IMG/VR virus record: IMGVR_UViG_3300036766_002289
Location: 326,040 to 390,039 of that record
Length of the DNA stretch: 64,000 nt
Strand: one strand, 5' to 3'
Under the pieces are notes generated by a model, which saw only the letters and a list, made by a program, of their open reading frames with translations, searched no databases and was not told where the DNA came from. Shown piece after piece: positions 1-64,000 of the stretch. Numbering within the stretch: position 1 is the stretch's first letter; the number at the start of each line of letters is the position of its first letter. Both the position numbers and the translations under genes were made by a program.

Positions 1-18
1 TTTGATGAGAACTTGTGG

Positions 19-594
19 TTAACACTTAATCCCAAGATATCCATATTCAATCTTAACTGGTCCCAATAGACTATTAGGAACTTCCATAGGAACAAAAGAA
101 GGCAATTTTTCTATATCTGCATATTTAAGAACTGTCATAATGCCACGATGGAGTTCGCCTTTTTCTTCGGCAGGGCGAGTATAAATTTTGTATAATTCGC
201 CCTTCTTGGCAACGATGTTATCCTTTATAATCTTACTGAGCATGTCTTTAAGGTCTTCTGTATGATACAGACCAAATTGAGCCTTTGTTATGAATTTGGC
301 TTCTTCATAAAGCATAAGTTGAGCAATAAGTTTATTGGCGAATGCCCAACCTGAACTTATTCTGCCATTTGCCCTGGCTAATTCAATCCAAGTAGAATTA
401 GCAGGGATTCTTTTTTTCCTGGCTTTAACATCTAATTTCCTGCCATTTAAATAACCATCTATCCCAGCGCAGTCTTCTTTGAGACTTGCATTAACATACT
501 TTTGTTTGTGAATCTTGCATACTTCCTCGAATAAGTTTTCCGCAAGTCGTCCTTCGAGACTAGAACCACGTCTATCATACTTATGAGCTTCCAT
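19..594 (-). CDS. PD-(D/E)XK-like nuclease (putative)
   Basis: E...IDGYLNGRKLDVKARK resembles a PD-(D/E)XK core. Start moved from 615 to MEAHK because AAGGAG precedes ATG 594. Confidence 0.45.
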   Translation of the reverse strand: MEAHKYDRRGSSLEGRLAENLFEEVCKIHKQKYVNASLKEDCAGIDGYLNGRKLDVKARKKRIPANSTWIELARANGRISSGWAFANKLIAQLMLYEEAKFITKAQFGLYHTEDLKDMLSKIIKDNIVAKKGELYKIYTRPAEEKGELHRGIMTVLKYADIEKLPSFVPMEVPNSLLGPVKIEYGYLGIKC

Positions 595-604
595 AATTCT
601 CCTT

Positions 605-1180
605 TTAAGCTGCATTCTTAGTTAATGTATAGCCAAATTTAGCTATGTGTTCGTAGAAAGATTTTTTCCTCCACCCACTAGGCTTAAGTGTGCCGTTATG
701 CACGCATCGCAATAATTCAGCACTCTCTAATATGAACAGGTTCCATTTTCCATATGCTGTGATATCAACAATTACAAAATAAGGATAAGAATCAATTGAA
801 TAAATTAGATCATCTATATCGCATGTTCTGCCTTTGCCCATAAACTCTGACAACTGAAATTTTACACCGCATTTAGTAAGACACCTTACACTAAGGGGAT
901 ATTCAAGCACCGCTGCGCTAATTTTGATTATAGCTAAAGCATCCCTTGATGGGTCAGACTTATCATATATCAGTGATGCTTTATTTCCACCAAAAGTAAC
1001 AGGTGAGGTTATATACTCAACCGCTCTTTCTGCAATTACGGAGGCGTGTCTTCCATCGGAAAAACTTTCGGCTAAGTGTGTAGCAGGCATAGATTTTCCA
1101 TTCATGCTAATTGAGATGCCCATGTCTATAGCATGACATATTTTTTCACAACTATTTAAAATAGGAGCATTTGACCACAT
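605..1180 (-). CDS. Hypothetical protein, possibly restriction-endonuclease-like
   Basis: Co-oriented and nearly abutting the DNA methyltransferase. FSDGR...AER...YD...CLTK-G-KF...MGKGR pattern recalls phage nuclease-like proteins. Weak call. Confidence 0.3.
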   Translation of the reverse strand: MWSNAPILNSCEKICHAIDMGISISMNGKSMPATHLAESFSDGRHASVIAERAVEYITSPVTFGGNKASLIYDKSDPSRDALAIIKISAAVLEYPLSVRCLTKCGVKFQLSEFMGKGRTCDIDDLIYSIDSYPYFVIVDITAYGKWNLFILESAELLRCVHNGTLKPSGWRKKSFYEHIAKFGYTLTKNAA

Positions 1181-1181
1181 A

Positions 1182-1994
1182 TTAAATCTCTTTTAATCTT
1201 TCTAAAGTCATTTGACAATAAGTTTCGTCTAATTCAATTCCAATACCATTGACGCTTAGTTTTTCTGTAGCTAGGAGTGTTGTGCCTGCACCTAGAAAGG
1301 GGTCCAACACAACCATGTCATTGCTAACTCCCGCCAACTTAATGCACATTTCTGGCAATTCCGTTGGAAAGCCAGCAGGATGTTCTTTTTTCTTTTGGAC
1401 CGTTTTGTAAGGAATGAACCATGTATTCCCTCTACATCTACGGTCGGGTTTGCCCTCCTTTTCTCCATGATTCCATCGTTCAATATTGCTTTTGTCTTGG
1501 TATGGGACACCCACACCGAGTCTGTCCAATGTCACTAGCCCACTTTTAGTAAAATGGAAAATAGACTCATGTTGGTCATTAAGATACCTTTTACTATTAA
1601 TGGGTTTGAAATGACCACTACTATGTTCGTTGATGGTGATTGACTTAACCCAAACGATGTTGTTTTGTAGTATTAATCCAGTATTCTTTGCTATTTCCAT
1701 ACAGACTTGCATAGCAATATATGGCAATGAAGGTTTATTACCGATATTAAGAAATAGTGAACCATTGTCTTTAAGGACTCTTTTTATTTCCGTTCCTATC
1801 TCACAAAGCCATGCAAGATAGGCTTCATTGGTCATACGATCTTCATAGGTCTTATATTTGATGCCAATGTTATATGGTGGACTAGTAACAACAACGTCCA
1901 CAGACCTATCTGGCATCAGTTTCATTTCCGCCAAACAATCGTAACAGATTACTTTCTGTTTATTAACAATCCATTCTTTTCTAGTGTCATTCAT
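1182..1994 (-). CDS. DNA methyltransferase, beta class (N4-C or N6-A)
   Basis: Catalytic VVTSPPYN N-terminal, HPAGFP, and SAM-binding VLDPFLGAGTT C-terminal. SPPY favours m4C. Likely start MNDTRK (track start 2036). Confidence 0.9.
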   Translation of the reverse strand: MNDTRKEWIVNKQKVICYDCLAEMKLMPDRSVDVVVTSPPYNIGIKYKTYEDRMTNEAYLAWLCEIGTEIKRVLKDNGSLFLNIGNKPSLPYIAMQVCMEIAKNTGLILQNNIVWVKSITINEHSSGHFKPINSKRYLNDQHESIFHFTKSGLVTLDRLGVGVPYQDKSNIERWNHGEKEGKPDRRCRGNTWFIPYKTVQKKKEHPAGFPTELPEMCIKLAGVSNDMVVLDPFLGAGTTLLATEKLSVNGIGIELDETYCQMTLERLKEI

Positions 1995-2049
1995 GGAACA
2001 AAAGATACAAGAAATGAAAAAATAAATCAATATCATCCTAAATACTTTG

Positions 2050-2538
2050 ATGGAAAAGTTTTTTCAATTTATTGACAAAAAAGAAAGAGAAGCCAAACAT
2101 CAGCTAAAGATTATTGAGAAAATCCTTGGTGGGCATGGCTTTACGGTCAAAGACCATATCAATGACGATGACCCATATGTGTTTGTTTACAATCCAGCAA
2201 AGAACACATTTTTTGATGGGATTCGCGTCTACAAGGTGGGGGATCAGTTGTCTTTCCGAGTTCAGAAAGAAGAAAAGACACACCCATTTGGCAGGGCATA
2301 TCCATTAGCAATTGAGGACATGTTTACGGATTTAGTATCAGACCACAAACCTGAAGAAGCTGGCAAAAAGATTATTGAAGCGGTTTTAACAGAAGTGAAG
2401 AAGTTTTTTGAAAAGAGTTCGGAGGCAGAAAAGGATATCAGGGACAAGCAGTTTGACAAAGACCCATTTGGTAAGGTTCAGGTTAGAAGTTCAGATTTTG
2501 GAATGGATTATAGTAACCTCACATATCAAAAAGCATGA
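2050..2538 (+). CDS. Hypothetical protein
   Basis: Clean 162-aa ORF. TAAATA at 2039-2044 lies just before ATG 2050. Confidence 0.7.
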   Translation: MEKFFQFIDKKEREAKHQLKIIEKILGGHGFTVKDHINDDDPYVFVYNPAKNTFFDGIRVYKVGDQLSFRVQKEEKTHPFGRAYPLAIEDMFTDLVSDHKPEEAGKKIIEAVLTEVKKFFEKSSEAEKDIRDKQFDKDPFGKVQVRSSDFGMDYSNLTYQKA

Positions 2539-2548
2539 TTTTTTGAAC

Positions 2549-2577
2549 TTGACTCAAATGAAGAAGTAGACTATAAT
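2549..2577 (+). promoter_or_regulatory. Sigma70-type promoter of HNH gene
   Basis: TTGACT-17 nt-TATAAT, ATG 7 nt downstream (leaderless-like). Confidence 0.8.
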
Positions 2578-2584
2578 ATGGTCT

Positions 2585-3523
2585 ATGAATAAATACACAA
2601 AAGAATTTGTTGAAAAATTTTACAAACAAAATGGCTGCCAACTCCTAGAAACGTATACTAATGCTCGTGATTCTTTAAGATATATGTGTAAATGCGGTAA
2701 CGTGGCCAGGAACAATTTCTTCAATTTCATGAAATCTCCATATTGCTGGGATTGTGCTGCTAGGAGTCAGTCTCATCCTCAAGAATATGTTGAGAATTGT
2801 TTCCAAGAAAGAGGATGCGAGCTTTTAGACACTTATAAAAACAATGGCACTAGAATGAAATTTAAATGTAAGTGCGGGGAAATTTCAACAATAACATTTG
2901 CATCATTCCATGACAAGGGTTGTTATTGCGAGAACTGCGGTGGTAAGAAGAAATTAAGCATTGAATACATCAAGGACGAGATGAACAAATTCAACTACAT
3001 TTTAATAAGTGATGAATATATTAATGCTCGGTCAAAACTCAAACTCAAGTGTGCCAAAGGGCATGATTGTGAAATAAGTTGGAACAATTTTCAAAAAGGG
3101 AAAAGATGTAGAACCTGCTTCATAGAAACAAAGTGGCATAAGCCAGAACATCGTCCATTTGTTCTGATGTGTAGGTCTTTACTAAGAAATTGCTTAAGAA
3201 ATATTAAGGTAAAGAAAACAGGCAAAACTGAACAGATGCTTGGCTACGATGGTAAACAACTTTACGAGCATGTTACCAATCATATTAATTGGAATGCAGT
3301 TAAAAATGGTGAGTGGCACCTAGACCATATCTTCCCAATCAAGGCTTTTTGTGATTATAATTTGCTAGATACTAAATTGATTAATTGCTTGGAAAACATA
3401 CAGCCATTGACAGGTGAAGATAATCTATTAAAAGACCAACATTCGCCTGTATCGTTAAAACTAGCCAAATATTCTAAGGAAAAATTTGAGAATTGGCTTC
3501 AATCTAAAAACATTAAATTTTAG
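2585..3523 (+). CDS. Free-standing HNH homing endonuclease with repeated Zn-finger-like modules
   Basis: Repeated CxCG...CxxC modules. C-terminal WHLDHIFPI...NCLENIQPL...N HNH-type motif. Confidence 0.8.
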   Translation: MNKYTKEFVEKFYKQNGCQLLETYTNARDSLRYMCKCGNVARNNFFNFMKSPYCWDCAARSQSHPQEYVENCFQERGCELLDTYKNNGTRMKFKCKCGEISTITFASFHDKGCYCENCGGKKKLSIEYIKDEMNKFNYILISDEYINARSKLKLKCAKGHDCEISWNNFQKGKRCRTCFIETKWHKPEHRPFVLMCRSLLRNCLRNIKVKKTGKTEQMLGYDGKQLYEHVTNHINWNAVKNGEWHLDHIFPIKAFCDYNLLDTKLINCLENIQPLTGEDNLLKDQHSPVSLKLAKYSKEKFENWLQSKNIKF

Positions 3524-3689
3524 GGTTATTCATTCTGCCAAAAGTCATGTTTTTTTGAAGTCTAATTTCTGGATTTCCAATAAATACTACCCAAATCAAG
3601 TCATGTTCTTGTGAATAGTCAATTATAAAATGTGCAAAGCCTTTTCCTCTTGGTGTTTCGAGTGGAATAGCAGGGTTTAGTTGTAGCAT
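3513..3689 (-). CDS. Small 58-aa phage protein missing from the ORF track
   Basis: Hand translation MLQLNPAIPLETPRGKGFAHFIIDYSQEHDLIWVVFIGNPEIRLQKNMTFGRMNNPKI. Fills the gap exactly and is divergent from 3705 across TATATA motifs. Confidence 0.7.
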   Translation of the reverse strand: MLQLNPAIPLETPRGKGFAHFIIDYSQEHDLIWVVFIGNPEIRLQKNMTFGRMNNPKI

Positions 3690-3691
3690 CA

Positions 3692-3705
3692 TATATAGTT
3701 ATATA
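3692..3705. promoter_or_regulatory. Two TATATA late-promoter-like motifs serving divergent genes
   Basis: TATATA at 3692-3697 and 3700-3705 between ATG 3689 (-) and ATG 3705 (+). Confidence 0.45.
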
Positions 3706-4205
3706 TGGCTGATATCCAATTACCTTCGAATATAAGTAGTCTTTGGCGAGCGACGGACTTTCCACAAAAAGGGACAACAACGGTAGTTCATAAAGGTAGT
3801 GTAATTAATTTTTTTTACATTGGGCAAAGAAGGACGCCAATTCACGATCCTTATCCACTGGTGCTGGTTTCGGATATTTTTACAGATGCGGTGAGGGGAG
3901 TTAACTTAAATTTGTTGGATGCACCTTACGTAACGTCATTGATTAAGACTTACTTAGACACGCCTTTTTCTTATGCTAATATAAAGGCGGATAATTATAT
4001 TATAGATGCGTTTAGGACTTATAAGAGGAGTGGGATTAGTAGTTTAAGGATGATGGATAGTAATTTCTTGAAAGGTTTGGCGCAGGTTGCAAGGTCGTTG
4101 GATGTGAATGAAATTGAGCAGATGCGTGGTCAGATTGAGGCATTAATAAGGCAGGCATCGCAGCAACCAACCGCACAGCCAGGAGAAATGGACTTTAATG
4201 CATAA
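3705..4205 (+). CDS. gp2: DNA end protector-like protein (T4 gp2-like)
   Basis: NFFY...HDPYPLVLV...GVNLNLL...FRTYK resembles the T4 gp2 family. Confidence 0.5.
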   Translation: MADIQLPSNISSLWRATDFPQKGTTTVVHKGSVINFFYIGQRRTPIHDPYPLVLVSDIFTDAVRGVNLNLLDAPYVTSLIKTYLDTPFSYANIKADNYIIDAFRTYKRSGISSLRMMDSNFLKGLAQVARSLDVNEIEQMRGQIEALIRQASQQPTAQPGEMDFNA

Positions 4206-4243
4206 ATAATTTGTCAATTCCATTTCATTTAATAATTTTTAGA

Positions 4244-4251
4244 TATAAATA
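4244..4251 (+). promoter_or_regulatory. T4-type late promoter
   Basis: Exact TATAAATA 7 nt before the tape-measure ATG. Confidence 0.65.
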
Positions 4252-4258
4252 AGGTAAT

Positions 4259-7200
4259 ATGTTGGACTCCCTTGGTAGAGACGTAGGCGATATTAAGAAC
4301 AATGTGCAGGCTATTAAAACTCAAATGTTGCAAGACATTGGGAAATCGGCCAAGGCTAATGGTTCCGACCCAAATAATAAGGAAGTTTTAAATAAAATTG
4401 CCACTCAACTAGAGACTATTGTTGGTTACAAACTAGATGTGCAATTTAAAGCTTTCAATAAGGCGCTGAATGATCTTGCTGAAGCCTGTGAAGACCTCGA
4501 TAAAAAAAAGGAAGATTTTAAAAAAGAAGCCAAAGAAATGGCGAAAGCAATTAACAATGATCCTACTGCAAGGGCTAACCATGCATTATTGCAAAACATA
4601 GCTGCCAACAAAGTAAATATCGGCGGCGGTGGAACAGCAAAACCAATTCCAGGACAACCCCGCGCTATTTCATCTATAAATAGCGGTGTTAACATAATAA
4701 GTAAATTTTTCCAAAATATGGTCGGTTTATTTAAAAAGAATAAAGGTATAGCAAGCGTGGCAGCAGGGACAACAGGTATGGGTGGTGGAGGTGGACCACC
4801 TCCACCAAAACCAGTGGCTGCTGGTGGTGAAGATGATGAGAAGAAGAAGAAAGAAACATGGAAAGAGTTCTTTAAAAGAACAGGGCAAGATCGTGGCAGT
4901 GAAATGACGGGGGTACTAACAGGTGGAAAGCCAATAGAGGCTATTGTAACTGGCTTGGGTAATTTATTAAGTAAAGGTTTAAGTAGTATTCCATTTGTAG
5001 GTGGGTTTTTAGGGGGGTTATTAGATGGTATATTAAAGCCACTATCTGATGAGTTAGAATACATTCGTGACATGTCTCGTGGTATGCTTAACACTTATGG
5101 GACTGGCATAGAAAACCTTAAGGGAAAAGTAGACGAATTTAGAGAGGCGTCACTTAAAACAGTGAGTGTTACAGGTCAAAGTCAATCACTTATATTAAAA
5201 GAACAAGCGAAGTATTACAAGAGGGGTATAACCGACCTCAAAACTCAAAATAGTGTTATGCGTGCTGGTTTACAGACTGCCACATTGATAAATTCTGATG
5301 CCGCTGAGACCTCTAGCATGTTTGCAGATTGGAGTCAACATCTTGGGGCATCAGAACATCAACTTAACATGATGGGTCGTGGTTTAGTTAATATAGGAAG
5401 ACAAAGTGGTTTGACAGGTCAAAATTTACTTCAAGTGGCAAAGGATTCTAAAACCTTCATGGAGAATATGAGATTGGCTGGAACATTCACAGCAAGCGCC
5501 GCCAATAACATCATGGGTATTATGGCTCAGGCACAAAAAACTGGTACGACGGCAGGCACTAGCAGAATTATGGCTGGATTAACTGGTGGTTTAATTGGCC
5601 CAGCTGTAGATGAAGGTACAAAAAGTACAATAATGAAGGCAGGTGGCTTAGGTGGTGCCAACATGATGGACCTTTTGGCTGGTACTGGAACGGAAGACCC
5701 AGAACAAATGAAACGAATCGCTAGTGGAATGGAGAAGTTAATTAGAATCTACAGTGGCGGTAAAAATCTAAATCAAATGACAATGCAGGAACGTGGCCTT
5801 GCGAGTCAGAGGATGGAGATTGGCGAAAGAGGACTTAAACTAAATGAAGCAGTATTAATTGCGCAAAACTTACGTAAAGGAGCCATGTCTTTTGATGAAC
5901 AATTGGCAGAGATTGGAGATAAATTAAACAGAAAGATTTATGCACCAGAAGAAGCACGAGTATTAAAAGAAAACGTTTTATTTGAAAAAGCGGATAAAAC
6001 AATAGAAGGTTTTAGGGACAATATGGAGCAAGCAAATCCAGAATTAAAAGACGCTTTAGACCAACAGGTGGCAATAGTTAATGCTAGGTCAAAGGAAGCG
6101 GGTGGTGCTGGTTTTTCCAGAGATGCTGGAGAAAGTAACGCAACATTATTAGAAAGAATACAAAAAGTTAACCAAGAAGCCGTTATAGCAGCAGAAAAGA
6201 AAAAAGACCCTTCTTTGAAACTTCTAAGTGATATTTATGAGATTGAGGCAATGATAAGGGAATATGTGTATGATGCAGTTTTTAATTTATTGCCGTTGAT
6301 TGCAACAGCTACTGGTGCGGTTCAAGAATGGGTTAGAAAAGCGTCCACTTTTATTAAAGAGACTGTATTCCCATTTTTCACAACTGAGTTATTTCCATTA
6401 TTTGAGAGAATTGGGGATTGGGTTTTTGGTATTTTCAAATTTCTTGACCCAAGAAGTGCTGCCGAAATTGTTGCAAACAGTCCTTTAACTAAGAAAATGA
6501 AACAAGATGTAGAAGATCAGCGTCTTGCTAATGCTGCCAATGCTGCTGGTGGGTTCGCAAACATGTCTCCAGCTGATCTTGCTAAAAAAAAGGCGGCAGT
6601 TGAGCAGGCACTTGCGGATAAGCAGGCAGTAAAGCCAGGGCTTGCGCAGGATATTAAAGATGCAATGGCGGTTAAGAGAGAAAAAGAATTTTTTGGGGCA
6701 GGACTTGTGCCACAAATTGCAGAAATTTTTCTAACCCCTGTTTGGAAAGCAAACGACATAAAAGAAAAACAAGCAAGAGAAGCATGGACAAAATTAGATG
6801 ATTCTACAAGAGTGTTGCAGAAAGACCTACAAGGTATTCAAACTCAAGAAACTTTTAATAAAGCCCTTCAAAATGCACAAACACCAGAACAAAGACAGGA
6901 TGTTCAGACTAAAATGGACAGGTATTATGAGTTGCAAAGAAAATCTGATGAGAATGTCGGGCCACGGGGCATTTTAGATAAACTTAAGGCATTCCCAGAA
7001 ATGCAAAATATCTTAAAAGAAGTAGGTAAAATGGCTTCAAACGCCGATAAGCCTGGTTCTATTTATACCCATGATGAATATCTTGAGGAATTGTTGCAAG
7101 GTGTGCCATCTTTAGTATCCGCAGCTATGCCAGGTGTAAATGTAGATGAAGAAGTTAAGAAAAGACAAATTGCCATTGACAATAGTAATGCAGAAATTGA

Positions 7201-7435
7201 AGCGAACACTAGTGATACAGCAAGCAACACTCGTCAAACGAATGTCTTACTAGGCACGCTTTTGAATGTCATAAGTAGGTCAGCTAGAAGGAGGGGCACA
7301 GATACACCAATTGCTGGGGAGGATGTTGATGATTCAGTATTTTTTGACCAGTTTATAGATGTTGATTGGGTCGATACGATAGCCAGAATGGTTGGTAATA
7401 CATGGGCACAAGGAAACCCAGGTAAGCATAACTAA
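4259..7435 (+). CDS. Tail tape measure protein
   Basis: 1058 aa, Ala/Gly/Lys-rich helical, hydrophobic GGFLGGLL segment, immediately upstream of the baseplate genes. Confidence 0.8.
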   Translation: MLDSLGRDVGDIKNNVQAIKTQMLQDIGKSAKANGSDPNNKEVLNKIATQLETIVGYKLDVQFKAFNKALNDLAEACEDLDKKKEDFKKEAKEMAKAINNDPTARANHALLQNIAANKVNIGGGGTAKPIPGQPRAISSINSGVNIISKFFQNMVGLFKKNKGIASVAAGTTGMGGGGGPPPPKPVAAGGEDDEKKKKETWKEFFKRTGQDRGSEMTGVLTGGKPIEAIVTGLGNLLSKGLSSIPFVGGFLGGLLDGILKPLSDELEYIRDMSRGMLNTYGTGIENLKGKVDEFREASLKTVSVTGQSQSLILKEQAKYYKRGITDLKTQNSVMRAGLQTATLINSDAAETSSMFADWSQHLGASEHQLNMMGRGLVNIGRQSGLTGQNLLQVAKDSKTFMENMRLAGTFTASAANNIMGIMAQAQKTGTTAGTSRIMAGLTGGLIGPAVDEGTKSTIMKAGGLGGANMMDLLAGTGTEDPEQMKRIASGMEKLIRIYSGGKNLNQMTMQERGLASQRMEIGERGLKLNEAVLIAQNLRKGAMSFDEQLAEIGDKLNRKIYAPEEARVLKENVLFEKADKTIEGFRDNMEQANPELKDALDQQVAIVNARSKEAGGAGFSRDAGESNATLLERIQKVNQEAVIAAEKKKDPSLKLLSDIYEIEAMIREYVYDAVFNLLPLIATATGAVQEWVRKASTFIKETVFPFFTTELFPLFERIGDWVFGIFKFLDPRSAAEIVANSPLTKKMKQDVEDQRLANAANAAGGFANMSPADLAKKKAAVEQALADKQAVKPGLAQDIKDAMAVKREKEFFGAGLVPQIAEIFLTPVWKANDIKEKQAREAWTKLDDSTRVLQKDLQGIQTQETFNKALQNAQTPEQRQDVQTKMDRYYELQRKSDENVGPRGILDKLKAFPEMQNILKEVGKMASNADKPGSIYTHDEYLEELLQGVPSLVSAAMPGVNVDEEVKKRQIAIDNSNAEIEANTSDTASNTRQTNVLLGTLLNVISRSARRRGTDTPIAGEDVDDSVFFDQFIDVDWVDTIARMVGNTWAQGNPGKHN

Positions 7436-7443
7436 GGAGATTA

Positions 7444-8043
7444 ATGCCAAGGGGAACTGAAAGAAGTGGTCGTTTAGCAGTATTGAGCAAGTGTAAGATC
7501 ATTACACCTTGCGGTACTATCTGTCTAAGAATTCTACCAGATATTTCTGACAGCAAAGGCGCAAACTATGCCCAAGAAAATGCCATAGGTAGAAGTAATC
7601 CTATGATTACTTTCGCTTATTCTGAGCCAAGAATGATTAATACAGAACTCCGCTTCATGACAACTACCACGGATGACATAAATGATAACTGGCGCTCAGT
7701 AAGTATAATAAAAAGTTTAGTTTATCCTGGCACAGCGACTGTTGATGGTGGGGCACCTTTTACGCCGCCACCTGTAGTAAAGTTTGTTTGCGGTGATTTA
7801 ATGGATGGTCCTAATGGACTTTGCCTGATACTTAAAAACTATAACTTAAGATGGCCTACTAATGTAGCATGGGATGAAGAAACTTATCTGCCATATCAGT
7901 TTTCAATAAGTTGCAGTTGGGAAGTTGTATATGCCTGTAAGAACTTGCCATCTAATAATTGTAGTACATGCGCTCCTGATAGTCAAGTAGATTGCGAACC
8001 AATTACTGGTGTTGGCATACCTTATGTTGCTGGAGGGGGGTAA
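7444..8043 (+). CDS. Baseplate tail-tube initiator (gp48/gp54, CIS-tube-like)
   Basis: ANY...IGRSNP...Y...R...PPPVVKFVCG pattern and position after the tape measure gene. Confidence 0.65.
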   Translation: MPRGTERSGRLAVLSKCKIITPCGTICLRILPDISDSKGANYAQENAIGRSNPMITFAYSEPRMINTELRFMTTTTDDINDNWRSVSIIKSLVYPGTATVDGGAPFTPPPVVKFVCGDLMDGPNGLCLILKNYNLRWPTNVAWDEETYLPYQFSISCSWEVVYACKNLPSNNCSTCAPDSQVDCEPITGVGIPYVAGGG

Positions 8044-8068
8044 TCCAAAACCGATTACGGGGTAAAAT

Positions 8069-8395
8069 ATGGCCAATGAAATGAGTTATACGAATTATGG
8101 AACTAAAAACTTAGTCACGGCAACTAGTCGTTATGCATATAGGTCCGTAGTACATTACGGTAGTTTAAATAAGGTCACATTTGCCATTTATAAAACACCT
8201 GCAATCGGCCCATCTTCAGATGATAAGTTTTATGAGATAACTAAAGAGGTAGAGTTTAGACCAGATTTAGTATCTTTCAGGTTCTATGGATTGCCAGATT
8301 TTTGGTGGCGTATTATGGAAGTAAATAAGATGAAGGATATCATGGAGTTCAGAGCGGGCAGAAATATAAGATTGCCTGGTGGTTCATTGATGTAA
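8069..8395 (+). CDS. gp53: Baseplate wedge LysM-like protein (gp53-like)
   Basis: RPDLVSFRFYG-PDFWWRIMEVN...GRNIRLP. Confidence 0.75.
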   Translation: MANEMSYTNYGTKNLVTATSRYAYRSVVHYGSLNKVTFAIYKTPAIGPSSDDKFYEITKEVEFRPDLVSFRFYGLPDFWWRIMEVNKMKDIMEFRAGRNIRLPGGSLM

Positions 8396-8403
8396 GGAGG
8401 AAT

Positions 8404-10599
8404 ATGGGACGATGTGATCCTGTAGCAGGCCCTGTAGATGTATTTACATTATGTTCAAGCATTCAAGACAGTTTTAACGACATATATTGTTGTTCTGGAA
8501 CTGAAAACAAATTCATAGGCTTTGACCCATTAGAGCCTGACATACTTTTCGTAGCCAATGGTACATGCTTGAATTTTAATTTTCCATTAAAAAACGATGA
8601 CGGTGCGCCAATGTTGAAGTCTGTTCTAAATGCAACAGCACAGTCACCGTGGGTAAGAATAGCATTTCAAGAATATTGTGCAGATGGAAGCCGTTCGGTA
8701 TCTGCAACCAACCAAAGCATTATAACTACAGGAAACATATCACAGTCTGGTGGCGGTGGAGCAGAAACTTGCAATGCCGCAATTAAATCGTTCCAATATG
8801 GCTGGGGGACCGTAGATGGGGGAAATAGATGCAGAGTAACAATTATTGACGAAAAAGGTGGGAGTTTTGAAACTTGGGCCAAAAGAATGGCGACTAACAC
8901 AGAAGCAGCATCTACCCCTGTTAGAGGCTCTTATAAGATGAAGGTACAGTTTGGCTGGTATATTACAGGTGGTGGACCTGATGACCAATGTGGCCAACCT
9001 GCTGCACAACCAGGAGTTGCACCTGACCCAGGCCAAAACACATCATTCAACGTTTGTAGTCCTACTATGTGGTTCCTCCCAGACGCAATTACTGTTAATT
9101 GGGAAAATGGTAAGTTCATATACACTCTTGAAGGTGTTGATTTGTTGGTTAGAGGGCAGGAACAATCAATCAACAAAGCAATCGGGCAAGATGGTGGAGA
9201 TGGTAATCCATTTAACAAAAAGATGTTCTTCACAGATGCTGTTCAGCTTTTAGGTTCTTATTCAATGCCCCCTTTCCGAGTAAGGTTTTTATCATACAAT
9301 TCTGACCGTAAATTAGTGAGCATGAAGTTCATTAAAAGAGAAAATAACGCAATGGACGATGAATGCAAAGGTCCGTTTTCTCTTTATCAAACCAAGGAAA
9401 TGAAGCCTTTAGACATTATAAGATTCTGGCTTAAGGGAGTTCCAGTATTGGCAGTAGATCAAACTGGTAATATATCAACTCCAGGTAAAGAAATAGGTGT
9501 AACTATAAATTATGATTCAATACAAGATATGACAAATAGACCACTTACTAGTTTTCCAGTTGATGATTGTGAGGCATTTGTTCAGCTTGGTAATGAAATA
9601 TGCGTTGATAACTTGCCAGACGTTGGGACATTAATACTGTGGGCAGCAAATGGTGTTCCACATTGTCAAACGAACTTATCCGAGGCTCAAATCAATGCCA
9701 GCATGAACGCTGTTTATATTGTTAATGGTGGTAATTGCTCACCTGTTTTAGCCTTTAATCCAGTAGTGAGATGGCATTTCCTATTAGGCTTGAAAGCTGG
9801 TGGATATGTATTGCCTACAAAAGGCACAAATAGCAAGACTGCCGAAGCTTTAAATGCTACTGGATGTGCTGTATCTGGTGGTAGGTCAATGGTTGAGCAA
9901 CCTAAAGCTAATCAACCAGCAATGGGGGAACAAAACGATGCTGCGGCAGCGACCCAGCGCGCGGCAATATTGCATACAGCAGGTAATTTGGGTATCACAG
10001 CTATTGAAGCGGAATTGAGAGTGCAGGGTGATCCTAGTCCTTGGTTATGTTCTCCAATATTCGGAATGGCTAGGTGCGTGGGTATCATTTTCATCAATCC
10101 ATTCTTTTTACAAGAAGACCCAGAAGGAGATTGTCCACAATTTATGCAGACGACTTCCAGTCTATGTAATAATTTCTTGACTAACAAGGCTTGGTGGATT
10201 AAAGGTGTGGAGCATCAGATTAAAGAAGGTAGTTATATTACTACTATAAAGTTATCACTGCCTGCTCCTGGTGCCGAATTAAAGTTTGGTGCTGGGCCTG
10301 GGTCTGCTGGACCAGCAACTGGTTTGGGCGGATGCGCTGGTGGTGCTAAAATGCAATTTGGTGGGTTGAACGCCAACACGATTGAATATCCATTAGGAAA
10401 TACGGCGGGTGAATGGCTTGTGGTAACTGGCGGTGCTGTAGATTCAGGTTGTCCGCCAGTATGTTTCATTGGTGGTGGTAGTGCATGTTCAAGTGGTGAT
10501 ATATGTGATTTTATCGGGCCTGATGGTAAAGGAAGATGTAATGATGGGAGTTTTTGTGACGGGACTCAGGTAGGCGTGCCATGTCCTGGTGGAGATTAA
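8404..10599 (+). CDS. Baseplate hub protein (gp27/late control D-like), Cys-rich
   Basis: Position between gp53-like and spike. C-terminal AELRVQGDP...WWIKGVEHQIKEGSYITTIKL is typical of hub proteins. Confidence 0.65.
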   Translation: MGRCDPVAGPVDVFTLCSSIQDSFNDIYCCSGTENKFIGFDPLEPDILFVANGTCLNFNFPLKNDDGAPMLKSVLNATAQSPWVRIAFQEYCADGSRSVSATNQSIITTGNISQSGGGGAETCNAAIKSFQYGWGTVDGGNRCRVTIIDEKGGSFETWAKRMATNTEAASTPVRGSYKMKVQFGWYITGGGPDDQCGQPAAQPGVAPDPGQNTSFNVCSPTMWFLPDAITVNWENGKFIYTLEGVDLLVRGQEQSINKAIGQDGGDGNPFNKKMFFTDAVQLLGSYSMPPFRVRFLSYNSDRKLVSMKFIKRENNAMDDECKGPFSLYQTKEMKPLDIIRFWLKGVPVLAVDQTGNISTPGKEIGVTINYDSIQDMTNRPLTSFPVDDCEAFVQLGNEICVDNLPDVGTLILWAANGVPHCQTNLSEAQINASMNAVYIVNGGNCSPVLAFNPVVRWHFLLGLKAGGYVLPTKGTNSKTAEALNATGCAVSGGRSMVEQPKANQPAMGEQNDAAAATQRAAILHTAGNLGITAIEAELRVQGDPSPWLCSPIFGMARCVGIIFINPFFLQEDPEGDCPQFMQTTSSLCNNFLTNKAWWIKGVEHQIKEGSYITTIKLSLPAPGAELKFGAGPGSAGPATGLGGCAGGAKMQFGGLNANTIEYPLGNTAGEWLVVTGGAVDSGCPPVCFIGGGSACSSGDICDFIGPDGKGRCNDGSFCDGTQVGVPCPGGD

Positions 10600-12830
10600 T
10601 GGCTAATAGAAGAGAAACTTTAGAAAAAATATGGAAAATGCTTAATCGCCATGAAAAGCGATTAAAAGAAATGAATTTTCAAGAACTGTTCAATAGACTT
10701 TTCAACAAAAAATTCAATCTAATCCAGCAAGCAAATACTTATTTGGGCGTGCATCTTGCCCTTTGCGTAGATACCCGCGATCCATTCAAACAAAATAGAG
10801 TCAAATATTTTAGTCCTGTAATTGATACGCCTCTTATAGGCAGTGGTTTAGGTGTAGCTAATGCCCCGACTGGTGCTAGTCAAGTAACTAAAATTTCACA
10901 GTTAGATTGGGCGTGGCCAATTTCTTCTATGGGTGGTTTTGATGACTGTGGCTTGAATTGGGTTCCACCAGCAGGCTCAATGCTAGCCATTATATTCCTT
11001 AATGGTGATCCTGGACAAGCCTTCTATATTGGTAGCACTTGGTATAGAGATAAAGGCCCAATTCAGCACGATAACTGGAACTATCAAATACCAGAATATT
11101 ATAAAGTATCTGAAGGTCATCGTGGCGGTTATATGGTCGGCAAGAACGACGAATCACAAGTTTTACCACCACAAAATACCAATAATTATCAAGGCTTTGA
11201 TGTAGAAGGCAATATAGACGTAGAAGTAAATCCTGATCCTACTACATTAACAACTTACCCACATCTTTACAGCATTAATACCCCAGAAAAACACCGTGTT
11301 ATAATGGATGACGGTGATCCTAAATGTAATCGTAGATGGAAAAGGTTCGAGATCATTTCTAGTATGGGAAATTTGTTCTTGATGAAGGATGACCCATATC
11401 ATCATTGTGGGGAGTGGCTCAACCCAAAATGTTTCATACCAGCAGTAGAAGTAGTTCCAGATATATGTCAGATATCAATTACAAATTATGTTCTTCTGGA
11501 CGCGAGGGGAAAACCTGTTGATGGTAAAATCTCTAACATAATTACTTTCTACCCAGATGGAAATCAATACCCATGTGCGCAAGGAGAACAGTATTGTTCC
11601 TTTATAACTGGCCCTAATGGGGATGAACCACCAAGTTTAACTACAGACCAAGCATATTTAGGACAGGAGTTCCTATGTCCTTCTAAAACACCATTTCCAA
11701 ACGTGGTGCTGCCGCAGATTCCAGAAGATTGTTTGAATGGTGTTATTAATGGCATGACTGATTTTTGTTTTATCTTTAATAATATGGGTAAGAACAAATA
11801 TCAGAAACATAGACAGGAATGTTTTCCATATTACTGCCAGGATTGCGGGTTATTGCAATCTGGCATTCAGATACGTTCACGTTCTGGTGCTACGTTAGTT
11901 ATGGATGACTCGGTTGAAGAACCAAGAGAAAGAACAGAATGGGAAAGAACGCTCAAAGAATTTGATATGGATGGTTGTACTGGTAATTTCAGAGGTAGGA
12001 CTTACTGGAAGTCAGCAACGGGTCATTATATTGAGATGTGTGACATAGAAATTCAGCCTTCACTTAGAAGTGAAAGAAACGGAATTAACATCGTAACTGC
12101 TTGTGGCAACAAGATTTGCATGAATGACCAAACATTGCCTGGTTGTATAGCGGGGCCAGCGAGGGGTATTCACATAAGGAGTACGGCGGACCACACGATT
12201 GATTTATGTGACAGTACGAATAAGCAATGTAGTGATGTTAGAAGGGGATGTGAAAAGGGTGGTCCTTATGCTAAGAAGGCATTTGTCAGGATTAGAAGTG
12301 GTTATGGACTAACGATGACTTTTGCGGATGCGGATGACCAGATTAAAACAGATCAGCAATACATTCAGATCATGTCGCCACAAAAGGACAATTTGATTAG
12401 AGGTCCGCATGTTTTGCATATGCAGGAGAAGGCTGATGGGCCAGGTCAGGTATTCTTAAGGGCTGGTGGTGATTACATAGTGTATTCTTATGACCAGTTT
12501 GTTGAGGTGGTTGGAGAAGAAAAAGATAATCCAGCAGATAAAATGGAGTTTATCTCTAGGAACAAATTAGTTAGTGTAAGAAATGTTTATTACAACAAAG
12601 CGGAGACTCATGTATTTTGGGCAGACGACTATATATTTCTACTAGCAGGCAGAGATATTGGTAAGGGGCCAGTAGGTCAGGGTGATCCTACAATATATCC
12701 TGTTTGTGTTGCTTATGAGCAAATCCCTGAGTATGTTTCACAGGTTACTGGAATTAAGGCTAGTGAGCATGTATTTGCTTCTGCTTTGCCAGAACCTGAA
12801 GGCTGTGAAGGGGTTGCGAGCGATTTATAA
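10599..12830 (+). CDS. gp5: Central spike, gp5/VgrG-like (OB fold), no lysozyme domain seen
   Basis: ALCVDTRDPFKQNRVK...WAWP...GLNWVPPAGS...IFLNGDPGQAFYIG. SD GGAG before ATG 10599. Confidence 0.8.
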   Translation: MANRRETLEKIWKMLNRHEKRLKEMNFQELFNRLFNKKFNLIQQANTYLGVHLALCVDTRDPFKQNRVKYFSPVIDTPLIGSGLGVANAPTGASQVTKISQLDWAWPISSMGGFDDCGLNWVPPAGSMLAIIFLNGDPGQAFYIGSTWYRDKGPIQHDNWNYQIPEYYKVSEGHRGGYMVGKNDESQVLPPQNTNNYQGFDVEGNIDVEVNPDPTTLTTYPHLYSINTPEKHRVIMDDGDPKCNRRWKRFEIISSMGNLFLMKDDPYHHCGEWLNPKCFIPAVEVVPDICQISITNYVLLDARGKPVDGKISNIITFYPDGNQYPCAQGEQYCSFITGPNGDEPPSLTTDQAYLGQEFLCPSKTPFPNVVLPQIPEDCLNGVINGMTDFCFIFNNMGKNKYQKHRQECFPYYCQDCGLLQSGIQIRSRSGATLVMDDSVEEPRERTEWERTLKEFDMDGCTGNFRGRTYWKSATGHYIEMCDIEIQPSLRSERNGINIVTACGNKICMNDQTLPGCIAGPARGIHIRSTADHTIDLCDSTNKQCSDVRRGCEKGGPYAKKAFVRIRSGYGLTMTFADADDQIKTDQQYIQIMSPQKDNLIRGPHVLHMQEKADGPGQVFLRAGGDYIVYSYDQFVEVVGEEKDNPADKMEFISRNKLVSVRNVYYNKAETHVFWADDYIFLLAGRDIGKGPVGQGDPTIYPVCVAYEQIPEYVSQVTGIKASEHVFASALPEPEGCEGVASDL

Positions 12831-12838
12831 GGAAGGCT

Positions 12839-13252
12839 ATGCCGAAATACAGAGGAATAGTATACCCGCTAAGCAAGCATCATCAAGGGTTCTTGCATAA
12901 CGCTGACACGGATTTAGAGCAATTAAAATCCAATATGGCGACTATTATCTTGACAGAGCCTGGAGAACGGGTTTGCGAGCCTTATTACGGCACAATGATA
13001 CTTGGAGTCAACTTAAACAACCCTGAGCAAGTGGTGAAAGATACTTTTAGGCAGAATGTTGCAAAGGCTTTAAAAAGGTGGGAGAAAAGAATACAGGTTA
13101 ATGACGTTCAAATTAACCTCAACGTATACGAAGGTAATCTAATATTAATGATAAGTGTGTTCTTTATAGACCCTTTTAATTTAAAAAACAAAGAAGAATT
13201 GCACGTTCAAAAATCTCTTGGAGGAATTGATGGCAGACCTATGCCCTTTTGA
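12839..13252 (+). CDS. gp25: Baseplate wedge gp25-like
   Basis: LKSNMATIILTEPGERVCEPYYGT...ALKRWEKRIQV. Confidence 0.9.
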   Translation: MPKYRGIVYPLSKHHQGFLHNADTDLEQLKSNMATIILTEPGERVCEPYYGTMILGVNLNNPEQVVKDTFRQNVAKALKRWEKRIQVNDVQINLNVYEGNLILMISVFFIDPFNLKNKEELHVQKSLGGIDGRPMPF

Positions 13253-14807
13253 TGTAACACCTTTGGCAACTGCCAAAGTTATTAATAATACTCCTGTTTA
13301 TAATCTAAACTACACGAGTCAAGATTATAGCTCGATGAAGACAAGGTTATTAGAACTCATACATGCTAATTTCAATGATGAGTTCAATGATTTCACCGAA
13401 TCTAGTTTAGCGATGATGTTAATTGAATGCTGGGCTTGGTTAGCTGACCTGTTGTCGTTCAAGATCGACCAAATTGCTAATGAGTTATTCATTGATACTG
13501 TAACGGAGCCAGAGAATGCGTTCAGAATATCTAAATTAGTGGGTTTCAAACCTCAACCACCATTACCATCGAGAGCAATGTTTATAGCCTCTAAGAATAG
13601 CCCACATTCCTTAGACGTGTCAATGAAAACACCTGTTGTGGTACAACTAGAAACAGGGGTGAGTGAGATCAGGTATGAATTGTTTGCGGCGGACGTTAAT
13701 AACAATCCTATTTTTGGCCAGGATATAGTGATACCTGCTGGTAGTACCTTCAACAAGTCAGTAATAGGTTTAGAAGGTTCAAGTCATTCTGCAAATTACA
13801 AGAGTACTGGTAAGGCTAACCAAACTTATACATTGCCTTATCCTTCAGTATTTTATAACTCTATTCAAGTTAGGTCTGATGATTTGGTATGGGAGCAGGT
13901 AGAAAATTTCACGGAAGCAAAGGTTAGACCAGAATACATTGTTGAATACGATGCGGATTACAGGGCAAAAATTACTTTTGGCAATGGTAAGGCAGGACTG
14001 ATTCCACCCCAAAACTCAGAGATTAAGATTCTATTTAGAATAGCTAACAGAAATACAACTGAAATTATAACTGGAGCCTTTGAAAACAAAGTTCACGTTT
14101 CAGTGCCTGGTATACCACATGGAATTACAGTGGACTTTAAGAACTTCACGAAGAGTGATTATGGCTATCCAGGTGACTCTATCAATGAGATTAGGAAAAA
14201 ACTACCAAGTTTCCTAAGAACCCAAGATAGGGCTGTTACTGGTGCAGATTATAAATATCTAGCAAATAGATTTATGTCAGCACACAATGGTTCTATAGGA
14301 AAAGCTACAGCCGCGTTAAGAAATCATGGATGTGCTGGTAATATAATTGATATAATCGTTTTAGCTCAAACTGGAAATTGGAAATTAGTCAAGGCAAACG
14401 ATAATTTAAAGAGTGAATTATTAGAAGATTTAAATGGCAAGAAAATATTCACTGATTACCTTTGCATTAAAGATGGAGAAATAATCTTAACGGATATTCA
14501 TGTAGATATTGTGCTAGACAAAATCAATAAAAAGAATGAAGAAGCGGTTAAAAGAAAGATTGTAGAAATTTTAGATTGGTTTTTTGATCTACCAAATTGG
14601 GAATTTGGTCAATCGTTAAAAGAGTCAGATATAGTGAAAACGTTGGCTAGAGTTTCAGAAGTTAGAAGTTTTGAAATTGCTTTCGTGACTGCTAAAAATG
14701 TAAATACGGGGTCTACGGAGAATGTTTTAACTCCTAATTACAATGAGATCATAAGACCAGATAATATAATAATAAACTTTGTTTACAAATCTGCTGGGGA
14801 GTTATAA
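13230..14807 (+). CDS. gp6: Baseplate wedge gp6/baseplate J-like
   Basis: YTSQDYSS...FNDFTESS...DQIANE, ITFGNG, QDRAVTGADY. SD GGAGG before ATG 13230. Confidence 0.9.
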   Translation: MADLCPFDVTPLATAKVINNTPVYNLNYTSQDYSSMKTRLLELIHANFNDEFNDFTESSLAMMLIECWAWLADLLSFKIDQIANELFIDTVTEPENAFRISKLVGFKPQPPLPSRAMFIASKNSPHSLDVSMKTPVVVQLETGVSEIRYELFAADVNNNPIFGQDIVIPAGSTFNKSVIGLEGSSHSANYKSTGKANQTYTLPYPSVFYNSIQVRSDDLVWEQVENFTEAKVRPEYIVEYDADYRAKITFGNGKAGLIPPQNSEIKILFRIANRNTTEIITGAFENKVHVSVPGIPHGITVDFKNFTKSDYGYPGDSINEIRKKLPSFLRTQDRAVTGADYKYLANRFMSAHNGSIGKATAALRNHGCAGNIIDIIVLAQTGNWKLVKANDNLKSELLEDLNGKKIFTDYLCIKDGEIILTDIHVDIVLDKINKKNEEAVKRKIVEILDWFFDLPNWEFGQSLKESDIVKTLARVSEVRSFEIAFVTAKNVNTGSTENVLTPNYNEIIRPDNIIINFVYKSAGEL

Positions 14808-16637
14808 ATGGGCCGCAAGAAGTATACAGACAATCCTTCTGTCAACGATATTATTGTTTTCGACCTTAACACAGAAAACGATGACGGTCTGATTGCCGAC
14901 CCATTTTCCGTAGAAAAGATAACTATATTCTACCTAGAAAGAGGTTCGGGAAAAAATAACTTAAAATTAGAAAAAAAATTCAATAACCCAAGTTTACAAG
15001 AGCGGTATGATAGGCACAGAGAGATAGCTACAAGTGATCCTTCCCTAGATAACATCAAAATATTAAAGGACTTAAAAAACAGTCTAGACGCGACTGCTTT
15101 CACCACTCACATTTATTATAAAGAAGCTCAATTTGCCATGTCTACGCCAAGTCCCATATGGACAGCAGATGGTAAAGTAAGAAAGCTAGTTAATTTCGTT
15201 AATGAAAAAAAGCAAGTTTTGCCAGGAAGATTTTATTTTGCATGGCAACCGAAAGGTATGAGAGAAGGAACCTACATTATTAGATGGGAGTGGAAACTCG
15301 AAGAAAGTGGTACTATAAGAGCCGCAGAAAAAACTTTCACTATAAGTGCAGACCCCGAAGAGATTAAAAGCAACAACCTTAATCTAGCCCCAGAGGAGAA
15401 GTATGATTTTCTTTTGAGAAAGTACATGCCAACGATGTATCAAGTAAAGACTAAGCCCAATGATTTAACACCATATGTTTTAGAAAAACTAAATAAGTCT
15501 GTAGGTAAAGGATTTCAAGAAATAGAGAACATAGCAATCCAGCTTTCTACTTTACTCGACCCAGATACAATCAAAACTGATTTTCTACCTTTGCTTGCGA
15601 ACACTTTTGGTTTGACTTTAAGATCAGAGGACTCTGACGCATGGCGAAATCAAATAAGATATGCCCTCAATTTGTATAAAAAGAAAGGCACTTATGAAGG
15701 TTTAAGACAAGCCTTGGATAAGGCTAAGATTACTCTATTAAAACTAACTAATCTCTGGCAGGTTGTCTCCCGCAACATGTGGACAGATGGATTTTTGATT
15801 GACAGGGACATAAATCTTGAGACATTGATATTGGGTTATTTAACCAAAAAGCCAATTAATGATTTAGAAATAGAAATTCGTTCATCGGAAGATTTAAATT
15901 ATATAAAACTACCAAAAGAGATCATTAGTTTGCAGGAAGTGCAAGCCCCAGAAACGAAGACTGCTATTATCTGGCAAGGCGGCAATATTACGCCACAGAT
16001 ACCTTTACTAAAAGGGGATGTTATCAAGATAAGGTATGCATACAAAGATATACCAGATAGCGATTTAGCTATAGAAAAATATATAGACTCTTTGCCATTA
16101 GCGGATCAACGGGATGAAGCAGAGATAAAATACCCGCTCAAGAACTGGAACATAAAACTAATAGAAGAGGATGATCCTTTATTTAGTTTACTCATTACAG
16201 ATAGAAATCCTTTTCAGAGTCCAGTTGTGTTCGGCAAAATCAGGACAACATTCCTTTACAGTGAAAAGGTGTTCAACATGGATACCTACAATGGTAGTTT
16301 ATTCAACTCGAACAATCCATGTGATTTAGATAAAGATTTTATTGATACTTGTCATGGTGGTAGAAGCAGTAAGTTTAACGTTCATTTGGAATTTGATAAT
16401 GTTACTAATGATAAAATAAAAGAAGCTAAAGAAATAATCATAGATTATTCACCATTTCATGCTATGTTACATAACATAATCATAAGCAGTAAGACAACGG
16501 ACTATATCTTGCCCCCTATCGAGTCAATCAATAGCAGCATAAAAGAAAATAATAACAAGGACAAGGTTGGTGTAGGCGAGAATATAAACTGCAAAATCAA
16601 GTATAAAGACGGGAAAACAATAGAAGGGAGATTATGA
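14808..16637 (+). CDS. Baseplate protein gp7/P2-I-like
   Basis: FLPLLANTFG...WRNQIRYALNLYKKKGT-EGLRQAL tail protein I motif. Confidence 0.75.
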   Translation: MGRKKYTDNPSVNDIIVFDLNTENDDGLIADPFSVEKITIFYLERGSGKNNLKLEKKFNNPSLQERYDRHREIATSDPSLDNIKILKDLKNSLDATAFTTHIYYKEAQFAMSTPSPIWTADGKVRKLVNFVNEKKQVLPGRFYFAWQPKGMREGTYIIRWEWKLEESGTIRAAEKTFTISADPEEIKSNNLNLAPEEKYDFLLRKYMPTMYQVKTKPNDLTPYVLEKLNKSVGKGFQEIENIAIQLSTLLDPDTIKTDFLPLLANTFGLTLRSEDSDAWRNQIRYALNLYKKKGTYEGLRQALDKAKITLLKLTNLWQVVSRNMWTDGFLIDRDINLETLILGYLTKKPINDLEIEIRSSEDLNYIKLPKEIISLQEVQAPETKTAIIWQGGNITPQIPLLKGDVIKIRYAYKDIPDSDLAIEKYIDSLPLADQRDEAEIKYPLKNWNIKLIEEDDPLFSLLITDRNPFQSPVVFGKIRTTFLYSEKVFNMDTYNGSLFNSNNPCDLDKDFIDTCHGGRSSKFNVHLEFDNVTNDKIKEAKEIIIDYSPFHAMLHNIIISSKTTDYILPPIESINSSIKENNNKDKVGVGENINCKIKYKDGKTIEGRL

Positions 16638-17098
16638 TAGACCATATAGTGCCAAAAGGCTATATCCAAGCTAGGATAAAACATAAAAATAAGGGTATTG
16701 AAACTCTAACATTTAAAAACCAAGTATTAAATACAGGAAAGATTTTCCTAGCGAAATGCTTACTTGAAGAATATAAAGATACAGTTCATATAGCAAATAT
16801 GTTGTTTGGTGATGGCGGAACGCAGAATGGCACACCAAAGGAAGTCTCCCCGAGTGCCCAGAATTTAAATGGTGTCACTAGAATCAAAAAACCAGTAGTA
16901 GCACAAATTAATCCTGATTCCCCGATGGAAGCTATTTTCGTGGTAATCATCAGTGAAGATGAAGGTAATGATTTCATCACTAACGAGATGGGTCTTGAGC
17001 TTAGTGATGGAAGTCTCTTTAGCTTATCAACTTTCGCAGATTTGAATAAGACAGACCAAATGGAAATTACCTGGAGTTGGAATATTAGTTTCCTTTAA
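16634..17098 (+). CDS. Baseplate/fibre attachment protein (putative)
   Basis: NQVLNTGK...EMGL...LFS...K...ITWSWNISF beta-sandwich pattern, placed after gp7-like. Confidence 0.5.
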   Translation: MIDHIVPKGYIQARIKHKNKGIETLTFKNQVLNTGKIFLAKCLLEEYKDTVHIANMLFGDGGTQNGTPKEVSPSAQNLNGVTRIKKPVVAQINPDSPMEAIFVVIISEDEGNDFITNEMGLELSDGSLFSLSTFADLNKTDQMEITWSWNISFL

Positions 17099-17105
17099 AA
17101 TGTCA

Positions 17106-17134
17106 TTGTCTTCCAAGCGATATGCATATATAAT
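17106..17134 (+). promoter_or_regulatory. Sigma70-type promoter of LAGLIDADG gene
   Basis: TTGTCT-17 nt-TATAAT, ATG 6 nt downstream. Confidence 0.65.
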
Positions 17135-17140
17135 TATGTT

Positions 17141-18184
17141 ATGAAAAAACATATAGCATTCCCACCGTTGACGCCTATTCAATTAGAAGTAATAAATGGA
17201 GCATTACTTGGGGATGGTTCATTGCACCATATTAAAAACACTAATGCAAATTGGAAATTTGTAACAAGTCAGAGTGCGTATGACAATAAAGGAATTGATA
17301 AATCAACTTATATGCAATATATCTTCGATGCATTGCAGCCATATAGCAGTAAATTAGCAAAATATGATAACAACAACACGATTTTAAACATAAATGGCAG
17401 GATGATAAATTTACATAAGGAAGATGACAAAAAATATCATTCGCTTACAACTCATTGTCATCCTGTCTGGACAAATATGGCAAAAGATTGGTACTTATGG
17501 AAAAATGGAAATCTAGTTTTAAAAGATAATAAAATAATTAAAATAGTTCCAGAAGAATTAAAATTGACGCCTCTTACATTGTGTATTTGGTTCATGGACG
17601 ATGGATCATTGGATAGCAAAAGAGGAAATGCTACTATACACACTGAAGGTTTTACTGTGAACGAATGCAATTTATTAATAGAAAAGTTAAAAGATGTTGG
17701 CATATTTGCCAAATTAAAATTCAAAAAAACATATCCTATAATTTTTATTGGGATTAAATCATATTACAAGTTATTGAGTTTAATTACGCCCCATGTGCAT
17801 TGGTCATGCTTCCAATATAAAATAGACAAATCATACTCTAAAAAACATCAACAAGGCGAACATCATTCACAAAGCAAACTGACGGAAATAAAAGTTAAAA
17901 AAATCATTGCATTATACAACGAAGGAATATATCAAAAAGATATTGCAAAACAATTCAATATATCACAAGCTACTATTTCGGAAATAGTAACTGGTAAAAA
18001 TTGGAGTCATTTAAATTTGGGTACTCCTGGAAGAAGGTTTTCTAAACTTTCTATGGACCAAAACCAATTAATCATAAAGGAAGTTAGAACAGGTGCAAAA
18101 CAAAAAGATATTGCTCAAAAATTCAATATAGATCAGTCAACTGTTTCTAAAATACTCAAAAATGTACAAATTATATCAATATAA
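17141..18184 (+). CDS. Free-standing LAGLIDADG homing endonuclease with C-terminal duplicated HTH
   Basis: GALLGDGSL and WFMDDGS motifs, two QKDIA.F(N).Q.T.S.I HTH repeats. Confidence 0.9.
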   Translation: MKKHIAFPPLTPIQLEVINGALLGDGSLHHIKNTNANWKFVTSQSAYDNKGIDKSTYMQYIFDALQPYSSKLAKYDNNNTILNINGRMINLHKEDDKKYHSLTTHCHPVWTNMAKDWYLWKNGNLVLKDNKIIKIVPEELKLTPLTLCIWFMDDGSLDSKRGNATIHTEGFTVNECNLLIEKLKDVGIFAKLKFKKTYPIIFIGIKSYYKLLSLITPHVHWSCFQYKIDKSYSKKHQQGEHHSQSKLTEIKVKKIIALYNEGIYQKDIAKQFNISQATISEIVTGKNWSHLNLGTPGRRFSKLSMDQNQLIIKEVRTGAKQKDIAQKFNIDQSTVSKILKNVQIISI

Positions 18185-18689
18185 GTCCATAAAATTTGGA
18201 TTTATAATTTTGTGTCCAAATTGTAATTTTGGACACCTTAAGAACACATTAAATTCTATAAACGCTTTTTATCCCAATAGTAAAATAACAATAGTAGTCC
18301 CTGATAACTGTAAAACAGATGAATGTCCTAAAGCCGTAAAAGGCGGTACTACTTTGGCATCTATGATAAACAGAGGTTTAAAGGAAAGTGTCGAATGGAG
18401 TTTTGTTGCTTGCACAGAAGGTTGGATTAAAAATCGCATTGATATCAAATATTCTTATTTCATAGAATCTAAAAAAGACATTCTTTTCCCGATTTTGAAA
18501 ACAAAGAGTTTAAATTATAGTTTCACAAATCAAGATATCAATGGACTACTTATGCATAAAGATGCATATACGGATATAGGGGATTTCCCCAATTTCGAGT
18601 CTGTTGAGAGTAGTAAGCTCATATGGACCACGAAAGCCTTAGAGAAAGGCTACAAATTTAAAGGTGTGGTTGGCGGGAGATTATTTTAG
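18162..18689 (+). CDS. Degenerate GT2-like glycosyltransferase fold (putative)
   Basis: IILCPN...LKNTLNSI...ITIVV...ASMINRGL GT-A-like N-terminus, no clear DxD. Confidence 0.35.
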   Translation: MYKLYQYKSIKFGFIILCPNCNFGHLKNTLNSINAFYPNSKITIVVPDNCKTDECPKAVKGGTTLASMINRGLKESVEWSFVACTEGWIKNRIDIKYSYFIESKKDILFPILKTKSLNYSFTNQDINGLLMHKDAYTDIGDFPNFESVESSKLIWTTKALEKGYKFKGVVGGRLF

Positions 18690-19198
18690 ATTAAACCGTA
18701 AACATACGCCCAGCGATTATTGTCCATATGTTTTCCAGCATTAACTTCTCTTAAATAGGCATACAAGTGATTCCAGCTATCGAACATAAATTCATGCGGA
18801 ATGAATCCATAGTACCATAATGGGATAAACTGTTTGCCTTGTTCACAAACCAAAAGAGTGGGTTTTTTGGCGTTGTTGCTATTAATGATTTCATGATGAG
18901 ACCCACAAGTGGGCACCTGATAAGGCAGGCATGAAAAAACTATATCTGCACGGTCAACGATTGATAAGTCTTTTCTTACAAACCCTTTAGCGATTTTGGT
19001 GATTGTGTCAAAGTCTCTGTCATTTCTTGCTTGTATCAAGGCAGGTGCATGAACTTGCTTAGGGTCTTCATATGGGTCAAAAAGGTTGATGCCAAATTCT
19101 TGTGTAAGAATTTTCTTGGGTTCGGTACGCCAGTTGTGGCTAGTGGACCCATGCTCTATTGGTCCAGATAAATAACCACGCTTATCTTTAGTATACAT
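18686..19198 (-). CDS. Nucleoside 2-deoxyribosyltransferase / NMP N-glycosidase family
   Basis: YLSGPI...FDP...DLSIVDRADIV...GSHHEI. Confidence 0.8.
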   Translation of the reverse strand: MYTKDKRGYLSGPIEHGSTSHNWRTEPKKILTQEFGINLFDPYEDPKQVHAPALIQARNDRDFDTITKIAKGFVRKDLSIVDRADIVFSCLPYQVPTCGSHHEIINSNNAKKPTLLVCEQGKQFIPLWYYGFIPHEFMFDSWNHLYAYLREVNAGKHMDNNRWAYVYGLI

Positions 19199-19237
19199 TA
19201 TTAAAGCCTCACTATGATAAATAACAAGGAGAATGAA

Positions 19238-19882
19238 ATGTCAAATAATTTAGAACTTTTCGAGAAAATCAATGTTTTAGTAGAAAAAGCACCTGAAAAT
19301 AGGCACAGTTACTACCAGTTGAAACACTTCATAATCGGTAAACAGCCTACCACACAATCACAATTATGGCAATGCCTAACGGAATTACAATCCAGAAAAG
19401 AAACAATTGATAATTTAACCATGCAAGTAGAAGACTTACGTGATGATTTGCTACTTTTACAAATTAAGGAGTCTAAGGTCAAAGTCGTTTATAGCGAAGA
19501 TGAGCAAGAAAAAGAAATTAAGCAGAGAAAAAGAGAAAGAAAAAGAGAATCAATTGTCAAAACTATAAATAAACTAGAAAAACAACTTGAGTTCGTTGTG
19601 CAGGAAGCAAGATTTTTCGTACAGGCTTTTGAAGCTATAGAGGAAGTGGAAAAATTAAAGGATTTTGATGATTACGATGCCCAAAAGGAACTTTGGGAAG
19701 CCAAGGTTTCAGAAGAAATCAATCTAAGGTTGCTATTCCATCAGCCTTTAAGTCCAGATACTTTAAAAACTGCATTATCGCTTCACGATGAGTCTAGGGT
19801 TAAGAAAGAAGTTTTAAAAATGATAGAAGTTGTAGAAAAAGCGAATATTAAAATGTTAGGAACTAAGAAAAAAGGGGAATAA
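19238..19882 (+). CDS. Coiled-coil hypothetical protein (possible fibre chaperone)
   Basis: SD AAGGAG and TAAATA upstream, charged heptad-like segment, translationally coupled to the PKD gene. Confidence 0.55.
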   Translation: MSNNLELFEKINVLVEKAPENRHSYYQLKHFIIGKQPTTQSQLWQCLTELQSRKETIDNLTMQVEDLRDDLLLLQIKESKVKVVYSEDEQEKEIKQRKRERKRESIVKTINKLEKQLEFVVQEARFFVQAFEAIEEVEKLKDFDDYDAQKELWEAKVSEEINLRLLFHQPLSPDTLKTALSLHDESRVKKEVLKMIEVVEKANIKMLGTKKKGE

Positions 19883-20874
19883 TGAAGAATAAGCTTTCTT
19901 CGGGTGTAGACTATAAAAGTGGAACATTATCAGTATTTCCTAAAGGTAAAGATTCTAAACTAAACCTACATGAAGCCAAAAATAATGCCGAAGACGTACT
20001 TCGACAAACATTAGCCATCAATGGCAAAACCATGTTGTTGAATGACGCTAGTAAGTTCCCAAATAGTGGCATCATTAAAATAACCCCTGCCAGTTCAACA
20101 AATCTCCTAGATTCTTTCGAAGTCATCTTTTATGCCAAAAAGACTGGCAATCATTTATTGATGCTGCATAGAGGCTATGGTGGTTCACCAATAAACACAT
20201 GGCCTGCTGGCAGTAAGGTTTCTTGCCCATTAATGGCTGAGCATCACAACGTACTAAAAGACGCTGTAATGCAAATTCAAAAGAAGATCGGGGAAAAAAC
20301 TAATCCTTCTTCAGATTCAATCAATGGCATTTTGAATTATTTGGAAAATAAGTGGTTAGCCCCTAAGCCAGTTTTTAGGGCTTATCCGAGAATGGGACCA
20401 GCCCCTTTGCCTGTAACCTTTCACAACTTTTCTACTGGATTTGGTGGTAGATTCTTATGGGATTTTGGAGATGGTACGAGTAGCACAGAGAAAAATCCCA
20501 CACACATTTACCATGACGAAGGTAAATACAAAGTCAGGCTTACAGTCATTTCTGTCAATGGTTCACAAGGATTAACAGAAAAAGGCGATTACGTTGAAGT
20601 TAACAATGAGCAACTTCCTTCATTTTTTTATGTTACACCTTTACAAGGTTCTATAACAACAGAATTTGAATTAGTAGATCAAAGTGACGGTGACATAGCA
20701 GAGCGTCATTGGTTTTTTGGTGATGGTACAGACGTTACCGTTAGCAATCCTAATATCCACTCTGTTATACATCGTTATGAAAAAGAAGGTAATTACATTC
20801 CTTCACTGATGATAAGACTAGCGAACAACAAAACAAAGAGAGTACATTTGCCAGAAGGAATTATAGTAATATGA
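19882..20874 (+). CDS. Virion protein with two PKD domains
   Basis: FLWDFGDGTSSTEKNPTHIY and WFFGDG...HRYEKEG-Y. Confidence 0.85.
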   Translation: MKNKLSSGVDYKSGTLSVFPKGKDSKLNLHEAKNNAEDVLRQTLAINGKTMLLNDASKFPNSGIIKITPASSTNLLDSFEVIFYAKKTGNHLLMLHRGYGGSPINTWPAGSKVSCPLMAEHHNVLKDAVMQIQKKIGEKTNPSSDSINGILNYLENKWLAPKPVFRAYPRMGPAPLPVTFHNFSTGFGGRFLWDFGDGTSSTEKNPTHIYHDEGKYKVRLTVISVNGSQGLTEKGDYVEVNNEQLPSFFYVTPLQGSITTEFELVDQSDGDIAERHWFFGDGTDVTVSNPNIHSVIHRYEKEGNYIPSLMIRLANNKTKRVHLPEGIIVI

Positions 20875-22976
20875 GTTATCCGTTTAAGTTTGATACAGAT
20901 TCTGAACTATACTTGGTAAAAGACGCTTTAATAGTGCCATTAAGTGTGGACCATCATCCTGGGCAAAACATGATTATTGCGGATGGAGACATAAGTAAAT
21001 TCCCACTAAAAGGCATTATAACTCTCGTTGACCAAGACAGTCCAGCACATGAAAGAGCAGTGTCTTTTCATTATGGTCGTAGAACAAGTAGAGAATTTTT
21101 GGACTTGGAATTAACAGATAACTCTGTTGATTGTTTCAAACCTAGAAAATTCACCGTGATTACTATGCAGGTAATGCGAGAACACCGTGAAGCAATCAAA
21201 AATGCCATTTTTGAAATAGAAAAATTCTTAGGCCCAAAACATAAAGTAGATACTGAACCTAACGGAGATACTATATTCGGAAGGATTAACTTTTTAAGAA
21301 AAATACTATTTGCCCCTAAAGCATGGTTTGAAGCTGACAAGGTAACTGGAGCAGCACCTTTTACTGTAAATTTTACATTCACTGGTACTGGCAATACGGG
21401 ACCAGTGGGAGATGTATTATATATATGGAATTTTGGTGGTGATGATGAAACACAAACCACTGAACCTAAAATAGAAAAACTGTTCTTAGACGCTGGCAAT
21501 AAAACAATATCACTGACTATTAAAAATGAGTATGGTGAAGATTCAGTATCTTTCCCAGATATGATTAAGGTCAAAGGTCAAGCACCAGAACAAGCCCTTA
21601 TTAGATTTTCGCCACAACAGCAGCAGCTTAATTTCATGCAAAATGATGTTATGCCTAAGATCAGAACACAGATTCGCCAGCCAGTGACAATCGAAATACC
21701 ACAAAAAATGGTAAGTGATAAAAGAACTTTTGCTGGGGAAATGATCGACCCCAATACTTCAAGGGTGGCAGATGCGATTACAAATTATACATGGAATTTA
21801 GGTGACGACTTACCACATGCAAATTCGCCAAAGACTAAAGCACTATACAGTGTGGGTGGATTGTATGATTTAGTGGTCAGGACTGATACTGCGTCTGGAA
21901 CTCACAGAACTACTGTTTATCCTAACGCAATAGATGTTGTAGAATCTGTCAATTTATGGTTATGGACTATCAACAATACTGCAATTAGGTCACATGAATT
22001 TGGACTTTTAAGCGAAGTGTTTAAAACTTCCAGCAACACTTCAGAGATCGAAATAAATGATTCTTTTATCGACATGCCCCACACCAGAGAAAAATTTGAG
22101 TTCTGGCGTAATAATGGCTCGGCAAAAAAGAATGAAATGAAATCTGGACAGGGTGGTGATTTACTAATGTATTGGGCAAGTGGTAGGGACAAAGGATACG
22201 ACCCAATTGCAGAAAAGATCAATTTCACCCAATATAATGGATTCGCAGACACTTATACTACCAAAGATTCCATCCCAGGCAAGCCTTGGAATTGGGTGTC
22301 TTTAGCTAGCAACAGTAAAATATACTTTATTCTTGGTGGCAGTCTTAATGGGCCTATGCCCACTTTATCAATGACTAGTCAAACAAAAAGTACTTATGAC
22401 ATGGATTCTTCAACAATCATCAATGAAGAAATTGAATATAGGAACTACAAAAATGGTGCGCACGATCTAATGAAACATCCTGATGTTTTTGATTCAAATT
22501 TTGACGCCGCACATGGTTATTTTGCTGCTTACAGGACAGCCTGGAAAAACAATACAGGATACATAATCAGGAATTCATCTTTAGGCGAATACTTCTCTTT
22601 CCATGATTTTTACAGAACAGAAGGCACAATCGGTTTACCTTGTCAAAACATAGTGAAGCTGCCAAATTTACCTGGCGATAACCATAAAGACGGCGATTTA
22701 GTAGCATTGAATAAAGGCATATACTTCTTTAACAATTCTGGAATGACTTACTGTTTTGACGGGTCCGCTGGTACTTGGGAGCTAGTGACACCGCATAATA
22801 AGGTGGCTATCAATGACTTGGATGGTTTGATGGCAACCTCCGACTTGGATTCTAAGGCTTATATGGTTTTGGAAGGTGTTAATAACGGATTTATTAAATT
22901 CAACGAACTAGATATGTCTTATACAACATTGAATCAAAAACCACTAGATAAACAGTGGCACATCACACTTTTTTAA
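20871..22976 (+). CDS. Virion protein with PKD domains and beta-propeller-like C-terminus
   Basis: G-APFTVNF...YIWNFG and YTWNLGD. N-terminal domain paralogous to the neighbouring genes. Confidence 0.75.
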   Translation: MSYPFKFDTDSELYLVKDALIVPLSVDHHPGQNMIIADGDISKFPLKGIITLVDQDSPAHERAVSFHYGRRTSREFLDLELTDNSVDCFKPRKFTVITMQVMREHREAIKNAIFEIEKFLGPKHKVDTEPNGDTIFGRINFLRKILFAPKAWFEADKVTGAAPFTVNFTFTGTGNTGPVGDVLYIWNFGGDDETQTTEPKIEKLFLDAGNKTISLTIKNEYGEDSVSFPDMIKVKGQAPEQALIRFSPQQQQLNFMQNDVMPKIRTQIRQPVTIEIPQKMVSDKRTFAGEMIDPNTSRVADAITNYTWNLGDDLPHANSPKTKALYSVGGLYDLVVRTDTASGTHRTTVYPNAIDVVESVNLWLWTINNTAIRSHEFGLLSEVFKTSSNTSEIEINDSFIDMPHTREKFEFWRNNGSAKKNEMKSGQGGDLLMYWASGRDKGYDPIAEKINFTQYNGFADTYTTKDSIPGKPWNWVSLASNSKIYFILGGSLNGPMPTLSMTSQTKSTYDMDSSTIINEEIEYRNYKNGAHDLMKHPDVFDSNFDAAHGYFAAYRTAWKNNTGYIIRNSSLGEYFSFHDFYRTEGTIGLPCQNIVKLPNLPGDNHKDGDLVALNKGIYFFNNSGMTYCFDGSAGTWELVTPHNKVAINDLDGLMATSDLDSKAYMVLEGVNNGFIKFNELDMSYTTLNQKPLDKQWHITLF

Positions 22977-23004
22977 GTCGGATATATAATACATAAAGGA
23001 GAAG

Positions 23005-26000
23005 ATGCCAAAGGCAATCCCAAAACCAGTATACCCAATTGCTTTAGATTCAAATTACACTCTATTTAGCACACATAATAGTGCGCAAACTCTCCTTGCC
23101 AAAGATTTAAGCATTACCAGTGATGTAATAGAAATCTATCCTAAGAGTGCTAATGATGCCGATGTTTGGGCCGAAAATGGTTTTGTCACGATTGAGAAAG
23201 AAATTATCTACTATGACAGTGTTACCAAAGATAAAAACAGCAAAATAACCCAATTAAAAGACTGCATAAGGGGAGTAGAAGGAGAAGTTAAAGCGTATGT
23301 CTCTGGCACTGCTATTTACGCAAACGTCGTTGCCCAATTACATAACCAATTAGTGGATGCAATCGTAGCCATAGAAAGCACAATTGGTGATATTTCTGAC
23401 ATGCTGAAGGTTGGAAATGACCTCAAAACACAGCAAAAAGTCAGAAAAAACCTTGTGCCTAAAAACATGGCAATGACTCAAATGGACACAGCCTTTACTG
23501 CGTCATTGCATCAGAATTTAACCGCGATGCTAGGTTGCGCTCCAGTTCCAGATGATGCTTGCCCAGATGTGGAATTTGAATTCAACATTCTAGGTTCTAC
23601 TGCTGAGTATTGTGTAAGAATTTTTGGAGATTATACAGCATTTGAAGTCGATTTTGGTGATGGTAATTCAACTACAACTCAATTGTCTGGCACCATAACA
23701 TTCAATGGAGGTAATCCCACAGTAACAGTCACAACCCCAACATGCACCCTTGTACAAATGCCGACAACTCCAGATGGTTGCGAAGCACCAGTATTGCCTA
23801 ATCCTTCAATTCCTTTTGTAATTGCGGTACCGTTTATACCAGATTGGCCTGGCTTTACTCCAAACAAGAATATATGTCCAGGTCCATTGTTCAGTTTGCC
23901 ACCAATTCAGTTTCCTAAATCTGAACTATGTTCTGTAATACCTAGTACATGCATCCCAAGTGTAATTATTTCTGTTATAGAATCCTGCAAGACCCCACAG
24001 ATCATCAGAATTGTCAGTCCTTGTAGAATCAGCATTATATCCTTAGTAGGATGTGAATTGCCTAGCATTATATCCCTAGTAGGGTGCTGTCCGCCTAGTA
24101 TAATCAGTGTAATTGCACCTAGTTTTAATTGCATAAGTTTCTGTCAGGTTCCAAGTTTTGAATGCATAAGTTTTTGCCAAGTCCCAAGCTTTGACTGCAT
24201 AAGTTTTTGTATGCCGCCGAGCATGGCCCCTGTTAGTTTTGCACCATTCCCAAGCATTGGTACTGTGTCTTTTGATGTTGCTATAAGCCTAAGCCCATTA
24301 TGCTTCTGCGAACCACCGAGTTTTGCACCTATTAGCTTTACTCCGTTCCCAAATATTAGCGCTGTATCGTTTGATGTTAATGTCGCATTGAGCTTAAGCC
24401 CAATATGCTTCTGTGAACCGCCAATTATTAGTTTTGCTCCATTCCCAAGCATAGGCGCTGTATCTTTTGATGTTGCTATAAGCTTAAGTCCATTATGCTT
24501 CTGCGAACCACCGAGTTTTGAGAAGATAAGTTTTGCTGAATTCCCGAGCGTTGGGAAAATATCATTCGATATCGCTGTTGAATTGAGTTTGAGTCCAATA
24601 TGTTTTTGTGACCCACCTAGTTTTGTGTGTATTGATTTTTGCACTCCACCAAGTTTTGGGATTGTTAGCTTTGCTCCGTTTCCAAGTATAGGGGCTGTAT
24701 CATTTGATGTTAATGTCGCACTGAGCCTAAGTCCAGTATGTTTCTGTGAACCACCTAGTTTTGCAGCTATTAGCTTTAATCCGTTCCCAAGCATAGGTGC
24801 GGTATCGTTTGATGTAATGCTTAGTTTGACTCCGTTGTGTTTCTGTGAACCACCTAGTTTTGCAGCTATTAGCTTTGCGCCGTTCCCAATCATAGGCCAA
24901 GTGTCATTTGATGTTGCTATAAGTCTAAGCCCATTATGTTTCTGTGAGCCACCAAGTTTTCAGTGCATTAGTTTTTGTCCACCACCTAATTTCGACCAAG
25001 TAAGTTTCGCACCTATAAGTTTTACTTCTTTCCCGAGCATTGGGACTGTATCGTTTGACGTTGCTATAAGTCTAAGCCCATTATGTTTCTGTGAGCCACC
25101 GAGTTTTTCTCAAATTAGTTTTGCACCATTCCCAAGTATAGGGATGGTGTCTTTTGACGTTCTCCTAAACGCAAGTTTGACTCCAATATGTTTCTGTGAG
25201 CCGCCAAGTTTCCAATGTATTAGTTTCTGCCATGTGCCTAGTTTTGATGTTGTTAGTTTTACTACACCACCAAGCTTCCACTGTGTAAGTTTCTGTGAAC
25301 CACCAAGCTTTAGCTTGATAAATTTTGCTACACCACCGAGCATTGTACCGATTAGCTTTGCACCATTCCCGAGCATTGGGACTGTATCCTTTGATGTTGC
25401 TTTGAACGCAAGTATAAGTCCTATATGTTTTTGCGAACCACCGAGTTTTTCACTTATTAGTTTTGCACCATTCCCAAGCTTGGGGGTAGTATCTTTCGAT
25501 GTGCTTTTAAATTTGAGCCTAAGTCCAATATGTTTCTGTGAAGTGCCAAGCTTTGCATGTATTAGTTTTTGTGAATTCCCAAGCATTGGCAAAGTATCTT
25601 TTGATGTTTTATTAAGTTTAAGTCCAGTTAGTTTTACTACGCCACCAAGCTTCCATTGTGTAAGTTTCTGTGAGCCACCAAGCTTCCATTGTGTAAGTTT
25701 CTGTGAGCCACCAAGCTTCCATTGTGTAAGTTTCTGTGAGCCACCAAGCTTTAGTTTAGTAAATTTTAATGCACCGCCAAGTTTTGCACTTGTTAGCTTT
25801 GCTCCATTTCCAGAAATTGGCAAGGTTTCATTCGACGTTATGTTGAATGCTAGTTTAAGTCCAGTATGTTTCTGTGAACCACCAAGCTTTGAATGCATAA
25901 GTTTCTGTCCTACTCCAAACTTTAACTTAGTGAGTTTTACTACTCCACCAAGTTTTCAATGTATAAGTTTTTGTGAGCCGCCAAGCTTTGGATGTGTGAG

Positions 26001-27339
26001 TTTTTGCGCACCACCAAGTTTTAGCTTAGTAGGATTTACTGCTCCACCAAGTATTGCACCTATTAGTTTTGCTCCGTTCCCAACAGTATCAACAGTGTCA
26101 TTTGACGTTATTGTAGACTTAAGTTTGAGTCCAATATGTTTCTGCGAACGACCGAGCTTTGATGCCATAAGCTTTGCCCCATTCCCAAGTATTGGTGCTG
26201 TATCTTTCGATGTTGCATTAAACTTAAGTTTAACTCCAATATGTTTTTGTGAGCCACCGAGCTTTAGTTGTGTAAGTTTCTGTACCCCAAGCTTTAACTT
26301 GGTGAGTTTCGCCACTTTGAGTTTTGATAAAGTATCATTTACAGTACCAAGCTTCGCTTGTGTAAGTTTTTGCAGCCCACCAAGCTTTGAGAAAATAAGT
26401 TTTACTGAATTCCCAAGTGTTGGTAAAGTATCGTTCGATATTGCAGTAGACTTAAGTTTAAGTTCTATATGTTTCTGTGACCCACCAGTTTTTCAGTGTG
26501 TCAGTTTCTGTCCACCACCATCATTTAATGATGTAAAGTTTGACGTTGCACTAAATTTAAGCTTAACTCCAGTATGTTTTTGTGAGCCACCGAGCTTTGA
26601 TTGCATAAGTTTTTGTGAGCCACCAGATTTTGATTGCGTAAGTTTTTGTCCTGTGCCGAGCTTCGATTGTATAAGTTTCTGCACACCACCAACTTTTGCA
26701 CCTATAAGTTTTACAACCCCAAGTTTTGGGCTTATTAGTTTTGATAAGCCACCGACTATAAGTGTTGTATGGGGAACACCGCCGCCATTATCGTGTACTG
26801 TGACTGTGGCGTGCCCATCGTCTTCAGGGTTTAGTAGTCCTAATCCATTTGGAAGTGCTGCACCTCAAACAGATTCTGATTTTAGTGAAGATTTTGACAT
26901 GAATGTACCTCTCACTTATAAAGACTTAGGTATACCAGAAGAAATTAGGCTTATAGGCCCTGACTTGCCTAGAGAAATATTTATTAGGGGTATAATTCCT
27001 GATGAAATTACAATCAAGGGAGATATACCAAGAAGCATTGAAGTTCATTCTGATATACCGCATAAGATCATGTTGGATGCAACGGATGTACCTAGAAAGA
27101 TCATGGTAGAGATGGCCCCTAATTTCCCATCCACATTAAGAATGGATGTTACGCACACTCTACAGGTCACAGGGATACCAAAATCTATAGAAATAATTGA
27201 AAATATTCCTAGAACTATTCAATTATTGATGCCAGAGAATCCAGTAGTTGAATTGAAATTCAATCAGGTGGATATAGAACTGAAACCAAGTGCGGACCTA
27301 GAAAAAATGTTTTCTAATTTAATGATCCCGCTTAAATAA
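23005..27339 (+). CDS. Giant Cys/Ser/Pro/Phe repeat protein, putative tail fibre
   Basis: Shared N-terminal anchor domain, one PKD-like DFGDG, about 950 aa of PPSFxC(I/V)SFC and PFPSIGxVSFDV..LSLSPxCFC repeats, IPxxI repeats at the C-terminus. SD AAGGAG. Confidence 0.65.
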   Translation: MPKAIPKPVYPIALDSNYTLFSTHNSAQTLLAKDLSITSDVIEIYPKSANDADVWAENGFVTIEKEIIYYDSVTKDKNSKITQLKDCIRGVEGEVKAYVSGTAIYANVVAQLHNQLVDAIVAIESTIGDISDMLKVGNDLKTQQKVRKNLVPKNMAMTQMDTAFTASLHQNLTAMLGCAPVPDDACPDVEFEFNILGSTAEYCVRIFGDYTAFEVDFGDGNSTTTQLSGTITFNGGNPTVTVTTPTCTLVQMPTTPDGCEAPVLPNPSIPFVIAVPFIPDWPGFTPNKNICPGPLFSLPPIQFPKSELCSVIPSTCIPSVIISVIESCKTPQIIRIVSPCRISIISLVGCELPSIISLVGCCPPSIISVIAPSFNCISFCQVPSFECISFCQVPSFDCISFCMPPSMAPVSFAPFPSIGTVSFDVAISLSPLCFCEPPSFAPISFTPFPNISAVSFDVNVALSLSPICFCEPPIISFAPFPSIGAVSFDVAISLSPLCFCEPPSFEKISFAEFPSVGKISFDIAVELSLSPICFCDPPSFVCIDFCTPPSFGIVSFAPFPSIGAVSFDVNVALSLSPVCFCEPPSFAAISFNPFPSIGAVSFDVMLSLTPLCFCEPPSFAAISFAPFPIIGQVSFDVAISLSPLCFCEPPSFQCISFCPPPNFDQVSFAPISFTSFPSIGTVSFDVAISLSPLCFCEPPSFSQISFAPFPSIGMVSFDVLLNASLTPICFCEPPSFQCISFCHVPSFDVVSFTTPPSFHCVSFCEPPSFSLINFATPPSIVPISFAPFPSIGTVSFDVALNASISPICFCEPPSFSLISFAPFPSLGVVSFDVLLNLSLSPICFCEVPSFACISFCEFPSIGKVSFDVLLSLSPVSFTTPPSFHCVSFCEPPSFHCVSFCEPPSFHCVSFCEPPSFSLVNFNAPPSFALVSFAPFPEIGKVSFDVMLNASLSPVCFCEPPSFECISFCPTPNFNLVSFTTPPSFQCISFCEPPSFGCVSFCAPPSFSLVGFTAPPSIAPISFAPFPTVSTVSFDVIVDLSLSPICFCERPSFDAISFAPFPSIGAVSFDVALNLSLTPICFCEPPSFSCVSFCTPSFNLVSFATLSFDKVSFTVPSFACVSFCSPPSFEKISFTEFPSVGKVSFDIAVDLSLSSICFCDPPVFQCVSFCPPPSFNDVKFDVALNLSLTPVCFCEPPSFDCISFCEPPDFDCVSFCPVPSFDCISFCTPPTFAPISFTTPSFGLISFDKPPTISVVWGTPPPLSCTVTVACPSSSGFSSPNPFGSAAPQTDSDFSEDFDMNVPLTYKDLGIPEEIRLIGPDLPREIFIRGIIPDEITIKGDIPRSIEVHSDIPHKIMLDATDVPRKIMVEMAPNFPSTLRMDVTHTLQVTGIPKSIEIIENIPRTIQLLMPENPVVELKFNQVDIELKPSADLEKMFSNLMIPLK
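23950..26790 (+). repeat. Degenerate coding tandem repeat array (11-aa and ~28-30-aa modules)
   Basis: Visible in protein and DNA. Boundaries approximate. Confidence 0.95.
25642..25740 (+). repeat. Three exact 33-nt tandem copies
   Basis: CCACCAAGCTTCCATTGTGTAAGTTTCTGTGAG x3 (PPSFHCVSFCE). Confidence 0.95.
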
Positions 27340-27341
27340 TT

Positions 27342-28172
27342 ATGAAAATAAAAAAGCATAGAAATAAAAACGATTACGCGCTTGCTAATAGTGGCGTTTG
27401 GGTAAGAGATTTTACTAAACCTTTAATCAGAAGTTTAGATATAAACAATCTAATTTCAATTCCAGACATGCAAATCATGTTAGAAAATGAAATTAAGAAT
27501 CATGATAAACTATATCAAAAAATAGAGACGGAAGATTTCAATCATGATAAAATTGTAATTATTGGAGATGGTTATAAACAAAAAGAAAAACAAAAACTAC
27601 TAGAAAGCTTGCCTGCCGATGTTCTGGTCATAGGTGTGAATAAGGCATTTGCCATGTGGGAATGTAATCACCGTTTAAATTACTATGTAGTTAACAACCC
27701 TTACGATGAATGTTTATTCTATTACCCGCCTTCTGTAAAATATTGGCCAAAATGTATTGCCTCCACGAGGACAAATCCAGACTTTTTAAGGAATTATCGT
27801 GGGACGACTTACTTATACAATCCAGTGCCTGATGAAATTTATAGTGGTATTAGGACTGAGAGTAATTATTTTGTGGACGATTATAGAAATCCAGTTTGTG
27901 CAGCACTATGCTTGGCTTATAAGTTTAAAGTTAAGAAACTCTTACTACTATCATTGCTGGACTTATATGAAGAAGAACGGCCAGGGACAGAACAGCATAA
28001 AGGTTTATGGATTTATCCACAACAAAAAACTGCGCAGTCTATAATTGATGCTAATTTATATTGGTTACAAAAAGCAAAAATTAGCGTAACTTACAATGAT
28101 AGCGGCCCAGATTATGAGTTTGCTTCATATATAACCGATAGCGAGGTCAAAGGATATTTCAATGTCAAATAA
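27342..28172 (+). CDS. Maf/DUF115/sialyltransferase-like glycosyltransferase (putative)
   Basis: IVIIGDG...VIGVN...AALCLAY.FKVKKLLLL.LLD follows the IIGNGPS...GVN...A..LA...G.K.I.L.G.D pattern. Confidence 0.55.
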   Translation: MKIKKHRNKNDYALANSGVWVRDFTKPLIRSLDINNLISIPDMQIMLENEIKNHDKLYQKIETEDFNHDKIVIIGDGYKQKEKQKLLESLPADVLVIGVNKAFAMWECNHRLNYYVVNNPYDECLFYYPPSVKYWPKCIASTRTNPDFLRNYRGTTYLYNPVPDEIYSGIRTESNYFVDDYRNPVCAALCLAYKFKVKKLLLLSLLDLYEEERPGTEQHKGLWIYPQQKTAQSIIDANLYWLQKAKISVTYNDSGPDYEFASYITDSEVKGYFNVK

Positions 28173-28485
28173 AGATGAGGGGAAGGAACCTAACTTTTCA
28201 TTGAACGATTTTAGGAAATGGGTTGGGAAGCAAAAGCGTGAATCCAGGTCTATAAAGTCAAAGTATAAGGGTTCCATTATTGAGTCCAGATTGAGTCTTA
28301 AAAGGCTTGTAACTAAAATGGACGTAGATCAAGGTGAACTCTTTGAAATGGCGAAGGATTTCAAGCGTAGAGGTGGTACGATTCTGGAATGTGACGGCGA
28401 TAATATCTTATTGGTAGAAGTACGGTCAGGCACTTTTAGAATCCCAAAATTGTTCGTTACTATTTTGTCTAGTTTTGGGGAGTGA
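28162..28485 (+). CDS. Hypothetical protein
   Basis: Overlapping ORF in the operon, basic. Confidence 0.65.
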   Translation: MSNKDEGKEPNFSLNDFRKWVGKQKRESRSIKSKYKGSIIESRLSLKRLVTKMDVDQGELFEMAKDFKRRGGTILECDGDNILLVEVRSGTFRIPKLFVTILSSFGE

Positions 28486-28609
28486 GCGATCCATCAACAC
28501 TTTAAAAAGAATCTCTATTACCATTTTACTATGATAATCCAGTGGCTGTAATTCTTCAAAAAAACTACAGAAACTTTCGTGTATAGACTTACGATTATCG
28601 GGGATATTC

Positions 28610-28918
28610 ATGGCAGTACCTTTATTTGAATATATATCTATAAAAAACAAGTATTGTATTGGTTATTTTGGCAGTGACAAATCTTTGATCTCTGACCTAT
28701 TAAAAGCAAGAAAGGTTATAGAAAAAGATTTCCCTGGTTTACAGGTATACATCGCTTGCAAAGACGAGATGCTTGATTTAGTCAAGGGAGTTAAAAACAT
28801 AATTTTGGAATCAGTAATGTCTAGTTTTACTGGCAAAGTTGCATATTTACGTATTTTGGAAGAAAAAGGTGACTTAATTAAGATTTTAGAAGAGTCAAAT
28901 ATTAAAGTAGATGCATAG
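28610..28918 (+). CDS. Hypothetical protein
   Basis: 102-aa ORF co-oriented with neighbours. Confidence 0.6.
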   Translation: MAVPLFEYISIKNKYCIGYFGSDKSLISDLLKARKVIEKDFPGLQVYIACKDEMLDLVKGVKNIILESVMSSFTGKVAYLRILEEKGDLIKILEESNIKVDA

Positions 28919-28964
28919 ATACACTCTAGACAGATAGACCCACATAACAAGGAGTCAGTTTAAA

Positions 28965-29570
28965 ATGAGTGTATTTAAAGTAAAATTACAGAACCCACCA
29001 TGCCAGGGTAACTTGGACCTTGATCCAACGGGTGCTAATTCACAAACAAACTTTTTGGGCAATCCGTTCGTTGTAAGTAAGCAGCGTACAATGTTTTGCA
29101 CAGGCCCAAATTTAATTTACCGTGAACTAAATGACGGAGACGTTTTCACAGATTGTAACTATTGGCTAAGATTTAACGTAGCAGACGACCCATGCCACGG
29201 TTTTATCGAAGTATTGTTCAATGACGGTAGCATCTTCTCAGATGTTGCTTCGGAAAATACTTTCCCAACTATTTACTCACCTTACAACGTCCTTACAACA
29301 GATACGTTCGCTACTAACTCCATCGACATTCTTGGTGGACTTGGCGGTGCAGCCATCTTCGTAGAAATGACGAACAATGGTACCATTGCAAATCAGGACA
29401 TTAAGGTACAGCTAAACGGTTCTTCAAGCGCAGTAATGACTCTAGCACATGGAGCCACCCAGATATTCAATGCTGGCGACCTCTCCATTACTAAGCTCGC
29501 CTTCTTAGGCGGTGTAGCAAATACTACTCTACAGATCATCTTGTCTGTAAACGTTGTATGCAACAGCTAA
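28965..29570 (+). CDS. Putative virion structural/decoration protein
   Basis: SD AAGGAG, Gly/Asn/Thr-rich beta composition, followed by a strong terminator as for highly expressed genes. Confidence 0.5.
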   Translation: MSVFKVKLQNPPCQGNLDLDPTGANSQTNFLGNPFVVSKQRTMFCTGPNLIYRELNDGDVFTDCNYWLRFNVADDPCHGFIEVLFNDGSIFSDVASENTFPTIYSPYNVLTTDTFATNSIDILGGLGGAAIFVEMTNNGTIANQDIKVQLNGSSSAVMTLAHGATQIFNAGDLSITKLAFLGGVANTTLQIILSVNVVCNS

Positions 29571-29589
29571 TATAAAACGCAATTACAGC

Positions 29590-29628
29590 AAACCCAAGCT
29601 ATGAAAAATAGCTTGGGTTTTATTTTTT
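29590..29628 (+). terminator. Rho-independent terminator
   Basis: AAACCCAAGCTAT-GAAAA-ATAGCTTGGGTTT then TATTTTTT. Confidence 0.85.
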
Positions 29629-29644
29629 GACACTCATTTAAATC

Positions 29645-30643
29645 ATGTTCAAAATAAAAAAGCCACCTAAAAACGATGGCAAAATGTCTATAAAAGAATT
29701 CTACGGGAAAAGAAATAAAGTCTTGTTGATTAGAAATGCAAGAGGTATAGGAGATATTCTCAACTGTAGAATGCTATTCAAAGCTTTCAAAGACATGATG
29801 CCAGAAGTATATCTGGTATTCGCGTGCTTCAAAGAGTATAAAAGCCTAGTACAGGATCATCCTTATATAGATGAAGTTGTTGATGTAAGAACTGTAGTAA
29901 AAGAAGACTACCTAATATCTTATGACATAAGCACTTGCTGCATATATCATGAGTCTCTGAAAGCAACCAAAAACGAGACACATAGAGCAGATATTTGGGC
30001 TGAACACTGTGGTTTAACTATTGAAGAACATGACATGTTTTTACCATATATAGACCCAGAAATACTCTCATGTGGACATATCAGAATACAACAACTTAAA
30101 AAAACTAGTTTATCAAGCAATAGGCATGGCCCTACTGTGCTGCTATGTACTAAGGCACATGACGTGCAAAGGTCGCTTACGCAAAGCCAAACTGTAGCTT
30201 TAGTAGAAATATTGAGACGAAAAGGTTTATTTGTATATTCGACTCACATCTCAGATTTACCATTACTCGAAAGCTTGGGAGTACCAGTTTTAAAAGATGC
30301 ATCTCTTGAAGAATGGATGAGTTACATTCATGCTGCGGACTATGTTGTTACGGTTGATACGGGGACTTTTCATTATGCGGGCGGAATTAAGAAACCATTA
30401 ATGGGTATTTTTACTCACGTAGACGGCAAATTAAGAGGTAAATATTATGATTTTGTCCTAGTACAAAAGCATAGAGATAATGGTAATTGGCCATGTGGTC
30501 CATGCTATACTTTCATCAATTGCACCAATCCAAGGTGTAAAGACCCCAACTCTCTACATGAGTTAAAACCCTGCTTGACTGAGATAACTGTGGAAGAAAT
30601 GGAAAAAGGAGTAGATAAAATGTTGCAAGTATGGCCTATATAA
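29645..30643 (+). CDS. GT9 (ADP-heptose:LPS heptosyltransferase-like) glycosyltransferase
   Basis: RGIGDIL...HPYIDEV...IHAADYVVTVDTGTFHYAGGIKKP..GIF. Confidence 0.9.
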   Translation: MFKIKKPPKNDGKMSIKEFYGKRNKVLLIRNARGIGDILNCRMLFKAFKDMMPEVYLVFACFKEYKSLVQDHPYIDEVVDVRTVVKEDYLISYDISTCCIYHESLKATKNETHRADIWAEHCGLTIEEHDMFLPYIDPEILSCGHIRIQQLKKTSLSSNRHGPTVLLCTKAHDVQRSLTQSQTVALVEILRRKGLFVYSTHISDLPLLESLGVPVLKDASLEEWMSYIHAADYVVTVDTGTFHYAGGIKKPLMGIFTHVDGKLRGKYYDFVLVQKHRDNGNWPCGPCYTFINCTNPRCKDPNSLHELKPCLTEITVEEMEKGVDKMLQVWPI

Positions 30644-30647
30644 GGAG

Positions 30648-30866
30648 ATGGGAAGTTTAATAACACCAACAAAGATAAATGTAATCACCAAAGAAGGTGA
30701 GTGTAAATTACATATTGTTATAGATTTAAACATAAATCTAAACACGACCAATGTTAGTATCAATTCAAGGCAAGCTGCTACTCCAGAGGTTCAGGAAGAA
30801 AAAACAACATGGGAAATTCCATCATTTAAATCTGTGGAAAAGGTGAAATTCGGAAATAAGGAGTAA
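30648..30866 (+). CDS. Small hypothetical protein
   Basis: 72-aa ORF between GT9 and the actin-like gene. Confidence 0.6.
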   Translation: MGSLITPTKINVITKEGECKLHIVIDLNINLNTTNVSINSRQAATPEVQEEKTTWEIPSFKSVEKVKFGNKE

Positions 30867-30868
30867 TT

Positions 30869-31885
30869 ATGCCAATCGGTGCAGATATAGGTACCTACAA
30901 TCTTGTAATGTGTACTAGAAATAAAGACGGCGGTTATATTTATGACCGAGAAGTAAACGCATTCCTTGAAATAGCACTAGAAGACCGCATGGTTCTAGAA
31001 ATGATGCGCACTTGCGACGACCCCGTACCCGTTATAGAAAGAGCAACCAAAGCTTACGCTCTTGGAGAAAAAGCGGTTCGTATGGCTTATACGTTATCAC
31101 AACTTGAACTTAAAAGACCTATGAAAGATGGTTGTGTCAATCCAAAAGAAAAAGATGCCTATGAAGTCATGAATATGATGTTACACAGTCTTCTTGAAGG
31201 TAATGTCAAAACCGATAAAGATGTTATTTACTATAGTGTTCCTGCAAATGCTTTGAATGAAGAAACAGACGCTGATTATCATTCTAAAATGTTGGCATCT
31301 ATGTTGGAAGCATATAAGTCAGATGAAGGATTTACAGTAACACCATTTCCTATTAATGAAGGATTAGCCCTTGTTTACGCAGAACTTAAATCTAACAACT
31401 ATACTGGTATCGGGATAAGTTTCGGTGCTGGAATGGTCAATTTATGCTTTGCAATGTTCGGTGTTCCTGTATTTCAGTTTGCACTAGTAAATTCAGGAGA
31501 CTGGATAGATAAAATGGCCGCGAAAGCAACTGGAGAAGGTATAACTTTTATTAACCAAGAAAAAACCAAGATGAATTTGTCAAAAGAACCAAAAGACTTG
31601 GTAGAACGTGCAATACAAACTCAATACAAAATAATGATAGAAAAAACAGTAAATGGAATCAAAAAGGGGTTAGGAGAAAGTGGCAAAAAGGCGCGCTCAG
31701 ACAAGCCTATTGACATAGTGATTGCAGGCGGCACATCAATTCCTATTGGATTCGATGTACTTTTCAGAGATGTAGTCCAGCAAGCAAACTTGCCTATTAG
31801 TGTTGGGTCTATAGTAAGGCCCAATGACCCGCTATACAGTGTGAGTCGTGGCTGTTTAATAGCAGCTGAAAACTCATTGAAATAA
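30869..31885 (+). CDS. Actin-fold ATPase (MreB/ParM/FtsA superfamily)
   Basis: Phosphate1 IGADIGT, connect1 INEGLA, phosphate2 ISFGAGMVN, adenosine IVIAGGTS, connect2 DPLYSVSRG. Confidence 0.85.
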   Translation: MPIGADIGTYNLVMCTRNKDGGYIYDREVNAFLEIALEDRMVLEMMRTCDDPVPVIERATKAYALGEKAVRMAYTLSQLELKRPMKDGCVNPKEKDAYEVMNMMLHSLLEGNVKTDKDVIYYSVPANALNEETDADYHSKMLASMLEAYKSDEGFTVTPFPINEGLALVYAELKSNNYTGIGISFGAGMVNLCFAMFGVPVFQFALVNSGDWIDKMAAKATGEGITFINQEKTKMNLSKEPKDLVERAIQTQYKIMIEKTVNGIKKGLGESGKKARSDKPIDIVIAGGTSIPIGFDVLFRDVVQQANLPISVGSIVRPNDPLYSVSRGCLIAAENSLK

Positions 31886-31912
31886 GTATTTTGTTAATTA
31901 GAAAGGACAAAA

Positions 31913-32665
31913 ATGTTTAATGATGGATTGGAACAGGAAGCCCCTGAAGTAGTTGTTTTATACGGACAAAGTGTTGAAGAAGTAAAAGAACTTCTTAAAG
32001 ATGATAGGTTGTATGCTAATAAGAAAAAAGATGATTTGAAATACATTAAATCCTTCATAAAAGAAGAAGAGACTAAGAAGGCTTATAAGCCTTGTGAATC
32101 CTTTGTGGAAGATATGTCTCCCTCAATTCGGCCAGATAAAACTCGATCAGATGATAAAATTGACCCAATTCGGCCAGATTACATAAGTGAATCTTTTATG
32201 CAAAAAGAGGTAAATCAAGCTAAGGAATGCATCGCCAAAGCGGCTAAGGCTAAATTAATGTTTGAGGACGCACCGAACGTAGACGAAAGCTTTGTGAACC
32301 TTGAGAGATTAAGAAAGACAGAGATTAAAAAGGATTTTACTCTTTTCAATACCTGGCGAAGATTAGCCAGCGTCGGAGAAACCTGCATTGACGAACATAA
32401 TTGTTTGCCAGATGATTTAAGCCCAACTCAGGAACTCATGGATTATATGATCCACAAAATCAATAAAGAGTTTCCTGATCTGAAGGCAGTTTGGGAAGAA
32501 GGCAGATGGAACCCATGCTTGTTAATTAATGGATGTATGACTCATATATCCATGTCTAAATTAACTTTTGCCTATAATGGTTTAAAAAACGTTGTAGACG
32601 ATTTAAACGCACAAAAGATAATCTGCGATATTATTTTGAAAAAGCTTGAAGTGTTATTCGTTTAA
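31913..32665 (+). CDS. Hypothetical protein
   Basis: SD AAAGGA. Internal 14-nt direct repeat (IRPD x2) at 32124 and 32166. Confidence 0.65.
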   Translation: MFNDGLEQEAPEVVVLYGQSVEEVKELLKDDRLYANKKKDDLKYIKSFIKEEETKKAYKPCESFVEDMSPSIRPDKTRSDDKIDPIRPDYISESFMQKEVNQAKECIAKAAKAKLMFEDAPNVDESFVNLERLRKTEIKKDFTLFNTWRRLASVGETCIDEHNCLPDDLSPTQELMDYMIHKINKEFPDLKAVWEEGRWNPCLLINGCMTHISMSKLTFAYNGLKNVVDDLNAQKIICDIILKKLEVLFV

Positions 32666-32679
32666 TATAAGTTATTTAA

Positions 32680-32709
32680 GCACTTAGGGTTAGCAATAGC
32701 CCTAAGTGC
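32680..32709. other. 13-bp hairpin with GCAA tetraloop
   Basis: GCACTTAGGGTTA-GCAA-TAGCCCTAAGTGC, no U-tract on the + strand. Confidence 0.7.
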
Positions 32710-32730
32710 GTATCGAATGAAAGGAATAGA

Positions 32731-32961
32731 ATGATAAAATATGTGAATGACCTTGGTGCCGCTGCTTACATTATGATGCATAAGTATAAAGTATTAGGCA
32801 AGAAAGGGAAGGCTGTTTGTTTTGAAATAGAAGATAAACAGGAAGAAATGGAAGAATTCGAAAAGCTTTACAGGGATTACCTGAATAGTGAGTTCCATCG
32901 TTTTGATTCATGCTTAATGTCTTTGAAGAAAATTAATGAAATAGCGCAGGATTACAACTAA
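32731..32961 (+). CDS. Small phage protein (DUF5659-like)
   Basis: YVNDLGAAAYIM pattern, SD AAAGGA. Confidence 0.5.
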   Translation: MIKYVNDLGAAAYIMMHKYKVLGKKGKAVCFEIEDKQEEMEEFEKLYRDYLNSEFHRFDSCLMSLKKINEIAQDYN

Positions 32962-32969
32962 ATAGTTGT

Positions 32970-34691
32970 ATGGATATCTGGACAAAGATAAAGCAAAACA
33001 TATACGCAGAGAAGTTGAATGAGGTAGACAACTTGTTTGACTCTTTGAAGTCTCGTTCCTCTTGGAGTGCCAACCTACAATCTTGGGCTTATAAGCAAAG
33101 AACTGACAAATACGAATCTCTAGGTTTAAGTCTATCAGAATATAATGAAGTAAAGACCAATTTCAAAGAACTTAATGAAGGCAGAGAAGAGTTCAAAAGA
33201 TACTACAAAATTCTATTAGACCAAAAAGAAGAAAATTTAAAACTAGAAGTAGTTGCAGAATTAGTGGAAGATAAAAAGGTTCCACTAGACATATTTACGG
33301 AATGGTACCTAGAAAATAAGCATTTGGACCCACAACAATTCCAGGAAACTCTTGGGGAATTCTGGGGTGATGTTTGGAAAGGTGCCAAACGTGGTGCAGC
33401 GGCAGGCGCTTTAGGTGGTGCAGCAGCTGGCACTTTAGGCGGCGCAGCTGGAACCTTTGCTGGTGCTGGTATAGGTGGCTTGGCGGGTGGTATAGGTGGC
33501 GGAATTTATGGCGCAGGAAAGCATATTTTTGGCTCAAAAGATAACTCAGACGGAAATTATGATGGGGGTGGTAGTTGGAGGGGTGCAGGTAAACATCTTT
33601 TAAATAAAGTTTGGGATTGGCGTAAGAATCATGTTGAATTTGAAAAGACTAAAAAAGAAGCATATGAAATACTTAAAAAGTTGAAATTACATGCGGACAA
33701 ATTTGAATTAGACCCTAACTTTGTTCAATTATTAGACACCATGCTTCAAAAACTTGGTGGAGTTAAAGCATATAAACTTAAGCAGCCTGAGCAACCTGCC
33801 CAACAAGTTCAACAGTCTACACAAGCTCAGCCTACTGCTCAGGAACCGCAAACCACGGGCAATAGTTTCCAAGTGTCAGCACCAACTGGCGGAACTCAAT
33901 CGGTAGCTTCGCCACCTACTAATATAATGCATCAAGGTAATACAGGAACCATTCCAGGCTCTCATATAGCAGATGTTGGCACAGGAGTAGGAATGCATGA
34001 TCTGCCTGGTGGTGGTAAGCCAGAAAGAAAAAAAAGAAATAAGAAACCTTTAGAGACCGAACCACAACCAACTGCTGTTGATATAGAGGAAGAAAAGCCA
34101 ATAAATTCCAAAGAAGACGTAATTGCTTACCTCCATAAGCCTGGTCTAGATGAGAAGGAACTAAATAATAGACTAGTTAAGCTTGGCTTAGCTTTAAACA
34201 TAATTGGCGATCCTGATGACTACAAAGATATAGATTTTGAATTATTAAGACACGGATTGATGCATGATGTTTCTAACATACCGAATGAAGAAAAAGAGCA
34301 TTATCGAGAAAAAGCGTTGGCCTATCAGAATTATTTGGCGAAGAGTAGTGCAGTTCCAGCTGAGCCTGAAAATAAACCTATACCAAATCAGCCTGCAAAA
34401 CAATATGTTGCGGAAGAAGACCCTGCAAGTATGCCTAAGCCAAAATTTAAAGAATATCTAAAAAGCAAAGGTATGTGGCAGGATGACATGCTTAGTCATA
34501 TAGGTGGAAGTGGAAGTGATAAGAGATTACAATTTATTGCTGACAACGGGGTTACGGAGTCCTTGGTAAACAAATACAAAGCTCTCCTTAAACAGGATGC
34601 TAGACCAGTATTTGTAGAACATAAAATTGGTTCTTTAACTTTCCAGGATAGAATCCATTTTTATAAGGAAGCATTAAGGGGTAGGCTTTAA
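32970..34691 (+). CDS. Glycine-zipper-containing protein, possible internal/ejected virion protein
   Basis: GAKRGAAAGALGGAAAGTLGGAAGTFAGAGIGGLAGGIGGG, TAAATA 5 nt before ATG. Confidence 0.5.
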   Translation: MDIWTKIKQNIYAEKLNEVDNLFDSLKSRSSWSANLQSWAYKQRTDKYESLGLSLSEYNEVKTNFKELNEGREEFKRYYKILLDQKEENLKLEVVAELVEDKKVPLDIFTEWYLENKHLDPQQFQETLGEFWGDVWKGAKRGAAAGALGGAAAGTLGGAAGTFAGAGIGGLAGGIGGGIYGAGKHIFGSKDNSDGNYDGGGSWRGAGKHLLNKVWDWRKNHVEFEKTKKEAYEILKKLKLHADKFELDPNFVQLLDTMLQKLGGVKAYKLKQPEQPAQQVQQSTQAQPTAQEPQTTGNSFQVSAPTGGTQSVASPPTNIMHQGNTGTIPGSHIADVGTGVGMHDLPGGGKPERKKRNKKPLETEPQPTAVDIEEEKPINSKEDVIAYLHKPGLDEKELNNRLVKLGLALNIIGDPDDYKDIDFELLRHGLMHDVSNIPNEEKEHYREKALAYQNYLAKSSAVPAEPENKPIPNQPAKQYVAEEDPASMPKPKFKEYLKSKGMWQDDMLSHIGGSGSDKRLQFIADNGVTESLVNKYKALLKQDARPVFVEHKIGSLTFQDRIHFYKEALRGRL

Positions 34692-35057
34692 CATAGCTTC
34701 TTTAGCTTGTTTGGCTATTTCAGCCAGCGCCGTTGGGTTAATGAAAGTTGCCCCAGGTGAAAGTGTTCTTTTAGCAGATGTAATCGGCTTTTCTTTACGA
34801 TATTCATCTATAATTTTTTTCTGCTCAGGATTATCTTCAAAAAGAACTTGTTCTTCTGAAATAGAAACTACGTATGGGAAAAGAATGTAATTTTTACATT
34901 TGGTAAGTGGATGGTGCATTAGAATACCGTGGTCATCAATTTCTTCTATGATGCCCGAGAAATAATCCAACATTTGTTCCACATTGTATCTAAAATTAAT
35001 CTGAATAGTGGTAATAGTGCAGACTTTGCCAACAAAATACTTCAAATATTCTTTCAT
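34674..35057 (-). CDS. Hypothetical protein, Sm/LSm-like fold possible
   Basis: FVGKVCTI...FSGIIEEIDDHGI...YI...VVSI. Confidence 0.45.
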   Translation of the reverse strand: MKEYLKYFVGKVCTITTIQINFRYNVEQMLDYFSGIIEEIDDHGILMHHPLTKCKNYILFPYVVSISEEQVLFEDNPEQKKIIDEYRKEKPITSAKRTLSPGATFINPTALAEIAKQAKEAMLKPTP

Positions 35058-35087
35058 ATTTTAATGATAGTAAGATAAATAATTATT

Positions 35088-35414
35088 ATGCCAGGAAAAG
35101 ATAATAAAGCCTATAAAGGATGGAGAGGAACAATTAAAGCTGCTTTGGATCATCATCCAGACAAATTTAGTAAAGAGGCTTGTAAGAAAAAAGGCACAGG
35201 CAAATTGTGTCCGTATGCAGTTTTCACAAAAAAGAAAGAAGAAGGCGACACACCCCATTACAAAGAACAGCCCCACACTACGAGTGGAACTCCACATAAG
35301 AAGAAAGAATTTGCCGAATACGTCTCACAAAGAGATGCAGAAATGTTAGAAGAAGGTAAAAAGAAGAAAAAAATGTCAGTTTCTTCCTTGAATGCAACCT
35401 TTGATATACCTTAA
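35088..35414 (+). CDS. Small Lys-rich basic protein
   Basis: Lys-rich 108 aa, TAAATA at 35076. Confidence 0.55.
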   Translation: MPGKDNKAYKGWRGTIKAALDHHPDKFSKEACKKKGTGKLCPYAVFTKKKEEGDTPHYKEQPHTTSGTPHKKKEFAEYVSQRDAEMLEEGKKKKKMSVSSLNATFDIP

Positions 35415-36412
35415 AGAAAAATATTAGTAAAATCATCAAACTGTTTTTCATTGGCAGTAATATAAGCCCTTATTATTTCTGATTTGAACATAACCAGCAT
35501 TTTATTCCAATCCTTAATTCCTTGTGGTGGACGAACATAGGTTATATCTGATACTTGATTTGCCATTAAGTTATCTGCCATTGCTTTTACACCCTGTAAA
35601 CCTGATGGGTCTTCATCTAATGCAAGACACACTTTATAGTCTCTAATTAGTTGTATCTGATTTTCAGAAAGATATTTGCCGCCACACGCCATACCATTAT
35701 AGCCACAAAAACATAGTGTTATTGCATCAAATTCACCTTCAGTAAGGTATATTTTAGAACTTTTAATTGGCCATTTTGGTGCAAAAATTACATCACCTTT
35801 ACCAACACCAATAGTCTTATCTGGACCAAGATATCTCAATCCTTTGTTTGCGAGACTTCTACCATTGAAATAAATGAGGTTCCCTTTTGGGTCATAATAA
35901 GGAATTATAATCCTATTTTTATAATCGCCTTCTGTGCAAATGTATAAACCAGTAGTAGACAATTTTCTTGTTGCTAAATATCTTTCTGCTTCTAGTCGCG
36001 TAGCATTCCCTTTTGGCAAAAAGTCTATCATAAAACTTCCTATTGGAAGTCTCATTTTACTTAGGTCTAAACCATCAGACTCCACTATAAATTCTTTTTC
36101 TTTGAAAAACTCTTCTAACTTCTGCTCTAAATCACCTATCAGAGTTTGACCAGATAGAATTTCTTTAGCTTCATCATGTGAGCAATTGTCCACTATCATT
36201 ACAAGACCAATAAGGGTTCCTTTCTTATCGGTCTTAAAGCAACGATAGCATCCATCCTGTCTATAATGTTTGCCACCTCTAGGTGAACACCAAAGATGTT
36301 GTCCTTCATCTTCCGTGAATACCGAATTGATCCTTACTTCATGACCTTTGACGATAACTTTGTCAAATTTGTCTTCACACCATCGCACAAAGCTTTCAAA
36401 ATCAATAGCCAT
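35411..36412 (-). CDS. DNA primase (DnaG/Toprim, gp61-like)
   Basis: RIIIPYYD..G.L.YFNGR, YLTEGEFDA, LALDED..G, KDWN. Confidence 0.9.
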   Translation of the reverse strand: MAIDFESFVRWCEDKFDKVIVKGHEVRINSVFTEDEGQHLWCSPRGGKHYRQDGCYRCFKTDKKGTLIGLVMIVDNCSHDEAKEILSGQTLIGDLEQKLEEFFKEKEFIVESDGLDLSKMRLPIGSFMIDFLPKGNATRLEAERYLATRKLSTTGLYICTEGDYKNRIIIPYYDPKGNLIYFNGRSLANKGLRYLGPDKTIGVGKGDVIFAPKWPIKSSKIYLTEGEFDAITLCFCGYNGMACGGKYLSENQIQLIRDYKVCLALDEDPSGLQGVKAMADNLMANQVSDITYVRPPQGIKDWNKMLVMFKSEIIRAYITANEKQFDDFTNIFL

Positions 36413-36413
36413 G

Positions 36414-37019
36414 CTATTTCCTAATAAAGAACTTCCAAACTTCTACCACATCTGGTCCAAATAGTCCAGAAGGAACATCTACATAAGTTCTTAATTCCAT
36501 GTAATTTGACCGACGATAGGACTTCATGTTTTCAATAGACTGAAAACTAATCAACCCGCCAACCTCTTCTACTTGGTCTTGGTATTCTTTGCCATTGTAG
36601 TAAAATCCTGATACTAGACCGTTATTAATGTTATTGCACTCAAACATTTTGTCGTACAATTTGTATTTGTCATCAGTGTGAAGACAACATTCTGTAGAGA
36701 ATAAACTCACAAAAGTATTTGGATAAAATCCATACTCATCTTTTATTTTATCACAGAGCAATTTTCCATTCAGAATTTTATAATCTGCTGTAAATGTGGC
36801 TACATCATCGTAGCCTTGGGGTTCAACATCCATACCAACATATTTAAATTTAACCCCATAATCAGAATATTCACACGTCCCACAGCCTAAATCAACCACG
36901 TACATGCGGCCTGACACAATGCTGCTAAATAGGTGAAACATCCTATTGTGGGCACTTCTTACAATAGGTTCTTTAAGATACTTCAAGTATTTTTCGAAAA
37001 ACTCTTGATTATAACTCAT
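36414..37019 (-). CDS. Class I SAM-dependent methyltransferase
   Basis: VVDLGCGT...YVGMD motif I/II. Confidence 0.75.
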   Translation of the reverse strand: MSYNQEFFEKYLKYLKEPIVRSAHNRMFHLFSSIVSGRMYVVDLGCGTCEYSDYGVKFKYVGMDVEPQGYDDVATFTADYKILNGKLLCDKIKDEYGFYPNTFVSLFSTECCLHTDDKYKLYDKMFECNNINNGLVSGFYYNGKEYQDQVEEVGGLISFQSIENMKSYRRSNYMELRTYVDVPSGLFGPDVVEVWKFFIRK

Positions 37020-37074
37020 TTTTTCCTCTATCTTTTTCTTTTAGTTTCAGGATAATATCACAAAAGGACTGATT

Positions 37075-37836
37075 ATGAAAATTAATTACATTAGTGTATC
37101 AAGGTTACAAACCTACCAAACTTGTCCGCAACAATATAAGTACAAATACCACTTGGAGTTAGCTCCATTAGGAGAAGAACCTCTTTACTTTGCTTATGGT
37201 TCAATTATACACAAAATTGCAGAAGAATACATAGTGAATAAGGGGGAAATGCCAATCAATGAAATCGCAAATGATGTATTAAGCGGTAAAATTGACCTTG
37301 GAAAAGATAAGAAAGTTCCAAAGTTAACTACAGAATACAAAAACAAAATGCCAGAGCATCTCAGAGCAATCAAGAAAATCAGCGATCAAATCGGCTATGA
37401 AGGTTTCACTGAATACGAATTTTTAGTTGATTTAGACCCACCAAATCAGAAGATGGCTAAAGGATTTATTGACCGCCTTATCCAAAAGGATGATAAATTC
37501 TGGATTTTAGATTACAAAACTACAAAAAAAGGTATGTGGCGTAAAAATGCCAAAACCATATCCAATGATCTCCAATTAAGAACATATGCCAGAATAGTTC
37601 AAAGAGAATTTGGTGCTGAAGCACATAATATCAAAACTGGACTCTATTATCTAGAGGGCGCAGAGTTATTAGGTGCTTGTTTTACCGAACAATCATTGGA
37701 AAACGTAGAAATAGAGTTGATTAAGTACCACGATGAAATCAGTAATGCTGATCCTAATAACGTTTTCGGTAATGTTGGTCCACATTGCTCAAGATGCGAT
37801 TACAAGAAAGTTTGTCCATTTTACTCGGTGACGTAA
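37075..37836 (+). CDS. Cas4/RecB-like PD-(D/E)XK exonuclease with Fe-S staple
   Basis: SVSRL..Y..CP, GFIDRL, ILDYKT, QLRTY, C-terminal CSRCDYKKVCP. Confidence 0.9.
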   Translation: MKINYISVSRLQTYQTCPQQYKYKYHLELAPLGEEPLYFAYGSIIHKIAEEYIVNKGEMPINEIANDVLSGKIDLGKDKKVPKLTTEYKNKMPEHLRAIKKISDQIGYEGFTEYEFLVDLDPPNQKMAKGFIDRLIQKDDKFWILDYKTTKKGMWRKNAKTISNDLQLRTYARIVQREFGAEAHNIKTGLYYLEGAELLGACFTEQSLENVEIELIKYHDEISNADPNNVFGNVGPHCSRCDYKKVCPFYSVT

Positions 37837-38258
37837 TGAATTTAACACTAACAATATCCCATAACATCTATTTGAATTCGGAGCAAAGATATGCACTACA
37901 CATAGGTAAAGAAATTGAAGTCGTAGGCGTTAGCACACCAGTCTGGGTTTATAAAAAAACTTCCGAACCTGCTAATGAAATATTCTGTAAATATAAGATA
38001 ACGCCTACAGATCACCAGTTATTTATAAAACACAATGCAAGAGGTTATGATATTTTTTTACCAAAACATCAGCATAACCCCGATGAAAAAAGAAATAATC
38101 CTACGGTGATTAGCAATATTCTAGATTTCAAAGATGGTGGAGTGGAGTGGCTCGCATTCAGGCAATACAATGAAGTTAGAAAAAATAAGAGAGATATTAT
38201 GATCGCTCAATTCATAGCAATAAAAGATATGGAAGAATTAATTCAAACCCTGTCATAA
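37836..38258 (+). CDS. Hypothetical protein
   Basis: ATG overlaps the upstream TAA (track start 37785). Confidence 0.6.
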   Translation: MNLTLTISHNIYLNSEQRYALHIGKEIEVVGVSTPVWVYKKTSEPANEIFCKYKITPTDHQLFIKHNARGYDIFLPKHQHNPDEKRNNPTVISNILDFKDGGVEWLAFRQYNEVRKNKRDIMIAQFIAIKDMEELIQTLS

Positions 38259-38265
38259 ATAAAAT

Positions 38266-38432
38266 GTGGAATTAAATTTCAAAAAATGGCTGGAATCTAT
38301 ATTTGGCCAACCAGTTGATGAGCCAGAACCTGCGTCGGAAACGCCCAGAAAACTAAATAACGGGGCGTTTCCGACGTATGATCTTACGCCGTTGCCAGGC
38401 AATAAAAAAGCTATGAAGAAGCAAAAGAAATC

Positions 38433-38436
<4 letters not shown>
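38266..38436 (+). CDS. Small 56-aa protein missing from the track
   Basis: GTG start after TAAATA. MELNFKKWLESIFGQPVDEPEPASETPRKLNNGAFPTYDLTPLPGNKKAMKKQKKS. Confidence 0.5.
38331..38378. repeat. GC-rich inverted repeat (14-bp perfect core)
   Basis: CGTCGGAAACGCCC ... GGGCGTTTCCGACG, 16-nt loop containing TAAATA. Confidence 0.85.
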
Positions 38437-38744
<308 letters not shown>

Positions 38745-38791
38745 GGTAATGCTCCTAAATCAAGCTTACTCTAGTAAAAAAATTGGAAAAT

Positions 38792-40414
38792 TTAGCAAAC
38801 TGGTTGACTTTTCGTCCTAGTATTAAACCCGAATTTAACAGTTTGTCCAGAACTAATCGAGGAAATTCCGCAACCATTTACCTTAATTGTTGCATCTGGA
38901 GTGGGGCTGGTGGTTTGACCTGTGGGACTACAAGTCGGTTTTTTGTTTTTGTTTCCACAACCGCAACCCGCATTATTTTCGGATTTCCAACATCTATTGA
39001 ATTCTGGTTGACCAGGATTTAGGCAATTATTAATAAAACAACTACAGAAATACCTTCTTGTCAAATGTCCTTGGTCAACTTCAAATGGTTTATTTATCAA
39101 ATGTCCTTGGTCATCGACTTCAATGGACGCTGATTTATCGTGCCTAATCATATCTTTTTCTTTTAGAAAATCAACACAACTATTTGCATGATCCATCAAT
39201 TCCATTTTAGAAAAACTTATTATTTCGATACATTCACCATTTGCATCAAACTCATAATAAGTATCATTGGGTGCATGGACTGTGAAATTCGACATTGTTA
39301 GAACTTCAACATTCTTATTAACTACTACGGAAACATCTGGGTGTTCAGTTATCTCATCAGTCGCGGCACACATTGCCTTGAAAGTAGTTAAATCCATACT
39401 GGTTGCTGGACGAATAGACTGACGGAGTACGCCTCTTTTGATAAATACATCATTCATTAGTTGATTATACCTAGAACTATTCATCTTATCCTGCACCAGC
39501 ATTGCTTTTGCAAAACTGTCATAAAAACGAATCGTCGCTGGAGCATTAGGAACAGCGTTGAAGGTGTAGTTCGTCATTACATCTCTTGCTTTCAAAAGTG
39601 CTGTTTTAGGGTCCGAAGTTTTTTTTTCTTCCTCGTAAATTGCCACAAGGGTATCATACCACATGCCAGAAAATACACGAGAAAAACTGTGTGGTTCAGA
39701 AGTTAACTGATTATCCTTGCCATTACGTGGCAATTTTTCTGGTTCAACATAAGTAAAACTATTATATGCGTCTCTCAAAGCAGCAGCGGAATTGCCATTA
39801 GAACCGCCCGTAAGATTATAAATAGCTCGACCTATTTCCTCTCCAAGTCTAGACATAACACAACTTTGTGATAAATTACCACCTGTCTCTTTTAAAATAT
39901 AGTCAACGGCTAAGTCGTTTTGAAGTAGGTTTAAAATCGCATGAGCGTCGGCAAAACCTTCGTGAAATCCCCAGATTTCAAAAGATTGAACATTGAACAA
40001 ATCAGGACGGATAGCATCCAATAAAGCATGGCCAGTTTCATGTAAAACTATATCACTGGAATTCGATGCATAAACCATCTGACGTAAAACAGGGTCCATC
40101 CCAAAAAAGAACCTTAAAGCAACTCTATCATAGTAAGCGTTGAATTGCTTACCTGCTCTAGGTATAACATACAAAGTGCTGGTAGATGACCATTTACTTA
40201 CAGGATTTTTTAAAAATTTGGTCATCAAATTAATGGCTTGAATTACGTTATAGTAGCACTGTGCTGCCTGGTGTTCAGGAGTGTACATAGTGGTAGTGGC
40301 CCCTATATACCCTTCAACTCTAAAGTCAAATATATTAGGCTTTACTGGTAAATCTACAGGGATTATTAGATCAGGTGTAGTCGGATCATTTATAACGTAC
40401 TGAATATCTGCCAT
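38792..40414 (-). CDS. Zinc metallopeptidase (M4/M36-like) with Cys-rich C-tail
   Basis: NAYY, HETGH (40028-40042), downstream EGFAD, EPHSFSRVFSG. Start MADIQ. Confidence 0.85.
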   Translation of the reverse strand: MADIQYVINDPTTPDLIIPVDLPVKPNIFDFRVEGYIGATTTMYTPEHQAAQCYYNVIQAINLMTKFLKNPVSKWSSTSTLYVIPRAGKQFNAYYDRVALRFFFGMDPVLRQMVYASNSSDIVLHETGHALLDAIRPDLFNVQSFEIWGFHEGFADAHAILNLLQNDLAVDYILKETGGNLSQSCVMSRLGEEIGRAIYNLTGGSNGNSAAALRDAYNSFTYVEPEKLPRNGKDNQLTSEPHSFSRVFSGMWYDTLVAIYEEEKKTSDPKTALLKARDVMTNYTFNAVPNAPATIRFYDSFAKAMLVQDKMNSSRYNQLMNDVFIKRGVLRQSIRPATSMDLTTFKAMCAATDEITEHPDVSVVVNKNVEVLTMSNFTVHAPNDTYYEFDANGECIEIISFSKMELMDHANSCVDFLKEKDMIRHDKSASIEVDDQGHLINKPFEVDQGHLTRRYFCSCFINNCLNPGQPEFNRCWKSENNAGCGCGNKNKKPTCSPTGQTTSPTPDATIKVNGCGISSISSGQTVKFGFNTRTKSQPVC

Positions 40415-40422
40415 AATGAAGA

Positions 40423-40428
40423 TATATA
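40423..40428. promoter_or_regulatory. Palindromic TATATA between divergent genes
   Basis: 8 nt to ATG 40414 (-), 11 nt to ATG 40440 (+). Confidence 0.5.
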
Positions 40429-40439
40429 GTATTATTACC

Positions 40440-41021
40440 ATGCATGACAAAGAAAATATAATCAGGACCGATAGATTAATCGAAGCTACTCGTAAAAATC
40501 TTACTGGTCTAGAAGGTAAAATTGGTCAAATATTAAAATACATGGGTGAATCAGTTATCACTCAGGCTAGTGATTTTTACGAATCTTCAGATGCTGTTGG
40601 AACCCATATTTATGACCAACCTGAGAATGAAGATGATTTGCCAACCCAAGATATGGATACCTTGTCTAGGGAACTTGGTAGAATTTTATCTACTTTGCAA
40701 TGGGGTATAAATATGGAATTAAGCTATTTGAAAGAATGCCAGATACCAATTAAACGCAGTGAATTATACACTCAATGGGTAGAAGCTGAAAAAGTCCTAA
40801 CTGTTACATATAAAGGGTATGTAGTTTATAGAGAGATAGAAGGGGAATTAGAGAGTTATTTGCCAGACCCAGAATGGGAATCAGCAATTGATAGGATTTA
40901 TGAATCCTGCAAAAAAATTAAGAAAGACTCTAAACCAGAAAGAGATGCGGAAAAAACTGAGCGGACCCAACAAGAAAGATTAGGTTTTATAGCTAAATTG
41001 AGGGAAAAATGGGGGATTTAG
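40440..41021 (+). CDS. Hypothetical protein
   Basis: Clean ORF, likely start MHDK. Confidence 0.65.
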   Translation: MHDKENIIRTDRLIEATRKNLTGLEGKIGQILKYMGESVITQASDFYESSDAVGTHIYDQPENEDDLPTQDMDTLSRELGRILSTLQWGINMELSYLKECQIPIKRSELYTQWVEAEKVLTVTYKGYVVYREIEGELESYLPDPEWESAIDRIYESCKKIKKDSKPERDAEKTERTQQERLGFIAKLREKWGI

Positions 41022-41074
41022 AAGATCATAAGATTACACTGGACTTAGTATTAGATATTAAAGATGAAAAATAT

Positions 41075-41115
41075 ACCACCAAGCTGGTAATTTTAAATAC
41101 CTTTAGCTTGGTGGT
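41075..41115 (-). terminator. Hairpin between convergent genes, probable terminator
   Basis: ACCACCAAGCT/AGCTTGGTGGT plus GGTA/TACC, followed by ATATTTTT on the minus strand. Confidence 0.6.
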
Positions 41116-41153
41116 CGTGGCTGTAATCAATATTTTGACGTTATGGATTCTTT

Positions 41154-41471
41154 TTAAGGGCCAGTAAACAAGTAGTCATAAAGTCTACTTCTCTTAAGAG
41201 TAGACACCTTTGGTCCCTTACTAATAATCAAGTAATCCTTTTTCATAGAAGTTCTTAATTGCTCACATCGAGCGATCTTCCTACGTAAATAAGACTTAAT
41301 CGGAGCCGCATTAGGTGCCCTAATAACCTTACCTACACGGACTTCGTATCCAATAATATAAGTATCATTAGATTCTGTAATCAACACTGTTCTTTGCACT
41401 GGATGGCTATGTCCACCTTTATAATAGAATTTAGCTACAGGATAAGTATTTACTAGTTTGTAATTTTTCAT
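41154..41471 (-). CDS. WYL-like small domain protein (putative)
   Basis: KFYY...RTV...YIIGYE...G...IKSY...KI. Confidence 0.4.
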   Translation of the reverse strand: MKNYKLVNTYPVAKFYYKGGHSHPVQRTVLITESNDTYIIGYEVRVGKVIRAPNAAPIKSYLRRKIARCEQLRTSMKKDYLIISKGPKVSTLKRSRLYDYLFTGP

Positions 41472-41997
41472 TTTTCGTTCCTTTCAGGTCTGTGTAAATG
41501 TCGGAGGCATATCTAATATCTGCCAACATCTTACTTGAAAATCTACAATCTGACAAGTCCACTTCGTAAAGTAAATGATCTTTGATGAAACTAGGTACGA
41601 ATTCGGGCCGTAACATCCCTTCTTCCATTTCAAACTCAGCTAAGCAAAAATAATTTTCTCGATTATGATCTTTGAAAAAATCAATTTCCCAAAGATTTTC
41701 TTTATCATAAACGTAATATCTGACTTTTTCAAGTTTATTCATACAACGTGTCCACAGGTCATTAAAATCACGTTCGTCCATAGGATTTTCTATTTCTACG
41801 CAGCGACCCGCTACTGTTGATTTTAAAGTTAGAAAAAAACTAGTTTTCTTGTTTTCTACTTTCCTACATCTTAATGACATGCCTTTGGTCGTGAATAAGT
41901 AACCCTGGTATATCTTGGCTTTATGATTGGCGAGCTTTTTGAATTTTTCCTCAGTTCCCAAAGTTAACACATACTTTTTTTCATTTTCAGTTGGAAT
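41431..41997 (-). CDS. CYTH (triphosphate tunnel metalloenzyme) protein
   Basis: QGYL, LRCR, FFLTLK, KVRY, WEIDFF, LAEFE. ExExK motif (ENEKKY) only appears if the start is extended to ATT 41997. Confidence 0.85.
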   Translation of the reverse strand: MPTENEKKYVLTLGTEEKFKKLANHKAKIYQGYLFTTKGMSLRCRKVENKKTSFFLTLKSTVAGRCVEIENPMDERDFNDLWTRCMNKLEKVRYYVYDKENLWEIDFFKDHNRENYFCLAEFEMEEGMLRPEFVPSFIKDHLLYEVDLSDCRFSSKMLADIRYASDIYTDLKGTKNEKLQTSKYLSCS

Positions 41998-42199
41998 AAT
42001 ACACCTCCTTAAATCTCTCTATCCTCCATACCCTGTACATTTTCTCTTCTACCTAAACAGATTCGTGGCGAACAAATCCAAAAACATTTCTTTCAAGATG
42101 GTCTTGGGCTTCAATTCTCCATTGAAACATTTATTAACGACATTGTAACACATTTTAAGTAGTTGCATATATATTTTAATTAGAAAGGAAACAAAAATT

Positions 42200-44044
42200 A
42201 TGGCAAGAAAAAATGATGAAGAATCTGTTTGGCAAGGTAAGTACAAGGATTTAAAGGCATATTACAAAGCATCCTACAACGAAGAATACTACTATTTGAC
42301 GCAATATGAGTATGAAATTGATCCAGATGAAACTATGGATGAAATTAATTCTTATGATGAGAACCGTCAACGCTTGGAATATGCGAAGTGTGCTTTAGAC
42401 TTTTTCTATTTCGCGCACAAATACATCAAGATTCTTCATCCTAAAAGGGGTTTAGTTCCTTTTATATGCTACAAATATCAACATAAAGTGATTGGGGATT
42501 ATGAAAAATACCGTTTCACGATGCTTTCTAAATTCCGACAGGCTGGTTTAACAACCTTGACCGAATTATGGGGCATGTGGCGATGTATGTTTAAACTAGA
42601 TCAGCAAATAGTGTTAATTTCTAAAACAGATGCTGAAGCAGTTAAAGCTGGTGAAATTATTGACCGAGCGAAGGAGCATTTGCCTAAATGGATGCAACCT
42701 TCTCCATTAGGAAAATGGAACGACCATAAAAAAGAATTCCACGAAACTGGTGGCTGCGTTAGTTTTTATTCCCCTGAACGTGCCCGTGGTCTTGCTATTA
42801 CATATTTAATTGTTGATGAAGCAGCGTTTATTCCAGAAATGGATAAACATTGGAAAGCCATATACCCCACTCTTTCTGCTGGTGGTAATTGTATCATAGT
42901 CTCAACAGTGAATGGTTTAGGTAATTGGTATGAAAAAGCCTACCACCGAAGCCAAAGATCAGGAAAACCATTCCATTTAATTGATTTAGATTATGTACAA
43001 CACCCAGAATATAATGATCCTAAATGGGTTGCTGACCAAAAGTCTCAATTGGGGCAAAAAGGCTGGATGCAAGAAGTTCTAAGAAGCTTCTTAGGGTCTG
43101 GTGAGACTTATATCCCTACTGAGGTTATGTCTGAATTGGTTTTAAGTACTCGTAATAACATTCCAAAAAGGAAATTATTTAAAAATTGGGTCAATACAAA
43201 AATCGAAGAAGAGGACCAGCTTTTAGGGGCTGAAGATGAAGAAGTGGTTGATGTTAGCTGGCAAAATGAAGGCGCAATGTGGATTTGGCAGGAACGTAAA
43301 GAAGGTCATGAATATACAGTAGGTGTGGATACGGCGGAAGGTGTAGGCGAAGACGGTGATAATAGTTGTATCCAGATATTTGATAATGGTAATTTGGAGC
43401 AGGTTGCAGAGTTTTATAGTAATTCTATCCCACCCTATCAACTTGCTCAGATCGTGAACGAAATTGCCATTTATTACAATCATGCTTTGGTTGTAGTAGA
43501 GAGCAATGGTTCAGGTGGTGCGGTGATAAGTAACTTGCAACATCAACTATTTTATGATAACCTGTATTACGATGGAGCTTCAAAAAATAAAAATCCAAAG
43601 GCTGGAATTAAAGTAGGAGTGGCCAATCGTCTTACTATTTTAGAATCATTACAACAGAAATGCATTAATAGAACGATTAAATTGAATAGCATGAGACTTG
43701 TGAAAGAATTAACTACGTTGGTCCACCATCCACAAACACAGAAAATAGCGGCGGTAAAAGGCGAACATGATGATTCAATAATGGCGGCTTGTATGGCATT
43801 ATTTATACACGATACTACGACAAGAGAGATGCCAATAGGTCCATCAATCACAAACCATAAGGTCGAGCCAATGAAGGCCGTAGATTATGAAAAAATAAAG
43901 AAAGAAATCATGGAGGGGGTATCAGAAGACGACGACATACTTGAACTCAGAAGTTCTGCATTCTCTCTCGATGAAGAAAATGCTGGAGTTGCCTTCGATT
44001 TTAGGAGAAAAAATGAAACTTTAATTAAGGAATTCGGGTGGTAA
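42200..44044 (+). CDS. gp17: Terminase large subunit
   Basis: KFRQAGLTT Walker A, LIVDEAAF Walker B, VSTVNG, VGVDTAEG, HDDSIMA. Confidence 0.95.
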   Translation: MARKNDEESVWQGKYKDLKAYYKASYNEEYYYLTQYEYEIDPDETMDEINSYDENRQRLEYAKCALDFFYFAHKYIKILHPKRGLVPFICYKYQHKVIGDYEKYRFTMLSKFRQAGLTTLTELWGMWRCMFKLDQQIVLISKTDAEAVKAGEIIDRAKEHLPKWMQPSPLGKWNDHKKEFHETGGCVSFYSPERARGLAITYLIVDEAAFIPEMDKHWKAIYPTLSAGGNCIIVSTVNGLGNWYEKAYHRSQRSGKPFHLIDLDYVQHPEYNDPKWVADQKSQLGQKGWMQEVLRSFLGSGETYIPTEVMSELVLSTRNNIPKRKLFKNWVNTKIEEEDQLLGAEDEEVVDVSWQNEGAMWIWQERKEGHEYTVGVDTAEGVGEDGDNSCIQIFDNGNLEQVAEFYSNSIPPYQLAQIVNEIAIYYNHALVVVESNGSGGAVISNLQHQLFYDNLYYDGASKNKNPKAGIKVGVANRLTILESLQQKCINRTIKLNSMRLVKELTTLVHHPQTQKIAAVKGEHDDSIMAACMALFIHDTTTREMPIGPSITNHKVEPMKAVDYEKIKKEIMEGVSEDDDILELRSSAFSLDEENAGVAFDFRRKNETLIKEFGW

Positions 44045-44045
44045 A

Positions 44046-44411
44046 ATGAAAGAGAAACAAATATCAGATACTAAAGAGCTTTTAAAAAAAGCATATTCAG
44101 TACTCCCAAATGATTTTAGCCTAAGAGAAGTTAGATTGTCCATATATCAGGCTTTACAAAAAATTGAATTATTTGAAAGCAAGAGTGCTAAAAAACAAGA
44201 AGAACAAAGAAAACAACAAGAACAAGCAGAACTAAAACGTAGAACAGAAATGGGCATTGCCTTACCTTGGCAAACTCAGGATGTAAAACAGGCTATTAGT
44301 TTAATAGACAAAATGATAGAAGAGGAAAAAAGCAAAATAAATGTTTACAAACAAAAGCAGTCAGCTAGCCAGGAAGATAACGGCCAAGATACACAGACCT
44401 TTTACGGATAG
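44046..44411 (+). CDS. Hypothetical coiled-coil protein
   Basis: ORF directly after terminase. Confidence 0.6.
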   Translation: MKEKQISDTKELLKKAYSVLPNDFSLREVRLSIYQALQKIELFESKSAKKQEEQRKQQEQAELKRRTEMGIALPWQTQDVKQAISLIDKMIEEEKSKINVYKQKQSASQEDNGQDTQTFYG

Positions 44412-44931
44412 AAAAGGAGTATATGATTATTCGTCGGTGCAGGTGAATTTACCAGAAGTTATAGCGGACGAAGTTATAACTTGGGGGCGTAAAAACATAA
44501 AGGAGTCCGACCTTTTTATGCCCCCTGATGATTATTCTCACGGACGCGAAGAAGAACCCCACGTCACCGTACTCTACGGCATACATTCATTATTACCAAC
44601 TGAATCAATGAAAATTCTTGAAGGTAAGCCTTCATTCAACATAAAGCTTAAAAATGTATCAATATTTACTGAGAATACAGTATTCGACGTTATTAAAATA
44701 GATGTAGTAAGCTTTAGCTTGGCCTATATGAACAACTTGTTGAAAGCAAGCATAGATAATACTCAGTCTTTCAATAATTATCATCCACACGTCACCATAG
44801 CATACGTCAAAAAAGATAAATGCTCTAGTTTAGCTGAAAATAAAACTTTTAATGGCATTGGCTGGGAAGTAAATTCATTAGTATTTTCTTCTAAAGGTGG
44901 GACTAAATCACCAATTAGATTAAGTTGTTAG
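44341..44931 (+). CDS. 2H phosphoesterase (gp57B/Acb1 or 2',5' RNA ligase-like)
   Basis: Two HxT motifs: EPHVTVLYG and YHPHVTIAY. True start uncertain. Confidence 0.85.
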   Translation: MFTNKSSQLARKITAKIHRPFTDRKGVYDYSSVQVNLPEVIADEVITWGRKNIKESDLFMPPDDYSHGREEEPHVTVLYGIHSLLPTESMKILEGKPSFNIKLKNVSIFTENTVFDVIKIDVVSFSLAYMNNLLKASIDNTQSFNNYHPHVTIAYVKKDKCSSLAENKTFNGIGWEVNSLVFSSKGGTKSPIRLSC

Positions 44932-45478
44932 TCCTGTAAATGCACAATTCATAAGCCCGCTCAGCTTTCCTAAGTAAGTCACTAGGGAGACTGAGCATTT
45001 TTTTATTATAAGGCACTTCTTCAAACACTAAATCCTCGGATATTTCGAACTTATCTTTAAGTAATCTAGCACCTTTTTGACTTGTTAAATCCTGCCAAGT
45101 TAAAAATAAACCACCCATTTCTTTGACCATCTCGTAAATTCTTCTTAATCTGAAGATATAGTAATCTACTATGTAAGAAGCATTTTTTTCATCTACAAGA
45201 ACGCCTAAGCATCTCGGTTCTCTGACCAAGTAAATGAAATCACAAGTTTGGCGTACCTCTTTGTGACAAATTTGGTAATTATAAAAAACTTCGTTTATAT
45301 AAATGCCGACGAAGTTGTTGAATTTATGCTCAGTAGAGGTGATATCAGTGGTCTTGGTAGGATGATCGTAGATTATTCCTGTTTGTGACCACTGAATCTT
45401 TTTATTTTTATCCAACATTTGACACAAACTGGAACTGTTTGCGCCTAAGTGCGTTGCTACAATTACGACTCTTTTCAT
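44915..45478 (-). CDS. Sulfotransferase-fold protein (degenerate)
   Basis: IVATHLGANSSSLCQML..N (PSB-loop-like) and FIYLVREP (3'-PB-like). Confidence 0.5.
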   Translation of the reverse strand: MKRVVIVATHLGANSSSLCQMLDKNKKIQWSQTGIIYDHPTKTTDITSTEHKFNNFVGIYINEVFYNYQICHKEVRQTCDFIYLVREPRCLGVLVDEKNASYIVDYYIFRLRRIYEMVKEMGGLFLTWQDLTSQKGARLLKDKFEISEDLVFEEVPYNKKMLSLPSDLLRKAERAYELCIYRTNNLI

Positions 45479-46272
45479 CTATTATTCTTCCTAATATTCT
45501 CAATCTTTTCCAAAGGTCTTAAATTAGATAATGCCCAACATTCTTGAAATAGAATATCATCAAATGATTTATAAGGGAATTTTGAATGTGGGATTATATG
45601 GTCAATCTGCCAAGACTTATTCTTACTATTGTTCGCTCCACCATAGTTATCCCAATTCATCCAAGATTCCCACAGACTTTCTATATGAAATTTAAGTTCT
45701 TCCACTGTATACGGCAAATGGTCAAAAGTCTTACCACTTTTCCTACCATCCCTTTCCCGAATAGCGTCTCTGACAGAGGTGCTAACATTATGTTGTAATC
45801 GTATTACAGGATTGGACATACGAAGTTTTCTGTATTCAGGAGTGCCCCATAAACCGTGTATAAAATTACCGAATTTCTGCGCGCATCCGCATGAGTTGGT
45901 TTTGTTTTCTCTCAAACTAACCCCAGCTACAGATTTTTCATTACCACACTCGCATTTACATGTCCAATAAGGTTGCCCTGATTTAATCCAATCTAATTTA
46001 ATTACTATTAATTTACCATAGGTATTACCAGTTAAATCAATAAGTCTACTGCGCATGATTTCTTTTTGCTGACATCCACATGAAGTTGTCTGTCCTTTCT
46101 TCAAAGAACCACCTAAAATTATTTTCTCATTCCCACATTGGCATTTGCACAACCATTGATGCCCCTTAGTTTTTGCAGTTGGATATTTGGGGCTTGCATA
46201 TTCCTTGACAGTCAGTCTCCCAAACTGTTTACCTATAAGATTTTCGAATAATTTGTTATTTGGAATTTCCAT
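45475..46272 (-). CDS. Free-standing HNH homing endonuclease with two DLTG-FG-L (CxCG) modules
   Basis: LIGKQFGRL...WLCKCQCG, DLTGNTYGKL...WTCKCECG, WQIDHIIP...WALSNLRPL..EN. Confidence 0.85.
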   Translation of the reverse strand: MEIPNNKLFENLIGKQFGRLTVKEYASPKYPTAKTKGHQWLCKCQCGNEKIILGGSLKKGQTTSCGCQQKEIMRSRLIDLTGNTYGKLIVIKLDWIKSGQPYWTCKCECGNEKSVAGVSLRENKTNSCGCAQKFGNFIHGLWGTPEYRKLRMSNPVIRLQHNVSTSVRDAIRERDGRKSGKTFDHLPYTVEELKFHIESLWESWMNWDNYGGANNSKNKSWQIDHIIPHSKFPYKSFDDILFQECWALSNLRPLEKIENIRKNNR

Positions 46273-46281
46273 AATTACACC

Positions 46282-46310
46282 AGTATACACTAACTATAAT
46301 AAGTTATCAA
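46282..46310 (-). promoter_or_regulatory. Sigma70-type promoter of HNH gene
   Basis: TTGATA-17 nt-TATACT, ATG 9 nt downstream. Confidence 0.7.
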
Positions 46311-46332
46311 GATGAAGTAAAGAGGTGCAAAA

Positions 46333-48888
46333 ATCGCATGGTATGATTTATTTAAGTTGTTCAGTTATGCTTTCACGCAAGACCCATTAGGCAAAAAGAA
46401 AGACGTTAGGGACTTTCCATCTGCGGGTGTAGGTAGTCCAGATGCAGTCCTAGACTTAAGGAATTTAGAAACTTTATCTTCGGGTGGAGCATTTGTAAGA
46501 GTTCAAAATGAACTGGTCGATATGACCAGTGCAACTAATCGTCTTAACAGATTAAAAGAATATGACCGCTTGGTGCTTAGTGTGCCAGAAATCGACCAAG
46601 CAATGACAGTCTTCGCAGATGAGGCTTGTGTAATTGGCAACACCCTTATTTCTACAGTTTATCATGGTCTAAAAAGCATAGAGTGGCTTGCTAATAACAA
46701 GAAAGAAGAGAGATTTCCTGTATATTGTTACAATTTTGAAAAAGAGGACTACACCATTGGTTGGGCATATGCGCCAAGGTTTGTAAAGATAGATCAAACA
46801 GTTCAAATCGTTTTAGACAATGGAACGGTAGAAATCGTAACCCCAGACCACCAAATACTTAAAAGAGACGGAACCTGGATATGCGCTGGTGATATGAAGT
46901 TTGGAGATGAGTTAATGCCTTTTTATAGGGTAAAACCAAATCAAAATATCACTCAACAAAAAACAAATCAATTCCCAAGAATTTATACACACCGAGACGG
47001 GTGGATTCACGAACGTCAGTTTATCGAAGAATGGAGACTAGGGAAGAACCTGGAAGAATATGACCGTGCTAATTACGCTGCAAAACTGATTGCAGGTGGT
47101 CTAAATTGGCCCAAAGTAGAAAAAATACTTGGTCATGAAATGCACATTATTCAAGCTTGGTTGCAGAAACAAGGCACTTCCTATAAAGAAATTAAACACC
47201 TTGCTAAGAATCCAGACAAAAGGCGTGTAATAGGTATTAGACCATACAAACAGTTAGCAGTATATGACCTATCAGTAGAAGATCATAAGAATTTCTGCAC
47301 TAGTTCATTAGTCATGCACAACTGCCAGAAAGACGAAAATGGGCATACGTTTAAAATCTCCTGTGCTAATAAAGAGGTTGTTGATGATTTAGAGACTTTG
47401 TTTTTTAATCGTGGTTATTTAAATTTAGATCAACAAACCATGTGGGACAAAGCAAAGAGATTATTCATTAAGGGTGATAGTTTTTGGGAACTTGTTATCA
47501 ACCCTGACAATCCTAAAGAAGGTATTTATAAGATTGCTGACTTGCCTTGTGAAACCATGTATCGTATTGAGACAATTAAGGGTAAGGTCTTAGAATTCCA
47601 GCAGTCCAAGGAAGCCCCAGATTATCAAGCTTTGGTCAAAGCACCAATTGATACAGCAACAGAATCTGAACTACAGCAATCAACAGCAATTCGTTTCTCG
47701 CCTGAACAAATTGTTCATGTCAGAATTGGCGATTATAGAAGAACTTTTTACCCATATGGCGTGTCATTAATTGAGCCTGCCAGAGGACCAGCCCATCAGT
47801 TAAGAATGATGGAAGATGCGATGGTTATTTATAGATTAACCCGTGCGCCAGAGCGTAGAGTTTTCTATATCGACGTTGGACAATTGCCTGGATATAAAGC
47901 AGAAGCTTTTATGGATCGCATTAAGGATCAATTCCGAAAGAAAAAAGTCCCAAGACAGCAATTTGCCCAAGGTGGTGCTTCGGTGGTTGAAGAACGTTGG
48001 CACGCACCTGCACAGGATGAAGACTTTTGGATTCCAACAAGGCCAAATTCTAATACAAGAATTGATACTTTGCCTGGCGCACAAAATCTAGGCGAGATTG
48101 ATGATGCAGTATATTTCAGAAATAAGTTATACACTGCCCTTAATTTCCCAAAGGGTTATTTCTCAATGGAAGACCCGAATGCAACAAGAATTACATTGTC
48201 TGCACAGGACGTTAAATTTGCTCGTATGATCGAGCGATTACAGTCACACATTGAAGAAGGGTTGTACCAGATTGCAGAGAGACATTTAAAGCTTAAGGGC
48301 TACCCAGAAGAAAGTTTCGAAGATTTAGCTATAAAAATGACTCCCCCATCAGATTGGAGGGAACTTAGCAAAGCAGAAATTGTAACAAATAGAATCAATA
48401 ACGCTAATAGTCTTAAAGGCTCGCAGCTAATGTCTGACTTCGATATTTTGACAAAGTGGATGAAATATACTGAAGACGAAGCAAAAGAAATGTTGGCAAG
48501 ACTAAAAGTTCAAAAGCTAGAAGACTTGAAGTTGCAAATATTGGCTCAGAACCCACAGCTATTAGGCGTGGGGGTTCCAAGTCAAGGCGAACAAGAAGTG
48601 GGTACTGAGCCAGGCGGACCAGGACCAAATCTTGGCCCAGAAGCAGGTGCCTTACCAGGGGGCGCTCCACCAGGAGGACAGCCAGGCGCACCCCCACCTG
48701 GACAGCCACCAGCACCAGGCGCACCGCCATTACCTCCACCACCTGGAATGATACCACCAGCGGGACAAGCTCAACCTCTACCTACACCATCGGAAGATGA
48801 TATAGTTAAGTATGATATGGAAATAGAAGACTATGAAAGTGAGCAAGACTTTGAGGACCAAGACCCTACAGAAACGGAGGAAATGTGA
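46333..48888 (+). CDS. gp20: Portal vertex protein with intein and Pro/Gly-rich C-tail
   Basis: EID..M...ADEA, IVHVR, YG.S.IEPAR...LRMMEDAMVIYRLTRAPERRVFYIDVG, EDFWIP, LPGAQNL.EIDD..YF. Start proposed at ATC 46333 (track TTG 46357). Confidence 0.95.
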   Translation: MAWYDLFKLFSYAFTQDPLGKKKDVRDFPSAGVGSPDAVLDLRNLETLSSGGAFVRVQNELVDMTSATNRLNRLKEYDRLVLSVPEIDQAMTVFADEACVIGNTLISTVYHGLKSIEWLANNKKEERFPVYCYNFEKEDYTIGWAYAPRFVKIDQTVQIVLDNGTVEIVTPDHQILKRDGTWICAGDMKFGDELMPFYRVKPNQNITQQKTNQFPRIYTHRDGWIHERQFIEEWRLGKNLEEYDRANYAAKLIAGGLNWPKVEKILGHEMHIIQAWLQKQGTSYKEIKHLAKNPDKRRVIGIRPYKQLAVYDLSVEDHKNFCTSSLVMHNCQKDENGHTFKISCANKEVVDDLETLFFNRGYLNLDQQTMWDKAKRLFIKGDSFWELVINPDNPKEGIYKIADLPCETMYRIETIKGKVLEFQQSKEAPDYQALVKAPIDTATESELQQSTAIRFSPEQIVHVRIGDYRRTFYPYGVSLIEPARGPAHQLRMMEDAMVIYRLTRAPERRVFYIDVGQLPGYKAEAFMDRIKDQFRKKKVPRQQFAQGGASVVEERWHAPAQDEDFWIPTRPNSNTRIDTLPGAQNLGEIDDAVYFRNKLYTALNFPKGYFSMEDPNATRITLSAQDVKFARMIERLQSHIEEGLYQIAERHLKLKGYPEESFEDLAIKMTPPSDWRELSKAEIVTNRINNANSLKGSQLMSDFDILTKWMKYTEDEAKEMLARLKVQKLEDLKLQILAQNPQLLGVGVPSQGEQEVGTEPGGPGPNLGPEAGALPGGAPPGGQPGAPPPGQPPAPGAPPLPPPPGMIPPAGQAQPLPTPSEDDIVKYDMEIEDYESEQDFEDQDPTETEEM
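46627..47322 (+). mobile_element. Intein (232 aa) in portal, decayed endonuclease
   Basis: Starts C (CVIGNT), block B TPDH, block F VYDLSVEDHKNF, ends HN followed by +1 Cys. Confidence 0.92.
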
Positions 48889-49163
48889 TAAATTGCCAGA
48901 CAGCGCCGTATACTGCAATGCACAATAAAACTCAATTAGGGTTGGTTACGGAGTGCGCATGTTATGCATGTGTTAAAGTGTTTCTTGTTAGTGAAATAAA
49001 AGAATGGACTGATGATTGGGATTTTAGATTGAAAACAGAAAGTCCACAGAATGAGCATACAGCAATATGTCCCCACTGCGGAATTGATGCGGTACTCCCT
49101 ATACATTTAGAAGATGATAAAGATTTGATGAATTTAAAGAAGATTCACGATTATTGGGCATAG
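48885..49163 (+). CDS. Small Zn-finger protein
   Basis: CACYAC..F..SEI.EW.D...TAICPHCGIDAV. Confidence 0.75.
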   Translation: MINCQTAPYTAMHNKTQLGLVTECACYACVKVFLVSEIKEWTDDWDFRLKTESPQNEHTAICPHCGIDAVLPIHLEDDKDLMNLKKIHDYWA

Positions 49164-49187
49164 ATATAGTGAATAAATAGGAGGGAT

Positions 49188-49526
49188 ATGTTTAAGTGGT
49201 TAAGGGATTTATTTGTTACGTGCCCAGAAGAACGAATAATCGTTAAGGACTTAAAATGTGTTTGCGAGGAAAAGGAGGAAGATACTATGAACAGGACTAC
49301 TAGTGGTGATATTTTACTTGGGTTTGGTCTACATGAAATCACAATTTCGTTAGATCATAAGCCTTGTACAGTATTTTTGTCAGTGCAAGACCCAGCTGAT
49401 AGTATGGCCGTATGTCACGGCGGTATTAACAAGATCGGGTTCACTATACTTGATGATGGATTTATTTTGTACGCGGATATACAATCTAACACATCTTTCA
49501 TAAAATGGACTTGTGAGTTAGTTTAA
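49188..49526 (+). CDS. Hypothetical protein
   Basis: SD GGAGG, TAAATA at 49174. Confidence 0.7.
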   Translation: MFKWLRDLFVTCPEERIIVKDLKCVCEEKEEDTMNRTTSGDILLGFGLHEITISLDHKPCTVFLSVQDPADSMAVCHGGINKIGFTILDDGFILYADIQSNTSFIKWTCELV

Positions 49527-49551
49527 AGTTACTATTTTAATGGATATATGG

Positions 49552-49645
49552 AGATATGTGGATGAAGTTTAATCGCTAAGCGGCTGGGCGGATAATCCAT
49601 CCACATGTCTAATGTTGCATCTAAAGGCGGCAAATATGTGGGTGG
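49552..49645 (+). promoter_or_regulatory. Candidate translational RNA switch (mutually exclusive hairpins)
   Basis: 49597-49610 pairs with either 49552-49564 or 49634-49645, which contains the AUG. Confidence 0.5.
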
Positions 49646-50883
49646 CTGTAAATAAAAAAAACATAGTAATAGCAATTTCTGAAAAACCTTTCGCTATTAC
49701 TGGCTACGAAGTAAAAGAAAGACCTAATGAACCAAAAACAGATTGGCATAAATTAATAGGCACCAGACTAAAACAAGACCTTAAAAAAGTGAAAGACTTG
49801 AGAGTAGCTTTCATTTGTAACTGGAACGATTGCTGTGGTATTAGTACGTATAGTAAATATCTAATAGATTCAATAACACCAAAAGTCAAAGAAATCCATG
49901 TTTTCTCAGAAATGGTAAAAGACGTAAAAGACGACCCGAGCTTTGTTACTCGTTGTTGGGAACGTGGACAAAGCTTAAAACCACTTATTGACAAATTACA
50001 AGCGTGGAAACCCGATCTAATCATAATGCAACATGAGTTTGGCATTTTTCCAAAAGCAACCTATTTCTTACAGTTACTCCAAGGTATTGATGATATTCCT
50101 TATGTCGTGACGATGCATTCAATATACGAACACCTTGACAAATCTGTTTGCACCGCTGCTGTCAAAAACATTGTAGTCCATACTAACGAAGGCAAAGATG
50201 TTCTGAAAAAGTTAGGCAACGCTAATAACATTTACGTGATCCCGCATGGCTGCGTTAAGTATGATGAATCCCAAAAAGGTGAGCTTTGGAACATTTTCCA
50301 AACTCCGTATACAATAGTTCAGTTTGGTTTTGGGTTTTTCTACAAAGGCGTGGATAGAATGCTAGACGCTTTGCATTATCTGAAAAAGCACGATAAGAAG
50401 TTCCAGAACATATTCTATTGCTATCTATGCAGTGATAATACGCACACAAGTCTAGTACATCAACAGTATTACGACTTTTTGATGAAAAAGGTTGATGAGC
50501 TTTCATTACATGACAACGTTGTGATTATAAGGAAGTTTCAGACGGATCAGATGATAAACAGTTATCTTAGAACTTGTAAGATAGCTACTTTTCATTACAT
50601 AAGTGACCCTAAGAACATGGTTTACGGTGCAAGTGGTGCAATACGTATAGCAATGGCCTGTGGCACTCCAGTAGTAGCAAGTAACTGCCATCAGTTCGAC
50701 GATTTGCAAGGAGTAGTCCCAAGACCTAGAGATTACATAGAATTAGCCAAAGAAATTGACGAAATATTTAGTAACGAGAAGCACAAGCAGGCCCTTATTA
50801 AGAAAGCTAACGACTATATTGATGATAATAATTGGGATGTAACTGCGGATAGGTATATTAATCTTTATTATTCAATAAGTTAA
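49636..50883 (+). CDS. GT4 family glycosyltransferase
   Basis: CGISTYS..L, IMQHEFG, VVTMH, IPHG, FGF...KG.D, ASGA..IAMACGTPVVAS. SD AAAGGCGG before ATG 49636. Confidence 0.9.
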   Translation: MWVAVNKKNIVIAISEKPFAITGYEVKERPNEPKTDWHKLIGTRLKQDLKKVKDLRVAFICNWNDCCGISTYSKYLIDSITPKVKEIHVFSEMVKDVKDDPSFVTRCWERGQSLKPLIDKLQAWKPDLIIMQHEFGIFPKATYFLQLLQGIDDIPYVVTMHSIYEHLDKSVCTAAVKNIVVHTNEGKDVLKKLGNANNIYVIPHGCVKYDESQKGELWNIFQTPYTIVQFGFGFFYKGVDRMLDALHYLKKHDKKFQNIFYCYLCSDNTHTSLVHQQYYDFLMKKVDELSLHDNVVIIRKFQTDQMINSYLRTCKIATFHYISDPKNMVYGASGAIRIAMACGTPVVASNCHQFDDLQGVVPRPRDYIELAKEIDEIFSNEKHKQALIKKANDYIDDNNWDVTADRYINLYYSIS

Positions 50884-51179
50884 ACTGGTCCCTGCATGTC
50901 CGCACTATTTGGTGCAACAACGTCTTTGTCTTTTGGTGCAATTCTGAATGCGGTACTATTGCTATTTCTGGAGTCCGAATACTTATCTAAAATTCTTTTG
51001 ATGTTTTCGTCATTCCTGGCAAGGGCATGAAAAAAGTCCATTACACTCTCTTTGTGATTGCTAATAGCAATTTTTGCTACTTTTAATAAGAGTTCAGACT
51101 CATCACCTGAGCCGCCTATGTCCCCCAGACCTTCTTCATCATCCTCGCGCAACCTATAATATTGAGAAAAAGTTTTCAT
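50880..51179 (-). CDS. Small protein with capsid-targeting-like N-terminus
   Basis: MKTFSQYYRLRE resembles T4 internal protein MKT(F/Y)xEF..E. TATATA upstream. Track start 51197. Confidence 0.55.
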   Translation of the reverse strand: MKTFSQYYRLREDDEEGLGDIGGSGDESELLLKVAKIAISNHKESVMDFFHALARNDENIKRILDKYSDSRNSNSTAFRIAPKDKDVVAPNSADMQGPV

Positions 51180-51287
51180 TTTTAACGTCTTTTGCATAAC
51201 TACCTTATATAGTTAATAGGACCATTTAAATTTTTGTCCACAACTATATATATCAGAATAAGTAATATATCCTTAATGGGAGATGAT

Positions 51288-53141
51288 ATGAGAAGAAAAC
51301 TAGTTAATTATGAAGTTTTCCAGAAGATTAATGAAAATTCAATCACGAAGTCAGAAAAGGAATTGGTCCTAGCCGAAGAGGTCTTGGCCAAGGCTTTAGG
51401 CGAAATTCAATTGAATCTTCATTGCTTCGACGAGTCTAGTGTCACTTATGAGACTTTGGATAAGTCTTATATTCACGCTGGCTACCGTCTAGATGGAAGC
51501 CACATCATTTTTGAGAACATCGAACAATTGATTATTGATGAATCCTCGGCAAGAGAAACTGCACATAACAGTCTACGAAAGATGTTTGACAGCGTTCTAG
51601 AGAAGAACGAAGCAGCAGCTGACGAAGCTTTTAAGGAATACATTTCCTATCCCTTCGTCCGTCGTGGATTTATGGAGCAGGGTATTGTCCAGACCTGGGC
51701 AGAACCAAAAAGCAAGCTTACAAAGGGCAAAAAGCAAAGTGCTGACACCATCATGAAGAGAGTCATGGGCAAGAAGCGTAGTCAGGCTAATAAGAGTCCA
51801 TTCGATAAGGAAAAGGCAAAAGAGAAGAGAGACCAGATCAAGAAGGTCACAGGAGCTAAGTACGTTCATCTAAGATTTAAGCCACAGGGCAAACGTAAGA
51901 TGAAGGAATGGTACAGCTTAGTTGAAAACGTCTTCAATTATTTGGACTATCAAGAATTTGGTCCAGTTGCTAATCAATCCGAAATTAAGAAGGATGAAAA
52001 GGGCAATGTTGTCGCAATTAGAATCCCAGACTCAAAGTCTAGGAACGAAGGTAAGATTCTAAGCTTCAACTGGAAGACTCTAACAGCAGATAATACAGTA
52101 CTAAGAGCTAAGATGAAGAATCTAGCTGAAGATAATAACTTCTGCAAAGCAATGCGGGATTTAAAGCAGTGCAATGCACTTTCAGACAATGATAAGTTAC
52201 AGAACGTATTGGAAGCGGTTGTTGCAAGATGGCCAAATATTATTTACTTAACTCAGACCGAACTTGCAGAAGCTATCTCAACAGCTTTGGAAACAATCGG
52301 CGCAACCAATTACGACGATAGAATGTGCGTATTTATGGCAGAAGGTATCTTAAGAACAGCTGCTGATGCATATCCTGAAAAAGTCGAAAAAATCGTTAAA
52401 ATGTCTGGCATTAAAGTAGAAGCGACAGACGATAAGTATGTTGATTTCCAGAATGTAGTTCACAAGTTCTATACTTTCCTTGATGAAAATCTACAGTTGG
52501 AAATGCAGGTCTTTGTTGACCTTTATAACGCATTAGTTGAAGTTCACAAGTTGGCAAATGAAGAAGGTAATAGTGCTATTGTAAATGACGTTCATAGTTA
52601 CCTAAAAGAACTAAAAGCCGTCATCGAACATGAGAGCGAACCAACTTTGGATTTGGCAGGGGAAGTAGCAGCGTGGCTATCCAACTTGGTTGAGACCAAT
52701 TTGGAGGGTGGAGATTGGGATGTATCCAACACACCATATATGACAGTAAACGGTAGCCATCCACAGATGGCTAAGGATGCTGCAAAGCCATACGCTCCAT
52801 CAGCAGATTTCTCTGGCGATTGGGGAGACCCAGCACCAGTTAGCGACGGCAAGAACTACAAGGGTGGTTTAGCTGACGAAATGAGAGGCGATGCTTGGGG
52901 CAATTGGGCTAACGATGACACTTGGCCAGGTCTACAAAACCCATATGTCAAGGGTGCAACAGCAGCTTGGCTAATGAAGGGTCCAGATAGCGCAGCTACA
53001 ACTGGCGATAGTGATTGGAGCCGTTACCAGAGTGGCGACACTTGGCCAGCACTTCAGAACCCATACGTTCCGAAGGAAGCAGGCGGTGTAGGTGGTTCTG
53101 GTTATAAGGCAAAAACAGATAACTTAGTTGTTGATAAGTAA
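51288..53141 (+). CDS. Prohead core-associated protein (putative)
   Basis: SD GGAG before MRRK, directly upstream of gp21, C-terminal DTWPxLQNPYV duplicated. Confidence 0.55.
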   Translation: MRRKLVNYEVFQKINENSITKSEKELVLAEEVLAKALGEIQLNLHCFDESSVTYETLDKSYIHAGYRLDGSHIIFENIEQLIIDESSARETAHNSLRKMFDSVLEKNEAAADEAFKEYISYPFVRRGFMEQGIVQTWAEPKSKLTKGKKQSADTIMKRVMGKKRSQANKSPFDKEKAKEKRDQIKKVTGAKYVHLRFKPQGKRKMKEWYSLVENVFNYLDYQEFGPVANQSEIKKDEKGNVVAIRIPDSKSRNEGKILSFNWKTLTADNTVLRAKMKNLAEDNNFCKAMRDLKQCNALSDNDKLQNVLEAVVARWPNIIYLTQTELAEAISTALETIGATNYDDRMCVFMAEGILRTAADAYPEKVEKIVKMSGIKVEATDDKYVDFQNVVHKFYTFLDENLQLEMQVFVDLYNALVEVHKLANEEGNSAIVNDVHSYLKELKAVIEHESEPTLDLAGEVAAWLSNLVETNLEGGDWDVSNTPYMTVNGSHPQMAKDAAKPYAPSADFSGDWGDPAPVSDGKNYKGGLADEMRGDAWGNWANDDTWPGLQNPYVKGATAAWLMKGPDSAATTGDSDWSRYQSGDTWPALQNPYVPKEAGGVGGSGYKAKTDNLVVDK

Positions 53142-53157
53142 ACAATTAAAAGAAAAC

Positions 53158-53190
53158 AAAAAAGGTCGCTATTATTAGCGACCTTTTTTT
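53158..53190. terminator. Bidirectional Rho-independent terminator
   Basis: AAAAAAGGTCGCTA-TTAT-TAGCGACCTTTTTTT. Confidence 0.9.
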
Positions 53191-53225
53191 ATACCTATTG
53201 CATAAATAATTATCAGAGGAACATT

Positions 53226-53885
53226 ATGAAAGACCAAATGTTATTGCTTGAAGGATTCGTATCTAATCTTGAAATTGATCTTAAAGAATCAAACCTAGAC
53301 AAAGGTTTGCTTAGATTTAAGGGCAAGTTACAAGAAGCGGAAATTGTAAATAAGAATAAGAGAAGGTATCCATATTCTGTACTTGATGAAAATGTTCGTA
53401 GACTACAAGAAGTTGTTAAATCTCGTGGTTTAATTGGCGAGCTAGATCATCCATCAGATTCAATAATTCACTTTAAAGAAGCATCACACGTTATTACTAA
53501 ACTTTGGTGGGATGGTCAAGTCCTAATGGGCGAAGGTGAGATATTAACTACGGCACACGGAAGACAAATGAAGGCATTGCTAGAATGTGGTATCAGACTA
53601 GGAATGAGTAGTAGAGGTGTTGGCAACGGCGAAATGGATGATAGTGGTATATTAGTTATTGGCGAAGGCTATAAATTAATTACATTCGATGCAGTTGCTG
53701 ATCCATCTACACCAGCAGCATATCAAGAAGAAATTAAGAGTGCAAAGCGTGAATATTTTATTCCACAAAATATTTCTATTAAAAATGATGAGCCACGCAT
53801 ATATACTCTTAATAAAGAAGCGATTATTGCTGCTTTAGGTGGAGTGATTAAGGAAACAACTAATAAATTTTTAGCGAGGAAGTAA
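53226..53885 (+). CDS. gp21: Prohead core protease
   Basis: NKNKRRYP, GELDHP, ASHVI, LGMSSRG.G, LITFDAVADPS.P.AY. Confidence 0.95.
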   Translation: MKDQMLLLEGFVSNLEIDLKESNLDKGLLRFKGKLQEAEIVNKNKRRYPYSVLDENVRRLQEVVKSRGLIGELDHPSDSIIHFKEASHVITKLWWDGQVLMGEGEILTTAHGRQMKALLECGIRLGMSSRGVGNGEMDDSGILVIGEGYKLITFDAVADPSTPAAYQEEIKSAKREYFIPQNISIKNDEPRIYTLNKEAIIAALGGVIKETTNKFLARK

Positions 53886-54821
53886 ATGAGCAAAATACTA
53901 GAATCTTTAAAGAAACTTCTCCCAGAGGAAAATCTTAAGGAAGTCGCTGCTGCGGTTGACGAAATGTTAGCGGAAGCCGTTGCAGAAGTTACTAAGGAAA
54001 AAGAAGCTCTAATGAATAAGGAGCTAGAAAAAGCCTATAACGAACTTTCTGCGGAATTAGCTGCTGCTGAGAAGATTGGCGAACAGGGTTATGAGGAAGC
54101 TTTTGCTGTAATCACCGACCTACGCCAGAGATTAAATATCCAGAAGGAAGAGTTCGAAACAACTCTTGAAGAAGGATTTGAAGAGGCTTACCAGATGCTA
54201 TTGGCAGAACGTGCTAAGAATAGCAGCTTGGAAGTCGATCTATACGAAGAATACGAAAAGAAGTATGGCGAGATGAAGGAACACTTCATCGAAATGCTCG
54301 ATAAGTTCCTCCAGACTAAGGGTAAGGAAATGCACGAGCAAATCAGACGTGACCAGGCTAACGACCCACGTTTTGCAGAACAAAGAGTCGCTTTGGATCG
54401 CATCGTAGATATCGTTGCAGATCAACTAAGTGACGAAGACCGTGTACTAGCCACAAGCAGTAAGCTTGAGGATGCACATAAGAAACTTGAAGAGATGAGT
54501 GGTCAGATCAAGATGATGGAAGCTCGAAACATCCGTCTCTCAATTGAGAAGACTAAGATGGAAGAAGCTCTACGTCAGTCAACTGAGAAGATCACTGAGT
54601 CTGTTAGAGTTGAAAATAAGAATGAAAGAAAAGATAAAGCAAAGACTGTATCGGGGAGAGGGCGAATTGTTGCCGAAGAGGATACCAAGGTTATTGCGGA
54701 ACATAACCAGGAACCAGCAACCGCCAAAGATACCAATAAGAACGCTTCTTTCAAATTGTTAGAGAGTCAGGGCTTAACCAGAGAAATGGCAGCTACTCTA
54801 GCAGGAACAAAGAAGAATTAA
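53886..54821 (+). CDS. gp22: Prohead scaffold protein (gp22-like)
   Basis: Glu-rich coiled coil between protease and MCP, ends LAG..K. Confidence 0.8.
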   Translation: MSKILESLKKLLPEENLKEVAAAVDEMLAEAVAEVTKEKEALMNKELEKAYNELSAELAAAEKIGEQGYEEAFAVITDLRQRLNIQKEEFETTLEEGFEEAYQMLLAERAKNSSLEVDLYEEYEKKYGEMKEHFIEMLDKFLQTKGKEMHEQIRRDQANDPRFAEQRVALDRIVDIVADQLSDEDRVLATSSKLEDAHKKLEEMSGQIKMMEARNIRLSIEKTKMEEALRQSTEKITESVRVENKNERKDKAKTVSGRGRIVAEEDTKVIAEHNQEPATAKDTNKNASFKLLESQGLTREMAATLAGTKKN

Positions 54822-54851
54822 GTAAACTTTTTTAAGATCATAAGAGGATAA

Positions 54852-56288
54852 ATGAGCGCAAATGCTAGATTTTTAAATGAGGCCAAAGAGATTGATAGTA
54901 AATGGGCCGAAACAGGTTTACTAGAAGGTATCGACAACCGATATGAGAGATCATGTGCAGCTGTCCTTCTAGAAAATCAGTATCTTTTCAACGAAATTTC
55001 TACTGACACTGGCGATATTGCTCAGTTCAAGAGAATTAGTATTCCTTTGATTCGTAGAATCTACCCACAGTTGATCGCTAACAAGATCGTTAGCGTACAG
55101 CCACTACTTGGCCCAACTGGTTTGGTGTACTACCTACGTTTCCGTTATTCGTCCAACAAGGGTGCCCGTCGTGGTGCAAGCAACGATAGTGGTTATCCAG
55201 CAGACGATATTAACTCCCTCCAGCAGTTGGCGGACGGAACTGCAAACTTGGATATATTCTATTCAAGCCAGTTCGTTCAGAACGAGTCAACTAACGTTGA
55301 CCCAGGTGCCATCGTAGTAACAGCCTACGCACCTCTAGAACACACGCCAATTCTAGCTGGAACAATGACAGGCACAGTATTCGTTGGTGCAACGGCAGTC
55401 CAGACATTCAATGTCTCTTCTGCGAACGTATTCACGTTCACTCCAATTGGCGCTCCAGCAGCGTTTGTTGTAGCTGCAACCATCAACCTAACTACTGGTG
55501 AAATGGTATTCACATGGAACATCGCCGCAGGTGCTAACACCAGCGTTGTATCCTATGAGTACAATATGGAATGTAACCAAGACCTTCCAGAAGTAAACTT
55601 GGTTGTAGAATCCGAAGAAATTGCTGCTAAGACCCGTAAGTTGAAGGCAGTATGGAGCTACGAAGCTCAGCAGGATTTGCGTTCCCAGCATAACCTAGAC
55701 GCAGAAGCAGAATTGACTGCCGTTCTAGCACAAGAAATCAACCTAGAAATTGACCGTGAAGTTCTAACTGACCTTCTATTAAACGCAGGTACAGTTGGAG
55801 CATGGGACTTCTCAACTGCCCTTGGTGACACCATCAAGGAACGTTACGAATCTCTATACGTCAAGATCGTAGAAATGTCTAACGTTATCCATCGTAAGAC
55901 ATTGCGTGGTGGTGCTAACTGGATCGTAACTTCTCCTGAAGTTGCAAGTATTTTTGAAACCGCAACAGCAGGTTTCGCACCAGCCCCAAGTGAGACTTTC
56001 ACTAGCTCATTAGGTATTCAGTACGTTGGCACTATTAACAACCGTTGGAGACTATATAAAGACCCACTCTTTAGAACTAATCAGCTTCTAATGGGTTACA
56101 AGGGCGACTCTTATATGGACTCGGGTTATTTCTACTGCCCATACGTACCCCTAACTCAGACTCCAGTAGTTCTTGATCCAGAATCATTCTGTCCAAAAAA
56201 AGGCATCCTAACACGTTATGGCAAGAAGTTGCTTCGTGAAGGTGCTAAGTTCTACGCACGTTTGACAATCCACAACTTTGTTATCTAA
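54852..56288 (+). CDS. gp23: Major capsid protein
   Basis: VSVQPL.GPTGLVYYLR, AKTRKLKA.WS.EA.QDL...H..DAE.EL, EINLEIDRE, FYCPYVPL, TRYG. Confidence 0.98.
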   Translation: MSANARFLNEAKEIDSKWAETGLLEGIDNRYERSCAAVLLENQYLFNEISTDTGDIAQFKRISIPLIRRIYPQLIANKIVSVQPLLGPTGLVYYLRFRYSSNKGARRGASNDSGYPADDINSLQQLADGTANLDIFYSSQFVQNESTNVDPGAIVVTAYAPLEHTPILAGTMTGTVFVGATAVQTFNVSSANVFTFTPIGAPAAFVVAATINLTTGEMVFTWNIAAGANTSVVSYEYNMECNQDLPEVNLVVESEEIAAKTRKLKAVWSYEAQQDLRSQHNLDAEAELTAVLAQEINLEIDREVLTDLLLNAGTVGAWDFSTALGDTIKERYESLYVKIVEMSNVIHRKTLRGGANWIVTSPEVASIFETATAGFAPAPSETFTSSLGIQYVGTINNRWRLYKDPLFRTNQLLMGYKGDSYMDSGYFYCPYVPLTQTPVVLDPESFCPKKGILTRYGKKLLREGAKFYARLTIHNFVI

Positions 56289-56307
56289 TAACAAGTAGTA
56301 ATAAAAC

Positions 56308-56340
56308 AAAAACCCAGGTTGAAAGACCTGGGTTTTTTTA
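56308..56340 (+). terminator. Rho-independent terminator after MCP
   Basis: AAAAACCCAGGTT-GAAA-GACCTGGGTTTTTTT. Confidence 0.92.
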
Positions 56341-56405
56341 TTTGAAATTTTCTGGGGTTTATTGTAAACTAAGTTTTAAAGCTTTATTTTATAAAAGGAT
56401 TAGGT

Positions 56406-56926
56406 ATGATAATAACACTTACAGATAAAGAACTTTATTTTTGCGTGAATTAGCTTTAAAAAGAAATAGAAAAGAAAAAAAGTTTGGTGCCTGCACTTAC
56501 GGTGGCAAGCAAGGCAGTAGCATGGCACATTTTATCGGACTCGTAGGAGAATATGCCGTTGCGAAAAGCGTAGGAACACAAGTTGATGAGCGAATTTTTG
56601 AAGATCATGGAGATGATGGAATTGATATAGAAGACGGTAAGTGGGGCGTTAAAACTACAACCTATATTCATGATCCATATTTAAGAGTTGAAGTGCATCA
56701 TTTCAGTGAAGATATTTATGGCTATATTCTGTGCGCGTATAAACCAAATGTAAATATAAGAAAGTTAAATGTAGTAGGAAGAAAAGTAAACATAGTAGGA
56801 TGGGCTTCTAGGGAAGAAGTAAGATCGGCTAATAAGAGAGTTTTGAGAAGCGGCGGGCCGCTTAATTACATTTTGAAAGACCATCAACTTAAAGATTGGA
56901 TTACTGCACAAATTGAAAGTAAATAA
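56406..56926 (+). CDS. PD-(D/E)XK-like protein, apparently frameshifted near its N-terminus
   Basis: GLVGEYAVAK...DDGIDI...VKTT. SD and ATG 56406 are in a different frame from track ORF 56441, joined by -1 at T5 56438-56442. Confidence 0.45.
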
Positions 56927-56930
56927 ACAA

Positions 56931-56959
56931 AAAAGCCTAATCAAAATGATTAGGCTTTT
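56931..56959. terminator. Rho-independent terminator
   Basis: AAAAGCCTAATCA-AAA-TGATTAGGCTTTT. Confidence 0.8.
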
Positions 56960-57158
56960 ATCATTTCCACACTATTTTAAAATATGGATAAATTAGAAGA
57001 AAAATGGATTGATAGTTCTGCCAACTGCAAACTCTGTGGCAAAGCTAGGAATGGTGAGCGGTGGTAGCACCAAGGTTTGCTCTTGGGGAACTTACAGACT
57101 ATGAAAAACACCTTAATGATTTTGTACAGAATTACGACTATACTAAGTAAAGTGAATT

Positions 57159-57377
57159 ATGAAAAATTATTGGTTAAACAAAAAGACCGATGGTATTGAG
57201 ATTAAAAAGGCTTTAGGACGAGAAAAATGGTATATAGTAAGCATCGTTAACGGTGATTATCACTATTTACATAAAGATGGGGAATGGCGGCTTTCTGTGT
57301 ATTTGAATCAAGGATTAACGGGCTTATATGATACAAAGGAAGAGGCTGAAATAGTATTAGCTAAGGTGAAAGTATGA
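57159..57377 (+). CDS. MKNYWL paralogue 1
   Basis: MKNYWL...WY...YLHKDGEW...YDTKEEAE. Confidence 0.75.
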   Translation: MKNYWLNKKTDGIEIKKALGREKWYIVSIVNGDYHYLHKDGEWRLSVYLNQGLTGLYDTKEEAEIVLAKVKV

Positions 57378-57613
57378 AAAACTATTGGTTAGATAGGGTA
57401 AACGAAGTAGTTTGGATGGCTCACATGGAAAATGTTAATAAATGGTATGTGATTAAAAAAACTATCGGACACAATTTACTTTATCTTCACAGGGACGGAG
57501 TATGGCGATTTTTTGTGCTTTCGAGGTATAATAAGAATTTCTTATATGACACAAGAGAAGAAGCTGAAGCAATATTGGCTAAGGTTAAATATGAAAAATT
57601 ATTGGTTAGATAG
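57374..57613 (+). CDS. MKNYWL paralogue 2
   Basis: MKNYWL...WY...YLHRDGVW...YDTREEAE. Confidence 0.75.
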   Translation: MKNYWLDRVNEVVWMAHMENVNKWYVIKKTIGHNLLYLHRDGVWRFFVLSRYNKNFLYDTREEAEAILAKVKYEKLLVR

Positions 57614-57893
57614 GTGGACTGAACCAACTATAAAGCAGGTTAATGACGCACACTTGCGATGTAATGGTCAATGGTATGTTAGCAGGCAATTAAAGTCTGA
57701 AATTGAAGAATATGAACTTCTCTGGGATTATTGTTGGCAAGGACAACAAATGGCATCTGGAAATTATCCTGATACTTACTTTCTACACAGTGATGGAACT
57801 TGGTATAGAAATTCAACTTTAAAAAATGGTAAGTGGACAGGCTACTATGACACAAGGGCAGAAGCAGAAAAAGCAGTTACCAATCTATGCTAA
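57591..57893 (+). CDS. MKNYWL paralogue 3
   Basis: MKNYWL...WY...FLHSDGTW...YDTRAEAE. True start 57591, not 57513. Confidence 0.75.
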   Translation: MKNYWLDRWTEPTIKQVNDAHLRCNGQWYVSRQLKSEIEEYELLWDYCWQGQQMASGNYPDTYFLHSDGTWYRNSTLKNGKWTGYYDTRAEAEKAVTNLC

Positions 57894-58158
57894 TACATTC
57901 TTCAATTATATCAACCCAGGTATTGTCATATTCATGAGTGGTCCAAGCACCTTGAGTTAGGTCACGGAGTTTATTACGTATTTGCATACCTTCTCTGAAG
58001 TGGACGGAATGGGGTATTCCATCTTCCATCCAAACGGCGTTCAATGTGCCGTGTTCTTTCTTAATTTTCCTAAAGAAGGCTAGGCCATCTTGTCCTAGCC
58101 ATGCCCGCATGTCTGGGATTAAATTGAAGTAATCTTCTTTAGATTTCTTATCGTACAT
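57877..58158 (-). CDS. Hypothetical protein
   Basis: SD AAGGA, HSVHFREGMQIRNKLR. Confidence 0.7.
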   Translation of the reverse strand: MYDKKSKEDYFNLIPDMRAWLGQDGLAFFRKIKKEHGTLNAVWMEDGIPHSVHFREGMQIRNKLRDLTQGAWTTHEYDNTWVDIIEECISIDW

Positions 58159-58163
58159 AAATT

Positions 58164-58328
58164 CTATCCTTCATGACCACCTTCTGTTTCTTGGTCTGGC
58201 CGTGCCCAATTTGGAAATTGGGTCCAATCAACCATATTACGGTAGGGCATATCATAGAGCTTTTTCAGTTCCTGACTGAATTTACCGTTTTTACATTGTT
58301 CCAGGGCGATTTTTACATCAGGTTCCAT
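58164..58328 (-). CDS. Small 54-aa protein missing from the track
   Basis: SD GGAG. MEPDVKIALEQCKNGKFSQELKKLYDMPYRNMVDWTQFPNWARPDQETEGGHEG. Confidence 0.65.
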   Translation of the reverse strand: MEPDVKIALEQCKNGKFSQELKKLYDMPYRNMVDWTQFPNWARPDQETEGGHEG

Positions 58329-58339
58329 AGTAATCTCCT

Positions 58340-58768
58340 TTATGTAGTTCTAAGTTGTTTAACAATTTCTGCCACTAAGGTTCCATCTACATCCCTCTTA
58401 TTAGCTTTGAAGTGTTTCATAGCAATACCAGTTGCTTGACCATCTGCTTTCGCCCCTTTTAGTTCTTCAAGTTTAGGGGTCAATTCGGCAATGATATCTT
58501 CGCGGCTTAGTTGCGTAGGGACTAAAGCGGTTAGAATTGCTTTTTCTCCCAGCAAAACGGCATTGCCAGGTTTGTAAGTTAGCATTTCTTCAATACCTTG
58601 AAGGGTTTTTCTTACAATGGTGTATATTTGTTCATCGGTAAGGTCTTTACCGCGACCTTCTTGGGTATCAATTTCGCCAAGAACTACTTTAAGTATGTTT
58701 TTGGCTACATCGTCTTTGGCTTTGACGGCGGTAAGGATACTTGCTTTGATACGGTCTTTAAGAGTCAT
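58340..58768 (-). CDS. yqeY: GatB/YqeY domain protein
   Basis: MTLKDRIKA....A.KAKD......LK..LGEI...E...LTDEQI. Confidence 0.8.
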   Translation of the reverse strand: MTLKDRIKASILTAVKAKDDVAKNILKVVLGEIDTQEGRGKDLTDEQIYTIVRKTLQGIEEMLTYKPGNAVLLGEKAILTALVPTQLSREDIIAELTPKLEELKGAKADGQATGIAMKHFKANKRDVDGTLVAEIVKQLRTT

Positions 58769-58837
58769 GGTTTTCTTCCTTAGTATCATGTTGCCCCATT
58801 CAAAAAAGGCATCATGGTCATTGATATTAATATACAT

Positions 58838-59299
58838 TTAGATAGTGCCCACTAAGCATTTATGTTTCACTTTTCGGTCAGCAAAGTTCTTCAGGTATTT
58901 GACTGCTGGCATCATTTGGCCTTGGGCAAACACGGGGACTTTGCCTGTGCTTAGGTAGATTCTTTGGGCAATTTCTGCCATTGAACCAAACACGTTTTGG
59001 TTTCTGGTTGTCTTACAGATAAGGGCAATGACTGCACCAGTATTAAAATCATCTGTATTGATGAAAATAGGCTCACACTCTGCTATTACTGGAGAGTAAG
59101 AGAATTTATCTAATTCTCTTACAGTTGATTGTGGTAGTTCTTCGGCATTTAATATGAGGAAGTTACCACTAACTTCGTCGATACTTTTGAAGTTTGGATA
59201 ATCCACAATATGGATAAACTTATGGAAGTAGGACTTTAGTTTTTGGTAGGATTCATAAGTTCCGATGCAGATACCGTCGCCTAGATCAATAGATTTCAT
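58838..59299 (-). CDS. Hypothetical protein
   Basis: Co-oriented in the small-gene cluster. Confidence 0.6.
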   Translation of the reverse strand: MKSIDLGDGICIGTYESYQKLKSYFHKFIHIVDYPNFKSIDEVSGNFLILNAEELPQSTVRELDKFSYSPVIAECEPIFINTDDFNTGAVIALICKTTRNQNVFGSMAEIAQRIYLSTGKVPVFAQGQMMPAVKYLKNFADRKVKHKCLVGTI

Positions 59300-59312
59300 G
59301 GCAATTGGCCTT

Positions 59313-59606
59313 TCATCTAATGACTTTTACCTTAATGTTTTTTCCATTACATATAAGGTAAAAGCTATCTTGTAAGGTTTCGTCAACGTACACAGCAAAC
59401 TTGAATTGGTCATACCAGCCATACAGGTAGAAGTCTGTATTTTGTGGTTTTTCTTCAACCAGCATGTCGGACATTAGGTCTATGAAGGTTGGTGGGATGA
59501 TTAGGTACATAATCAGTCCACCAAGACTATCTCTGGCATCTACCAGAAAGTTGCTCAGGGCAACTACTTTACCCGCTTGATTGGTTAGGTCTAGTGTTTG
59601 TATCAT
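59313..59606 (-). CDS. Hypothetical protein
   Basis: Likely start MIQTLD overlapping the upstream stop. Confidence 0.55.
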   Translation of the reverse strand: MIQTLDLTNQAGKVVALSNFLVDARDSLGGLIMYLIIPPTFIDLMSDMLVEEKPQNTDFYLYGWYDQFKFAVYVDETLQDSFYLICNGKNIKVKVIR

Positions 59607-59944
59607 GGCATCACCCAATGGTATTTCCATTCTTTTTCTATTGTAACTTTTTTGGTTTTCAGGATTTCTTGCATTTCTTCTTCAAGAATATCGAAAATTT
59701 TCTTACTTGTCTCTTTTTCCATTCTCATTTTCAGGGCAAGGACTTGACAATGCCAATCTTCTTCAGAAAAAGGACAAGCAAAAGAATCATGTAGGTGTTT
59801 GCCACCGCACATAGCTTCGATGGAGCCAGTAGGGCCGTTTATATCGCGGGTTGCTGTCATTGATGCACAGCAAACTCTGCAATACATTTCATCCTTAGTT
59901 CCTGGTTTTGGTGAGAAATGATCCCATCCAGCAGTATAGGTCAT
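59603..59944 (-). CDS. Hypothetical Cys/His (Zn-binding?) protein
   Basis: CRVCC...HDSFACP...H, ATGA coupling with the upstream gene. Confidence 0.6.
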   Translation of the reverse strand: MTYTAGWDHFSPKPGTKDEMYCRVCCASMTATRDINGPTGSIEAMCGGKHLHDSFACPFSEEDWHCQVLALKMRMEKETSKKIFDILEEEMQEILKTKKVTIEKEWKYHWVMP

Positions 59945-60291
59945 TTGAAGCAACCTCCATTACAGGTTAGTTTACCGCATAGACCACAATGACCTTGTGT
60001 AGTGTCATAGATTGTAAAGCCTGAATGAATCTCTGTTTTAGTAGTTTGGAGTGGTGGCAGATGATTGCCAGCTTCATCCAGTACATATTCATTGCCAAAT
60101 TCATCAAAATGAATTATTTGGTCATTTCTAATTTCTTTACCAATGCCATTGAAGTCTATTGAATATGCCAGTTTTAGCATATTGGTGATTTCTTTCTTGG
60201 TGCAGGGTTTCGAGATATCTCCATATAAAAGATCACCATATGGGAGGCTATCATAGACGGCATCAATAGCTTTTTGACTAGGATTTTTCAT
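59941..60291 (-). CDS. Hypothetical protein with C-terminal CxxC...C
   Basis: HCGLCGKLTCNGGCFK. Confidence 0.6.
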   Translation of the reverse strand: MKNPSQKAIDAVYDSLPYGDLLYGDISKPCTKKEITNMLKLAYSIDFNGIGKEIRNDQIIHFDEFGNEYVLDEAGNHLPPLQTTKTEIHSGFTIYDTTQGHCGLCGKLTCNGGCFK

Positions 60292-60294
60292 AGC

Positions 60295-61191
60295 TCACCA
60301 ATTATTATCAAGCCAAGTCAGGGTGTCCTGTATATTATAGCTCATTCCGATGGATTTTATTGAAGAAATTAGGTCCAAATCATCCATACTAGCATTTATT
60401 ACAGGTTGCATTCGATGATACTTATGACCTATCAAAGTATTACATTGATAGTTTGTTATTAGAATATCCTTTTCTGTAAACATTTCTAACAATGGCTTGA
60501 TCCAGCTAAAATAGCCCCATTGTTCATTTCGTTCTTCAATAAACTTATTCTTAATACTGCCAATTGACAATACGGATAAATCACTAAATTTTGGTCTAGG
60601 ATTGATATACGCTCTTTCATCTTGCGTTTGGCACATAGCGATTAAAGATGGGTTAACATTAGCAAAAGCACCATCAATATATTTGTCATATATTGGGAAG
60701 AAAGCAGGAACGGCGGCAGTTGCCATAGCTGCATCTAAAACCTTGAAGTCACCATCTGAGTCTGGTCCTTCAAAGTTATGGAGCATTTTTGCTTTCCATC
60801 TACGTTCAGTCGCATGTTCATTATCTATGCAAAAAGTCGTTATCAGTGTTTTTTTCTTAAGATCACTGAGAGTATTTTCTCCAAAAATATTGCCTAGATA
60901 GTCCTTAAATGTGGAGTTATCATATTTAGGGCACATGCCAGCGAAGAACTTAGCTTGTCTGAATACATTAGTTGTAAAGGCATGTGGCATACCTAGTAGG
61001 AAGTTACTTTCGACTTCGCTAATATGGTGCCCACTTGCTATGCCTAATGCTAGAATTCCGCCAATTGATGTTCCAGTTACTAGGTCTATTTTATCAAGTA
61101 GGTCTGGCCTTTTCTCCATTAATCTTCTGATTAAAATAACGGAAGAATAGCCGTGTAGTCCACCGCCATCAATTGACAGAATTCTATACAT
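60295..61191 (-). CDS. Patatin-like phospholipase
   Basis: ILSIDGGG, GTSIGG nucleophile elbow, YIDGA catalytic Asp. Confidence 0.92.
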   Translation of the reverse strand: MYRILSIDGGGLHGYSSVILIRRLMEKRPDLLDKIDLVTGTSIGGILALGIASGHHISEVESNFLLGMPHAFTTNVFRQAKFFAGMCPKYDNSTFKDYLGNIFGENTLSDLKKKTLITTFCIDNEHATERRWKAKMLHNFEGPDSDGDFKVLDAAMATAAVPAFFPIYDKYIDGAFANVNPSLIAMCQTQDERAYINPRPKFSDLSVLSIGSIKNKFIEERNEQWGYFSWIKPLLEMFTEKDILITNYQCNTLIGHKYHRMQPVINASMDDLDLISSIKSIGMSYNIQDTLTWLDNNW

Positions 61192-61214
61192 TATTTACTC
61201 CGTTTCTGGATGCT

Positions 61215-61976
61215 TTAATCCTTGCTCTCAATTTCATTGATGAAATCGTACTTGGCTGCTTCTTTTTCTAGAGCAGTATTCATTACTGAAAGCTCAGTAG
61301 GAATTGGGGTTCCAGTAGCAGCTAGTTTACGGGTATATCCTCTGAAGGCTGCGGTGCCTGAAGAGGCAGCAGCAACGCCAGTAATTGCAGAAGCGGCATT
61401 ACTAAAATCTTGTAATTTCAGTAATGGTGTGCCACAAGTTTCGGCAATTGTGGCCCAGAACGTATTGGATTCTTTGTCATAATCCTTATAAAGGCACTGC
61501 AAAGGATAGACATTGATCCCTGCCGCCTTTAGTTCATTCAACTCATTACGCCAATTCAACTTATCTTTATTTAGTGGGTAGTGCGGTTCATGGGGTGCTG
61601 CATCACCAATCATGACCAAAATCTTGCCACCTTCCATCTTTGACCAGCCCATGCTCTTGGCTAGGCTCATTACAAGTTCATAGCATTCAGGGGCATCACC
61701 GCCACCAGTATTAGGTGCAGTGCGAATAAACTTATAGACGGCAGATTTGTCGTTGGTTAGTGGGAGTAGGTTGTAGCAATTCTTGCCATCGCAATAATCA
61801 CCGTGGGAAATAAGGCCAACTCTTAGGTCTGGGATGAGTTGGAACATTTCTTCGACTGTTTTCTCCATATGACTGCGGACATTGGCAATAGCCGCTGCCA
61901 TAGAGCCAGTTGTATCGAAGCTAAAAACTACTTCTGTGGCTTTATTGATATTCTCTGTAATATTAACGCTGTCCAT
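61215..61976 (-). CDS. von Willebrand factor A domain protein
   Basis: FSFDTTGSM MIDAS, GGGDAPECYE, VMIGDAAPH. Confidence 0.9.
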   Translation of the reverse strand: MDSVNITENINKATEVVFSFDTTGSMAAAIANVRSHMEKTVEEMFQLIPDLRVGLISHGDYCDGKNCYNLLPLTNDKSAVYKFIRTAPNTGGGDAPECYELVMSLAKSMGWSKMEGGKILVMIGDAAPHEPHYPLNKDKLNWRNELNELKAAGINVYPLQCLYKDYDKESNTFWATIAETCGTPLLKLQDFSNAASAITGVAAASSGTAAFRGYTRKLAATGTPIPTELSVMNTALEKEAAKYDFINEIESKD

Positions 61977-61998
61977 GATTAAATCTCCAAAACGTAAT

Positions 61999-62027
61999 AT
62001 GATAGCACAACTAGGGTTTTATTGCAA
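61999..62027 (-). promoter_or_regulatory. Sigma70-type early promoter for the vWA-patatin cluster
   Basis: TTGCAA-17 nt-TATCAT with TG extended -10. Confidence 0.75.
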
Positions 62028-62043
62028 GGCTTACTCTAACTTA

Positions 62044-62460
62044 CTACAAATTGCTTCTTTGTAAAGGGGTTTCTGTGCGAAAATCTTTGTAGTTTACACC
62101 ATCAAAGATCAGTTCCATTTCTATGGATTTATCTGTATCTTCAATTTTGCAATGTAGAATTTTCAAATTTTGTAGAGTCCATTGTTCTTCGTCTGAACTC
62201 ATTTTACCCCAACCTGCACTTCTTGTAGTACAGCCAGTTTGGGGATTTCTTTTGCCTTCTTCTGCGTAGAAGCTGCTTATTTTAATTTTAGCATCTTCAA
62301 AAGCTTCATTAAACTTTTTGATTTTAAGAGATTGCCAAGTAGCGTGCCAAGGTTGCCAGTCGCCATTAATCTCTAGGCCACCGACATATAGTTTTGGCCT
62401 AACTGCTTCTACTTCTAATATAAGAACATCATTTTTCATCGAGTGAATTTCTAATTTCAT
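62044..62460 (-). CDS. Hypothetical protein
   Basis: Co-oriented ORF. Confidence 0.55.
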   Translation of the reverse strand: MKLEIHSMKNDVLILEVEAVRPKLYVGGLEINGDWQPWHATWQSLKIKKFNEAFEDAKIKISSFYAEEGKRNPQTGCTTRSAGWGKMSSDEEQWTLQNLKILHCKIEDTDKSIEMELIFDGVNYKDFRTETPLQRSNL

Positions 62461-62728
62461 TTTCTACCCTATTTTGCAATCGAATAAATTCCTTACTAGC
62501 GTAAACGTCACTAGTTAGGTTGTTTTGCAATACGTCATAACAATAAATCTGTACTAATTTAAGCAGAAGTTTCTCGCCCTTATTAGCTTTTTGCGGTAAA
62601 GATATTTTAAGTCCTTCAACCAAAAGTGCATAGTTTTGTAATTTCAAATTTGCATTAATTGTAAATTGGTATTCTGGATGTTTGACTTTTAGTTTCTTAC
62701 CTTTTTTCAATTGTTCTAGCAATTTCAT
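62429..62728 (-). CDS. Hypothetical basic protein
   Basis: ATGA-coupled ORF. Confidence 0.6.
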   Translation of the reverse strand: MKLLEQLKKGKKLKVKHPEYQFTINANLKLQNYALLVEGLKISLPQKANKGEKLLLKLVQIYCYDVLQNNLTSDVYASKEFIRLQNRVENEIRNSLDEK

Positions 62729-63141
62729 AAGTCCGCTCCTTCTAAGTTCATTTCTTTGATTTTTTGTTGCACAATGTTTAATTGTTTTTCTATATTTTTC
62801 TTTTGCATATGTAGGACTGGTTCTTTTTTCTCTATTAATGCAATTACTTCCACAAGATTGTTTCTGAGTGTCTTTTCTTCTTGGATTGCAGAAATTTCAT
62901 GTTCAGATAACCTTCTAATAGCCAAGTCAATATTGGAATGAATATGATGCATCCCAATAATAACGCCTTCAGCAGCGGTGTCAAGACGGTATTTCAACAC
63001 TTCTGAAATTGGTAATTTATTCAAATCTTCCAGTGTATGGATATATTTAAATCCAATTATCTTTTTCCAGTCTTCTTTATGTGGACCTTGTACAGCTGTT
63101 ACGCGGGTATTAACTCTTTCACACCATATGAATTTTTTCAT
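62725..63141 (-). CDS. Hypothetical protein
   Basis: TATAAT just upstream, coiled-coil C-terminus. Confidence 0.6.
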   Translation of the reverse strand: MKKFIWCERVNTRVTAVQGPHKEDWKKIIGFKYIHTLEDLNKLPISEVLKYRLDTAAEGVIIGMHHIHSNIDLAIRRLSEHEISAIQEEKTLRNNLVEVIALIEKKEPVLHMQKKNIEKQLNIVQQKIKEMNLEGADL

Positions 63142-63153
63142 ATATTATTATAG

Positions 63154-63483
63154 TTACGCTGACATGTTCTTCATAATTCTCTTCATCCTTGCCGCCCATG
63201 CTTGCATTCTTTTCAAGTCTTTATATATCGTGAATACGCTACCACAGAAAGGATGCTTTAATTTAAATTTAAACAAATTAAAAATGAGTGTTTTTGGTTT
63301 AACTTTCTTTAGGATATCATAACCATAGAAATTCCAGCCAACTGCGCAATCGGTACATATGGGCACAATCTCCGTGTCTACTGTTCTAAGAACAGATGTG
63401 GCTTTATGATTGCCACATGCTAGACAAGGTTTATTGCCAAAAAAATTGGCTTGCCAAAGAGGATCAGGGAATTCAAAATTCAT
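63154..63483 (-). CDS. Hypothetical Zn-ribbon protein
   Basis: CLACG...ICTDC. Confidence 0.65.
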   Translation of the reverse strand: MNFEFPDPLWQANFFGNKPCLACGNHKATSVLRTVDTEIVPICTDCAVGWNFYGYDILKKVKPKTLIFNLFKFKLKHPFCGSVFTIYKDLKRMQAWAARMKRIMKNMSA

Positions 63484-64000
63484 CGTTCAATCCTTCATAA
63501 AGGTCAAACCAATCTTTATCTTCTTCTACATTTGTGTCATAAAGGCAATACTCCGTTGTAAAATGTGGTGGTGCCCGCCACATGCAACAGTATTTTATGG
63601 CCAAAGCACCATATGACTTTTTATCATATTCTCTATCGGTGCAAAGGAAATAATCCTTTCCATGATTTCGGCTCATAGGAAGGCGACAATTATCTTTAGC
63701 CTGGAAGTGAATCTCAAAATACAAACTTTGATCTGCATATTGTGGGTAACGGGGGCATTCAATCTTTACTCGGATGATATTGACCCCAGCATCTTTTAAC
63801 TTGGATACAATCCCATCAACCCATTGCTTGCATTCATCGTAGTCTTTGCATCTATAGGTATGGGAGGTCATATATTCTGTTCGAAAATATGATCTATCAG
63901 GCTTGACTAAATCTATAACTATCGTATTGACATTTAAAGATTTAGCAGCTTCTATGATTTTTTTATCACCAGTGATATGGATTTCAAATACTTGCAGCAA
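63473..64000 (-). CDS. Hypothetical protein (may extend beyond the window)
   Basis: FEIHITG...RVKIE...FEIH internal duplication. Confidence 0.6.
   Translation of the reverse strand: MLQVFEIHITGDKKIIEAAKSLNVNTIVIDLVKPDRSYFRTEYMTSHTYRCKDYDECKQWVDGIVSKLKDAGVNIIRVKIECPRYPQYADQSLYFEIHFQAKDNCRLPMSRNHGKDYFLCTDREYDKKSYGALAIKYCCMWRAPPHFTTEYCLYDTNVEEDKDWFDLYEGLNDEF

What the first reader, a model, noticed from the sequence alone, without database searches (positions are those of the whole stretch)
7444..12830. Tail-tip proteins are strongly cysteine-enriched
Hand counts: tube initiator about 10 Cys in 199 aa, hub about 28 in 731, spike about 24 in 743. The tape measure has 1 in 1058 and the MCP 4 in 478. 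The same bias occurs in the fibre and the metalloprotease tail. Inference: the baseplate tip is disulphide-locked or metal-crosslinked, possibly acting as a redox-sensitive trigger for tail contraction. This is unusual for virions assembled in a reducing cytoplasm.
Basis: partly seen in the sequence, partly recalled or inferred. Interest (0 to 1): 0.6.

Follow-up and report, generated by a model that had tools for sequence, protein, structure and literature searches.

The report
Cysteine-rich needle core of a huge phage tail
Three neighbouring genes for the central needle of a huge uncultured sediment phage's contractile tail really are packed with conserved cysteines, which most likely act as built-in staples (disulfide or metal) that stiffen the needle, not as a redox trigger for contraction.

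Summary
The counts are exact: 10 Cys in 199 aa, 28 in 731 and 24 in 749, against 1 in 1058 for the tape measure and 4 in 478 for the capsid protein. Together the three proteins hold 3.7% Cys. The rest of the 390-kb genome has 1.9% (p 2e-6), already high. Fifteen other virion-module proteins have 0.47% (p 1e-34). T4 gp5, gp27 and gp48 have 0, 2 and 1 Cys.

The bias is a family trait. It recurs in syntenic modules of three relatives with 41-64% identical spikes. About half of the hub's Cys positions and a third of the spike's and initiator's are kept in at least 80% of 33-60 homologues. One spike Cys pair, absent here, was gained or lost together at least 11 times.

The hub folds like gp27/VgrG. 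The spike has the gp5 OB domain. The "tube initiator" label is only weakly supported.

Best reading: static cross-links, mostly disulfide pairs and possibly some His/Cys metal sites, that rigidify the needle. The redox-trigger idea is not supported, because the wedge proteins that trigger contraction are Cys-poor. Phages Milano and Pam3, where redox control is shown, have the opposite layout. I could not measure Cys-Cys distances because the tools gave no model coordinates.

The parts
7444..8043 (+). 199-aa Cys-rich protein (10 Cys, 5.0%) directly after the tape measure; probably a tube-fold tube initiator or cap.
   Evidence: Count. 113 homologues: C127 invariant, C17 in 109 of 114, C116 in 111 of 114. 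C157 and C165 co-occur (79 both, 31 neither, 4 single), as do C23 and C173 (49 both, 62 neither, 3 single). Fold label is weak: Pfam CIS_tube in 4 of 49 members, best E 0.007; the nearest named Atlas clusters are CIS_tube and T4_tail_cap at 0.90-0.91; hhalign against T4 gp48 found nothing.
8069..8395 (+). 108-aa small baseplate protein lying inside the Cys-rich block but with no Cys at all.
   Evidence: PHROG 7145 'baseplate wedge subunit', E 1e-11. It has 0 Cys here and in three relatives.
8404..10599 (+). Central baseplate hub of the gp27 / VgrG / Mu gp44 fold; 731 aa, 28 Cys (3.8%). It has an N-terminal Cys cluster (C4, C17, C29, C30, C55) and a variable Gly/Cys-rich C-terminal tail (7 Cys in residues 683-727).
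   Evidence: AlphaFold2 model at pLDDT 68.5. Foldseek matches to CIS, VgrG, gp27 and Mu gp44 hubs at E 4e-11 to 1e-5. 43 homologues. Cys conservation. Inteins in five full-length homologues sit exactly before invariant C445.
10581..12830 (+). Central spike, gp5-like: N-terminal helices, OB domain, a poorly modelled Cys-rich middle region and a beta-rich C-terminal part; 749 aa, 24 Cys (3.2%), 16 His.
   Evidence: Pfam Phage_base_V at 28.5 bits against a cut-off of 23.8, residues 106-154. Model at pLDDT 68. Weak Foldseek hits to central spikes, best 8kea_D at E 6e-4. 401 homologues. Invariant C249, C284 and C414; C332, C366, C466, C550 and C742 kept in at least 87%. His is the best-conserved residue type.
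4259..7435 (+). Tape-measure protein by position and size; Cys-poor contrast (1 Cys in 1058 aa).
   Evidence: Equivalents in relatives have 4 in 1640, 3 in 2245 and 2 in 1843. No family hit.
12839..16637 (+). Baseplate wedge genes (gp25-like, gp6/J-like, P2 gpI-like); Cys-poor contrast (1 in 137, 4 in 529, 3 in 609).
   Evidence: Pfam GPW_gp25 E 1e-10, PHROG 219 E 2e-30, Pfam Tail_P2_I E 1e-12. Counts. Same pattern in relatives.
23005..27339 (+). It is built from 11-residue units (PPSFxCISFCE) and 33-35-residue units ending in CFCE.
   Evidence: Among 44 PPSF 11-mers, positions 6 and 10 are both Cys (19) or neither (25), never one (Fisher p 7e-13). No Pfam or PHROG hit. The LR756511 homologue is shorter, with the same units and 5.5% Cys.
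38792..40450 (-).
   Evidence: No Pfam family and no PHROG family. It lies outside the tail module, on the other strand.

Best explanation
The three genes encode the axial core of a contractile-tail baseplate in an uncultured huge phage from sediment. The parts are a small tube-fold initiator-like protein, a gp27/VgrG-type hub and a gp5-type spike. Their cysteine excess is an old, conserved trait of this gene module. I read it as static reinforcement. Most of the conserved Cys act in pairs as disulfide staples that close loops and hairpins and perhaps tie subunits together. These would form when the finished particle leaves the reducing cytoplasm. A minority of Cys, together with the strongly conserved His of the spike, may hold metal ions on the threefold axis. 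The result would be a stiff, covalently braced needle for piercing the host envelope. The device that senses the host and triggers contraction (wedges, fibres) stays Cys-poor. Shown here: the counts, the fold identities of hub and spike, conservation of the bias and of the positions, and coupled gain and loss of at least one Cys pair. Inferred: that the coupled residues are bonded, that the bonds are disulfides and not metal ligands, when they form, and their mechanical role.
For: (1) Enrichment: 62 Cys in 1679 aa, against 1.94% in the genome and 0.47% in other virion proteins.
(2) The trait is not general to myophage needles: T4 gp5 has 0 Cys in 575 aa, gp27 2 in 391, gp48 1 in 364 and gp54 2 in 320.
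(3) The same pattern (tape measure low, initiator high, 108-aa protein zero, hub high, spike high, gp25-like zero, wedge low) recurs in LR756511 and in two contigs whose spikes are only 41% identical.
(4) Cys is among the best-conserved residue types. In the hub its mean identity is 0.64 against 0.43 for all residues. In the spike it is 0.63 against 0.51.
(5) Coupling: the spike columns at reference positions 693 and 704 hold Cys together in 93 of 113 homologues. They changed 13 and 12 times on the tree, with at least 11 changes on the same branches. In independent contrasts the partner went the same way 10 times and the opposite way never (sign test p 0.002). A crude hypergeometric estimate gives 7e-16, or 2e-13 after correction for 351 pairs. 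In the model these positions flank a loop between strands. Both are lost together in this window's own protein.
(6) The pairs C116/C127, C157/C165 and C23/C173 of the small protein, and its even Cys counts in 82 of 114 homologues.
(7) The tip Cys are not zinc-knuckle modules. There are only 2 CxxC motifs among 62 Cys, whereas genome-wide about 19% of Cys sit in CxxC (243 motifs). Replacements are mostly V, I, A, S or T, not H or D.
(8) All-or-none Cys pairs in the 11-residue units of the neighbouring repeat protein.
(9) Precedent for disulfide-braced phage tails: Milano (PMC10811340) and Pam3 (PMC9942802).
Against: No coordinates were available, so no Cys-Cys distance was measured. Hub and spike show no even-number bias in Cys count (16 of 33 and 56 of 113 even). 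The pair co-occurrences in the small protein rest on only 1-3 evolutionary events and are not significant on the tree. The best-supported pair (693/704) is absent from this window's own protein. The second pair (522/550) lies in a region with uncertain alignment. The DNA comes from a sediment metagenome, possibly anoxic, where disulfides may not form. No thiol oxidase (Erv1/ALR) or DsbA was found, only an ordinary CGPC thioredoxin. That absence is weak, because the record may be a fragment and the Erv1/ALR control search rang in no control genome. His is the most conserved residue type in the spike, and several invariant Cys lie near invariant His, which favours metal sites. Some Cys alternate with V, I or L and may simply be buried free thiols.
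Confidence: 0.42

Rival explanations
1. Metal centres are the main purpose. The conserved Cys, with the conserved His, bind Fe, Zn or Fe-S clusters that assemble in the cytoplasm and brace the trimeric hub-spike. Known examples are the [4Fe-4S] cluster of lambda gpL, the iron-loaded tips of the P2 and phi92 spikes, and the zinc site of PAAR.
For: His is the best-conserved residue type in the spike: H238, H274, H482, H538 and H610 are kept in at least 92% of 60 homologues, and H482 is replaced by Cys once. Invariant Cys lie close to invariant His (H238/C249, H274/C284, H410/C414). The hub has two runs of four nearly invariant Cys (123, 143, 196, 218 and 389, 400, 421, 445), with spacings no odder than those of gpL (173, 182, 205, 212; PMC10721106). 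There is no parity bias in hub or spike. Metal sites need no oxidant, which suits cytoplasmic assembly and a sediment habitat. C742, kept in 54 of 60 homologues, lies 8 residues from the spike's C-terminus. No PAAR cap was found in the record, so three C742 could meet at the tip.
Against: CxxC or CxxH knuckles are almost absent. There is no profile similarity between the hub and lambda gpL, and no PDB sequence relative at all. Cys are replaced by aliphatic or small residues and almost never by His or Asp. The clearest coupling is strictly pairwise and dispensable.
Confidence: 0.27
2. There is no special chemistry. This phage lineage uses Cys freely (about 2% genome-wide). Surface-exposed virion proteins are purged of Cys, while the buried axial proteins are not. 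Most tip Cys would then be buried free thiols serving as small hydrophobic residues.
For: The genome background is 2.18%. The other virion proteins are strongly depleted at 0.47%, so much of the contrast is depletion elsewhere. Many Cys columns alternate with V, I, L, A, S or T, for example spike C62, C123, C543 and C709 and hub C558 and C588. Against the genome background the single-protein p-values are modest, 0.0007 to 0.013.
Against: The pooled enrichment still stands at about 1.9-fold over the genome (p 2e-6). Cys conservation is well above the average residue and comparable to Trp, Tyr and Gly, which unbonded Cys rarely reach. Eight positions are invariant across 33-114 homologues. There is pairwise co-change. 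An intein targets the invariant NGGNC motif, and inteins usually sit in functionally constrained sites.
Confidence: 0.18
3. One reading: the tip is locked by disulfides or metal, and release of that lock by reduction is the signal that lets the tail contract or lets the needle leave the tube.
For: The concept is real elsewhere. Milano tails contract only with a reductant plus a denaturant, and Pam3 tails contract after DTT (PMC10811340, PMC9942802). The needle must leave the tube end for DNA to pass, so a covalent latch between initiator, hub and spike would have to open. The phage encodes a thioredoxin.
Against: In both precedents the bonds lie in sheath, tube, wedge and fibres. Here the wedge proteins are Cys-poor or Cys-free. 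The sheath gene was not found. The ORFs that stand where sheath and tube would be, by position only, have 3 Cys in 436 aa and 0 in 163. Coupled Cys pairs are repeatedly lost without loss of the gene, as expected for optional staples and not for an essential trigger. A needle fired into an oxidising periplasm meets no obvious reductant. A phage thioredoxin is ordinary nucleotide-metabolism equipment.
Confidence: 0.08

Closest known systems
T4 gp27-gp5 cell-puncturing device (with gp48/gp54 tube initiators)
   Same: Same place in the machine and same folds. The hub model matches gp27, VgrG and Mu gp44. The spike carries the gp5 OB domain. The gene order of tape measure, initiator, hub, spike, gp25-like and wedge is that of simple contractile tails.
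   Different: T4's parts are almost free of Cys (gp5 0, gp27 2, gp48 1, gp54 2). No lysozyme domain was recognised in the spike. There is no sequence-level similarity to any solved structure. No PAAR cap was found.
Disulfide network of Agrobacterium phage Milano (and 7-7-1), PMC10811340
   Same: A contractile tail with elevated Cys in structural proteins. Covalent bracing was proposed to stabilise the particle.
   Different: Milano's bonds link sheath, tube, wedge and receptor-binding proteins and must be reduced before contraction. Here those parts are Cys-poor and the excess is confined to the axial core. Milano's structural proteins have 2.1% Cys, whereas these three have 3.2-5.0%.
Cyanophage Pam3 wedge-fibre disulfides, PMC9942802
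   Same: A myophage baseplate with Cys-rich regions; DTT alters the tail.
   Different: The Pam3 bonds tie fibres to wedges and wedges to each other, not hub to spike.
Lambda gpL-type [4Fe-4S] tail-tip proteins (Tam et al. 2013, as cited in PMC10721106)
   Same: A hub-domain protein at a tail tip with four conserved, widely spaced Cys. It shows that tail-tip Cys can be metal ligands assembled in the cytoplasm.
   Different: It belongs to a siphophage. There is no detectable profile similarity. The Cys here are far more numerous and spread over three proteins.
Iron-loaded spikes of P2 gpV / phi92 gp138 and zinc-binding PAAR tips (cited in PMC10715212; details from my own knowledge)
   Same: Metal ions on the axis of a trimeric spike tip. 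Here His is highly conserved and a near-invariant Cys lies 8 residues from the C-terminus.
   Different: Those sites are mainly made of His. No homology was detected.

Membership tests
gp27 / VgrG / Mu gp44 central hub | Hub fold with tandem tube-like beta-barrel domains | tested here: met
   Foldseek of the AlphaFold2 model gave 53 PDB matches at E <= 0.001. All the listed ones are hubs or spike-hub fusions of phages, CIS and T6SS; the best is 7aef_q at E 4e-11, and T4 gp27 (1k28_D) scores 2e-7. The model's confidence is moderate (pLDDT 68.5).
gp27 / VgrG / Mu gp44 central hub | Sequence-family membership (Pfam, PHROG or a PDB relative) | tested here: not met
   No Pfam or PHROG family and no PDB sequence match. 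The relationship is seen at fold level only.
gp5-type central spike (Phage_base_V) | N-terminal OB domain above Pfam's gathering score | tested here: met
   PF04717 at 28.5 bits against a cut-off of 23.8, residues 106-154. Most homologues carry the same precomputed domain.
gp5-type central spike (Phage_base_V) | Trimeric C-terminal beta-helix | tested here: inconclusive
   The monomer model is beta-rich from residue 428 to 660 and resembles single-layer sheets and spike chains only weakly (E 6e-4 to 1e-2). The trimer could not be modelled.
Tube initiator / tube cap (T4 gp48, CIS tube fold) | Tube-protein fold, or similarity to gp48/gp54 | tested here: inconclusive
   CIS_tube was hit below the cut-off in 4 of 49 members, best E 0.007. 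The Atlas gave leads at 0.90-0.91 only. hhalign against T4 gp48 gave probability 0.1. Its position after the tape measure fits.
Milano/Pam3-type redox-locked contractile tail | Cys-rich sheath, tube, wedge or fibre-attachment proteins forming inter-subunit bonds | tested here: not met
   gp25-like 1 Cys in 137 aa, gp6-like 4 in 529, P2 gpI-like 3 in 609. The relatives have 0-1%. The sheath gene was not identified.
Milano/Pam3-type redox-locked contractile tail | Contraction depends on a reductant | not testable with these tools
   The phage is uncultured; no virions are available.
Lambda gpL-type Fe-S tail-tip protein | Homology to gpL and its four-Cys C-terminal domain | tested here: not met
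   hhalign of the hub profile against lambda gpL gave probability 0.14 over 12 columns.
Lambda gpL-type Fe-S tail-tip protein | Bound [4Fe-4S] cluster | not testable with these tools
   This needs the purified protein.
PAAR spike cap | PAAR_motif protein encoded with the spike | tested here: not met
   PF05488 gave no match in the 390-kb record at E <= 1. The record may be incomplete. The 108-aa neighbour has no Cys and one His.

The most novel reading that the evidence does not exclude
A whole clade of huge phages builds its needle core as a covalently or metal-latched plug. Initiator, hub and spike would be tied to each other by inter-subunit disulfides or shared Cys/His metal clusters, and the plug would open for DNA passage only after thiol exchange or metal loss inside the host envelope. 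That would be a redox- or metal-gated release step at the tube mouth, distinct from the contraction trigger. The neighbouring 1444-aa protein would be a new Cys-ladder solenoid fibre built on the same chemistry.
Probability: 0.1. Interest if true: 0.7.

Novelty: new variant of a known kind. Interest (0 to 1): 0.4.

Why it matters
Covalent bracing of phage tails has been seen only in a few cultured phages, and there in the outer, triggering parts. This looks like an old, conserved version confined to the inner needle of a large clade of uncultured huge phages. The model system, T4, has essentially no Cys in the same parts. If the Cys are cross-links, they tell structural biologists where these very long tails need extra rigidity. 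They also give a simple handle (reductants, chelators, Cys-to-Ser changes) for studying needle release. If the Cys are metal sites, this would extend the lambda gpL Fe-S puzzle to contractile tails. The practical value is modest until a relative is cultured or the complex is expressed.

Tried and rejected
Structure prediction returns confidence and secondary structure but no coordinates.
- The search for related loci in viral contigs with the hub found nothing.
- Sequence and profile searches of the PDB with all three families found nothing useful.
- hhalign of the hub against lambda gpL, and of the small protein against T4 gp48, found no similarity.
- Parity of Cys counts as a disulfide signature is present only in the small protein (82 of 114 even), not in the hub (16 of 33) or the spike (56 of 113).
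- Raw co-occurrence of Cys columns is mostly clade structure. On a tree, the pairs of the small protein and most spike and hub pairs rest on 1-6 events and are not significant. Only 693/704 survives clearly. 522/550 survives nominally but lies beside alignment-variable insertions. The co-changes in the hub's N-terminal cluster may reflect truncated N-termini, because gaps were scored as non-Cys.
- Redox enzymes in the genome: no Erv1/ALR (its control search rang in no control genome, so that blank is uninformative), no glutaredoxin and no DsbA. There is one ordinary CGPC thioredoxin.
- The sheath and tube genes could not be identified: Pfam Phage_sheath_1, Phage_sheath_1C and T4_gp19, the T4 gp18 protein, PHROGs and tblastn against the phage collection all found nothing. 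The statement that sheath and tube are Cys-poor therefore rests on position only.
- No cultured relative exists in the phage collection for the hub, the spike or the repeat protein; only LR756511 matched.
- I did not run the large representative-protein search.
Full report
**What the window is.** The window is the last 64 kb of a 390,039-bp IMG/VR virus record and comes from a sediment metagenome. Its capsid protein is T4-like: 87% identical to that of the 595-kb uncultured phage LR756511.1, and about 30-35% identical to those of Microcystis, Xanthomonas and cyanobacterial myophages.

Homologues of the genes studied here lie on contigs of up to 586-669 kb, so this is a member of a clade of huge phages. 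No cultured phage carries a recognisable hub or spike homologue.

**The gene module.** All genes are on the + strand.

| Coordinates | Size | Identity and evidence |
|---|---|---|
| 4259-7435 | 1058 aa | Tape measure by size and position; no family hit |
| 7444-8043 | 199 aa | P0001, the "tube initiator" |
| 8069-8395 | 108 aa | PHROG 7145, baseplate protein |
| 8404-10599 | 731 aa | P0002, the hub |
| 10581-12830 | 749 aa | P0003, the spike; Pfam Phage_base_V OB domain above the cut-off |
| 12839-13252 | 137 aa | gp25-like |
| 13218-14807 | 529 aa | gp6/J-like |
| 14808-16637 | 609 aa | P2 gpI-like |
| 16634-17098 | 154 aa | Tail-collar fibre N-terminus |
| 17141-18184 | 347 aa | LAGLIDADG homing endonuclease |
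| 19882-22976 | 330 and 701 aa | Two PKD-domain proteins |
| 23005-27339 | 1444 aa | P0004, the repeat protein |

- The genome as a whole is Cys-rich. It has 2.18% over 606 crude ORFs, and 1.94% over ORFs of at least 150 aa with the four outliers removed. The Milano paper quotes 0.9% for T4 and 1.4% for Milano (PMC10811340).
- Much of that background sits in CxxC modules: 243 motifs genome-wide. Examples are the HNH endonuclease at 2585-3523, which has 20 Cys.
- Against this background the three tip proteins are enriched about 1.9-fold (pooled p 2e-6).
- Against the 15 other virion-module proteins of the window (0.47%) they are enriched about 8-fold (p 1e-34).
- The observation therefore stands. 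Part of the contrast is depletion of Cys in the other virion proteins.
- Base composition is not the cause, because the tape-measure gene has the same G+C.

**What the three proteins are.**

- The hub model (pLDDT 68.5) matches gp27, VgrG and Mu gp44 hubs of phages, contractile injection systems and T6SS, at Foldseek E from 4e-11 down to 1e-5.
- The spike has the gp5-type OB domain. It also has N-terminal helices, a poorly modelled Cys-rich middle region (about residues 290-400) and a beta-rich C-terminal half. It matches central spikes only weakly, as expected when one chain of a trimer is modelled alone.
- The "tube initiator" label for the 199-aa protein rests on position and weak evidence. 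Pfam CIS_tube was hit in 4 of 49 family members, best E 0.007. The nearest named Atlas clusters were CIS_tube and T4_tail_cap at 0.90-0.91. Profile comparison with T4 gp48 found nothing.

**The bias is a conserved family trait.** The syntenic modules of LR756511 (spike 64% identical) and of two contigs whose spikes are about 41% identical show the same alternation.

| Protein | Cys in the three relatives |
|---|---|
| Tape measure | 0.1-0.2% |
| Initiator | 2.3-3.9% |
| 108-aa protein | 0 |
| Hub | 1.8-3.1% |
| Spike | 3.0-3.5% |
| gp25-like | 0 |
| Wedge proteins | 0.7-1.0% |

Across homologues the spike holds 2.2-3.9% Cys and the hub 2.8-4.1%. The T4 counterparts are essentially Cys-free: gp5 0 in 575, gp27 2 in 391, gp48 1 in 364, gp54 2 in 320.

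**The positions are conserved.**

- Hub (33 sequences, mean column identity 36%): 15 of 28 Cys are kept in at least 80% of the other sequences. C123, C196, C445 and C577 are invariant.
- Spike (60 sequences): C249, C284 and C414 are invariant. C332, C366, C466, C550 and C742 are kept in at least 87%.
- Small protein (114 sequences): C127 is invariant and C17 and C116 nearly so.
- By residue type, Cys ranks third in the hub (0.64 against a mean of 0.43) and fourth in the spike (0.63 against 0.51). In the spike His ranks first.
- Five full-length hub homologues carry an intein with a LAGLIDADG domain inserted exactly before invariant C445 in the NGGN|CSPV motif. This marks that Cys-containing site as highly constrained.

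**Do the Cys act in pairs?** Raw co-occurrence is dominated by clade structure, so I counted changes on trees.

- Most candidate pairs rest on too few events to be significant.
- One pair is clear. The spike columns at reference positions 693 and 704 hold Cys together in 93 of 113 homologues. They changed 13 and 12 times, with at least 11 changes on the same branches.
- In independent contrasts the partner went the same way 10 times and the opposite way never (sign test p 0.002). A crude branch-overlap estimate gives 7e-16.
- The two columns flank a loop in the model.
- Both are absent, lost together, in this window's protein. The family therefore uses such pairs as optional staples.
- A second pair, C522/C550, is present here and sits symmetrically around a predicted hairpin. 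It is nominally coupled (7 shared changes) but lies beside alignment-variable insertions.
- The small protein shows the pairs C157/C165 and C23/C173 and an excess of even Cys counts (82 of 114). Hub and spike show no parity bias.
- Only two CxxC motifs occur among the 62 tip Cys.

**Interpretation.** The best-supported reading is static cross-linking of the needle core. I favour mostly disulfide pairs, with some His/Cys metal sites possible, above all in the spike, where His is strikingly conserved and C742 sits 8 residues from the C-terminus with no PAAR cap in the record.

I cannot separate disulfide from metal without coordinates or chemistry. The sediment source, the absence of a recognisable thiol oxidase and the lack of parity in hub and spike keep the metal rival alive. 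Precedents exist for both kinds of site:

- Milano and Pam3 for disulfides (PMC10811340, PMC9942802).
- Lambda gpL for an Fe-S cluster in a hub-domain protein (PMC10721106).

**The redox-trigger idea.** In Milano and Pam3 the bonds that must be reduced lie in sheath, tube, wedge and fibre attachments. Here the wedge proteins are Cys-poor or Cys-free, in this phage and in its relatives.

The coupled Cys pair is repeatedly lost in evolution, which does not fit an essential trigger. The sheath gene could not be identified, so nothing can be said about it directly. I rate this reading at about 0.08.

**The "fibre" and the "metalloprotease".** The 1444-aa protein has no family hit.

- It is built of 11-residue PPSFxCISFCE units and 33-35-residue units ending in CFCE. 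83 of its 88 Cys are in this repeat region.
- Among 44 PPSF 11-mers, positions 6 and 10 are both Cys (19) or neither (25), never one (p 7e-13). Repeat units are related by duplication, so this p-value overstates independence.
- The LR756511 homologue has the same units but far fewer of them.
- This looks like an undescribed Cys-pair solenoid repeat and may be the more original object in the window.

The "metalloprotease" is a 552-aa protein on the minus strand with a single HExxH motif and a Cys-rich C-terminal third. It has no family support.

**Limits.**

- No Cys-Cys distances could be measured.
- Both models have moderate confidence.
- The record (390 kb) is much shorter than its nearest relatives (about 590 kb). 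It may be a fragment, so the gene absences are weak evidence.
- ORFs for the genome background were called crudely.

Noticed in passing
window 23005-27339 (+): A 1444-aa protein made of about 40 tandem modules. These are 11-residue units (PPSFxCISFCE) and 33-35-residue units ending in CFCE, each with exactly two Cys or none. It has no Pfam or PHROG family. The repeat number differs greatly from the LR756511 homologue. Its C-terminal 230 aa hold a second repeat of about 10-11 residues of the form (D/G)IPxxI. It may be a new Cys-ladder solenoid or fibre repeat.
   Followed up: partly
hub homologues P0008-P0011 and P0039 (P0016 truncated); site equivalent to window 9733-9738: Five full-length relatives (plus truncated P0016) carry a roughly 340-aa intein with a LAGLIDADG domain inserted exactly before the invariant Cys445 of the hub (NGGN|C...HN|CSPV). 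The window's own hub has no intein.
   Followed up: partly
window 2585-3523 (+), 17141-18184 (+), 45475-46290 (-): Homing-type endonuclease genes (HNH, LAGLIDADG with HTH domains, HNH) are scattered through the structural module. The first one is absent at the same place in LR756511. The HNH protein at 2585-3523 has 20 Cys in 312 aa.
   Followed up: partly
whole record G000 (390,039 bp): The genome-wide Cys content is about 2.2% of residues, with 243 CxxC motifs in 606 ORFs. That is roughly twice the usual phage or bacterial level. Head, wedge and tape-measure proteins have only 0.47%. The proteome seems split between Cys-rich intracellular proteins and Cys-purged exposed virion proteins.
   Followed up: partly
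window 38792-40450 (-): A 552-aa protein with one HExxH motif at residue 137 and 12 Cys in residues 361-552. It has no family hit, so 'metalloprotease' is unverified.
   Followed up: partly
G000:C1:15412-15717 (+), outside the window: A canonical thioredoxin (101 aa, CGPC active site). It is the only thiol-redox enzyme found in the record.
   Followed up: partly
record level: IMG/VR classes the record as a 'provirus' at 98% completeness. Its closest relatives are free 586-596-kb phage genomes, and the window ends at the record's end, so the record may be a fragment.
   Followed up: no
window 8069-8395 (+): A 108-aa baseplate protein (PHROG 7145) lies in the middle of the Cys-rich block. It has no Cys at all in this phage or in three relatives, a sharp local exception.
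   Followed up: partly
window 1-4205 and G000 upstream: No sheath or tube gene could be recognised by Pfam, PHROGs, the T4 gp18 protein or tblastn, although the baseplate is clearly of the contractile type. The candidates by position are the 436-aa ORF ending at window position 22 and the 163-aa ORF at 2047-2538.
   Followed up: partly

What the first reader, a model, noticed from the sequence alone, without database searches (positions are those of the whole stretch)
23005..27339. 1444-aa Cys-Pro-Phe-Ser modular repeat fibre
Seen: about 950 aa built from two interchangeable modules, A = PPSFxC(I/V)SFCx (11 aa) and B = PPSFxxISFAPFPSIGxVSFDV(AL)xLSLSPxCFCE. They occur in irregular order, with very few basic residues and regular CxC motifs, followed by a separate IPxxI repeat domain. 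I recognise no known fibre family like this. Inference: a trimeric beta-helix/spiral with axial metal or disulphide ladders (compare the His-coordinated iron of T4 gp37), whose length and module order can be shuffled.
Basis: partly seen in the sequence, partly recalled or inferred. Interest (0 to 1): 0.75.

Follow-up and report, generated by a model that had tools for sequence, protein, structure and literature searches.

The report
Cysteine-paired repeat tail fibre of jumbo phage
This 1,444-residue gene most likely encodes a baseplate-attached tail fibre of an uncultured 390-kb phage from sediment; its shaft is about 80 copies of an undescribed 11-residue repeat, with cysteines strictly in pairs, and its fold is still unknown.

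Summary
Window 23005-27339 (+) is one 1,444-aa ORF. Residues 352-1248 are about 80 copies of a single 11-residue unit, x-P-S-F-x-x-(I/V)-S-F-x-x, in four flavours.

The gene lies in the baseplate block of a 390-kb uncultured phage. It belongs to a family of at least 268 protein clusters with no Pfam, PHROG or PDB match apart from a PKD domain. All members share four parts:
- an N-terminal anchor (beta domain, long helix, PKD domain);
- a Pro-Ser repeat shaft;
- an invariant W..P...C-x5-C junction;
- an IPxxI-repeat C-domain.

Cysteine enrichment is confined to one subclade. There, cysteines occur almost only as pairs within a unit: C6+C10 or C8+C10, with one lone cysteine in 255 units. Close relatives differ by whole units: 944, 1,444, 1,844 and 1,877 aa, and two are identical except for 33 aa.

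Three structure predictions gave no confident fold for the repeats, so trimer, beta-helix, disulphide and metal all remain untested. There is no HxH motif, and most relatives lack the cysteines. That argues against an essential gp37-like metal ladder and for optional cross-links.

A Maf/MptE-like glycosyltransferase-fold gene always follows the fibre gene.

The parts
23005..27339 (+). Whole fibre gene, 1,444 aa
   Evidence: ORF list and translation; 100% match to its own genome at G000:349044-353375; RBS upstream
23062..23430 (+). N-terminal anchor: beta domain (aa 20-106) plus long helix (aa 108-142, HNQL motif at 113)
   Evidence: AlphaFold2 with 71-sequence alignment, pLDDT about 95 over aa 30-100; VIA-align Z 8.4-8.9 to chains of phage tail-tip, baseplate and portal-tail complexes; BFVD hits named tail fibre or baseplate; most conserved part of the family
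23557..23769 (+). PKD-like Ig domain (aa 185-255, DFGDG at 216)
   Evidence: Family profile hits collagenase PKD domains, E 2.8e-5; Foldseek probability 1.0 to PKD structures; 40 of 71 family members hit PF18911; pLDDT 93-97
24058..26748 (+). Shaft: about 80 units of the 11-residue repeat x-P-S-F-x-x-(I/V)-S-F-x-x (aa 352-1248). Four flavours: Cys unit A (C6+C10), Cys-free unit, FPSIG unit, CFC tail unit (C8+C10)
   Evidence: Segmentation and position-specific counts; TRF periods of 33/99/105 bp
25641..25751 (+). Three identical 33-bp copies (PPSFHCVSFCE x3): a recent duplication
   Evidence: TRF 100% matches; identical DNA units; the one spot not bridged by independent contigs
26749..26817 (+). 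Family-invariant junction: W1256, P1260, C1264, C1270 (C-x5-C)
   Evidence: Invariant columns W29, P33, C37, C43 in the 48-sequence alignment A2; positions in the window protein
26929..27336 (+). C-terminal IPxxI-repeat domain (aa 1309-1444), conserved across the family
   Evidence: Alignment A2, mean column identity 34%; nine motifs spaced 10-11 aa; no Pfam, PHROG or PDB match
27342..28172 (+). Next gene: 276-aa protein with an MptE/Maf-like glycosyltransferase fold. It starts 2 nt after the fibre stop codon
   Evidence: Atlas feature score 0.97 and TM 0.81-0.83 to MptE-like and Maf clusters; it is the next gene after the fibre in L003, L004, L006 and L007; sequence at the stop/start. The Pfam HMM itself does not reach E 0.01
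19882..20874 (+). 330-aa PKD protein that shares the fibre's N-terminal anchor domain (paralogue)
   Evidence: BLASTP E 2e-8 over aa 18-138 against 9-129; PKD hits; conserved position in relatives
20871..22976 (+). 701-aa PKD protein, conserved immediately upstream of the fibre gene
   Evidence: PF18911 E 6e-12; synteny
13218..16637 (+). Baseplate wedge genes (gp6-like and P2 gpI-like) that place the block in the baseplate module
   Evidence: phrog_219 E 2e-30; PF09684 E 1e-12

Best explanation
The gene encodes a long baseplate-attached tail fibre of an uncultured contractile-tailed phage of about 390 kb from sediment. It is an expanded, cysteine-rich member of a widespread but undescribed fibre family of large uncultured phages.

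Shown:
- The N-terminal beta domain, helix and PKD domain are the conserved attachment end. A neighbouring 330-aa protein shares this domain.
- The middle is a shaft of about 80 copies of one 11-residue unit. Pro2, Ser3, Phe4, Ile/Val7, Ser8 and Phe9 are held by purifying selection.
- The C-terminal junction and IPxxI domain are conserved family-wide.
- Shaft length changes by gain and loss of whole units.

Inferred:
- The units are short beta strands separated by Pro turns.
- The chains associate side by side, probably as a trimer as in most fibres.
- Small residues at positions 6, 8 and 10 (Cys, Ala, Ser, Thr, Asp) line a tightly packed face.
- In this subclade, about 36 levels of that face carry a Cys pair that cross-links the shaft. 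Disulphides formed after lysis are the default. Thiolate-metal sites are the alternative. The cross-links stiffen and protect a very long fibre and are not needed for the fold.
- The conserved C-domain acts as the folding and registration nucleus, or as a docking end, rather than as a hypervariable receptor tip.
For: Context:
- gp6-like wedge, P2 gpI-like protein and gpV-like hub lie upstream; TerL lies downstream.
- The block P2_I / 154 aa / 175 aa / 222 aa / PKD330 / PKD701 / fibre / Maf-like keeps its order in relatives whose proteins are only 27-43% identical.

Family:
- 268 clusters at E <= 1e-3. Most are 600-800 aa, with matches at both ends of the query.
- Conserved N-domain and C-domain alignments.

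Fibre nature:
- N-domain model with pLDDT about 95.
- Best structural matches are phage tail-tip, baseplate and tailspike chains, and BFVD proteins named tail fibre, baseplate wedge initiator or Peptidase S74.
- P0002 has the same N-domain on a PF00608-type shaft.
- The PKD330 paralogue shares the anchor.

Repeat under selection:
- Position-specific conservation.
- Diverged codons at identical residues.

Cys pairing:
- 255 units: 144 without Cys, 71 with C6+C10, 39 with C8+C10, 1 with a lone C10, and none with a lone C6 or C8.
- The family-wide invariant junction is also a pair, C-x5-C.

Lineage restriction:
- All 7 members with at least 4% Cys in the middle region fall in one 100/100-supported clade of 12. 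The other 59 have 0-3%.

Length change:
- 944, 1,444, 1,844 and 1,877 aa. L003 and L004 are identical except for a 33-aa, three-unit indel.

Precedent for cysteine cross-links in phage tails: phage Milano (PMC10811340) and transient tailspike disulphides in P22 (PMC3357383).
Against: - No virion proteomics or imaging exists, because the phage is uncultured.
- Oligomeric state and fold are unknown: the trimer run gave 'no answer' and the monomer models are poor.
- The best structural match of the N-domain is a 116-residue chain of the GP4 portal-tail complex. I could not establish which protein that chain is. GP4-type small fibre proteins form dimers (PMC13730344), so a trimer is not assured.
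- Z scores of 8-9 are close to the background for this aligner.
- No thiol oxidase (Erv, DsbA) was found in the genome; only a thioredoxin was.
- The source samples are sediments. If they are anoxic, spontaneous disulphides are not assured.
- A conserved C-terminal domain is unusual for a receptor-binding fibre.
Confidence: 0.55

Rival explanations
1. One reading: a trimeric needle with an axial ladder of metal ions held by CxC/CxxxC cysteines from the three chains, analogous to the His-coordinated iron sites of the T4 gp37 tip.
For: - Two cysteines per unit, with C10 constant and its partner at position 6 or 8. These positions would lie on one face of a strand.
- Sediment origin, where reduced thiols and metals are plentiful.
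- No oxidase gene in the genome.
Against: - No HxH and only 5 His in the repeat region.
- No sequence match to any solved fibre.
- Cys positions are freely replaced by Ala, Ser, Thr or Asp in 144 of 255 units, and in the shafts of 59 of 71 family members placed on the tree. Metal sites therefore cannot be what holds the fold together.
- Six-thiolate octahedral sites are not a known fibre motif (own knowledge).
Confidence: 0.12
2. A glycosylated stalk. The near-invariant serines (S3 and S8 of every unit) are O-glycosylated by the translationally coupled Maf/MptE-like enzyme, with further glycosyltransferases downstream. The fibre is then a sugar-coated, protease-resistant rod. This can coexist with the cross-link model.
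For: - The Maf/MptE-like fold gene starts 2 nt after the fibre stop and is the next gene in four other loci.
- A GT9-like gene lies nearby and is conserved in L006.
- Ser is 17% of the shaft. S3 is present in 222 and S8 in 189 of 255 units.
- Virion glycosylation by phage enzymes is known in mycobacteriophages (Freeman et al. 2023, as cited in PMC12619734).
Against: - The Pfam MptE-like HMM does not reach E 0.01 on this protein.
- No NeuB or CMP-sugar synthetase gene was found in the genome.
- The whole block is syntenic, so adjacency alone is weak evidence.
- The conserved Ser could be purely structural.
Confidence: 0.2
3. Not a projecting fibre but a baseplate or tail-surface tie. Both conserved ends dock on the particle, and the variable shaft spans a lineage-specific distance, like a garland or strut.
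For: - Both ends are conserved at about the same rate while the middle varies.
- The C-domain is not hypervariable.
- Milano shows disulphide-linked accessory proteins around its fibres (PMC10811340).
Against: - Near-identical relatives differ by 33 aa, and closer clade members range from 944 to 1,877 aa. That is hard to reconcile with spanning a fixed distance.
- P0002 replaces the whole distal part, C-domain included, with a different shaft.
Confidence: 0.1
4. An assembly or annotation artefact: a collapsed or chimeric repeat, or a non-coding low-complexity region.
For: - The three identical 33-bp copies are not bridged by independent contigs.
- Long antisense ORFs exist inside the repeats.
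Against: - Independent contigs match the rest of the gene with no mismatch.
- Homologues with the same architecture occur in many samples.
- The codon-level pattern indicates purifying selection.
Confidence: 0.02

Closest known systems
T4 gp37 long-tail-fibre tip (HxH iron sites; Bartual et al. 2010, own knowledge)
   Same: A long phage fibre. A short side-chain pair on one face of a strand recurs along the axis and could point at the oligomer axis.
   Different: No HxH, and cysteine instead of histidine. No sequence match. An 11-residue unit repeated about 80 times. The pairs are dispensable in most relatives.
Adenovirus/reovirus triple beta-spiral shaft (Pfam PF00608)
   Same: A repeat shaft with a conserved Pro and alternating hydrophobic residues. 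A relative (P0002) carries a PF00608-type shaft on the same N-domain.
   Different: The window protein has no PF00608 hit. Its unit is 11 residues, not about 15. It is cysteine-rich.
Disulphide-crosslinked tail of Agrobacterium phage Milano (PMC10811340) and the transient cysteine annulus of the P22 tailspike (PMC3357383)
   Same: Cysteines in phage tail and fibre proteins that cross-link chains or guide trimer assembly.
   Different: In those phages there are a few specific cysteines in globular or beta-helix domains. Here there are about 36 regularly spaced pairs in a repeat array. No homology was detected.
Collagen cystine knots (collagen III CC; FACIT two-Cys junction; own knowledge, not tested)
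   Same: Two cysteines per chain at one level is what a closed set of inter-chain disulphides needs. The family-invariant C-x5-C lies at the shaft/C-domain junction. Relative P0012 has CC doublets every 11 residues.
   Different: No Gly-X-Y repeat, so this is not a collagen helix. The likeness is in logic only.
Insect antifreeze beta-helix TmAFP (12-residue TCTxSxxCxxAx; own knowledge)
   Same: A short repeat with two cysteines per unit.
   Different: The Cys spacing is 6 there, against 4 or 2 here. Three bulky hydrophobic residues per 11-mer cannot fit inside a coil that narrow. No sequence match.

Membership tests
Undescribed fibre family of large uncultured phages (at least 268 clusters; defined here) | N-terminal beta domain plus helix with the HNQL motif | tested here: met
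   H113, N114 and Q115 are invariant in 71 sequences; confident model
Undescribed fibre family of large uncultured phages (at least 268 clusters; defined here) | Invariant junction W..P...C-x5-C followed by an IPxxI-repeat C-domain | tested here: met
   Invariant W29, P33, C37 and C43 in alignment A2; the window protein is the first row
Undescribed fibre family of large uncultured phages (at least 268 clusters; defined here) | Position after two PKD proteins in the baseplate block and before a Maf-like gene | tested here: met
PKD-domain proteins (PF00801/PF18911) | PKD Ig-like domain with the DFGDG-type motif | tested here: met
   The family profile hits ColH PKD at E 2.8e-5; Foldseek probability 1.0; 40 of 71 members pass. 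The window sequence alone is below E 0.01
T4 gp37-type metal-ladder fibre tip | HxH motifs along the shaft | tested here: not met
   No HxH and 5 His in aa 331-1255
T4 gp37-type metal-ladder fibre tip | Sequence or profile similarity to a solved fibre | tested here: not met
   No PDB match for the repeat region or for the B-module profile at E <= 10, beyond noise
T4 gp37-type metal-ladder fibre tip | Bound metal ions on the trimer axis | not testable with these tools
   Needs ICP-MS or a solved structure
Triple beta-spiral shaft (PF00608) | Pfam match and a repeat of about 15 residues | tested here: not met
   No Pfam hit for the whole protein; the unit is 11 residues
Homotrimeric phage tail fibre (general kind) | Trimer formation | tested here: inconclusive
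   ESMFold2 three-copy run: score 0.00, pLDDT 33, verdict 'no answer'
Homotrimeric phage tail fibre (general kind) | Encoded in the tail/baseplate module with a fibre-like N-terminal anchor | tested here: met
Maf/MptE-like glycosyltransferases (for the downstream gene 27342-28172) | PF01973 HMM match | tested here: not met
   No hit at E 0.01
Maf/MptE-like glycosyltransferases (for the downstream gene 27342-28172) | MptE/Maf fold | tested here: met
   Atlas features 0.97 with 227 of 256 shared; TM 0.81-0.83 over 252-257 residues. Both sides are predicted models

The most novel reading that the evidence does not exclude
The 11-residue Pro-Ser-Phe unit builds a new kind of oligomeric beta shaft that current predictors cannot model. 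In this subclade about 36 rings of paired cysteines staple the chains together, covalently or through metal. The shaft serines are glycosylated by the coupled Maf-like enzyme. The result would be a cross-linked, sugar-coated fibre whose length is tuned in 11- or 33-residue steps.
Probability: 0.25. Interest if true: 0.75.

Novelty: new variant of a known kind. Interest (0 to 1): 0.55.

Why it matters
Tail fibres decide what a phage can reach and bind. Their shafts are also a source of unusual protein folds, such as the triple beta-helix, the beta-spiral and the iron-studded needle.

This family is common in large uncultured phages: at least 268 clusters at 50% identity. It has no entry in Pfam, PHROGs or the PDB, and three predictors failed on it. 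A solved fragment would therefore probably add a new repeat fold.

The strict pairing of cysteines, their restriction to one subclade, and the stepwise length changes give a natural series for testing how cross-links and length affect fibre mechanics. The constant Maf-like neighbour makes fibre glycosylation in large phages directly testable.

Tried and rejected
- Pfam and PHROGs on the whole protein and on 47-71 family members found only PKD.
- PDB sequence searches with the N-domain, C-domain and B-module profiles and with the repeat region found only PKD, or noise.
- Megablast and tblastn against GenBank phages found only one uncultured 595-kb phage, LR756511.1. No cultured relative was found. 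The TerL of the nearest cultured phages is below 30% identical.
- ESM Atlas features for the repeat region: best score 0.79, which is a lead only.
- Trimer prediction: no answer.
- AlphaFold2 of aa 1114-1444 with a 47-row alignment: pLDDT 51, unusable, so no fold search was run on it.
- The Atlas model of family member P0022 is also poor.
- Searches for a dedicated disulphide-forming enzyme (Erv, DsbA) and for nonulosonic-acid genes (NeuB, CMP-transferase) in the genome found none. The Erv control found the family in none of the control genomes, so that negative result carries no weight.
- TmAFP-like narrow solenoid: rejected on geometry and Cys spacing.
- Collagen-like: rejected, because there is no Gly-X-Y.
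- The antisense ORFs at 24144-24893 and 25110-25898 are by-products of the stop-poor repeats.
- The literature searches found no description of this repeat.
- I could not establish which protein chain 1 of 8jov is.

Full report
**1. Observation**

Window 23005-27339 (+) is a single ORF of 1,444 codons. It has a GGAG-type ribosome-binding site.

Residues 331-1255 are 17% Ser, 15% Pro, 15% Phe and 8.2% Cys, with 1.3% Lys+Arg and no Trp or Tyr. Residues 352-1248 carry 62 acidic and 10 basic residues.

Cutting the sequence at the P-S-F anchors shows one underlying 11-residue unit, x-P-S-F-x-x-(I/V)-S-F-x-x, repeated about 80 times. It comes in four flavours:
- a Cys-free unit, PPSFxx(I/V)SF(A/T)x;
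- an FPSIGxVSFDV unit;
- an 11-13-residue tail unit ending LSLSPxCFCE.

A junction and nine IPxxI motifs spaced 10-11 residues follow.

**2. The array is real and selected**

Independent k-mer contigs of the probable source run tile the gene with no mismatch. The exception is a gap inside three identical 33-bp copies at 25641-25751, whose copy number is therefore not independently confirmed.

Elsewhere the units are old. At identical residues only about 58% of codons agree between units. The motif is therefore maintained by selection on the protein, not by recent slippage.

**3. Where it sits**

The window is the last 64 kb of a 390,039-bp virus record estimated to be 98% complete. Sequencing runs that hold the sequence are sediment metagenomes.

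Upstream genes:
- a gpV-type hub at 10581-12830;
- a gp6-like wedge at 13218-14807;
- a P2 gpI-like protein at 14808-16637;
- two PKD proteins at 19882-20874 and 20871-22976.

TerL is at 42200-44044. Its closest GenBank relative is the uncultured 595-kb phage LR756511.1 at 67% identity. Cultured phages are below 30%.

The order P2_I / 154 aa / 175 aa / 222 aa / PKD330 / PKD701 / this gene / 276-aa gene is kept in two distant contigs of 217 kb and 127 kb, whose proteins are only 27-43% identical.

**4. The family**

A full-library phmmer search with the 944-aa orthologue P0001 found 268 clusters at E <= 1e-3 and 126 at E <= 1e-30. Typical members are 600-800 aa.

Alignments show three conserved features:
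- an N-domain with H113, N114, Q115 and DFGDG invariant;
- an invariant junction W..P...C-x5-C;
- an IPxxI-repeat C-domain.

In between lie 10-11-residue Pro-Ser repeats such as IPSxIxF. No source gives any member a name other than 'hypothetical protein'. Pfam and PHROGs recognise only the PKD domain.

**5. The N-domain**

AlphaFold2 with 71 sequences gives three elements:
- a confident beta domain at aa 25-106, with pLDDT about 95;
- a helix at aa 108-142;
- a PKD-like sandwich at aa 185-255.

The PKD assignment is supported.

The beta domain's best structural matches are chains of phage tail-tip, baseplate and portal-tail complexes (8jov_1, 8rk3_o, 8vjh_A; Z 8.4-8.9). That is only just above this aligner's background. 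Among viral models, 43 hits have E <= 1e-3. Their names include tail fibre, baseplate wedge initiator, Peptidase S74 and lambda Stf.

The upstream 330-aa PKD protein shares this anchor domain at E 2e-8. Relative P0002 joins the same N-domain to an unrelated shaft that hits the adenovirus shaft family. Together with the gene context, this makes a baseplate-attached fibre the best reading.

**6. The shaft fold is unresolved**

Three predictions failed:
- three copies of aa 1114-1444 folded by ESMFold2 scored 0.00 at pLDDT 33, and the tool says this counts neither for nor against;
- AlphaFold2 of the same segment as a monomer with 47 sequences reached pLDDT 51;
- the ESM Atlas model of family member P0022 has pTM 0.21.

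Neither the repeat region nor a B-module profile matches any PDB chain.

The sequence itself shows hydrophobic residues at positions 4, 7 and 9 and small residues at 6, 8 and 10. In an extended strand both faces would then be partly buried. That suits a multi-chain or multi-layer beta structure. This is inference only.

**7. The cysteines**

I scored 255 units from the window protein and three close relatives:

| Cys pattern in the unit | Units |
|---|---|
| none | 144 |
| C6 + C10 | 71 |
| C8 + C10 | 39 |
| lone C10 | 1 |
| lone C6 or lone C8 | 0 |

Cysteines therefore come as pairs with a constant partner at position 10. The family-wide invariant junction is also a pair, C-x5-C. Relative P0012 uses CC doublets every 11 residues.

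On a tree of N-domains, all members with at least 4% Cys in the middle region fall in one clade of 12, supported 100/100. The other 59 have 0-3%. The pairs are therefore an addition to an existing shaft, not part of what defines its fold.

There is no HxH and only five His in the repeat region. This weakens the gp37 analogy.

Pairs per chain are what a closed set of inter-chain disulphides in a symmetric oligomer needs, as in collagen cystine knots (own knowledge). They are equally what bidentate metal ligation needs. I found no Erv or DsbA gene, only a thioredoxin. The sediment origin leaves the redox state open.

Cross-linked phage tails are known in phage Milano (PMC10811340). P22 tailspike assembly uses transient disulphides (PMC3357383).

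**8. Length and order**

Four IMG/VR relatives share 78-81% identity in the N-domain. The complete ones are 1,877 and 1,844 aa, and those two are identical except for a 33-aa, three-unit indel. P0001 has 944 aa.

Module strings differ between the window protein, L003 and P0001. Neighbouring genes of L003 are 63-88% identical to the window's, while the fibre as a whole is about 59% identical.

**9. The neighbour**

The 276-aa gene starts 2 nt after the fibre stop. The first strong terminator-like hairpin downstream is at 29590-29620.

The Atlas places the protein with MptE-like and Maf glycosyltransferase clusters: features 0.97, TM 0.81-0.83. The Pfam HMM does not reach significance. No NeuB or CMP-sugar synthetase gene was found.

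It is the next gene after the fibre in all four loci that extend past the fibre gene. A GT9-like gene follows. With Ser3 and Ser8 nearly invariant, O-glycosylation of the shaft is a testable lead and not a finding.

**10. Verdict**

This is a real and unusual protein. It is best read as an expanded, cysteine-paired member of an undescribed tail-fibre family of large uncultured phages.

The kind, a modular phage fibre, is known. The repeat, its paired cysteines and probably its fold are not. Trimer, beta-helix, disulphide and metal remain to be tested.

Noticed in passing
window 30869-31885 (+): A 338-aa actin homologue of the Volactin family (PF25216, E 1e-65; weak MreB hit). It is 59% identical in the distant relative L006, where neighbouring proteins are only 27-43% identical, so it is unusually conserved for this phage group.
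   Followed up: partly
window 27342-28172 (+): A protein with an MptE/Maf-like glycosyltransferase fold. It starts 2 nt after the fibre stop and is the next gene after the fibre in L003, L004, L006 and L007. A GT9-like gene lies at 29645-30643.
   Followed up: partly
window 17141-18184 (+): A LAGLIDADG homing endonuclease with HTH domains sits between baseplate genes. It is present at the same place in L007 but absent from L003, L004 and L006, so it is a mobile insertion.
   Followed up: partly
window 19882-20874 (+): The 330-aa PKD protein shares the fibre's N-terminal anchor domain (E 2e-8). At least two products therefore probably dock at the same kind of site.
   Followed up: partly
window 27341/27349, in run X2: A 90-95% identical relative in another sediment sample has 772 extra bases between the fibre stop and the next gene. 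Its repeat region matches the window only in patches.
   Followed up: no
P0002 (NCBI, 1,081 aa) and P0143 (1,480 aa): The same N-domain is fused to quite different distal parts. P0002 has adenovirus-shaft-like GCGL repeats (PF00608). P0143 has a long Cys- and Pro-rich region of another type. This is domain swapping at about residue 310-330.
   Followed up: no
family alignment A2, extreme C-terminus: Most family members end in a second conserved Cys pair with the same spacing, C-x5-C (consensus CFxxVPC). The window's clade has lost it.
   Followed up: no
window 2585-3523 (+): An HNH endonuclease-like ORF (phrog_559, E 4e-25) lies just upstream of the tail block.
   Followed up: no
G000 as a whole: IMG/VR classes the 390-kb record as 'provirus'. 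Every window gene I annotated (baseplate, fibre, TerL) is phage-like. I did not look for host flanks.
   Followed up: no
window 24144-24893 and 25110-25898 (-): Long antisense ORFs of 249 and 262 aa lie inside the repeat array. They are most likely by-products of the stop-poor repeat sequence and not genes.
   Followed up: no

What the first reader, a model, noticed from the sequence alone, without database searches (positions are those of the whole stretch)
30648..31885. Phage-encoded actin-fold ATPase in a late operon
Seen: all five actin motifs, with an atypical phosphate-2 (SFGAG instead of DxGxG), preceded by a 72-aa ORF, downstream of GT9. Known: jumbo phages use tubulin PhuZ for positioning and plasmids use ParM. 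Inference: an actin-based counterpart for positioning phage DNA or capsids or reshaping the host cell, with the small ORF as adaptor. It could instead be an assembly ATPase.
Basis: partly seen in the sequence, partly recalled or inferred. Interest (0 to 1): 0.6.

Follow-up and report, generated by a model that had tools for sequence, protein, structure and literature searches.

The report
Volactin-type actin module in a huge phage
A 390-kb T4-like phage encodes an actin relative of the Volactin family next to two small conserved partner genes, one of which is predicted to dock on the actin by its tail, which suggests that a large clade of uncultured huge phages has its own actin cytoskeleton.

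Summary

The "atypical" phosphate-2 (S-x-G-x-G) is the hallmark of the whole Volactin family: 121 of 125 diverse representatives have the Ser.

The window is the end of a 390-kb T4-like huge phage that has no tubulin, integrase or ParB. About 1,400 homologues exist, mostly on phage contigs of up to 673 kb. No cultured phage has one.

The gene belongs to a conserved module. The small protein lies directly upstream in 45 of 49 related loci, with its stop 2 nt before the actin start. A DUF5659-like 76-aa protein lies downstream in 46 of 49. A controlled complex prediction supports binding of the small protein's conserved C-terminal tail (W-x-I-P-x-F...K-x-K-F-G) to the actin: ipSAE 0.70, best control 0.00. 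Distant relatives keep a [K/R]-F-G tail on different N-terminal heads, one of them transmembrane.

The most likely function is an adaptor-linked filament system for intracellular organisation. "Late operon" is unsupported, and polymerisation and cargo are untested.

The parts
29590..29620 (+). Intrinsic-terminator-like hairpin (13-bp perfect stem, 5-nt loop, T-run) between g201 and the GT9 gene; marks the upstream boundary of the transcription unit that holds the actin module
   Evidence: (I7)
29645..30643 (+). 332-aa GT9-like glycosyltransferase; variable neighbour, directly upstream of the small ORF in 25 of 49 related loci
   Evidence: Pfam PF01075 25.7 bits, cut-off 22, residues 212-260 only; synteny
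30648..30866 (+). s72: 72-aa conserved partner protein. N-terminal beta-rich module (about residues 1-33), variable acidic linker, conserved C-terminal tail
   Evidence: present directly upstream of the actin gene in 45/49 loci; alignments; no Pfam, PHROG or NCBIfam hit
30810..30863 (+). C-terminal tail of s72 (residues 55-72: W55, I57, P58, F60, K65, F68, G69, K70 conserved), the predicted actin-binding peptide
   Evidence: conservation; predicted interface is residues 55 and 57-72; motif unique in the 390-kb genome; [K/R]-F-G tail also in L064 and L066
30858..30863 (+). Shine-Dalgarno AAGGAG inside the last codons of s72, 5 nt before the actin ATG; s72 stop and actin start are 2 nt apart (consistent with translational coupling)
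30869..31885 (+). 338-aa Volactin-family actin homologue
30878..30904 (+). Phosphate-1 motif (residues 4-12, G-A-D-I-G-T-Y-N-L)
31346..31372 (+). Connect-1 (residues 160-168, includes N163-E164; E164 is the likely counterpart of the catalytic Glu of MreB and ParM, an inference)
31406..31444 (+). Phosphate-2 loop (residues 180-192, G-I-G-I-S-F-G-A-G-M-V-N-L) with Ser instead of Asp; also an intein insertion hot-spot in homologues
31493..31510 (+). S-G-D-W-I-D loop (residues 209-214; G210, D211 and D214 conserved in at least 121/125); third intein insertion site in homologues
31715..31744 (+). Adenosine motif (residues 283-292, I-V-I-A-G-G-T-S-I-P)
31820..31864 (+). Connect-2 (residues 318-332)
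31913..32665 (+). g250: 250-aa variable insert between the actin and g76 (found in only 8/49 loci); no family match
32677..32712 (+). Imperfect hairpin (16-nt arms, 88% complementary, 4-nt loop) before g76, with no T-run; role unknown
   Evidence: (I6)
32731..32961 (+). g76: 76-aa DUF5659-like protein, the second conserved partner. Downstream of the actin in 46/49 loci, 23-44 nt after its stop in many, and tandemly duplicated in 14 of the 33 distinct versions
   Evidence: AF2 pLDDT 92.6; DUF5659 cluster TM 0.71/0.75 and feature score 0.87; no PDB match

Best explanation
The 338-aa gene encodes a Volactin-family actin homologue. It is the core of a three-gene module conserved across a large clade of uncultured huge T4-like phages: small tail-bearing protein (s72), actin, DUF5659-like protein (g76). 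The actin most likely binds ATP and polymerises into filaments in the infected cell. The conserved C-terminal tail of s72 (W-x-I-P-x-F...K-x-K-F-G) docks on a surface of the actin formed by strand 24-28, residues 54-67 and helices 95-110 and 135-152. The separate N-terminal module of s72 engages something else, either cargo or membrane. The system would therefore act as an adaptor-linked filament machine that organises or positions a phage structure (replication or assembly site, DNA or particles) in the host cell, the role PhuZ tubulin plays in chimalliviruses and AlpC/AlpA in prophage CGP3. Shown here: family membership, fold, an intact nucleotide-site signature, the conserved gene order and the genome context. 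Predicted in silico: the s72-actin contact. Inferred only: polymerisation, ATP turnover, the cargo, the role of g76 and the time of expression.
Confidence: 0.5

Rival explanations
1. Envelope or cell-shape remodelling. The phage actin acts like MreB or volactin: it scaffolds or misdirects envelope-synthesis enzymes, including the phage's own glycosyltransferases, or changes host cell shape or size during infection. s72-type proteins would tether it to the membrane.
For: GT9 lies directly upstream in 25/49 loci. Glycosyl- or sulfotransferases are adjacent to distant family members in L061, L063, L064, L066 and L068. The upstream partner in L064 has an N-terminal transmembrane helix (Kyte-Doolittle 3.2). 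The family founder affects cell shape in H. volcanii (PMC10869688). MreB is among the closest folds.
Against: GT9 is absent from about half of the loci, so it is not part of the core module. Huge phages carry many glycosyltransferases, so adjacency may be coincidental. s72 in this window has no hydrophobic segment (maximum KD 0.6). The actin starts directly at phosphate-1 with no N-terminal amphipathic helix. MreB_Mbl scores below its cut-off (21.2 against 27).
Confidence: 0.17
2. Non-polymerising actin-fold ATPase. It would be a chaperone-like or assembly ATPase (Hsp70 nucleotide-binding-domain-like, EutJ-like) that s72 regulates as a co-factor or substrate-mimicking peptide.
Against: The top matches are all filament formers and stand 3-5 Z units above Hsp70. 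There is no substrate-binding domain and no HSP70 Pfam hit. The only characterised member of the family forms dynamic filaments. The size and four-subdomain layout match MamK and MreB over 294/338 residues.
Confidence: 0.15
3. ParMRC-type partition system that segregates the phage genome as a low-copy extrachromosomal element (carrier state or plasmid prophage). s72 or g76 would be the centromere-binding adaptor.
For: The architecture of an actin plus a small adjacent partner with an actin-binding C-terminal tail resembles ParM/ParR and AlpC/AlpA (PMC4446434, PMC5539076). IMG/VR labels the record 'provirus'.
Against: The 390-kb genome has no integrase and no ParB. It has uniform composition, no host flank and no terminal repeat. 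Its virion and replication modules are those of a T4-like lytic phage. There are no iterons or centromere-like repeats within about 3 kb of the cassette. The Pfam scan gave no ParM/StbA hit. s72 has no recognisable DNA-binding fold.
Confidence: 0.08

Closest known systems
Volactin (VolA, HVO_2015) of Haloferax volcanii; Pfam PF25216
   Same: Same Pfam family, far above the cut-off and over the full length. The PF25216 search passes its cut-off in one control genome, presumably H. volcanii. The family-wide signature is shared: D-x-G-T, N-E, S-x-G-x-G...N, G-D-W-x-D, G-G-T. Identity to a cellular halophile-type member is 33% over the full length (E 1e-55).
   Different: It is encoded by a huge T4-like phage, not an archaeon. 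It sits in a conserved module with two small phage-specific partners that the cellular loci lack (L059). Volactin's role in the rod-to-disk shape transition has no obvious counterpart in a phage. I could not obtain the H. volcanii sequence itself, so that identity was not measured.
AlpC/AlpA of Corynebacterium glutamicum prophage CGP3
   Same: A phage-encoded actin-like protein working with a small adaptor, needed for efficient viral DNA replication and transport (PMC4446434, PMC5539076). This is the precedent for 'phage actin plus adaptor'.
   Different: CGP3 is an integrated temperate prophage. Here there is no integrase and the genome has a lytic T4-like architecture. No alpS-like DNA sites were found. 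The actin belongs to the Volactin family. I did not compare it directly with AlpC. The partner proteins here match no known family.
ParM/ParR/parC (plasmid R1) and related Alp systems
   Same: An actin filament plus a small partner whose C-terminal tail binds the actin (established knowledge for ParR; predicted here).
   Different: No centromere repeats. ParM ranks well below MamK and MreB structurally (Foldseek rank 27, TM 0.54). No ParM/StbA Pfam hit. The predicted docking surface consists of subdomain IA/IB helices and a strand edge. I could not test whether it corresponds to ParR's pocket.
MamK, MreB and BeeR (bacterial actins)
   Different: Both are below their family cut-offs (40.8 against 400 bits; 21.2 against 27 bits). 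Identity is 16-21%. Ser replaces Asp at phosphate-2. There is no N-terminal amphipathic helix and no magnetosome or elongasome context.
PhuZ tubulin spindle of nucleus-forming jumbo phages
   Same: A cytoskeletal polymer encoded by very large phages for intracellular organisation (PMC8314001, PMC7950403). This is the functional analogy proposed here.
   Different: A different superfamily (tubulin against actin). This genome has no tubulin and belongs to a T4-like lineage, not a chimallivirus. The analogy is an inference.

Membership tests
Volactin family (Pfam PF25216) | Profile match above the curated gathering score, over the whole domain | tested here: met
   222.8 bits against a cut-off of 35, E 1e-65, profile positions 1-321 of 321; 222.4 bits in the genome search
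Volactin family (Pfam PF25216) | Family signature derived here from 125 representatives: phosphate-2 S-x-G-x-G...N with Ser in place of the usual Asp, plus D-x-G-T, N-E, G-D-W-x-D and G-G-T | tested here: met
   S184 (121/125), G186 (124), G188 (123), N191 (119), D6 (119), E164 (120), D211 (121), G287 (125); also in cellular members L059 and P0185
Volactin family (Pfam PF25216) | Dynamic filaments in vivo and a role in cell-shape transition (the properties of the founding member) | not testable with these tools
   Known only for H. volcanii VolA (PMC10869688)
MreB/Mbl (PF06723) | Profile match above the gathering score | tested here: not met
   21.2 bits against a cut-off of 27, residues 57-128 only
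MreB/Mbl (PF06723) | Direct membrane-binding element (N-terminal amphipathic helix, as in Gram-negative MreB) | tested here: not met
   The protein starts M-P-I-G-A-D-I-G-T, directly at phosphate-1; an internal membrane-insertion loop was not examined
MamK (NCBIfam NF040964) | Profile match above the curated cut-off | tested here: not met
   40.8 bits against a cut-off of 400, although MamK is the best structural match
ParMRC / Alp-type partition systems | Centromere-like repeat array next to the operon | tested here: not met
   No iteron or repeat array in 27000-36500
ParMRC / Alp-type partition systems | Small adjacent adaptor that binds the actin through a terminal peptide | tested here: inconclusive
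   In-silico support only: ipSAE 0.70 against a control of 0.00. DNA binding by s72 or g76 was not shown
ParMRC / Alp-type partition systems | Carried by a replicon that needs partition (plasmid or plasmid-prophage) | tested here: not met
   T4-like virion and replication modules; no integrase or ParB; no host flank
Hsp70/DnaK-type chaperones | HSP70 profile match and a C-terminal substrate-binding domain | tested here: not met
   No HSP70 hit in Pfam; 338 aa covers only the actin-fold domain
PhuZ / phage tubulin | Tubulin/FtsZ GTPase fold | tested here: not met
   The protein has an actin fold; the 390-kb genome has no PF00091 match
DUF5659 (PF18903), for the partner g76 | Profile match or shared fold | tested here: inconclusive
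   No Pfam hit at E <= 0.1. The model matches a cluster that is 94% DUF5659 at TM 0.71/0.75, rmsd 1.7 over 65 residues. Feature score 0.87

The most novel reading that the evidence does not exclude
A large clade of uncultured huge T4-like phages (300-670 kb), which lack tubulin, builds its own actin cytoskeleton from a Volactin-family protein. Interchangeable small adaptors share a [K/R]-F-G actin-binding tail but carry different heads, either soluble beta-modules or transmembrane helices, and they couple the filaments to phage cargo or to the membrane. A DUF5659 protein acts as a third component. This would be an actin-based counterpart of the PhuZ spindle, and the first function assigned to DUF5659 and to the s72 family.
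Probability: 0.3. Interest if true: 0.8.

Novelty: new variant of a known kind. Interest (0 to 1): 0.62.

Why it matters
Phage-encoded cytoskeletons are known from two cases: the PhuZ tubulin of nucleus-forming jumbo phages and the ParM-like AlpC of one temperate prophage. This finding points to a third case that is much more widespread. About 1,400 sequence clusters of a Volactin-family actin occur on huge T4-like phage contigs from many metagenomes. The gene always keeps the same two small partners, and none of these proteins comes from a cultured phage or has been described in the literature I could search.

If the protein polymerises and the small protein is an adaptor, lytic huge phages would have recruited an actin repeatedly to organise their infection. 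The module would also provide a compact, three-protein actin-adaptor system that can be expressed in a standard host. It would link the poorly understood archaeal volactin to a large viral reservoir of the same family.

The Ser-for-Asp phosphate-2 signature is a family-wide feature. Its effect on nucleotide turnover is a well-defined biochemical question.

Tried and rejected
1. PDB sequence search with the actin: no relative.
2. PHROGs: no hit for the actin, s72, g76 or five neighbours. NCBIfam gave only a sub-threshold MamK hit.
3. T4 late-promoter motif TATAAATA: not enriched (11 against 7.2 expected) and absent between 19564 and 38020. The sigma-70 scan was no better than shuffles (35 against 32.3). 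The one 10/12 match after the terminator places its -10 element inside the GT9 ORF.
4. De novo upstream motifs in the whole genome: two were found, and neither precedes the cassette. Time of expression is therefore undetermined.
5. Centromere-like repeats: none.
6. An independent check of the predicted interface by clade-specific conservation. The apparent signal (p = 0.005) disappears when restricted to positions that vary in the wider family (p = 0.33), so the result is inconclusive.
7. Search for further genes with the s72 tail, or g76 paralogues, in the genome: none.
8. g76 fold against the PDB: no match at E <= 0.001.
9. BFVD viral structures: only distant actin-fold and Hsp70 proteins at 9-17% identity, and no named Volactin-type viral protein.
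10. GTDB genome scan: 7 hits, all in MAGs of unrelated phyla (one a 546-kb contig). I read these as mis-binned phage contigs, so they give no host inference.
11. The Jug-phage preprint (genomes of 360-402 kb): it cites ParMRC only in its reference list and gives no usable link.
13. One paper reading failed on a term that was too short.

Full report
**What is there.** The + strand carries a 72-aa ORF (30648-30866), here called s72, and a 338-aa ORF (30869-31885). The 338-aa protein matches Pfam Volactin (PF25216) over the whole profile: 222.8 bits, E 1e-65, positions 1-321 of 321. MreB_Mbl scores below its cut-off (21.2 against 27 bits). NCBIfam MamK is far below its cut-off (40.8 against 400 bits). 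An AlphaFold2 model built from 29 homologues is confident (pLDDT 89.6, pTM 0.88).

The fold is therefore certainly that of an actin and closest to MamK/MreB. Fold alone does not prove that the protein polymerises.

The Ser in place of Asp at phosphate-2 is real, but it is not a quirk of this gene. Among 125 full-length representatives of the wider family (28-62% identical to the query), the position is Ser in 121 and Asp in 1. D6, E164, G186, G188, N191, D211, D214, G287 and G288 are each conserved in at least 119 of 125. Cellular members with a halophile-like acidic composition have the same signature. One of them is 33% identical to the phage protein over its full length (E 1e-55).

Inteins have entered homologues at three sites. 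All three lie in the two most conserved loops: S184|C185, M189|C190 and just before the G-D-W motif. This pattern is typical of sites under the strongest functional constraint.

**The genome.** The window is the last 64 kb of a 390,039-bp virus record that CheckV rates 98% complete. It encodes a T4-type major capsid protein (Gp23, E 3.8e-88), a Gp20 portal with an intein, a T4-type terminase, baseplate proteins, a DnaG-type primase and a LAGLIDADG endonuclease.

The closest cultured capsid relatives are only 33-35% identical: Microcystis phage Mel-JY01 and Xanthomonas phages XacN1 and Xoo-sp13. An uncultured 595-kb phage (LR756511) is 87% identical.

The genome has no tubulin, no tyrosine integrase and no ParB. 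Its composition is uniform, with no host-like flank and no terminal repeat. The IMG/VR label "provirus" therefore looks like a classifier artefact.

**Distribution.**
- The word search found 1,413 clusters at 90% identity. The 120 listed all carry PF25216, and many lie on contigs of 280-673 kb.
- The exhaustive search found 876 representatives at 50% identity with E <= 1e-3, of which 234 have E <= 1e-30.
- Among 50,697 deposited phage records, only two uncultured huge phages have a homologue.
- BFVD holds nothing close.
- The nearest ESM Atlas clusters are "Volactin domain-containing" and 92-100% viral.
- Hits in GTDB genomes are seven MAG contigs from unrelated phyla, which I read as mis-binned phage DNA.
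- A genuinely cellular context does exist. L059 has two tandem Volactin genes beside gatA/gatB and a PAS-GGDEF-EAL gene.
- I found no paper that describes this family in phages.

**The module.** In 49 related viral loci, s72 lies directly upstream of the actin gene in 45, and the 76-aa gene at 32731-32961 (g76) lies downstream in 46. The GT9 gene is present in only 25, and the 250-aa gene between the actin and g76 in only 8.

The s72 stop is 2 nt from the actin ATG, and a canonical AAGGAG sits 5 nt before that ATG, inside s72. In most loci the gap between the two genes is 0-25 nt.

s72 has three parts: a conserved N-terminal beta-rich module, a variable acidic linker and a conserved C-terminal tail (W55, I57, P58, F60, K65, F68, G69, K70).

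g76 is very strongly conserved. It is tandemly duplicated in 14 of its 33 distinct versions, and in many loci it starts 23-44 nt after the actin stop. Its confident model (pLDDT 92.6) matches a DUF5659 cluster (TM 0.71/0.75) and no solved structure.

The order small ORF, actin, g76 homologue persists in a relative whose actin is only 45% identical (L061).

**Does s72 bind the actin?** The controlled prediction supports binding but does not demonstrate it.
- The ipSAE score is 0.70, against 0.00 for the best of three controls. In the tool's calibration, 58 of 80 solved complexes and 2 of 110 mismatched pairs reached the mark. The counts hold only roughly here, because my own alignments were used.
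- The three runs agree in at least 82% of their contacts, and the partner's pLDDT is at least 51.
- The s72 side of the interface is residues 55 and 57-72, which is exactly the conserved tail.
- The actin side is residues 24-28, 54-56, 65-67, 98-110, 137-152 and 323.

My attempt at independent support from clade-specific conservation was inconclusive (p = 0.33 after controlling for surface variability).

Comparative support is better. Upstream of distant family members, the small ORF again ends in a [K/R]-F-G tail. In L064 it is K-P-A-K-F-G-I-D-D behind a transmembrane helix. In L066 it is E-V-R-F-G-I-E-D-K behind an s72-like module. The same tail on different heads is what a modular adaptor would look like. 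The motif occurs only once in this genome.

**Transcription.** A strong intrinsic terminator (13-bp stem plus T-run, 29590-29620) lies just before the GT9 gene. The unit probably runs GT9, s72, actin, g250, g76 and g573, and ends convergently with the minus-strand gene at 34674-35057.

Nothing marks the unit as late:
- TATAAATA is absent from the region.
- The genome's abundant upstream motif (core TAGTTGTAC, 107 copies, mostly before small genes at 244-317 kb) does not precede the cassette.
- A rarer ACTATATA-type motif, found before some structural genes, does not precede it either.

**Interpretation.** The best-supported reading is an adaptor-linked actin filament system used by huge T4-like phages for intracellular organisation. 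The s72 tail would dock on the actin, and its head would bind cargo or membrane. AlpC/AlpA of prophage CGP3 (PMC4446434, PMC5539076) and ParM/ParR are the mechanistic precedents. PhuZ is the functional analogy.

The rivals are as follows:
- **Envelope or shape remodelling.** This is supported by the recurrent adjacency of glycosyl- and sulfotransferases and by the transmembrane-headed partner in L064.
- **A non-polymerising ATPase.**
- **A partition system.** This is weakened by the absence of centromere repeats, integrase and ParB.

Polymerisation, nucleotide turnover, the cargo, the role of g76 and the timing of expression are all untested.

**Limits.** I could not retrieve the H. volcanii VolA sequence, run a homo-oligomer prediction or superpose the model on filament structures.

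Noticed in passing
G000 genome 244,000-317,000 (outside the window, which starts at 326,040); one stray copy at window 13649 (-): A promoter-like motif, [AT]TA[GC]C[TC]TAGTTGTACC(A), sometimes extended by ATTAGGGTGTGATT, occurs 107 times. About 100 copies are on the + strand, typically 19-50 nt before the ATG of small (50-150 aa) genes. It looks like a dense early-gene promoter array. The 300-315 kb block also has a higher GC content (48.6% against about 38%).
   Followed up: partly
window 51213 (-), 51243 (+), 3699 (-); also genome-wide (18 copies): A second upstream motif, (T)ACTATATA, lies 13-45 nt before several start codons, including the divergent pair around 51200. TATAAATA/CATATATA-like elements precede the 1058-aa gene (4259) and TerL (42200). 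These may be late-type promoters. None precedes the actin cassette.
   Followed up: partly
Homologues P0122, P0128, P0131, P0135, P0253, P0095 (site S184|C185); P0141, P0173 (M189|C190); P0132, P0194, P0211, P0254 (before G-D-W); loci L049, L050, L054 have split matches: Inteins of about 135-400 aa have invaded the actin gene at three distinct sites. All are inside the phosphate-2 loop or the S-G-D-W loop.
   Followed up: yes
window 46357-48888 (+) and 17141-18184 (+): The Gp20-type portal gene carries an intein (Intein_splicing, residues 107-322). A free-standing LAGLIDADG endonuclease with HTH domains sits among the baseplate and tail genes.
   Followed up: no
window 23005-27339 (+): A 1,444-aa protein consisting largely of dozens of short Cys/Pro-rich repeats (C-F-C-E-P-P-S-F ... 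S-F-D-V) sits at the end of the tail/baseplate block behind two PKD-domain proteins. It is probably a fibre or receptor-binding protein of an unusual repeat type.
   Followed up: no
window 29645-30643; loci L061, L063, L064, L066, L068: Glycosyltransferases (GT9, GT1, GT2) and sulfotransferases recur within a few kb of Volactin-family genes, both in this clade (GT9 in 25/49 loci) and in distant phage-like relatives.
   Followed up: partly
L002, L011, L012, L014, L015, L019, L022, L024, L025, L030, L035, L036, L043, L044 (downstream of the actin gene): The DUF5659-like partner g76 is a tandem two-domain protein (about 150 aa) in 14 of its 33 distinct versions and a single domain (about 72 aa) in the others. 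This suggests that it works as a dimer.
   Followed up: partly
L059 6001-7146 and 7217-8770 (NCBI MAG GCA_964580675.1): A cellular genome with an acidic, halophile-like proteome carries two tandem Volactin paralogues with long acidic N-terminal extensions. The second starts with a zinc-ribbon-like C-x-C...C-x-x-C segment. They follow a 334-aa acidic protein and lie beside gatA/gatB and a PAS-GGDEF-EAL gene.
   Followed up: partly
window 28965-29570 (+) and G000 252,134-252,640 (-): The conserved neighbour g201 (present in 45/49 loci) has a 38.5%-identical paralogue elsewhere in the genome. Its function is unknown.
   Followed up: no
window 32970-34691 (+): A 573-aa protein has a long Gly/Ala-rich, glycine-zipper-like segment (residues about 138-190) and a Q/P-rich linker. 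Its only hits are weak ones to the Gly-rich parts of PHROG tail-lysin families. It is found in only 8/49 loci.
   Followed up: no
whole record G000: IMG/VR classes the record as 'provirus'. It has no integrase, no host-like flank, uniform GC and T4-like lytic modules, so the label is probably an artefact.
   Followed up: yes
L061 7583-7894: A phage-like contig with a 45%-identical actin also encodes a ribosomal protein S21 homologue two genes downstream of the module.
   Followed up: no
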